DNA of 38,971 bases, taken from the NCBI GenBank assembly GCA_903835325.1, contig CAILMU010000240.1, positions 1-38,971 on the forward strand. The letters are read 5' to 3'. Shown piece after piece: positions 1 to 38,971 of this stretch (the first letter of the stretch is position 1; every line of letters begins with the position of its first letter). Source of the DNA: an uncultured Candidatus Micrarchaeota archaeon. GTDB lineage: Archaea; Micrarchaeota; Micrarchaeia; Anstonellales; Bilamarchaeaceae. A model generated the notes under the pieces. That model was not told where the DNA came from. It did no database searches and saw nothing but the letters and a program-made list of their open reading frames with translations. The translations under genes and the position numbers were made by a program.

Positions 1-1765
1 GTATCTTCTTGCCCTCTTCCAGGTCCCGCTCCTCCATGAATGGCAGTCTTGCCCCGCTCGAGTAGCTGCCCATCCCGCCAGTGTTACCACAGATGGCTAC
101 ACGACCGTTTCTCCTTACCAAAACGAATCCGGTCGAAACATTTACGCACCCAACATAGCCGTTGTACCTAATTTTCCGTATGTGTTTTTTTCTTATCGAG
201 GTCTTTGTTCTATTTTTCATCTCGATAGAATAAACCGGATTCGCCTTATATGTTCTATGATTGAGAGGATTTTTCATCGTGGTGCGTTTATCTGTCACGA
301 TGATGCCGTTGCACCCGATCTTGGCCAGCACTTCTTGGATATCATCTATCAGTCGTTTTGACGCGCTATGAAATCGTTGTTTCCCCATATGGATATCGCC
401 GTCGCCCATGCAGAAATATTTCAGGAATTCCCGGATGGTTCTTTCATCAGAATTCTTGATATAATCCGGCACAAACTTATGATAGCAATCCCCGAAAGGT
501 AAAAGGAATCGTGCTAATTGAGCTGAATTTGTTCTAAATTTGCCATTGTTATTTTCATAAATGAACTCGAATGGGAATTCTTTGAGCACTTTTTCCATCG
601 CTTTTAAATGCCTAGATTTTTTTGTTTGGCAAATATATACTCTCCCTCTGCCTTGGCGGTCAACTTGGGAATATCCTTCAGAAAGAAATAATGCCAAAAA
701 CCGGACCCATTTTATGAACGTAATCTTCTTTCTCCTGAAATTGAAATGTTTCTTAAGCTGTGGAATCGAGTAGTTTTTGTGGGCCACGCCATCCCATTTA
801 GCGCTCTGGAGAATAAAATGTTCTCCTTTGTATTCTTGCGCTTCTAAAACAAAAACCTTTTTCCTGCCTTTTCTTTGTTGCAGAAGCATTCTATGATTGG
901 GAGTTACAATAAGATCTACGTCTCTATTTTTGAAATTAATCATTTGGCCGGCATATTTCATCCAATATATTTTCTTTGGTTTTTGGAACTGGAATTTTTT
1001 CAAATATTTATCATACACCATGACTTTATCGCTGGATTTCAATTTATCAAAGGTTTTCCATCCGTCATCCGTTAGTACCTCTGTGTCTGAAGAGTAGCAA
1101 TTCGGCCCGCGGTCGTTTTCCCACGCCCTTTTATGGTCCTGCACAGGGGGCATGGCGCAAATAGAGGAACCGTCCGAGAAGCATTGCAGGGTGAATTCCT
1201 CGCCGACAAGCTTCTCCTCTATCAGGACGCTCCCGTCCTTTTTGATGAGGGAATCGGCATATGCTATCTTCTCGCTGATATCAGTGAAATGGTCTCCGCT
1301 CACCTTGACGCCTTTGCCTCCGGTGAGGCCGAGAGGCTTGATGGCGACCATGCCGTAGTCTTTTATCACGCGCTCAGCGTCTTCCTTTGTCTTCACGACT
1401 TCGTGCTTGGGGGAGCCGGGGACCTTGTGGCGCTCGAGCAGGAAGCGCATGAAGGATTTGTCCCATTCTATCCTGGATGCGGCTTTCGTCGGAGATGCGA
1501 CAGCCGTGCCGGCAGCCTCCAGTGCGTCGCTCACCCCCGCTTCAAGGGTGGCATCAGGGCTCGCGAAACCAAGGTCGAACGATCTGCCGGAAATAGCCTT
1601 GGAAACCGCACCCGCATTCTCGATATCGCATATCCAGTGCTTCTTGGCAAGGTTAGCGATGGCAGGGTTCTTCTTCGACATCACGGCATAGAGCTCGGCA
1701 TCCTCAGCAAGCCGTTCGGCTATGATATGCTCCCGCGCCCCGTTGCCGATAAGTAAGACCCGCAT
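1..1765 (-). CDS. purD: Phosphoribosylamine--glycine ligase (GAR synthetase), intein-containing, 3' end runs off the window
   Basis: Manual translation from ATG 1765: MRVLLIGNGAREHIIA...IEWDKSFMR...AIKPLGLTGGKGV...LIEEKLVGEEFT...VQDHKRAWENDRGPN/[intein]/TGGMGSYS. These are PurD motifs. Absent from the ORF track because there is no stop in the window. Confidence 0.95.
   Translation of the reverse strand, partial: MRVLLIGNGAREHIIAERLAEDAELYAVMSKKNPAIANLAKKHWICDIENAGAVSKAISGRSFDLGFASPDATLEAGVSDALEAAGTAVASPTKAASRIEWDKSFMRFLLERHKVPGSPKHEVVKTKEDAERVIKDYGMVAIKPLGLTGGKGVKVSGDHFTDISEKIAYADSLIKKDGSVLIEEKLVGEEFTLQCFSDGSSICAMPPVQDHKRAWENDRGPNCYSSDTEVLTDDGWKTFDKLKSSDKVMVYDKYLKKFQFQKPKKIYWMKYAGQMINFKNRDVDLIVTPNHRMLLQQRKGRKKVFVLEAQEYKGEHFILQSAKWDGVAHKNYSIPQLKKHFNFRRKKITFIKWVRFLALFLSEGYSQVDRQGRGRVYICQTKKSRHLKAMEKVLKEFPFEFIYENNNGKFRTNSAQLARFLLPFGDCYHKFVPDYIKNSDERTIREFLKYFCMGDGDIHMGKQRFHSASKRLIDDIQEVLAKIGCNGIIVTDKRTTMKNPLNHRTYKANPVYSIEMKNRTKTSIRKKHIRKIRYNGYVGCVNVSTGFVLVRRNGRVAICGNTGGMGSYSSGARLPFMEERDLEEGKKI
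83..1099 (-). mobile_element. Intein (339 aa) with LAGLIDADG homing endonuclease, in frame within purD
   Basis: Starts CYSSDTEVLTDDGW (block A), has VTPNHRM (block B), FLALFLSEGY and FLKYFCMGDG (LAGLIDADG-like), ends VAICGN with +1 Thr. Length 1017 nt, in frame. AT-rich: 19/60 GC at 901-960 vs 32/60 at 1441-1500. Confidence 0.95.
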
Positions 1766-1787
1766 GGGTATCTCTAGGCGTGAAGAG

Positions 1788-1796
1788 ATTAAAAAA
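1788..1796 (-). promoter_or_regulatory. TATA box of purD (leaderless spacing)
   Basis: TTTTTTAAT on the minus strand, 23-31 nt upstream of ATG 1765. Confidence 0.55.
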
Positions 1797-1819
1797 CGAT
1801 AGTTGATCCGCTCTCTTTT

Positions 1820-2146
1820 CTATTTGCTCCCCAAGAGATCCGCGATGGAATCCATGAACGATTTCTTGAGAGGCTTCTTTATCGAGAACGTCCGGACTAT
1901 CGGGTAGTGCCTGACGATCTCGAAATTGAATTCCGATGAATCGGAATTGTAGGCGTTGGTATCGGCGCTGCCATCATCGGGCGCATATGCCTTCGGTTTC
2001 GAGCGCTCGGGCTTCTTCCCTTGTTTCTTGGTGCCTCTGCGCTCGTCCGCTTTCACCGCAAGGCGCGCTTCCGGCGAGTCCGGGTCCTCTTTCTCATCCG
2101 TAGGATCCACCCAGGAATCGTCTTCCATGCTTGAGCTGCCTTTCAT
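1820..2146 (-). CDS. Small hypothetical protein, largely disordered, last gene of the ATPase operon
   Basis: 108-aa ORF with an ATGA overlap with the upstream gene; charged low-complexity N-part and a hydrophobic C-terminal segment. Confidence 0.65.
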   Translation of the reverse strand: MKGSSSMEDDSWVDPTDEKEDPDSPEARLAVKADERRGTKKQGKKPERSKPKAYAPDDGSADTNAYNSDSSEFNFEIVRHYPIVRTFSIKKPLKKSFMDSIADLLGSK

Positions 2147-2859
2147 TCGAAACGCCTCCGGATGTAGCCTCCATGAAGAAGCAGGTTCAGGCCGTCCTCG
2201 GCCCTGGTGTGGACGATGTTGTTGGCTTTCGCGAATTCCTTGATGTCAATCGTTCCGCCATGCATCTTTATCCAGTTGAAAAGCGATTCCTTGAGAAGGT
2301 CGTCGCTCATGCCGTTCATTTTCGAGATGCGCTTCTCGAGCTCCTCGCGTTTCTGCTCGCATTCGAGAAGTATCCTCGTGTTCGCCTCGCTCGAGCGGAC
2401 CAGGTCGTTGTATTTGGCGACCAGGTCGGTGTGCCTGGCCTGGAGTTCTGTGAACTGGGTCGACATCTCGGACGCGTCATGGTCTACGACTTTGGAAAGC
2501 TCTGTTATCACTTCATTCACTGAGGAATAGACGCAGCTCGGAGCGATGCTGTAGTATTCCTCTGATACCCGCAGGATGTTCAGGAAGGTCGGAAGCACCT
2601 CGATGAGGCGGCTTACCCGGCTGCGGTTCTCAGGGATGGAGAAGACGAGCTCTATCTCGTCAGGGCGGAACTCTATCTGATATTCCAGATACGGGTTGCC
2701 CCGGAGATCCTGGCCCTTTATCTTCTCTATCGAGAGCGTGTCGCTCATGAACGCTATCTTGCTGAAACCAAGGCCGCTGAAGAGGCCGGCTAATGGCTTC
2801 AGGCTGCCTTTTCGGCTGGCCGCTATCCTTATCCTTTCCTCATCCGGCATTTGAATCAT
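2143..2859 (-). CDS. Coiled-coil protein with C-terminal winged-helix domain (start uncertain: 2868, 2859 or 2850)
   Basis: Heptad-like region (FTELQARHTDLVAKYNDL...KREELEKRISKM) followed by LFNWIKMHGGTIDIKEFAK...LNLLLHGGYI. Overlaps the ATPase stop. Confidence 0.8.
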   Translation of the reverse strand: MIQMPDEERIRIAASRKGSLKPLAGLFSGLGFSKIAFMSDTLSIEKIKGQDLRGNPYLEYQIEFRPDEIELVFSIPENRSRVSRLIEVLPTFLNILRVSEEYYSIAPSCVYSSVNEVITELSKVVDHDASEMSTQFTELQARHTDLVAKYNDLVRSSEANTRILLECEQKREELEKRISKMNGMSDDLLKESLFNWIKMHGGTIDIKEFAKANNIVHTRAEDGLNLLLHGGYIRRRFE

Positions 2860-4306
2860 CCAACACAACGTTGACGACGCCTTTCGTGGCTTTCCTCATC
2901 TTCACCAGCGAGAACACCTTGATGAGGTTCTTCTCATCGATACCGAGCTGGCGGAGGAACGATATTATAGACGGCCTGGAATAGCCGAACTTCTCCAATA
3001 TGGCGACAAGCTTCTCGCCATCGAGCATACCGTCGCCCTTCTCGAACTCCCGTTTAAGCATGCTGAGCTGGCTCTCGTTCAGGCCGAATTCGTATAGCAT
3101 CCTGACAAACTGCTCCCGTTCAATCTCAACGTCCATATCCCCACCATGTATCCTGAACAATAGCAATGGCTCTTCGCCGTCTATCTTATCCATCAAGAAC
3201 GTCATGACTCTGGATTGCCTTGCCGAGAAAATCATGTTCACGGCGGCATCGCCTACACCGAAACGGGATATCTCCGAATCGATGAAGTTCGAATATCCGA
3301 CGGATGCGCGCACATAGTCCCTGAACTCCTTGAGGACAAGGCGCAGGACGAATATCGTCCCGATGTTGCTGAATATCGTCTTATGGATGTCCGTCGGGTT
3401 CTGGGTCGCGACTATCAATGAGAAGTTGTACTTGCGGCCTTCGCGGACAATCGTGATGACATCGCTCCGTTCATCCTGGGCTATCTTCCAGGCTTCGTCC
3501 AGGACCACGAAGAGGCGCACGCGCTTGTCTTCCTCCTTCAGGCTTTCCGAACGCATTATCTCCTTGATATATTGCAGTATCGTGAGCCCTGCTAGGCTCC
3601 TCATCTCCTCTGTCGGGAGGTTGTGGAGGTCTATGCAGACAAGGCCGCTCCTGGTCAAGGTCTTGAGGTCGAAAGTCGAGGTGCCTGCGAAGAAATCCGT
3701 GCCTTCTGATGTGAAGCGCTTCAAGAGGCGCGCGGCTTTCTTGTCGCCCTTGTCTTCGAGGACTTCGACGACATCCAATAATGTCGGCTTGTTGCCCTTG
3801 CCTTCTTTCACCTTGCGGTCATAGACGGCTTCGAGCGCCTCTTCGATATGGTCCCTCTCGTTCGGATAGCTCTTGAGGTCGCAGAGTATGTCGAGCGAGG
3901 ACACTATCTGCTTTATCCTGCTCCGTGAATTCGTGCCGACCAGGTCGAGTATGTTGAGGCGCTCCTCGCCGAGGTTGATGACCTTTCCCCCGGCCTGTTT
4001 CACCCAGCGGTCGTATTCCCCGACCCAGTCAAGGATGATGGCGTTCGTGTTCCAGATGAGGGAGGCCCGGGTGAGGAATGTCTTCACAGTGTAGGATTTG
4101 CCGGCGCCGGTTATACCCAAAATCGCGATATGAGGGTTGATGAGTTTGCTGGGGTCCCAGAAGACCGGCGTCCTGAGGAACCTTGTCTTGCCGATATAGA
4201 CCCCGTCGCTGGGGGCTGAAAGAAGCAGGTCCTTCCTTGGCTCTGGAGGGTGCACTAGAATCATCTTGCGTGCGACTTCCTTGGAGAGCATGTACGATAG
4301 CTTCAT
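2840..4306 (-). CDS. VirB4/CedB-like (HerA/FtsK superfamily) ATPase
   Basis: NPHIAILGITGAGKS (Walker A), ILDWVGEY, VVLDEAW (Walker B), REGRKYNFSLIVATQ (arginine finger and conserved Gln). Confidence 0.9.
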   Translation of the reverse strand: MKLSYMLSKEVARKMILVHPPEPRKDLLLSAPSDGVYIGKTRFLRTPVFWDPSKLINPHIAILGITGAGKSYTVKTFLTRASLIWNTNAIILDWVGEYDRWVKQAGGKVINLGEERLNILDLVGTNSRSRIKQIVSSLDILCDLKSYPNERDHIEEALEAVYDRKVKEGKGNKPTLLDVVEVLEDKGDKKAARLLKRFTSEGTDFFAGTSTFDLKTLTRSGLVCIDLHNLPTEEMRSLAGLTILQYIKEIMRSESLKEEDKRVRLFVVLDEAWKIAQDERSDVITIVREGRKYNFSLIVATQNPTDIHKTIFSNIGTIFVLRLVLKEFRDYVRASVGYSNFIDSEISRFGVGDAAVNMIFSARQSRVMTFLMDKIDGEEPLLLFRIHGGDMDVEIEREQFVRMLYEFGLNESQLSMLKREFEKGDGMLDGEKLVAILEKFGYSRPSIISFLRQLGIDEKNLIKVFSLVKMRKATKGVVNVVLDDSNAG

Positions 4307-4455
4307 GGGTAACTCCGCTTCATTTGTATATTATTAGCTACTCTTTGCAGGTATTTAAAGGTTGATGGTTGGCAGGACGACGGAAAGATAGGGGGAGATG
4401 AAGGAAAGATGGAAGGAAAATGAATGGAAAGAAAGAAGGGTCGGGAGCTGGGATA

Positions 4456-5823
4456 TCACTCGTTTGCCGGTTGCATATTCAGGAGCTCCTCCAGGCGCGC
4501 CATCACCATATCATAGAACCCGTACGGGAAGGAACGGCACGCGTTCTGCTCCGGGCTTGTCGCATCCTTGGCAGGGCAGCGGTTGTTCACCAGGTTGTGC
4601 GGGTCGGCTATACCACGAAGGCGGTTGGGGGAGTTTGCCCATATCTCAGATGCGCTCGTATCCATGGCATTGCCATGTATGCTGTCCGGCCCATCGGCTC
4701 GTCCCGGGCACATATCCACACGTCCGTTGGCGCGGATAAGGCCGAAGCCGTTCGATGCCTGATTGCACGGGGCAGCGCCGACGTAGGATGCGATTCCTTC
4801 CGAGCGTATCTGCTCTATCGTCTGGATGCCCTTCCTGATGTTGAACAGGTATATCTGGGCATAGAGCTCGATGAGGCGCTCCTGGAACTGGTTCATGACA
4901 GATCTCTGGCGCCCGAGCTGCACAAGGCCCAGGCCGCTCACCATGGTAGGAGTCATTATCACAGGTGTCCCGCGCTCGATGAAGAAGCGGTAGATATCCA
5001 GCGATTCATCGATGTTCTCAGGTACTATCGGGGTATTCGCTGCGCATATCCGGTTTGTCATTCCATCCTTGTAGAAATCCGAAGCGAACAGGTTCTCAAG
5101 AGCTTTCACACGGATTTCATGATAGCCTCTGAGGCCGCGCGACTTCCCATCCACAACCCGCGAGACCAATGCCTGCTGGGTTTCCGGATCGAACGATTGG
5201 AATGAGAACAAGAGGGTGACGTTTCCGCATGCCGCGAGGCGGTCAACGAACTCCTTTGCCGAATTGATCCCCATGTGTCCTTGGTATTTTCTCGCAAGCG
5301 CATCGTTTCCCAGAAGCGCGCCCTTTGTGAAGATGCCGATTGTTATTCCGCGTTTCGCGTACTCCTCGATGATATCGAAAAGCTCCGGGTTCATCAGAAG
5401 CTCGCCCGGGCCGAGGAATTTCACGCTCTCGAAGCGATGATTTTCGCTGGCCGCGATCGCTGCCAGTTGGTCTATCACCCCGAACGTCTCTCTCATCGTC
5501 ATAATCGGGTTCGGGCTCCCATCTGCATTTCGTTTGGCGTATACCGCATCCTGCTCGCTGAAGCACGAGGGGCATCGGTGGACGCAGAGGTCCGGGTGGT
5601 AGCTGGAAAGGAGGGAGTAATCGCTATCCGGGTCGTTGTGCTTGGCGACCAACTCATCTGGGACATGCTCCACATCGGCGGTGTAGCATCCGGGCGTCTC
5701 TGCCCTGACAGGCCAGCCTCTGGTGCTGTTCCTGAATCCCTCTGGGAGCGGCGCATGGCCCGGGAAACGGGCGGGGAATCTTTTCGCAAAAGCTTCCTTG
5801 TGTGCTAACTTGTGGTTTTGCAT
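4456..5823 (-). CDS. Radical SAM enzyme with SPASM/Twitch-like C-terminal domain
   Basis: CVHRCPSC (CxxxCxxC), GPGELL motif, and C-terminal PC...IRANGRVDMCP...GN...SEIW...C pattern. Confidence 0.85.
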   Translation of the reverse strand: MQNHKLAHKEAFAKRFPARFPGHAPLPEGFRNSTRGWPVRAETPGCYTADVEHVPDELVAKHNDPDSDYSLLSSYHPDLCVHRCPSCFSEQDAVYAKRNADGSPNPIMTMRETFGVIDQLAAIAASENHRFESVKFLGPGELLMNPELFDIIEEYAKRGITIGIFTKGALLGNDALARKYQGHMGINSAKEFVDRLAACGNVTLLFSFQSFDPETQQALVSRVVDGKSRGLRGYHEIRVKALENLFASDFYKDGMTNRICAANTPIVPENIDESLDIYRFFIERGTPVIMTPTMVSGLGLVQLGRQRSVMNQFQERLIELYAQIYLFNIRKGIQTIEQIRSEGIASYVGAAPCNQASNGFGLIRANGRVDMCPGRADGPDSIHGNAMDTSASEIWANSPNRLRGIADPHNLVNNRCPAKDATSPEQNACRSFPYGFYDMVMARLEELLNMQPANE

Positions 5824-5917
5824 GATATGATATGGCTGTTTTTATATAATAAAGATTTTATCAAAAAATGAGCGAAAATGATAGGGATTTAAACTATTTC
5901 AATAAAAATGCAAAATT
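5824..5917. promoter_or_regulatory. AT-rich divergent promoter region between the radical SAM gene and the Lrp/AsnC regulator
   Basis: TTTTTATATAATAAA near 5838-5853 and TTTAAA near 5888-5893, each about 25 nt from a start codon. Confidence 0.6.
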
Positions 5918-6901
5918 ATGGTCGATATAAATAACATCAAGCTCGACAAGGCAGACAGGCTTATTCTGGCTGAGCTGGATAAGAACTGCCGTGTGCCTAC
6001 ATCGAGACTTGCCAAACTCGCCCGGAAATCGCGCCAGAGCATCGAGTATAGGATAAGACGGCTCGTAGAACAGGGCATCATCACAAGCTTCAACGCCTCG
6101 ATAAACCCGCACAGGATGGGCTACAAAATCTACAAGATATATCTCCAGTTGCGCAACCTCCCTAAGGAGAAAGCGGCCCTTTACGCGTATCTCCGAACAT
6201 CCGGCATCGTCTACTGGATGGGAGAGGCTGACGGTGCGTGGGACCTGATTTTCGGCGTCTTCGCGAAATCCGATTACGAATTCTACGCGCTCAAGAACGA
6301 GATGGTATCGCAGTTCGGCCCGATAATCGTGAAGAACTATTACGATGTTCTAGTCGATGTGAAGCAGTACCCGAAGATGTACTTCACCAACGAAATCTCG
6401 AAACCGACCATGTTCGCAGGCGAGATAGTGGTGAACGAGCTCGATGCGCTCGACCATGCGATTCTGGGCGAGATGGTGAACAATGCGAGGATCCCCATAA
6501 CCGAACTAGCGGCGAAAACCAAGTCGAATCCCGCGACGGTCGCGAACAGATTGAAGAGGCTGGAGAAATTAGGTATCATCATCCAATACCGCATCGGGGT
6601 GGACCTCAATAAGCTCGGGCTCGAGTACTACAAGGCTATTCTCCATCTCGACCGGTATACGAAAGAAGACGAGAAGAGGCTCCTGGAATACATGTCCGGC
6701 CTTCCATGCACGCAGTATTTCATCCGCAATATATGGGATATCGAACCTGAGCTGGTCGTTTCGGATTATCATGAATACCGCGAGATAATCGAACGCGTGA
6801 AGGACGAATTCCCGCTTGTCATCAAGAACGTGGAGACCGCTCTGATGAAGAGCGATGAATGGACGCCGGGGTTCAGGAACCTCCTCAAAGCGAAGGTCTA
6901 G
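5918..6901 (+). CDS. Tandem (double) Lrp/AsnC-family transcriptional regulator
   Basis: Two AsnC HTH units: LDKADRLILAELDKNCR...LVEQGII and LDALDHAILGEMVNNAR...LEKLGII, each followed by a RAM-like domain. Confidence 0.9.
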   Translation: MVDINNIKLDKADRLILAELDKNCRVPTSRLAKLARKSRQSIEYRIRRLVEQGIITSFNASINPHRMGYKIYKIYLQLRNLPKEKAALYAYLRTSGIVYWMGEADGAWDLIFGVFAKSDYEFYALKNEMVSQFGPIIVKNYYDVLVDVKQYPKMYFTNEISKPTMFAGEIVVNELDALDHAILGEMVNNARIPITELAAKTKSNPATVANRLKRLEKLGIIIQYRIGVDLNKLGLEYYKAILHLDRYTKEDEKRLLEYMSGLPCTQYFIRNIWDIEPELVVSDYHEYREIIERVKDEFPLVIKNVETALMKSDEWTPGFRNLLKAKV

Positions 6902-6925
6902 CCGCGCTTGTAAAAGCCAGGATAG

Positions 6926-7753
6926 TCATCTTCGTTCTGCGAAGCCCAATGCAGAAATCAGCTGGTTCCGGTAATGCTTGCCTTCATCGATAGTGCGATC
7001 GTATAAGCCGAGGCTCTGCGCCATGCGCTCAAGAGAATTCGGGTTCTTTGGCCTCAAAAGTATCCCGCAGGCGCTCCCCAGCATTTCAAGGACATCCAGG
7101 ACATCGTTCGATAGGACAGCGGAGGTCTGTGGATCGAACGGCAAGCCCGCCGAAGCGAGCAGTTTCGATACGGCAGTCATCTTGGTCATGACAATCGTAT
7201 CGCCATCCATGGAATCCTTTGCGCCGATTATGGTCTCGAATCCTGCGAAATCATGCCCCCTGACCCGCTCGATGCTTCCGATGGCGTGCCTGAAGCCCAG
7301 GCTCCTTGCGACATATTGGGCGCTCATATCCGAGCCTCGCGTTGCGAGGACAGGCGTGATGGCGAAATCCCTCCCGGCCCGAAGAAGAGCCTCCGCAAGG
7401 CCCTTTCGGAAGCCTCCGGAATATTCCAGCTTCTTCATTATATCTGTCCAGTCGGCCTGCCTGAATCCCGCGGCATAGATATCGGCGAATATCGCCATAT
7501 GCAACTGGTCAAGGCCCATCTCCCTGCGTTTGACCTTGCGCGAGTAATCTGCGAGGCGCTCCTTGGCTTCCTCCTTGCCGTATACCCGCTCGAGAGCGAC
7601 CTGCGCCGAATCCTCGGTGGTGAGCGTGCGGTCGATATCGACTATTATCGTCTCTATCCTGGGCATATGTTTCGCCTTGGCCATCGTCCGCCGCATCGCG
7701 AAACGAGCGCTGGATGATGCTACGAGTAAGAATGGATTCTGGTTGATGCCCAT
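6926..7753 (-). CDS. HAD-superfamily hydrolase, phosphoserine-phosphatase-like (start may be downstream)
   Basis: Motif I IIVDIDRTLT, motif II LATRG, a conserved Lys (TK), and a divergent motif IV (SNDVLD). Confidence 0.75.
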   Translation of the reverse strand: MGINQNPFLLVASSSARFAMRRTMAKAKHMPRIETIIVDIDRTLTTEDSAQVALERVYGKEEAKERLADYSRKVKRREMGLDQLHMAIFADIYAAGFRQADWTDIMKKLEYSGGFRKGLAEALLRAGRDFAITPVLATRGSDMSAQYVARSLGFRHAIGSIERVRGHDFAGFETIIGAKDSMDGDTIVMTKMTAVSKLLASAGLPFDPQTSAVLSNDVLDVLEMLGSACGILLRPKNPNSLERMAQSLGLYDRTIDEGKHYRNQLISALGFAERR

Positions 7754-7829
7754 ATATTGATATTACTCTACACAAGTGATTAAAATGGAATGCGAAGAGG
7801 ACGTCGACCCGCGGAAGAACCCCGCCGGT

Positions 7830-8654
7830 TCAGAACAGCGTGTCCTTTATCTCCTCAGATGTCGTCGGCGCGAAGAAGTCCCAGTCGAAGCAGTGTATCA
7901 TCTCAAGGTCGGTCAGTTCCCTGATGTCGCATCCTAAGGAACTCGAAAGTATCGTCTTCAGCTCCTTGGCCTGCCTCGAGACCCTGCTCGTCGCCTCATC
8001 CCGCGTCAAACCGAATGCCGTCGTTGATGCGAAAGCGATTATCTCGACCGGCCTCTCGCCCTGCGTTATCCTTTCCAGAAGCCTGTTCCAGTAGGCGAGC
8101 TCGCGGTCCATGCGCATAGCTTCGTCAGGGGCGATTCGCGCCTCCTTGGATTTCTTCGTCTCGACGATGCTGCGCTTGGTTTTGATGTCATCGATATGGC
8201 CGGAGAGGTCGAGGGTGCTTATCATGAAGCTTATCTTCACGATGTATTTGAGGGAGCTCACAGCCTTCTCGAAGGATTCGAACATCAGGCGCTTCTCCTC
8301 CTGGTCTTTATCCATGGAGCTCTCGTAGAAATTTATCTCCAGGAATTTGGTCGCGTAATACCCCTCGTTAGTCTTGCGGATGATATAATCGCGCGATGGC
8401 GGGATTTCGTAGCCTGCATGCATCTCGACGATGTTGGTCGCTTTTGTTATGGCCGGCATTATCAGGTAGCCGTATTTCCAGAAAGCAAGGCTCACCGTGA
8501 AGCAGACGGCCCCGATCACAGGCCAGAGCGGGTTCCCGTAGAAGAGCGATAGGATTATGCAAAGCACGCCGCCGACCAGGGCGGCAACGGTGATAACGCG
8601 ATTCAGCAGCATATTGATCACATTCGATGCTTGCCAGATAAACCATGCAAGCAT
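7830..8654 (-). CDS. Two-TM membrane protein with TraC/VirB4 N-terminal-like cytoplasmic domain
   Basis: Two N-terminal hydrophobic helices, then FLEINFY...QEEKRLMFESFEKAVSSLKYIVKISF...LDLSGHID, resembling non-ATPase VirB4-associated modules (recognised by eye). Lies 13 nt downstream of the CedA-like gene. Confidence 0.6.
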   Translation of the reverse strand: MLAWFIWQASNVINMLLNRVITVAALVGGVLCIILSLFYGNPLWPVIGAVCFTVSLAFWKYGYLIMPAITKATNIVEMHAGYEIPPSRDYIIRKTNEGYYATKFLEINFYESSMDKDQEEKRLMFESFEKAVSSLKYIVKISFMISTLDLSGHIDDIKTKRSIVETKKSKEARIAPDEAMRMDRELAYWNRLLERITQGERPVEIIAFASTTAFGLTRDEATSRVSRQAKELKTILSSSLGCDIRELTDLEMIHCFDWDFFAPTTSEEIKDTLF

Positions 8655-8667
8655 TATAAAACATCAG

Positions 8668-17789: not shown

Positions 17790-20078
17790 ATGCGCCGTGC
17801 ACTGATACTGGCCGTGGCACTCGTCATATTCCTGGGCGCCTTCGGCTGCATAGAGCAGAAGGATTACCCGAGCGTCAAGAACGAACAGCTCGCCGCCACC
17901 AACAGCGTGGATCTGGACAATGACGGCGTAGCGGATCTTTCAGTGTATGATTTCGCGCCGGTTGCTGTCTCAGGCACTGACCTGGTCGTGCAACGCCAGC
18001 TCAGCGTTGCGATACGCTCGAGCGCGACATTCAGCAAGACGAACCCCAACCTGACAGACCTCGACCTCCTCACGGCTGATTCGAACCTCGAGGAGTTCGG
18101 CAAATCCAAGGACCAGGCGGTTGGTTCCTGCAGCCAGGCGATAGGCCTTTTCAACGTCGTATGTTCCGACACCGAGACATGCAGCAGGCTCTGCTCGAGC
18201 AACTCGGTAAGGTGCAAGAAAATCGCCGCATCCTACCAGGATGTGCTGGCAGGCTCCATGATAGGATACATCCAGAACACGAACGAGATAAGCTCGCTCA
18301 TCCTCGATATGCGCAGGATGGTCACAAGCCTGCGGACCGGGACGGCCGAGGACCGCGACAACTACCTGGACAAATCTCGTGCGCTCATCGAGGAGATAGC
18401 GCAGGTGGAGACCAACCCGCTCTACACGAGCAAGGACATGAGCCTCTGCGCCCCGCAGGATTTCGGCGTGTCATACCTGATGGATGCGGTATCCGGGATA
18501 GGGACGTATTCCAGCGAGCCGACGGGCTATCACTATACGATGACAGTTTCCGTGAAACCGGCTTCCGGTAACAACGCCAAGATGAGCTCGGAGATAGGGT
18601 CGCTCGCGATAACAGACAAGATACCGAAATCCGTCGTATCCAACAAGGAAGCGATATCATCGGTCCAGACCCTCGCCACTTCGGATAACGGCAACAGCAT
18701 AGCCATGTCGTGGGCGGAAGCGAAACCATCGGATCAGGGAAGGATATTCATCTACGAGTTCGATTCGTCTTCATCCCCTGATATCCTCATGCCTTCGCTA
18801 ACGAGCCCTGCTGTCAGCGTGAAAAGCATCAACCTCATCTGGCTGCAGCCGACCAACATGCTCTTCAGCGCGGTCTACGGCTTGAGCAGGAATTATTTCT
18901 TCGCCCTCGGATTGGCCATAGGCGCCACCATCGCAGCCATTCTCCTCGTATATAACGTGGCGATACTGCTCTTCACCCTCATCAGCGAGAAGACGGCCGG
19001 GGCAGGCCTCAGCACGGCGTTCAGGAGGGCATTCGGAAGGACCGAGATTCGCTGGAAGAGCGACCTGGCCCTGTCTGTGATTGTGCTCATAGCCGGATAC
19101 TATCTTTCCGGATTCGTCGCGACTCAGCCGGATACCGGCTCGACGATAGTGGATTCATTGGATATACTTTTGAAGAACGGCGTCGGCATGGTCTCTGCTT
19201 GGCTCGTCCTTGCAGGGGCGATCCTCATCTATTTCGCGCTCGAGAACATCGTGAAGATAACGCTCCTGGAGATGTCGTACGGCAAGATACTCAAGGCTGA
19301 GAAGGAGACATTCGTGCAGAGGGCCGACGGGGTCAAGGAGCGCATCAAAGCCTTATCAGACCTCATAGACGCCTATCGCGAGGAGGACTTCGACATCAGC
19401 AGGGAATATGATGTGCTCACGACAGTGAACCCGCAGAAGATAGATGATATCGTGAAAAGCATGACCCCGAGGTCAAAGGCCATGCTGGATGACTACTCGA
19501 TACACATCGACGGCGCCATCAGCACGCTCAAGGAGCGCAAGAAGCTCGCGGACGACAGCTGGCCTAGATGGAAGGACAGCATAACGAAATCGCTGGAGGA
19601 GCATGACGAGGTTTATGCCTCGAACCTTGTGACCATCCCAGCGTCCCTGCGACTCTGGGCCCTCAGCAAGTATGTCGCTGAGAAGAAGAGCGAGGGGCTC
19701 GTCTTCGAGCACGACGCGCTGCGGAAGAAACGCATCGACCCCGCATCCGTAGTCAGAGACATGATAGAAAAAAAGCTCATCCGGGGCGCCATCGTCATCC
19801 AGGACGAGAAGATAACGATATCCGAGTTCGCGGACGGCAATGCGACATTGCGAAGCGCGCTTGCCATGAAGCTCAGGACTTATCTCTATTCATTGACCAA
19901 GAATATAGCGCAGCGCGAACCGGCGAGGTTCCTCTCTGTAGGGAATAAATCCGTGCTCCTGTTCTTCAAGGGAAGGGCGAGCGAGACAATGCTTTTCCTT
20001 GATAAGGATAGGGTCAAGGAAGCGATAGAGGGCTGGAACAGCAAGATGGCTCCTGGAGAAACGGGCGCGAGTGGCTAA
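17790..20078 (+). CDS. Large membrane lipoprotein of unknown function
   Basis: MRR + hydrophobic core + AFGC lipobox; DLDNDG loop; Cys-rich segment; 3-4 TM helices; charged C-terminal half. Confidence 0.8.
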   Translation: MRRALILAVALVIFLGAFGCIEQKDYPSVKNEQLAATNSVDLDNDGVADLSVYDFAPVAVSGTDLVVQRQLSVAIRSSATFSKTNPNLTDLDLLTADSNLEEFGKSKDQAVGSCSQAIGLFNVVCSDTETCSRLCSSNSVRCKKIAASYQDVLAGSMIGYIQNTNEISSLILDMRRMVTSLRTGTAEDRDNYLDKSRALIEEIAQVETNPLYTSKDMSLCAPQDFGVSYLMDAVSGIGTYSSEPTGYHYTMTVSVKPASGNNAKMSSEIGSLAITDKIPKSVVSNKEAISSVQTLATSDNGNSIAMSWAEAKPSDQGRIFIYEFDSSSSPDILMPSLTSPAVSVKSINLIWLQPTNMLFSAVYGLSRNYFFALGLAIGATIAAILLVYNVAILLFTLISEKTAGAGLSTAFRRAFGRTEIRWKSDLALSVIVLIAGYYLSGFVATQPDTGSTIVDSLDILLKNGVGMVSAWLVLAGAILIYFALENIVKITLLEMSYGKILKAEKETFVQRADGVKERIKALSDLIDAYREEDFDISREYDVLTTVNPQKIDDIVKSMTPRSKAMLDDYSIHIDGAISTLKERKKLADDSWPRWKDSITKSLEEHDEVYASNLVTIPASLRLWALSKYVAEKKSEGLVFEHDALRKKRIDPASVVRDMIEKKLIRGAIVIQDEKITISEFADGNATLRSALAMKLRTYLYSLTKNIAQREPARFLSVGNKSVLLFFKGRASETMLFLDKDRVKEAIEGWNSKMAPGETGASG

Positions 20079-20174
20079 AATTTTTTCTGAACTTTCTTTA
20101 GTTTTTATTATTACACAGAATGGAATTGTGGCACAAAACCTTAAATTGTATTAAATCATCAAATATATTATATT

Positions 20175-21560
20175 TTAGGATTTTTTATTCAATAAATATC
20201 TAGACGAACGATACTGCCCAATTTTATTCAACCTTCCTTGGGCAGTTAATTCATTGAGATCTCGGATAGCGGTAGGATGTGAGATCCCTACGATTCTTGC
20301 GAAAACTGGTGCAGTTATGAACTCGTGTTTTTCTAGATATGCAAGGGCTTTTTGCTGACGCTCCGTTATTATTCCGAATGCCCTCACGGCTCGAGAAGAT
20401 AAAGAACCATATAGAGTTACCCTGAAAAATCCCCCAAGATCGTCGAAAACTGGGTCGGGAAGGTCATTTTGACGCATTATTCTTATCATGTCTTTAACTC
20501 CAAGATTAAGGCCTTCTCCCCAACCAGCATCGTTCAAAACCCGATGGATGAGCGGGTTCCTGTGCCGGCGAATATCTGCGAAATTCTTTAATGTTTGCCC
20601 TGGAAGTAAGGTTCCTGGATTTGAAATTTGTATGCGATCGACAAATATTTCTACTAAAACTCCATTAGGATCGAAGTAGTCCCTGTGTCCAACTGCATTT
20701 GTCAATGCCTCTCTAAGAACTCGATCAGGTATCATAGGGGCTTCAATCCTTTTGCCATTTACGATCCGAGCCGAGATGCCTGCTTTATCCTTAACGAGAC
20801 TGAAACAGGTCTCAAGAACTTCCAGCAAAGTATCATTCAGTCTCATATCAAATTCCCTTGCTTTCATGCTTGGGAAAAATCCCTTATATTTAACAAGACG
20901 AATCTCTGAGTTCAAGAAGAAGCGTGCAATGTTTTTAGCGAAAGCAAGTACGCCAGCGTTTTTAATATAGAATGGCCCCATGCTGTTCGCTACACCTATA
21001 CTCGTTAAAATTGTGGCGAAATCAATACCTTCAAATTTCTCTGCTTCAGTTCCACGAAGCAATAATAGCTTATGAACTTTTCTCTCATCAAGATCCTCTA
21101 TTTTTGCATTGGATGGGTTTTCTTCGAAAGATATTACCCCCCTCGCTTTGAGGAACTCGATAAGTTCGCGCTTACTTAGTTCGACGTTCACTGAGCCTTG
21201 CCTAATAAAAGCGAATTTTTTTAGAAAACATAATTCAGAGACAGGAAGCGGGCCGATTTCAACCAAAATGATAAGATGTGAATCAACATCATGCTCTTCC
21301 ATGTTGCATTTGGGTCGGGGATCAAGCATGGGCAAAATATTGGCGATTTTTTGATATGCTTCATCGCGATTTGGAACTCCAACAACATGAATATTATCTT
21401 CTTGTTCTTCAACTCCTAAGATCAATATTCCCCCGCCAGAATTGGCGAAAGCGCAGAAGGTTTGGCCAATCCTGTCTGTGAATTGAGCCGACTTTTTAAA
21501 CTCCAGTTTGGAACCTTCAGGTTGCTGGAGCAAAAGTGCTACCTGGTCTTTCGAAAACAT
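20175..21560 (-). CDS. AlbA_2 (Schlafen-like) + HATPase_c_4 + HTH protein (RecG-C-like family)
   Basis: EGSKLEFKKS, CAFANSGGGILILGV, LREALTNAVGHRDY, ISNPG, RNPLI, C-terminal HTH TAIRDLNEL. AT-rich relative to its flanks. Confidence 0.9.
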   Translation of the reverse strand: MFSKDQVALLLQQPEGSKLEFKKSAQFTDRIGQTFCAFANSGGGILILGVEEQEDNIHVVGVPNRDEAYQKIANILPMLDPRPKCNMEEHDVDSHLIILVEIGPLPVSELCFLKKFAFIRQGSVNVELSKRELIEFLKARGVISFEENPSNAKIEDLDERKVHKLLLLRGTEAEKFEGIDFATILTSIGVANSMGPFYIKNAGVLAFAKNIARFFLNSEIRLVKYKGFFPSMKAREFDMRLNDTLLEVLETCFSLVKDKAGISARIVNGKRIEAPMIPDRVLREALTNAVGHRDYFDPNGVLVEIFVDRIQISNPGTLLPGQTLKNFADIRRHRNPLIHRVLNDAGWGEGLNLGVKDMIRIMRQNDLPDPVFDDLGGFFRVTLYGSLSSRAVRAFGIITERQQKALAYLEKHEFITAPVFARIVGISHPTAIRDLNELTAQGRLNKIGQYRSSRYLLNKKS

Positions 21561-21917
21561 ATAAATATATTAAACAGAGAGATATTTAATACTATTTAAT
21601 ATAAAATTCAAACGAGGATACCCAATTATCTTCGAAGAAACTACGGGAGTGTAACCTTTACATGTAACTCCTGAACCACATGCAATGTTATTTTCACACA
21701 ATCTTAAGAATTATGACGCGTAAAGGATTTTTGAACAAAACCATGGCGCTAATAAATCATTTTTGTACAAACCTCCCGGTTTATATGCAACCAAAAATCT
21801 GCGTATTCCGCCAGCTGAAACCGGCACGAATTTAAAGCCTTCCAGCCATTACTTTTCTACCAAGAAATTCTGAATTCTACCGACGTGGTTTTGGCATAAT
21901 GAATCAGTGGTTTTCAT

Positions 21918-23807
21918 ATGGCATCCGACAGCGCTTACACGGCCAAGGAAATACAGGTTCTTACAGGCCTAGACGGGGTCAGGAAAAGGCCCGGGATGTA
22001 CATAGGCGACACGGCAAAAAGGGGCCTCCACCACCTGGTCTACGAGATAGTGGATAACAGCATAGACGAAGCGCTCACAGGCAACTGCAAGAACATATCC
22101 GTTGAACTCAGGAAAGACGGTTCTGTCCGGGTTATTGATGACGGGAGGGGCATCCCTGTGGATATGCACCCCTCCGGGAAATCAGGCCTGGAGCTGGTCG
22201 CGAGCTCCCTGCACGCGGGGGGGAAGTTCGACAAGAATGCCTATAAGGTATCGGGAGGGCTTCATGGCGTGGGGATGGGGGTCGTCAACGGCCTCTCGGA
22301 ATGGATGGATATCGAGGTCCACCGCGACGGCAAGGCATTCAAGATAGGCTATGCCAGGGGGAAGCTGAGGGAGCCCTTCAGGAGCATCGGCCCGGCAAAC
22401 GACCGCGGGACGATAGTGACATTCAAGCCGGATGGCATGATCTTCCCGTCTGTCGAATTCGATTACGATTATTTGCGCGAGCGCATCATGGAGCTCGCAT
22501 TCCTGAACAAGGGCCTTCGGATGGTCCTCGTGGACGAACGGACCGATAAAAAGGAGGAGTTCCGCTACGAAGGCGGCATCGTGGAGTTCGTGAAGCATAT
22601 CAACGAAGCCAGGAACAAGCTCCATGAGCCGTTCTACCTGAACAAGAAGACGGACAGCATCGAAGTCGAGATAGCCCTGCAATACACCGACGGCTACACG
22701 GACAGCATCTACAGCTTCGTGAACGACATCAAGACGATAGAGGGCGGCACCCATGTGGTGGGATTCAGGACAGCCCTCACCCGCGTAGTCAATGATTACG
22801 CCAAATCCAGCAAGTACATCAAGGAGGACCAGAAGATAACCGGCGACGATGCTATCGAAGGCCTGACAGCGATAATCAGCGCCAAGGTGCAGGAACCCCA
22901 GTTCGAAGGCCAGACCAAGACCAAACTGGGCAACAGCGAGGTCCGGGGAGCCGTAGACAGCATAACATACGACGCCTTGAAATCATATTTCGAGGAGCAC
23001 CCGCAGATAGCCAAACCGATATTCTTCAAGATCCACAACTCGATGGAGGCACGGGAAGCGGCCCAGAAAGCGAAAGACCTGATAAGGCGCAAGAACGTGT
23101 TCGAGAGCAGCGTCTTGCCGGGGAAACTCGCCGATTGCTCGGAGGAGGACCCTGCCAAATGCGAGATATATTTCGTGGAAGGCGACTCCGCCGGCGGATC
23201 GTCAAAAGGTGCCCGCGACCGCAGATTCCAGGCCATCCTTCCGCTCCGTGGGAAGATCCTGAACGTGGAGAAGGCGCCGATACACAAGATAATCGAGAGC
23301 GACGCCATCCGGAACATCGTGCTTTCTCTGGGGGCAGGCTTCAAGGAGGATTTCGACCCGGCGAAACTGAGATACCACAAGATAATCATCATGACTGATG
23401 CCGATGTCGACGGCTCGCATATCCGCACTTTGATACTGACCCTGTTCTATCGTTACTTCAAGAGCCTTATCGAGAAGGGATACCTGTACATCGCGCAGCC
23501 TCCTCTTTACCGCATCCAGAAAGGCAAGTCTGTCCAATATGCATACAGCGATGCGCAATTGGCCGATGTCCTGAAAGCCGTCGGGGGCGAAGCAGGCATC
23601 CAGCGCTACAAAGGCCTCGGTGAGATGAACCCGGGCCAGCTCTGGGAGACCACGATGGATCCGGAGACAAGGACATTGAAGAAGGTGACGATAGAGGATG
23701 CTCTTCTAGCTGATGAGCTGTTCACCCTCCTCATGGGAGACCTGGTGGAGCCGAGAAGGGCCTTCATCGAGAAGCACGGCGCCAGCGTGAGGAACCTGGA
23801 CATCTGA
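21918..23807 (+). CDS. gyrB: DNA gyrase subunit B
   Basis: [59 protein letters not shown]. Confidence 0.97.
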
Positions 23808-23817
23808 AGTGATATTC

Positions 23818-26376
23818 ATGGCAGAGACCATCACAATCCGGACCATCGAATCCGACATGAAGGAAAGCTATCTCGATTACGCGATGTCAGTGATAATCGG
23901 GAGGGCGATACCTGATGTCCGCGATGGCCTGAAACCGGTGCACAGGAGGATCATGTTCACCATGCATGAACTCGGCAATGTGCACAACAAGGCATTCAAG
24001 AAGAGCGCGCGTGTCGTCGGTGACTGCCTTGGTAAATACCATCCGCACGGCGACCTGGCCGTCTATGACGCCCTTATCCGCATGGCGCAGCCTTTCTCGC
24101 TCCGTTACATGCTGGTAGATGGGCAAGGAAACATAGGTTCTGTCGATGGCGACAGCCCGGCCGCCATGAGATATACGGAGGTGAGGATGGCCAGGATAAC
24201 ATCCGAACTGCTCACCGATATAGACAAGGAGACTGTTCCCTTCACTGACAATTTCGACGGGACCCTGAAAGAGCCTACGGTGATGCCATCGAAGGTTCCG
24301 ACGCTTTTGATCAACGGGTCTTCCGGAATAGCTGTCGGCATGGCGACCAACATCCCGCCCCACAACCTCAGCGAGATCGTGGATGCGACAATAGCTGCCA
24401 TCGATGGGGCAGACGAAACGGAGTTGCTGAAACGGGTGAGCGGCCCTGACTTCCCCACAGGAGGGATAATAGTCGGCCGCTCAGGCATCCTCCAGGCGTA
24501 TAAGACCGGACGGGGGATAATCAAGGTCCGGTCCCGTATCGAGAAGGACCTGAAGAGGAACGCCCTCGTCATCAAGGAGATACCGTATCAGGTCACGAAG
24601 ACGGCGGTCATCGAATCTATCGTCGAAGCCGTCAAGAACAAGAGGATAGAGGGGATAAGCGGGGTCCATGACCGCTCCGACAAGGAGGGCATGGAAGTAG
24701 TGATAGACATCAAGAAAGGCAATGATCCCGACATAGTCCTGAACCAGCTCTATGCGCACACCCAGGTCCAGGGCACTTTCGGCATAATCAACCTGGCGAT
24801 AGTCGGCCAGCAGCCGAAATGTCTCAGCCTCCAGCAGACAGTGAACGAGTTCGTCGGTTTCCGCAAAGAGATAGTGCGAAAGAGGTGCGAGTTCGACCTC
24901 AGGGAAGCGAGGGCCAGGGCGCACATCCTGGAAGGGCTCAAGATAGCTATCGAGAACATCGATCCAATCGTCGCATTCCTCAAGGCCGCCAAAGACATGG
25001 ACGCGGCCCGGGCAGGGCTCATCAAGGATTATAACCTCAGCGAGATTCAGGCGAACGCTGTCCTGGACATGAAGATTTCACGCCTTGTGTCCTTGGAACG
25101 GACGAAGATAGAGAACGAGTACCAGGAGCTCATGAAGACGATCACCTGGCTCACGGGAGTGCTGGCCGACATCAACAAGATACTTGCGATAATCAAGGAC
25201 GAATTGCGCGAGATAAAGGACAAGTACGGGGATGAACGGCGCACCGAGATAATCGATGACGACGGCGATGTGGAGATAGAGGACCTCATCCCGAACGATG
25301 ATGTGGTCGTGGTGATAAGCGGGCGCGGATATGTGAAGCGTGTCAGCCTTGACGAGTACCGCACTCAGCACAGGGGCGGGAAAGGCGTGATAGGCGCAGA
25401 GACGAAGGAAGAGGATTTCGTCCAGGATGTCATCGTGACGAAGAATCATAATTACCTCCTGCTCTTCACCGACAAGGGCCGGGCATTCTGGCTGAAGGCC
25501 TACAGGATACCTGAAGGGAGCAGGTATGCCACAGGGAAGACCCTCGTGTCCCTTCTTGACCTGAAAGACGAGAAGGTGACCTCATGGATAAGCGTCGTCC
25601 GCTTCGACAGCGGGGAATATCTTTCCATGGTGACCAAGAACGGCATCATCAAGCGCACTGCCCTGGATAATTTCAGCAATGTCAGGAAGGGTGGCATAAT
25701 CGCGATAACATTGAAGGAAGGAGACCGGCTTGTCGAAGTCATCAAGACGGATGGCAAGAAGGAGCTGATAATCGCCACCAAGAAAGGCCAGGCGATACGC
25801 TTCAAGGAAGAGGAGGCTCGCGAGCTCGGCCGGACAGGCCAGGGTGTCATTGGGATCCGGTTCAAGGAGGGCGAGGACCAGGTCGTGGGGATAGCGAAAT
25901 GCACCAAGCCTGCGCTCCTTACGATAACAGAGAACGGATACGGCAAACGGACATCGATAGACGAGTACAGACTGCAGGGCCGCGGAGGTTCTGGGGTCAT
26001 CAACATCAAGACAGAAGGCAGGAACGGCGACGTCATCGGCGTGCGCGGGGCGGATGACTCTGATGAGGTCATTGTCATGAGTTCCAAGGGCCAGGCTATC
26101 CGGGCCTATGTCAAGGATATCTCTGTGATAGGACGGAATACTCAAGGAGTCAGGATAATCCGGTTGCAGGAGGAGGAAGGCGAGAAGGTCGCGAGTTTCG
26201 CTGTGGTTCCCAGTTCGCCCCCGAAGATAGGGGATGGGGAGAAGAAGGGGAATGACCCGAGCGGCACTGACCCCGAAGCTGACAAAGACGTCCAAACCAT
26301 AAAAGACAATCCCGAACCTAAAAGCGACGAAGCCGAGTCAGGCGTCGAGATGAGCGATAGCGGGCCGGCTGGATAA
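23818..26376 (+). CDS. gyrA: DNA gyrase subunit A
   Basis: [31 protein letters not shown] (catalytic Tyr), GyrA-box QHRGGKG, pinwheel repeats and acidic tail. Confidence 0.97.
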
Positions 26377-26418
26377 AGGATATCATCAATTTAATCTTCT
26401 TCTTCGGAATACCATACG

Positions 26419-27330
26419 ATGAGCAGCGGCAAGGGCAGGATTCTCTGGATAGATATCGCAAGAGCCCTAGCTATTGCCCTGATTGTCGGCTTCCATGTGG
26501 CCTATGAATTCAGCCTCGACAACGGCATCAGGTGGGTAGGGTTCCTGGGGGCGTCGCTGTTCTTCATCATCAGCGGGTTCATGCTGGCAAAACATGACCC
26601 GGGCATGGTTTCGTTCGACAAGGGATGGTTCGTCCGGCGCTATATCAAGATAGCGTCGTTATACTACCCGGCCATCATCGTCCTCGTCATCCTGTTCGGC
26701 GCGCAGATATACGATAACGGGTTATGGGATATCATCGCGCATTTCCTTTTCATAAATGGCATCTGGCCAGCGCTCACATATTCAATCATCAGCCCGGCAT
26801 GGTTCATCATCCCGCTTTTCTTCTATTATATTTTCTACCCGTATATCAACAGATTCACGAAAAATTATTCTCTTTTCCTTCCGCTCGCGGTCATCGCGAC
26901 GCTCGCTGCGAGGATGATCTATGGCGGGCTGGTGAACCCGAACCCATTCTGCTTTTTGGCGGAATTCTGTTTCGGGATAGCTTTCGCGCACGGAAAACGA
27001 GATTTTTGGATGCTCGCTCCTTTGGCGCTCGCCATCGCGGCTCCAGTCATGGCTCTGCCATTCATCGTGTTCTTCGTCCTGTCCTTGTTGCCATCGGACG
27101 AACCGAACCATATTATCGGATCAGCATTCTCGTTAATCGGGCAGCACACCTTCGAGATTTTCCTGTTCCATGAATCCGTGATGAAGGCGATATTGGGGAA
27201 ATGGAAGGTTTTCGGGCTCGGTGCAACCGCGTCTACGATCATCCTTCTCTTATCGCTCGCGATGGTTATGGTGATCTCTAAAGCGATAAACGGCATTTTT
27301 GCTAAAAAATCAGATGCGGTAAAGGGATGA
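26419..27330 (+). CDS. Acyltransferase family 3 (OafA-like) membrane protein
   Basis: WIDIARALAI...H, LFFIISGF, RRYIKI, AWFI; many TM helices. Confidence 0.85.
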   Translation: MSSGKGRILWIDIARALAIALIVGFHVAYEFSLDNGIRWVGFLGASLFFIISGFMLAKHDPGMVSFDKGWFVRRYIKIASLYYPAIIVLVILFGAQIYDNGLWDIIAHFLFINGIWPALTYSIISPAWFIIPLFFYYIFYPYINRFTKNYSLFLPLAVIATLAARMIYGGLVNPNPFCFLAEFCFGIAFAHGKRDFWMLAPLALAIAAPVMALPFIVFFVLSLLPSDEPNHIIGSAFSLIGQHTFEIFLFHESVMKAILGKWKVFGLGATASTIILLLSLAMVMVISKAINGIFAKKSDAVKG

Positions 27331-27334
27331 CAGT

Positions 27335-27964
27335 ATGTTCCATGATCGCTTCGATGCAGGGAAAAAGCTCGCCAAGGCGCTGGAGGCTTACAAGGGCAGG
27401 AAGGATGCGATAATCCTGGCGATACCACGGGGGGCGCTCCAGATAGGCCAGGTCCTGCACGACGAGCTCAAGCTTCCGCTCGATATCATCATAGCAAAGA
27501 AGATCCCGCACCCCATGCAGGAGGAATTCGCTATCGGAGCTGTCGGCCCTGGAGGAGTGCGGATAATAAATGACGAAGCGGCCGCGAGCGTTCCGAAAGA
27601 GTATCTGGATAACAAAATCCGCGAGATAACGCGCTCGATAGATGAGAAGAATAAGAGATACCGCGGGGAGTTCCCGCTTCCGGCCCTGAAAGGCAAAATA
27701 GTGATAATCGTTGATGATGGGATAGCTACCGGGAGCACGATGATAGCGGCGATAAGGATCGCGAGGAAGCAGAATCCGGAAAAGATAGTGGTGGCTGTCC
27801 CGGTCGCCCCAGCCGATTCCCTTGTGCATATCAAGGCGGAAGCGGATGAGGTCATATGCCTCGAGACTCCGACCATATTCTACGCGATTGGCCAGTTCTA
27901 CGAGGATTTCGCCCAGGTAGAGGATGAGGAAGCTATTGCGATATTGGCTAGATGCAGAAAATGA
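27335..27964 (+). CDS. Phosphoribosyltransferase-family protein
   Basis: FHDRFDAG, LAIPRG, VIIVDDGIATG (PRPP loop), AIGQFYEDF. Confidence 0.9.
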   Translation: MFHDRFDAGKKLAKALEAYKGRKDAIILAIPRGALQIGQVLHDELKLPLDIIIAKKIPHPMQEEFAIGAVGPGGVRIINDEAAASVPKEYLDNKIREITRSIDEKNKRYRGEFPLPALKGKIVIIVDDGIATGSTMIAAIRIARKQNPEKIVVAVPVAPADSLVHIKAEADEVICLETPTIFYAIGQFYEDFAQVEDEEAIAILARCRK

Positions 27965-27982
27965 CTCCGGAAATTATCCAAT

Positions 27983-28450
27983 TCAGAGACCGAGCATTTT
28001 GAGAACCATATCCGCGGCCATGGATTCGTTCAGTTTGAACAGCTGGTCCATGTGGTAGACCGCCTCATCGGACTTGTTCAGGGCCATGGCGAAGACGAAC
28101 ATGCGCTTCTGCAATTCGTCGGTGCTCTTGCGCTTCTCAATGGTCTTCAATAGCTCATATCCTTGCGTGTATTCGCCCTTGTTGTAGTAGGCGGAACTGG
28201 TCAGCAGGGCTGTCACAAGCATGTCGTCAGCGGAGCTCGCCAGGTTGAATGCCTTCCTGCCCTCGATCTTCGCTTCGTCGTACTTGTCCAGGCGGTATGC
28301 CGCGAGAGCAAGCAGGAAATGCGCGAGCATCTCGTCAGGGTGTGCATTGACGAATTCCTTGGACAGCTCGTAGGCGCGCTGGCGGTCCTCGTTCCTTATG
28401 AAGATGGCAAGCTGCCTGGCGAAGGCTTCCTTTTTCGTGAATTCGACCAT
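27983..28450 (-). CDS. Small TPR-like protein, paralog A
   Basis: 155 aa, all-helical; P....AHFLLA.AAY.LDKYDEA and AYY..GEY..G patterns; full-length similarity to 31126..31587. Confidence 0.8.
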   Translation of the reverse strand: MVEFTKKEAFARQLAIFIRNEDRQRAYELSKEFVNAHPDEMLAHFLLALAAYRLDKYDEAKIEGRKAFNLASSADDMLVTALLTSSAYYNKGEYTQGYELLKTIEKRKSTDELQKRMFVFAMALNKSDEAVYHMDQLFKLNESMAADMVLKMLGL

Positions 28451-28568
28451 TGGGTATCGATTGGCAGGCGAGGAATAAAAAACATGCGATAGGCTTTCCG
28501 CATCGGAAAAAGCTGGAAACCGCCGCGCCTGCCATCAAAATAAAAATATCGCCGAACATAGGCTTTGC

Positions 28569-29660
28569 ATGTGCCCCGAGACGAAACGGGCGGCCATAGC
28601 CGCCCAAACCGAAGAAGCGAAGCTCACGATGCCGAAGGCCTCGAATGTGATGGCTGATTTCTGCAAGACCAACAACATCAGGCTGGATGCCATGATGCCT
28701 GAGATCCCCATGCTCCAGCGCTTGGTCAATAAGGCGAACAAGATGGAAGGCGACAAAGCCGAGAACCTGAACACGCTGTTGGGCCAGTATTTCCTTTCTA
28801 AGATAGATATGGCCAAGAAAGAGGGCAATTACAATTTCCTTGACAGGCTGACCCAGTCGCCTAGTGAGAGCCGGGTAAGGAACGAGAGATGGATAAAGGA
28901 AGGCTCCGACCACCCGCGGATGAAGGCCCTTGCCGGGATAGAGAAGACGATAATGGAACGGCTGCCTGCGACGTATTTCCCCGAGGAGCTCGACAGGCTG
29001 GCCACGGAAGGGAGGAGGCAGACGGGCGAAAAAGACACTGAAGGCCTTATCTCAACTGTGAAAAGGATGACGGTCATCCAAGCCGCTTACGCGGAACGCG
29101 ACCCGGAAGCCGCGAAGGCATATGAATCGGTCGTGAAGAATTTCGGCCTCAGCGCCGGGAATCTGGTTCTGTCCAGGACGACCGATACAATCGGTGATGC
29201 CGAGCAATTCTACATGAAATCGTCCTACCTGCATGACCTGAAGAAGGCAAGGGAATCAGGTTACTCTCGGATGGATGAATTCCTGGTTTCCGCCCAGAAG
29301 GACACGGTTACCCTGGACGAGATGGAAAAGAAAGGGCAGCTGGACGACGGTCAGAAAACCAGGCTGGCGGATTATCATAAAAGGCTGGATAGGCTCGAGG
29401 AATTCAAAAAAGCCCCGGAAGCGCAGCAGCGCTTGATTGCGTATTCAGCGATGTCGAAAGACGAGCTGCAGCGCGAGAAAGAGTACTGGGATGGCAGGCT
29501 CGCCCAGGCCCAGAAGAGGTTCGAGGCCGATTCCGCGAAAATCAAGGATCCCAAGGCCGCGAAGGCATTGGCCGAGAATTTCAAGAGCCAGACCGAAGAC
29601 ATCAAAAGGATAACGGAAGACGTGCAGTCTGCAATCGACAGGCGCGGGAAGACGGCATGA
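28569..29660 (+). CDS. Charged alpha-helical orphan protein, paralog 1
   Basis: 363-aa ORF without TM segment or signal peptide; shares blocks with 29709..30602. Confidence 0.8.
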   Translation: MCPETKRAAIAAQTEEAKLTMPKASNVMADFCKTNNIRLDAMMPEIPMLQRLVNKANKMEGDKAENLNTLLGQYFLSKIDMAKKEGNYNFLDRLTQSPSESRVRNERWIKEGSDHPRMKALAGIEKTIMERLPATYFPEELDRLATEGRRQTGEKDTEGLISTVKRMTVIQAAYAERDPEAAKAYESVVKNFGLSAGNLVLSRTTDTIGDAEQFYMKSSYLHDLKKARESGYSRMDEFLVSAQKDTVTLDEMEKKGQLDDGQKTRLADYHKRLDRLEEFKKAPEAQQRLIAYSAMSKDELQREKEYWDGRLAQAQKRFEADSAKIKDPKAAKALAENFKSQTEDIKRITEDVQSAIDRRGKTA

Positions 29661-29708
29661 TGATATATGGCCCGGAATCAAGGGCGATCATAACAGGAGG
29701 ATGAGGAT

Positions 29709-30602
29709 ATGCCAGAAGCATTCAAGCCCAAGGAGGAAGTCGGAGCCCTCACGAAGGAGAGGACGCAGGAGATACTGCATTCGTTCCAGCAGAAGTACGG
29801 GATAACCTCCCAGATGCTTCTGATGGATGTGGGGAAGATTTCTGAGATGCAGAGGAAGGCTGCGACCGGGACCGAATTCAGGCAGTCTGTCGGGACTTAT
29901 TTCCTGAACAAGATAGAGCAGGCAGAGAAGTCCGGGAACACTGCATTCTTGGACAAGCTAACCGAGGGGAACATCCAGAAGATAAGGGCGGAGTTCGGCC
30001 TGGGGAAAGAAACTGTCATGGAGAAGGACAGGGCTTTGTCCGCCCTCGAAGGAAGGATAAAATCCATCGAAGTCACCGGACCGACCGGAGAGGCGAGCAT
30101 GACAAGGTTCGAAGACGCAAGAAGGAGCCTGGATGGTGCAAGGGCAGCTATAGGGGAATTGGCCGGGATAAACCTTCCTCCCGGGCAGAGAGCCGAACTC
30201 ACATCGTCCCAATGGAAGAGGCTGGAAGAATGCAGGAAACAGCTTACTGATAAAGAGGAGTTTTATGAGGACAGGCTGGCTGCTTTCCGCGGGAGGCTCA
30301 CAGAGCAGTATACCGCGATGAAAACGCCCGAACTGCGGAAGGAGATGTCGAGCATCCAAGTGCAAGCTGCTAAGGACCAGGCCGTGCTGAGAAATCCGAA
30401 AGCCAGCGCCGATGCAAGAGAGGAGGCTATGGACAGGTTGGCCGGGGCTATCGAGAGCATGCATGCGATAGAGGATACATTATCATCCAGGAAACAGGAG
30501 CCCGGGACCGCAGCCATGGCCCAGAACGCGGCTTCGATCGCCACCACGCTTGAGAAGAGCGCCGAAACGCAGAGGAAGAAGAGCGGGCAGGGCGTCGCAT
30601 AG
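29709..30602 (+). CDS. Charged alpha-helical orphan protein, paralog 2
   Basis: 297-aa ORF with AGGAGG Shine-Dalgarno upstream; shares blocks with 28569..29660. Confidence 0.82.
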   Translation: MPEAFKPKEEVGALTKERTQEILHSFQQKYGITSQMLLMDVGKISEMQRKAATGTEFRQSVGTYFLNKIEQAEKSGNTAFLDKLTEGNIQKIRAEFGLGKETVMEKDRALSALEGRIKSIEVTGPTGEASMTRFEDARRSLDGARAAIGELAGINLPPGQRAELTSSQWKRLEECRKQLTDKEEFYEDRLAAFRGRLTEQYTAMKTPELRKEMSSIQVQAAKDQAVLRNPKASADAREEAMDRLAGAIESMHAIEDTLSSRKQEPGTAAMAQNAASIATTLEKSAETQRKKSGQGVA

Positions 30603-30610
30603 CGGCCTGT

Positions 30611-31108
30611 TCATATTCCGTTTTCGGCATTATCCAGCAGGAATGCCAGGCATTCCTCTTTCTTCCCTTTTCTTTTGTTCCATTTTTTCACGAGTTTTTT
30701 GTGCGTTTCGAGCTCCGCAACCAAACGATCCCGCCCGATATCCGGAGCGCCGAATCGGAATAATATTTGCGATGGAAGCGGGCAGAAGCGCGCATTGATT
30801 CTCGAATCGAGCTGATAGGGGTATCTTTTGCACGAGAGCGGGGCGGATTCGTGGATTGAGCAGCGGTTGTCTTTGTTTAGATAAGCGCACGGGTGCGAAC
30901 GGATTCCGAGAAGATAGTAGCCATACCCATCGGTCGTATCGAGCACCATGTCCGGGTCGTAGCTGAGGAGCCGGGGCTCGTGTAAAAAGGCGATATCTTC
31001 GGGTAGTTTCCCGGTCTTTGAGGAAATCCTCAGGATATCGAAGATGGTCGTGGTTATGGTGTACGTCTTGCAGCATTCGGCTGAGCAGAATACGCAGGGG
31101 TTGACCAT
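30611..31108 (-). CDS. YkgJ-family (CxxCxxCC) putative Zn/Fe-S cluster protein
   Basis: CVFCSAECC...PCAYL...CSIHESAPLSCKRYPY. Confidence 0.85.
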   Translation of the reverse strand: MVNPCVFCSAECCKTYTITTTIFDILRISSKTGKLPEDIAFLHEPRLLSYDPDMVLDTTDGYGYYLLGIRSHPCAYLNKDNRCSIHESAPLSCKRYPYQLDSRINARFCPLPSQILFRFGAPDIGRDRLVAELETHKKLVKKWNKRKGKKEECLAFLLDNAENGI

Positions 31109-31125
31109 ATGGCGCACTGGCGGAC

Positions 31126-31587
31126 CTACCTGGTGAATTTGCTCACCAGGCTCATGGCGGCGTCCTTGTTCATCCGATAGAGCATCTCGGCGTGCTCCAG
31201 GGCCGCCTTCTCGTTCTTCAGGGCGTAAGAGAACAGGAAGAGCATGGTGCGCACCTCCTCATCGTCCCTGAGCTCCTTTACGGAACAAAGGAAGTCGTAT
31301 CCTTCCCGATAACGGCCGGCCTTGAAGAATGCGCTTGCCATGAGTATTGCGCATATCAGCATGTCCTTCTCGTTGCTCATGTTGAACGCTTTCCTGCCTT
31401 CAAGAATGGATTCGTCGTATTTGTCCAGCCAGAATGCGGTTTTCGAGAGCAGGAAGTGCCCGGCCAGGTCATCGGGGAATTTCGTGACTAGCTCTTTTGC
31501 CATCGGATAGGCCTGCCTGTAATCCTCGTTCTTCAGGTAAAGCGCGACTTGTTTTATGAATGCCTCTTTCTTCGTGAACCCTGCCAT
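31126..31587 (-). CDS. Small TPR-like protein, paralog B
   Basis: 153 aa from ATG 31587 (MAGFTKKEAF aligns with MVEFTKKEAF of paralog A). Confidence 0.8.
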   Translation of the reverse strand: MAGFTKKEAFIKQVALYLKNEDYRQAYPMAKELVTKFPDDLAGHFLLSKTAFWLDKYDESILEGRKAFNMSNEKDMLICAILMASAFFKAGRYREGYDFLCSVKELRDDEEVRTMLFLFSYALKNEKAALEHAEMLYRMNKDAAMSLVSKFTR

Positions 31588-31650
31588 GTGGTTGTTCTTG
31601 CTGACTATGAATAAAAAGGATGGGGACGGAATAGGTATGAAGTGATATTC

Positions 31651-33708
31651 ATGGCTGAATCGGCGCAGAAGACTCAGGAAAACATAGCTGTATTGCAGAA
31701 GCAAGGGGAAAGCGAACTGACAAGGCTGGCTGGCAGGGTCGGGATGAGGATAAGCGGCGATGAGGTAACGAACGTGGTGAGAACCGCGATTGATAACGCT
31801 TCCAAGAGCGTTCGCGCTTATGGCGGTTCAGTGGGGCAGTCGCAGGTCAATGCAGCACTCAGCGACTGGCTGAGCGGGAAGGGGAAAGACATGGAGACAT
31901 CGTTCCTCAGCGCGCATGGCAAAGAGCTCGAAACTGACGCCAGGAGAATGCTGGGGCCGGCTGCGGCCGGCAATGATGCCAAGATCCAGGAGGCCGTGAG
32001 GAGGACCGCTGAGATGTTCGTTGCGTATCCTGAGACATACAAGACATACGATAGGGACCAATTGAAAGCTCCGCTCCAGACCGCGCTCGAGATGCAGGGG
32101 CTGAAGCGAACAGCACCTTCGGCACCGGCCGAGGCTCAGCAGCAGGCGGCGAAGAAAAGGAACGAGGGACCATCAACACAAGAAAGGGCATGGATGGAGA
32201 GGCAGATGGCTGGTGGTTTGCCAAAGACTTCTACTCCGACGAAAAAACCCGAAGAGTATAAACCCGAGAAGGAGGCGGTTGCTGCTCCGGTGAAGAAAGC
32301 AGAGGAGAAGGAAGCCAAGAAAGCGGATTTAGTGGCAAAACAGCGAGACGATGCTGCCAAGCTGCAGAAGAACGCTTCGGATAAGGTAGCAGCAAGGAAA
32401 GCTGCACAAACCGAAGAGACGAGAGTTAAGGAAACCAAATCTGCAGAAGCTGAGAAGAATAAACGGCAGGCAGTGCTGGATAAGCAGAATAAAGCGGTGG
32501 CAGAATTAGCGGCCAGGAAAGCTGCACAAGGCGAAGAGAAAAAAAGGCTGGATAAGGACAAGGCCGATAAAGCCCTTGAAATGGCTGCAGCCAGGGAGAG
32601 GTTGGCCCAAAGAGCCGAGGCAGCGCGGGAATTGAAGCAACAAAAAGATGGAGAGAAACGGGCGAAAGCTGAGCAAGCGCAGGCAGCGAGCAAAGCCCAA
32701 GCCGCTGCTAAGGTTCAGGAACAGGCCGAGCGAGCCGCAGCAGCAAAAGAAACAGCTAAGCAAAAAGCTGATGAGGCGCGGGCAGCTGCGCAAGCCAGGC
32801 AGGCCCAGGAAGCCCCGGTAAAAGCGGCGAAACAGCAACAGCAGACAACTGCGCAGAAACCAGCTTCGGAAAAACCGAAAACCGCGCCTTCTGTTTCAGC
32901 CGAAGAAGCGAAGGAGAATGTGAGAAAGGCGACACGTGCTGTATCAGCTGTTCAGAATGCCCAGGATACGATAGCCCAATATGGTTATCGGGCTCTCACA
33001 TACGACGAATTTTTGAATGGGCATAAAAAAATGAACGTCGATGATAGGGATTATACTGGAATCAAAGGAGCGTTAGAGGCAGCACGAAATATCTCCACTC
33101 CTAAAGTGAACTCGGCTCGCGAAGATGTCGAAAAGAGGCTTCCTCGATTCGCAGAGATCGAGAAAGGGCTCGCAGATAAGGAAAAAGAACTTACCGGATA
33201 TAAAAGCAAAGGCAAGGAAGAGGACGCCAAAAAAGTCGAAACCGAGATTGATTCTTTAAGAGGAGAACGTCTGACACTTTGTAACGAACTTAAAGTCCCA
33301 ACTTTGAAGCTTGTTAGAGAGCTTCAGGCAGCTGCCGAAGATTACGGAAAAGGGATACGGGACGCTGCAGCCAGGAAATCCGCGGGATTGCTTCCGCCTG
33401 GAGTAAGTGTGAAAGGGAGTGGGACAGTCGCATCGCCATATCAGATTTCCTTGCCGGGAGGCGAGGTGATGCAGACAGCGAAAATAATGCTCGGCCGGAA
33501 AAATGATGAGGTTGTTTTCAATATCCAGACACCAAGAACCGCTTTCGAGGATGATAACAAGAAAACGCAGTATTTGGCAGCCTTGTCTGATACGATGAAA
33601 CAGCTGATGTATACCCGTTATGGGCTCGCCAATGCTTCAGATAGCGACAAACACGAAGTCGATGACAGTGTGTCGAAATATGTTGGCCGGCTCTCGGGGA
33701 TTGTTTAA
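31651..33708 (+). CDS. Large orphan with central Ala/Lys/Glu/Gln-rich coiled-coil stalk
   Basis: 685 aa from ATG 31651 (GTGAT SD-like element); TolA-like composition in the middle; no TM segment. Confidence 0.82.
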   Translation: MAESAQKTQENIAVLQKQGESELTRLAGRVGMRISGDEVTNVVRTAIDNASKSVRAYGGSVGQSQVNAALSDWLSGKGKDMETSFLSAHGKELETDARRMLGPAAAGNDAKIQEAVRRTAEMFVAYPETYKTYDRDQLKAPLQTALEMQGLKRTAPSAPAEAQQQAAKKRNEGPSTQERAWMERQMAGGLPKTSTPTKKPEEYKPEKEAVAAPVKKAEEKEAKKADLVAKQRDDAAKLQKNASDKVAARKAAQTEETRVKETKSAEAEKNKRQAVLDKQNKAVAELAARKAAQGEEKKRLDKDKADKALEMAAARERLAQRAEAARELKQQKDGEKRAKAEQAQAASKAQAAAKVQEQAERAAAAKETAKQKADEARAAAQARQAQEAPVKAAKQQQQTTAQKPASEKPKTAPSVSAEEAKENVRKATRAVSAVQNAQDTIAQYGYRALTYDEFLNGHKKMNVDDRDYTGIKGALEAARNISTPKVNSAREDVEKRLPRFAEIEKGLADKEKELTGYKSKGKEEDAKKVETEIDSLRGERLTLCNELKVPTLKLVRELQAAAEDYGKGIRDAAARKSAGLLPPGVSVKGSGTVASPYQISLPGGEVMQTAKIMLGRKNDEVVFNIQTPRTAFEDDNKKTQYLAALSDTMKQLMYTRYGLANASDSDKHEVDDSVSKYVGRLSGIV
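32395..32529 (+). repeat. Intragenic repeat with 120-nt (40-aa) spacing
   Basis: AGGAAAGCTGCACAA at 32395-32409 and 32515-32529; AARKAAQxEE occurs twice in the protein. Confidence 0.75.
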
Positions 33709-33753
33709 CAATGCTAGTTGGGGCAATTGAATAAATTGGACTCGGATATTTTT

Positions 33754-34593
33754 CTATTTTTTCCAAGGTTCCAGGCGTAGGTCCTTTATCCGGGGTCCGG
33801 ATATCCGTATCTCGACCGAGTTACTATCCTCCTTGCCGAAACACACTCCCCCTCCGCAGGAAAAGAAGGATGAATTAAGCGCGTCAATGCCTGCAGGCAA
33901 TATCGCGCTGTGCGCATCTGCATTCGGAGAAACAGTGATGACTAAACCGGAGCCGAGAGCCATATATAAGAGGCCTTCATCCGAAAATGTCTTCGCTCCC
34001 CGGACATCTGCCTGCAGTGGATAAGCCCGTACCTGGTCCATGTAGGGCGACGTGAAACTGATTTTCGCATCGTTTGTGAGGAAGACGCAGCTTTCCCTGC
34101 ATGCAAAGCCAAGAACCGCGTGCCTGGTGATTGTCGATATGTCTTTTGGTTGAGGGAAATAGTAGTCGGGCGTCAAGGTGAATGTGGTTCCGGGCATTGC
34201 GTTCATCGTGAGCCTGACCATCAGGTTAACCATATCCTCCTTGTCATCTACGATGGAGTAAGAGAGAAGTTTATTCCCGGCAATAGCGAAAACTTTGTCT
34301 TCTATGAGTGAAACAGAGGAGGGCGTTTCGCTTCCAAACCCCTGGTCTATCGTGACGCGCGCCCCGTTTCTTTTGGTGTATAATATCTTGTTATCCTTGA
34401 TTTCGCACTTCGGTTTCGTGGAAGGCGGGACTGACCTTGAGAAAGCCGATTCGAGGTTCCTCCATTCAGGCCTCAATGCCCCTTTCGCCTCATTGATCCA
34501 GGAAACCATCGGCAACGCAGAAACCGCGAGGGCGAGGGCTGCCTTCGCAGCGGCCTGCCTCATCCGCCCATGTTCTAGTTTCTGGTGCATCAT
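33754..34593 (-). CDS. Hypothetical exported or membrane-anchored beta-rich protein
   Basis: Basic N-terminus plus Ala/Leu-rich helix, then short beta-strand-like segments with Cys pairs. Confidence 0.7.
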   Translation of the reverse strand: MMHQKLEHGRMRQAAAKAALALAVSALPMVSWINEAKGALRPEWRNLESAFSRSVPPSTKPKCEIKDNKILYTKRNGARVTIDQGFGSETPSSVSLIEDKVFAIAGNKLLSYSIVDDKEDMVNLMVRLTMNAMPGTTFTLTPDYYFPQPKDISTITRHAVLGFACRESCVFLTNDAKISFTSPYMDQVRAYPLQADVRGAKTFSDEGLLYMALGSGLVITVSPNADAHSAILPAGIDALNSSFFSCGGGVCFGKEDSNSVEIRISGPRIKDLRLEPWKK

Positions 34594-34651
34594 GTAATGT
34601 TATCAGTTATATTTTATAAATACGTATGTGTTATTATTATTGGAAAAAGAT

Positions 34652-35629
34652 ATGCCTGAACCGAAGAAAGAACAAACTGGAGGCGCCAAGCTGGCGAACC
34701 ATGCCCCAGAGGGGTCCATATCCCAGAATAAACGGACTCTCTGGCAGAGGCTGCGGGGCCTCATCAGCGATTTCCCAGTTGAAGAGCGCTCGAGCGGGAT
34801 AAGGACGAAGATGAACGGGGAATCGAACGACAACAAGAATGGCGTGAGCGCCGGAACGCCCGAAGAGAAGGATGCCGTATCCGAAAAGCGCGAGAGCGAA
34901 CCAGTCAAATTGAGCGATGAGGAGCAGCTCGGGCATGCCATAAATACGGCATCGAACGGATTGGTGGAAGAATCATACACCATGCTGCTCTCGGGAGTTT
35001 TCACGAACCGCGATGCCCAGATGTTCCTCATTCCCCTGATAACCGAACCTGAGAAAGCGGTGGCGCTCCTGCGGAAAGGCGAACTCTGCCCGGAAGCTGA
35101 GGCCGAGATTTTAGCGGTGATACGCACGGCAAGGGAAACAGCCATCTCCAACGTACTGTCGAGCGGAAGGTTCTCGAAAGCCAAGAAAATCGCTGTCTTC
35201 CTCCCGAATGGCGCTCAGGAGGACCAGAACACCATCATCCTGCCGTATATAATGGATAATATGATGGCAAGCGGAAAGGAGATAGCATCGTTCCAGGATC
35301 CTATGAAGGAAGTGGTCTCCTACAAGGTCCACAAAAGCGGCGAGATAATTGCCAAAAGGATGGACAATCTGGATATGTATTTCCCTGACCTCATCCTTCT
35401 GCCTGCAGTGGATAGAAGCGCTGCCATCCCTGACCTGAGGCTTGACGAAAAAACGAAATTCAATCCTTATAGCGGAGAGCCTCTCCCGGCTCATGGCCGC
35501 TACCTGATAGGCGTATGCTTCGATTTCCAGATCCAGGAAAGCCTGGGCAACGGAAGATACTCTGCTATCGTGGATGAGGTGGTGAGCGAAAAAAGAGGAT
35601 TGAGGAGCTCTAGGCCGCCGGGACAATGA
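34652..35629 (+). CDS. Protein with degenerate 5-formyltetrahydrofolate cyclo-ligase-like C-terminal domain
   Basis: FSKAKKIAVFLP...E, PDLILLPAVD, LIGVCFDFQI...VDEVVSE match the MTHFS fold, but the GxGxGYYD motif is absent. Confidence 0.65.
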   Translation: MPEPKKEQTGGAKLANHAPEGSISQNKRTLWQRLRGLISDFPVEERSSGIRTKMNGESNDNKNGVSAGTPEEKDAVSEKRESEPVKLSDEEQLGHAINTASNGLVEESYTMLLSGVFTNRDAQMFLIPLITEPEKAVALLRKGELCPEAEAEILAVIRTARETAISNVLSSGRFSKAKKIAVFLPNGAQEDQNTIILPYIMDNMMASGKEIASFQDPMKEVVSYKVHKSGEIIAKRMDNLDMYFPDLILLPAVDRSAAIPDLRLDEKTKFNPYSGEPLPAHGRYLIGVCFDFQIQESLGNGRYSAIVDEVVSEKRGLRSSRPPGQ

Positions 35630-35633
35630 CCGG

Positions 35634-37409
35634 TCATTTCTTCTTCTTGACGAGTTCCGCGACTTCCTGGGGGTCGACCTGGAGCCTGAATTTCTGCATT
35701 ATGGCAGTCATGTCGTAGTAGTTCTCCTTCACGAGCTGGTCGAGCATATCGCCCGTTATCCTCTGGAGGCGATAGACCTTCAGCACCGCTTCCACCCTGG
35801 CCCCTTTGGCCATGCCTTTCAGCATTTCCGGGATTGCGGCTTTCACGAACGCGCCTTTTTTGTATTCCTCGAAAAGCTCGCCCAGCGTCTTCTCGGGATC
35901 TGTCAGCTCTATCCCTTCGCGCCTGAGCGATACCAGGGTGTTCTCGAGAGTGGTCGCGGCGAGCGTAGGGTCTGCCCCGGAAGCCACAAGCTTCTCGAAG
36001 AGGTGCAGGTTCCTGGATTTCAGCATGGTCCCTGCCATCTCCTTGTTCAGGATTTTCTCGAGCCTTTTCCGCTTCTCGTCCAGGGACTCGCCTTTCTCTA
36101 CGCTCTTTAGGAAATCGGTTGTGATGGGTATCGGAGGGACATCGGTCTCGGGGTACATCCTCGCCTTCCCGGGAAGGGGCCTCAGATAGGTCGTCGTCGC
36201 GTCCGGATTAGCCCGCCTGGTCTCGCCTGGGACGAAATCCATGTTGGCGCGTTCTAAAACGAAAGAGAGCGCCGTTTCGGCCTGCTCCTTCGGTGCTATC
36301 ACGAGGACGAAAGAGTCCTGCTCTCCCATGTCCAGTTTCTTGGCGAGTTTCTTCAACTCATCTTGCGATATCGGGTATTTCTCCAGGTTCTCATCGCTGT
36401 GGATGATGCCTTTGACTCCGGCACGTTTGGAATAGTCGCTCAGCTCGGTGCCGTATCTTTTACCTGGCTGTATCTCGCGCCCGAGGAGCCCTTTATGCCT
36501 CGGGAGATTCATCGCAAGGACTGACGCGCCTGATTTCAATCCGCCCTCTATTATCTTGGCTTTCGAGCTTTTGAAAATCTCCGTCGCGTCGATCGGTTTC
36601 GAAGAAATGGGAAGCACCTTGCGGGCCCTGAGCTCTGCGAGCACCGAGACAAGAGCGGTCTGCCTTTTGACTTCTATCTCGAGATACTGGGGAAGCATCT
36701 TCAGGTCCTGGGCCCCTTTTATCTCGACTCTCGCTCCGCCGTCTGTCGAGATGTTCACATCCTGCCTTATGGTCCCGAGGCCCCGCGCCACCTTGCCTGT
36801 CGCTCGGAGCATCATGCCGATCTTCTCAGCGACCTCAAATAGATGCGCCCCGTCCTTGATATCAGGATCTGTCGTTATCTCGATGAGCGGGATGCCGAGG
36901 CGGTCCAGGCGGTATGTCGCCTTGCCTTCTTCATTGGATATTATGCCTGCGCTCTCCTCCTCTATCGCGATGGTTGTGATATGAATCGTGCCCTTCGAGC
37001 TCTCGAGGCATCCGTTCAGGGCGACTATCGCTGTCCTCTGGAATCCCGAGGTGTTGCTGCCGTCGATCACCATCTTGCGCATGGGCTGGACTTCATCAAC
37101 AGGGGTGGCCTGGAGCTCTTTCGCCATCTGGAGGCCGATGCGCAATGCCTCCATATTCATCCTTCCCGGAGGCTCTTCGTCCATCTCGACCAGGCAGTCG
37201 TGCTTCTGGAAAACCTGGTATTCGAAGACGCGGTCTTTGGATTTCTCTGCCATGGACGCCTCGTCTATCTCGCCCATCTCGCTCACCACCGGGTGCAGCC
37301 TGCGGCTCATGAGCAGGTCGGGCTTCCCCTCGTCGCTCTGCGCGCTCGGGCATCCGCAGAAGAGCTTGTTCGTGTCGAGTCGTTGATGGATTTCTATGCC
37401 GATTTTCAT
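35634..37409 (-). CDS. gatE: Glu-tRNA(Gln) amidotransferase subunit E
   Basis: GIEIHQRL...KLFC, MRKMVIDGSNTSGFQRT, LDRLGIPLIEI, RGLGTIRQDVN, ARMYPETD. Confidence 0.97.
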   Translation of the reverse strand: MKIGIEIHQRLDTNKLFCGCPSAQSDEGKPDLLMSRRLHPVVSEMGEIDEASMAEKSKDRVFEYQVFQKHDCLVEMDEEPPGRMNMEALRIGLQMAKELQATPVDEVQPMRKMVIDGSNTSGFQRTAIVALNGCLESSKGTIHITTIAIEEESAGIISNEEGKATYRLDRLGIPLIEITTDPDIKDGAHLFEVAEKIGMMLRATGKVARGLGTIRQDVNISTDGGARVEIKGAQDLKMLPQYLEIEVKRQTALVSVLAELRARKVLPISSKPIDATEIFKSSKAKIIEGGLKSGASVLAMNLPRHKGLLGREIQPGKRYGTELSDYSKRAGVKGIIHSDENLEKYPISQDELKKLAKKLDMGEQDSFVLVIAPKEQAETALSFVLERANMDFVPGETRRANPDATTTYLRPLPGKARMYPETDVPPIPITTDFLKSVEKGESLDEKRKRLEKILNKEMAGTMLKSRNLHLFEKLVASGADPTLAATTLENTLVSLRREGIELTDPEKTLGELFEEYKKGAFVKAAIPEMLKGMAKGARVEAVLKVYRLQRITGDMLDQLVKENYYDMTAIMQKFRLQVDPQEVAELVKKKK

Positions 37410-37445
37410 GCAGTATCACCTGGAAAGGAGGGGATTCGTATCCCA

Positions 37446-38759
37446 TCATACTATCTGGGTGCCTGAACGCGGGCATATCTCGCCCACATAATCCGTCACC
37501 ATCATCTCCTTTATCTTCTTCATGTCCTTTGTCTGGCCAAGGACCCAGCATAGTTTGGTGTATGCGGTCTCGGGGGTCCAATCCATGCCGTCGCCTATAA
37601 CGCCTATGTCCATCAGGAGCCTTCCGCTCGTGTAGACCCTCATGCACAGCCTCCCGTTGATGCACTGCGAGCTCATGACCACCGGGATCCCCGAATCGAT
37701 CAATGCTTTGACCGGTTCAAGGACGCTCCGAACGCTCTTATCATCAAAGGCATTCGCAGGAAGGTGCCCCAGGCCTGTCCCTATGAACACCACGCCGTCA
37801 TAGTCGTCCAGCTTAGATATCAATGATGGCTTGATGTTGGGGTGCGAATAGATGAGCGCGACATTGTCGTTCATCTTCTTGGATATATTCATCTCCGATA
37901 CCGGAGCCCTTTTCCTGTATTCAGAGAGCGGCTTGAACGTCTCTGTTCGGTAATCGACGGAAAACAACGGATCGGAATCTATGGAGTGGAACGCGTCCCT
38001 GCGCGACGTGTGCATCTTGCGCACCCTCGTCCCCCGGTGCACATGGCAGTAATCGTCGTTGGTGGTCGCATGCATGCAGACAGATACCTCCGCGAAATCT
38101 TTGGACGCCGTGTATGCGGAGTTCAGGATGTTCATCTCGTTCTCGCTGGATGGGCGGTCCGAACTGCGTTGCGCCCCGACGAATACTATCGGGACCGGCG
38201 GATTCTGTATCATGAAGCTGATGGCGGATGAGGTGTATGTCATCGTGTCTGTCCCGTGCATGACCACGATGCCGTTGCTGCCGCCTTTTATCTCCTCATC
38301 GATAGCATCGGCAAGTAGCCTCCAGTGGCTCGCGTTCATGTCCTCGCTGAAGAGCGAGAATATCTGGCGGGAGTTCACCGCCCACCTTTTCAGCGCCGGG
38401 AACGACTGCCTGAGCTCGCTTGCTGAAATCGACGGGTATACCGCCCCGGTCTTGTACTCTATCCGCGATGCTATCGTGCCCCCGCACCCCAGGATGGAGA
38501 GGTGGCCGTTCTTGATTCTCTCCTCCGACGATGCTGGCTTCGGGGATGCCTTTGATTTCTCGATGAGTTCTATGGAATCGACCTTGAGCCCGACATTGTA
38601 GCCGCTGGAGAGCTTGATGACGAGGATATCGGAATCCCCGTAGTGCGGTCTCGGCATGAGGAAGCCGGTGAATTCGCCGCCCGGCCCCGCGACCTTTATG
38701 CGGTCCCCGATATCTATGCCCTTGGACTTCAGTCTCTCTTGCAGCTTCGAGGAGTACAT
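37446..38759 (-). CDS. gatD: Glu-tRNA(Gln) amidotransferase subunit D
   Basis: KLSSGYNVG, GGTIASR, HGTDTM, GAQRSSDRPSS, KMHTSRRDAF; adjacent to gatE. Confidence 0.97.
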   Translation of the reverse strand: MYSSKLQERLKSKGIDIGDRIKVAGPGGEFTGFLMPRPHYGDSDILVIKLSSGYNVGLKVDSIELIEKSKASPKPASSEERIKNGHLSILGCGGTIASRIEYKTGAVYPSISASELRQSFPALKRWAVNSRQIFSLFSEDMNASHWRLLADAIDEEIKGGSNGIVVMHGTDTMTYTSSAISFMIQNPPVPIVFVGAQRSSDRPSSENEMNILNSAYTASKDFAEVSVCMHATTNDDYCHVHRGTRVRKMHTSRRDAFHSIDSDPLFSVDYRTETFKPLSEYRKRAPVSEMNISKKMNDNVALIYSHPNIKPSLISKLDDYDGVVFIGTGLGHLPANAFDDKSVRSVLEPVKALIDSGIPVVMSSQCINGRLCMRVYTSGRLLMDIGVIGDGMDWTPETAYTKLCWVLGQTKDMKKIKEMMVTDYVGEICPRSGTQIV

Positions 38760-38773
38760 CAGACAACCTTCCT

Positions 38774-38971: not shown

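Follow-up and report, generated by a model that had tools for sequence, protein, structure and literature searches.

Organisation of the locus

The window examined here, positions 1 to 38,971 of contig CAILMU010000240.1 from an uncultured Micrarchaeota archaeon (38,971 nt in all), includes two small TPR genes, each read away from genes for large helical proteins, and the question raised by this arrangement is whether TPR gene and neighbour form a unit and what such a unit would do. [quoted passage not shown] Features of the two TPR loci and their surroundings in the window.
Feature	Position	Strand	Description	Basis
TPR1	27983..28450	-	155 aa; stand-alone; four TPR-like hairpins and a capping helix	ORF
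TTTTTATTC of TPR1	28473..28481	-	TATA-like box at -31..-23 from ATG	
ORF363	28569..29660	+	Partner; N-terminal family domain (~residues 1-96), then variable helical C-terminal part	HMM match 1-96
ORF297	29709..30602	+	Paralogue in tandem with ORF363; shares its N-terminal domain	Paralogy at E 6e-8; AF2
CxxCxxCC (PF03692) metal-binding protein	30611..31117	-	8 nt downstream of TPR2, same strand	Pfam 37 bits, cut-off 23
TPR2	31126..31587	-	153 aa counted from ATG; paralogue of TPR1	ORF
TTTTTATTC of TPR2	31609..31617	.	-30..-22 from TPR2 ATG; TPR2/ORF685 spacer; candidate shared TATA element	
ORF685	31651..33708	+	Partner; N-terminal family domain ~1-95, helical middle, C-terminal part	
ORF279	33754..34593	-	Strain-variable; hydrophobic signal-like N-terminus; no family	

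TPR1 and ORF363 are divergent and 118 nt apart, with ORF297 following ORF363, and TPR2 and ORF685 are divergent and 63 nt apart. The claim of the initial annotation that the TPR genes are divergent from charged helical proteins lacking a signal peptide or transmembrane (TM) segment was confirmed, as D, E, K and R make up 31-34% of ORF363, ORF297 and ORF685 and no hydrophobic 19-residue window occurs in any of them. All three fall below every Pfam, NCBIfam, PADLOC and PHROGs cut-off, and the only homologues of ORF363 in a collection of 5.8 billion proteins were at 99% and 88% identity. The AF2 model of ORF297 is all-helical (pLDDT 76, with residues 16-96 at 84-91 and residues 1-11 disordered) and consists of long helices, whose matches were generic, of spectrin-like or helical-bundle type. 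The middle of ORF685 is long, A/E/K/Q-rich and helical, and the net charge of the protein is +22.

The CxxCxxCC gene was considered as a component of the module and rejected, being a conserved neighbour that is kept in strain L070 without TPR2. TPR2, ORF685 and ORF279 are all present in strain L069, where ORF279 is 31% identical, and all absent from L070. Gain or loss of ORF279 accompanies that of TPR2 and ORF685, but whether the gene belongs to the module is uncertain.

The TPR proteins

As had been claimed, the two TPR genes are paralogues of about 155 codons (42% identity over 151 aa, E 4e-46). Each encodes four repeats, and the longest TPR2 ORF extends to 31704. Both products exceed the curated Pfam cut-off of 27.2 bits for PF12895 (ANAPC3-type TPR), TPR1 at 35.0 bits and TPR2 at 36.5 bits, which together with the predicted fold places them in the TPR superfamily, and neither has a domain besides the repeats. 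The AF2 model of TPR1 (pLDDT 95.4, 9 helices) was matched by Foldseek to the consensus TPR 8chy at E 3.9e-5, TMq 0.79 and rmsd 1.9, and the matches listed were consensus TPR, MamA, PilF and KLC, which ranked at the top, and Sgt2 and OGT. Helices A2-B2-A3 are strongly conserved in all paralogues, and conservation of several helices across the family could mean that all paralogues have a ligand in common. The TPR of CHIP matched the TPR profile generically (E 7e-6 over 65 residues). In Hsp70/Hsp90 co-chaperones of the CHIP/Hop type a two-carboxylate clamp holds the acidic C-terminal tail (EEVD type) of the client, and an acidic EEVD-like tail was absent from every partner C-terminus listed.

TPR1 and TPR2 are the only TPR genes of this kind in the source genome, and in the tree they fall into different subclades, so the duplication is old. 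Of the proposed duplicated unit, the two paralogous copies therefore stand, but not as the product of a recent event.

A domain common to the partner proteins

The principal result of this work is that ORF363, ORF297 and ORF685, together with the proteins that TPR paralogues of other species have as partners, appear from profile comparisons to constitute one family, defined by a very diverged N-terminal domain of ~85 aa (N-domain). The term orphans applied to them by the initial annotation holds in that they match no known family, but they are not true orphans because this domain is common to them. ORF363 and ORF297 are paralogues by their N-terminal parts (36% over 58 aa, E 6e-8), and ORF363 and ORF685 match the genus profile at E 1e-17 and 1e-14, respectively.

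When the first 95 aa of 13 partner families were compared by hhalign (78 pairs), the values for N-terminus against N-terminus had a mean of 14.1 and a maximum of 33.7, with 15 of the 78 pairs above 20 and three pairs, among them that of ORF685 with the c23 family, at ~80% probability. This likeness exceeds all three controls, namely N-terminal segments set against internal ones (156 pairs, maximum 17.3; Mann-Whitney p 9e-7), internal against internal segments (78 pairs, maximum 19.4; p 7e-8), and the N-termini of 24 non-partner proteins rich in helices (312 pairs with a maximum of 19.3 and thus no pair above 20; p 6e-10). The C-terminal 130-aa segments of the partners have no such likeness (105 pairs, maximum 20.0). 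A combined HMM matched four proteins outside the training set (E 9e-6, 7e-4, 1e-3 and 0.068), all at the extreme N-terminus and all near a TPR gene, and its best other match among 1508 proteins of genome G000 had an E of 0.46.

At the level of sequence, homology of the N-domain across partner families is weak, the best profile-profile probabilities being ~80%. The alignment of the domain (A4) has a mean column identity of 18% and zero invariant columns, conservative jackhmmer searches left all 13 families unconnected, and HMMs built with one family left out found that family again in only 4 of 11 cases (ranks 3-4, E 0.004-0.13). Neither in Pfam nor among PDB sequences did the N-domain have a match.

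Two of the three top N-domain pairs mirror the TPR tree: F297-cl19 parallels the joining of the TPR1 clade to the ThrRS-context clade (93/92), and ORF685-c23 parallels the grouping of TPR2 with the TPRs of L029 and L054 (80/74). The third, L031-c52, does not. TPR and partner subfamilies seem to have diverged together.

Distribution and pairing in the genus

Of the 40 genomes of the genus, 30 contain the TPR family, with 1-5 copies in each, and 24 genomes of other families yielded two weak generic matches. The module of TPR and partner is accordingly lineage-restricted, known from one genus and present there at 0-5 copies per genome.

A genus-wide search with the N-domain profile gave 31 matches in 18 of the 40 genomes. 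Linkage of TPR homologues to such partners, on which the initial annotation had made its proposal depend, was found, since 22 of the 31 matches are directly divergent from a TPR gene at a distance of <=172 nt; this figure is partly circular because the training sequences were picked for adjoining TPR genes, and among matches outside the training set 6 of 10 are directly divergent. Many of the pairs counted are orthologues and not independent events. At E<1e-4 the N-domain was detected in 17 of 30 genomes containing a TPR gene and in none of the 10 that lack it (Fisher p 0.002, with related genomes not being independent). Divergent TM-less upstream neighbours of at least 190 aa are modestly enriched, at 12/41 versus 80/497 by crude ORF calling.

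Pairing is not universal. A divergent N-domain partner is present at 22 of 55 TPR genes and absent at 33, one TPR clade with good support (PGM/c18 context, 10 rows) has no partners at all and is operonic with housekeeping genes, and certain N-domain proteins (c52, c23) are encoded 2-5 kb away from the TPR gene and not divergently. Head-to-head order is kept in module copies whose partners have diverged past recognition by BLAST. Taken together, the data support a small TPR gene head-to-head with a gene for a helical protein as a real recurrent module and not a chance feature of this window. The modules at 40 loci are flanked by housekeeping genes (such as ThrRS, PGM, Ser/Thr kinase, dehydrogenase and gyrase), a type to which the window genes belong as well, and the gene maps, non-systematic for small ORFs, revealed no recurrent downstream family by the partners.

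Selection and turnover between strains

The TPR genes are under strong purifying selection, with dN/dS of 0.02 for TPR1 (against two close strains) and 0.065-0.10 for TPR2, as compared with 0.056 for GyrA. The partners are real genes that change faster than the TPRs, with dN/dS of 0.12 for ORF297, 0.20 for ORF363 and 0.26 for ORF685.

Partners are resized, replaced or lost between close strains. Beside a TPR1 that is 89-99% identical in the close strains, the 363-aa and 297-aa proteins give way to a single protein of 321 or 210 aa in which the N-domain alone is kept. In L070, a more distant strain, it is the ORF297 form that TPR1 has kept as its neighbour, and the C-terminal part of ORF685 is replaced in L069. 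As the TPR and, of the partner, only the N-domain are conserved, any contact between the two proteins should involve the N-domain.

The intergenic element

The observation that the same element precedes both TPR genes was correct, but the element is generic: an A/T run of at least 6 within -36..-19 is present in 38 of 49 TPR family members, and TTTTTATTC is an ordinary archaeal TATA box. It occurs three times in the window, where 0.30 copies are expected, and 0 of 100 shuffles reached three. Its place upstream of TPR1 implies a leaderless or near-leaderless mRNA. The copy upstream of TPR2 is the sole box with at least 7/8 A/T in the 63-nt spacer, centred ~24 nt from the TPR2 ATG, and is a candidate for serving a bidirectional promoter of TPR2 and ORF685. 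Of 20 pairs, 14 have start-to-start spacers of 48-63 nt, and in 6 of these the spacer contains one A/T box only, at its centre.

Relation to known systems and possible function

The initial annotation had likened the TPR proteins to secretion chaperones of the SycD/IpgC class. By sequence, TPR1 and TPR2 match no SycD/LcrH model: none appeared among Pfam matches at E<=1 or NCBIfam matches at E<=0.1, the family was absent from the 60 PDB profile matches listed, and the only T3SS model of NCBIfam that was matched, SctY, reached 22.3 bits against a cut-off of 70. A likeness of arrangement exists. According to PMC3443056, class II type III chaperones recognise divergent clients by a short N-terminal motif, binding this client peptide in a concave groove, so that a conserved chaperone is combined with more divergent clients bearing an N-terminal recognition element; here binding is putative. 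Chaperones of this class (SycD/LcrH, IpgC, PcrH) are likewise small stand-alone all-TPR proteins of ~150-170 aa encoded next to their clients. They differ in having three repeats, not four and a cap, in serving hydrophobic translocators with TM helices, whereas no TM segment is predicted in the partners, and in belonging to injectisome loci, whereas the locus described here is archaeal and no injectisome genes were found in the window or in the flanks of 40 related loci.

In polymorphic effector and toxin systems an N-terminal trafficking domain is served by a dedicated adaptor (T7SS LXG-Lap, T6SS Eag/Tap). There, too, the N-terminal domain is conserved, the C-terminal parts joined to it are unrelated and exchanged fast, and a small conserved gene adjoins as partner. 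Such systems have a recognisable toxin domain and a link to a secretion system, neither of which was found for the modules; the adaptor here is a TPR protein, the N-domain has no counterpart in Pfam or among PDB sequences, and no pattern of the cognate immunity genes that lie directly downstream in such systems emerged from the gene maps. The small TPR scaffolds MamA and PilF are among the best fold matches listed for TPR1 (query-normalised TM-scores 0.68-0.78), but NCBIfam MamA is a weak sequence match (25 bits, cut-off 200), neither scaffold is paired with a polymorphic partner family, and the modules have no magnetosome or pilus context.

These resemblances in architecture, to class II chaperones as described in PMC3443056 and to polymorphic effectors, and the turnover of partners between strains would suit a chaperone that holds its helical client in an export-competent state and hands it over to an apparatus for secretion or cell bridging, with fast-evolving payloads acting on a host or competitor cell. 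We consider this unlikely. The 'VirB4-like machine' proposed as the exporter is a HerA/DUF87-AAA_10 ATPase of the HerA/VirB4 superfamily encoded 24 kb away, whose orthologue occurs in every one of the 40 genomes of the genus, the 10 that lack the TPR family included, and is unlinked to the TPR genes, being on a different contig or at a distance of at least 20 kb. No secretion apparatus genes were found in the flanks at the 40 loci, the partners lack a signal peptide and TM segments as well as any recognisable effector or toxin domain, and their dN/dS indicates purifying selection overall and not positive selection. Still less probable, to the point of being doubtful in the extreme, is a conflict module of the toxin-antidote or antiviral type, in which toxic or sensing C-terminal parts would be neutralised or sensed by the TPR protein. 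Polymorphic C-termini and presence or absence at strain level are typical of conflict systems, and TPR sensors are known in defence proteins. Against this, PADLOC and PHROGs searches at E<=0.1 were empty bar one 9-bit JetC match, a Pfam scan of 14 N-domain partner proteins brought none to the cut-off and recognised no toxin or enzymatic domain, viral contigs contained no relative, and an immunity protein would be expected to co-vary with its toxin, whereas no gene of the locus is as conserved as the TPR.

A more serious alternative, to which we give a smaller but real share of belief, is that the neighbours are co-regulated without binding, the TPR being a general scaffold with its own ligand, coupled to the partner by the bidirectional promoter alone. 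The partners would then be structural or physico-chemical, for example scaffolds of coiled-coil or spectrin-like type, proteins associated with the nucleoid or the envelope, or stress proteins resembling hydrophilins, with the N-domain serving self-assembly or localisation. The A2-B2-A3 conservation and very low dN/dS of the TPRs are compatible with one common ligand, the TPR genes that lack an N-domain partner, some of them operonic with enzymes, point the same way, and the long helices modelled for ORF297 and the composition and charge of ORF685 suit such a role. What weighs against it is that head-to-head pairing outlasts the divergence of the partners beyond BLAST recognition, that TPR and partner subfamilies show signs of co-divergence, and that the N-domain was found at E<1e-4 in none of the TPR-less genomes.

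The conservation pattern, with the TPR and the N-terminal part of the partner conserved and the rest variable, fits a chaperone or adaptor with its clients, and the reading that we favour, at about even probability, is that of a lineage-restricted module of two genes that is present twice in the window and in which the TPR would be a dedicated adaptor or chaperone for a polymorphic client family. The first component is the small cytoplasmic protein with its four TPR repeats, on which purifying selection is very strong; the second is a cytoplasmic, cysteine-poor, helix-rich protein encoded head-to-head with it over a promoter spacer of mostly 48-63 nt, and built of a short disordered N-terminal peptide, the conserved N-domain and a C-terminal part unrelated between module copies. 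The module was duplicated long ago, TPR and partner seemingly co-diverging, and co-expression of the two genes would proceed from divergent and probably leaderless transcripts. As a dedicated adaptor, chaperone or receptor, each TPR would bind the protein encoded next to it at the conserved N-terminal region, a domain previously unrecognised, and the working payload would be the C-terminal part, which is variable.

Organisation of the locus

The gene order in the window was established from the ORF listing and family scans and is set out in the table below. The source assembly is 1.59 Mb in 246 contigs, and its gene content is archaeal in type. As the initial annotation had observed, the locus holds two paralogous small tetratricopeptide repeat (TPR) genes, TPR1 and TPR2. 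The helical partners encoded opposite them, ORF363 and ORF297 on the TPR1 side and ORF685 on the TPR2 side, are charged (31-34% of residues) and have no hydrophobic segment, and the element TTTTTATTC precedes both TPR genes. The flanking genes were considered as a key to function and rejected, being unrelated housekeeping genes.

Features of the window and gene order around the two TPR genes
Feature	Position	Strand	Remark
PurD gene	2-1765	-	phosphoribosylglycinamide synthetase
HerA/DUF87-AAA_10 ATPase gene	2840-4306	-	488 aa
767-aa ORF	17775-20078	+	no Pfam family
Low-GC island	20001-22000		GC 0.40, ~0.55 elsewhere
Schlafen/AlbA_2 + HATPase_c_4 + HTH gene	20175-21560	-	461 aa
TTTTTATTC, third copy	20182		in low-GC island
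GyrB, GyrA, acyltransferase, phosphoribosyltransferase			precede TPR1
TPR1	27983-28450	-	
ORF363	28569-29660	+	
ORF297	29709-30602	+	
CxxCxxCC protein	30611-31117	-	
TPR2	31126-31587	-	
ORF685	31651-33708	+	
ORF279	33754-34593	-	hydrophobic, signal-like N-terminus; matches no family
ORF333		+	follows ORF279
GatE, GatD			follow ORF333

Elsewhere in the window, the PurD gene carries an inserted Hint + LAGLIDADG segment that is intein-like in appearance. The GyrB homologue in another locus of the genus (L043, genome G012; 1169-4363, +) is 1064 aa long compared with 629 aa in the window, and may contain an intein or other insertion. The low-GC island is possibly acquired DNA. An ORF equal in length to the 767-aa ORF adjoins GyrB in the contig of a close strain, L069.

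The TPR family

TPR1 and TPR2 share 42% identity (E 4e-46), both pass the Pfam cut-off for PF12895, and they are the only copies of the family in the source genome. The family is present in 30 of the 40 genomes of the genus, at 1-5 copies each, and a search of 24 genomes from other families of the order returned two weak generic matches only. When a TPR profile was searched against 1.84 billion representative proteins, 51 matches were obtained at E<=1e-30; the best 55 are all 115-209 aa long, and long generic multi-TPR proteins come next. The AF2 model of TPR1 (pLDDT 95.4) has nine helices, forming four hairpins and a cap, and the fold matches listed are generic TPR proteins (consensus TPR, MamA, PilF, KLC, Sgt2 and OGT), while designed TPRs and the CHIP TPR domain rank best in a search of PDB sequences. 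Every match to the NCBIfam models is far under the cut-off, with the T3SS model SctY at 22 bits vs 70. Membership of the SycD/IpgC chaperone class, drawn on initially as an analogy, fails on sequence as well as on client type. [quoted passage not shown]

In a maximum-likelihood tree, TPR1 and TPR2 fall in different subclades, each linked to its own conserved genomic context. The two modules thus stem from an old duplication.

Turnover and selection in the partner proteins

No family was found for ORF363, ORF297 or ORF685 in Pfam, NCBIfam, PADLOC or PHROGs. ORF363 and ORF297 are paralogous over their N-terminal part, and ORF685 has no relation to either that is detectable by BLAST. In a collection of 5.8 billion proteins, the only relatives were at 99% and 88% for ORF363, and at 82% and 55% (half-length) for ORF685. 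ORF363 and ORF685 used singly, or a small profile of the N-terminal domain of ORF297/363, matched none of the 39 other genomes of the genus, and other species were reached only by a wider, 24-sequence profile of that domain.

Three metagenome contigs of close strains were compared with the window. In L068 (TPR1 99%), the gene order is unchanged and the partners are 87-88% identical. In L069 (TPR1 94%, GyrA 93%), a single 321-aa protein, which retains the N-terminal part alone, replaces ORF363 and ORF297, and the ORF685 homologue is 52% identical over the first 340 aa but differs in its C-terminal part. In L070 (TPR1 89%), a 210-aa ORF297-like protein lies opposite TPR1, and TPR2, ORF685 and ORF279 are all missing; in L069, ORF279 is only 31% identical.

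The dN/dS ratios were 0.02 for TPR1 and 0.065-0.10 for TPR2, with GyrA at 0.056 for comparison, and the TPR genes are among the most constrained of the locus. Values of 0.12 (ORF297), 0.20 (ORF363) and 0.26 (ORF685) indicate that the partners are coding genes that change faster than the TPR genes yet remain subject to purifying selection.

The AF2 model of ORF297 begins with a disordered 11-residue N-terminal peptide, followed by a helical bundle predicted with fair confidence (residues 16-96), and the remainder consists of long helices with generic matches only. Foldseek found no match to this model at E<=0.001, and ESM Atlas gave no usable match to ORF297. VIA-align returned only generic helical bundles (Z<=12.1), mostly over residues 100-297, and the fold of the N-terminal domain was thus barely probed by that search.

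A common N-terminal domain

Genes were mapped with a crude ORF caller in the +-7 kb around 40 TPR homologues. A divergent upstream neighbour was found for 34 of 47 TPR genes vs 256 of 565 other genes. Among the TPR genes of other species, 12 of 41 have a divergent neighbour of at least 190 aa lacking TM segments vs 80 of 497 in the background, by itself a modest enrichment. The divergent neighbours sort into at least 12 families unrelated by BLAST. The first 85-95 residues of the partner families align to a single pattern, and as judged by the profile comparisons below, these families have one new N-terminal domain of ~85 aa in common, referred to here as the N-domain.

Profile-profile comparison of the N-terminal segments of 13 families gave a mean score of 14.1 and a maximum of 33.7, with three pairs at ~80% probability and scores >20 in 15 of 78 pairs. 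Controls were lower, with maxima of 17.3 for N-terminal vs internal segments, 19.4 for internal vs internal segments, and 19.3 for the N-termini of 24 helix-rich unrelated proteins (>20 in 0 of 312 comparisons). A combined HMM matched four proteins that had not been used in training, all at the extreme N-terminus and all near a TPR gene, and the best match among the 1508 other proteins of the source genome was at E 0.46. Across the genus, the 24-sequence profile gave 31 matches in 18 of the 40 genomes, and 22 of these matches (6 of 10 among those outside the training set) are directly divergent from a TPR gene. At E<1e-4, the N-domain was detected in 17 of 30 genomes that contain a TPR homologue vs none of the 10 that do not. 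The controls, the matches outside the training set, the genus-wide placement and the co-occurrence together argue that the N-terminal likeness reflects homology and not composition.

Several points weaken this case. No column of the alignment is invariant, conservative jackhmmer searches joined no families, and leave-one-family-out HMMs recovered only 4 of 11 families. The training sequences were also chosen by adjacency to a TPR gene, and many of the pairs are orthologous.

The N-domain is new to domain databases. None of 14 scanned N-domain partners reached a Pfam cut-off, the 24 weak Pfam families hit by the N-domain each matched just 1 of the 24 members, and the best match among PDB sequences was at E 0.056. 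No common domain was detected in the C-terminal parts, and there is no full-length similarity between ORF685 and proteins of c23, a family in related loci. The partner in L037 (6144-6953, -) ends in several tandem Q/E/T-rich units of ~20 residues each.

A TPR subclade with support of 100/98 has an extra ~15-20 aa at the C-terminus and no N-domain partner. Its members (loci L032, L039, L041, L042, L044, L045, L047, L050, L053 and L064, TPR near position 6900-7500) lie directly downstream of a phosphoglucomutase (PGM) or EF-Tu-domain-2-like gene, and their role may differ. As this PGM/c18 clade makes up one-third of the TPR family, the family may have more than one role. TPR paralogues lie tail-to-tail in L027 (G035), 207 nt apart, and in L036 (G011), 19 nt apart. 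The L036 paralogues each point outward at an N-domain partner, forming back-to-back modules; of those in L027 one faces an N-domain partner, and the upstream neighbour of the other is on the same strand.

Coupling and possible function of the paired genes

TTTTTATTC lies at -31 to -23 of TPR1 and at -30 to -22 of TPR2, and occurs three times in the window vs 0.30 expected. It had been noted initially as common to the two TPR genes. An A/T run at ~-30 was found in 38 of 49 TPR genes, which identifies the element as a normal archaeal TATA box and indicates that the genes are probably leaderless. In 14 of 20 pairs, the spacer measures 48-63 nt from start to start, and 6 of these 14 have a single central A/T box. 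The copy of TTTTTATTC in the TPR2/ORF685 spacer may serve both directions. Of the three strongest N-domain links, two follow the TPR tree: the family of ORF297/363 is linked to family cl19, whose TPR clade joins that of TPR1 at 93/92, and ORF685 to c23, the TPRs of which group with TPR2 at 80/74. The remaining link, between L031 and family c52, departs from the tree. TPR and partner seem to have diverged together. The reading that the two genes are merely co-regulated is considered rather unlikely.

The gene pair is restricted to the genus, duplicated, and combines the new N-domain with polymorphic C-terminal parts. Because only the N-domain is conserved beside an almost invariant TPR, the TPR protein may, with about an even chance, bind the conserved N-terminal region of its partner as a dedicated adaptor or chaperone. 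Complex prediction for TPR1 and the ORF297 N-domain, run without controls, gave a score of 0.30 vs a mark of 0.32 and counts neither way.

Export of the payload, as the variable C-terminal part may be called, had been attributed tentatively to a VirB4-like machine in the window. The gene in question encodes the HerA/DUF87-AAA_10 ATPase, a core gene: all 40 genomes of the genus, including the 10 without a TPR gene, carry its orthologue, and the distance to the TPR genes is tens to hundreds of kb where the two are not on separate contigs. The match to this orthologue is split in two within a single open frame of ~536 aa in most genomes, suggesting an insertion relative to the form in the window, and there are 2-6 paralogous matches to the ATPase per genome. 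Export of the payload is regarded as improbable. The same low expectation is attached to an undescribed archaeal system for polymorphic proteins, in which small TPR receptors would each recognise the common N-terminal domain as a targeting domain and escort fast-diversifying helical payloads to export or cell-cell transfer; if it existed, the partners would be the first candidate delivered effectors of the lineage. PADLOC, PHROGs, the Pfam scan of the partners and viral contigs gave no viral, defence or toxin signal, the viral contigs having been searched with the single TPR2 protein, which found no relative there, and a role in a conflict system is held to be very improbable.

Small-genome archaea have many lineage-specific genes without an assigned role, and to our knowledge their dealings with partner cells are an open question in the field. 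No published account of the TPR/partner module was found in the full-text literature on Micrarchaeota/DPANN and tetratricopeptide, judged partly by title and the start of the abstract. Three apparent orphans become members of a definable family with a new N-domain, variable payloads and a dedicated, strongly conserved TPR protein, with 0-5 modules per genome. This provides a concrete, experimentally testable hypothesis of binding between the TPR protein and the N-domain, and a handle on the fast-evolving proteins of the genus. If the payloads are exported or act on other cells, the module would represent a new archaeal adaptor-client system; if they do neither, it would still be a clean example of paired genes that duplicated and diverged together around a compact bidirectional promoter.
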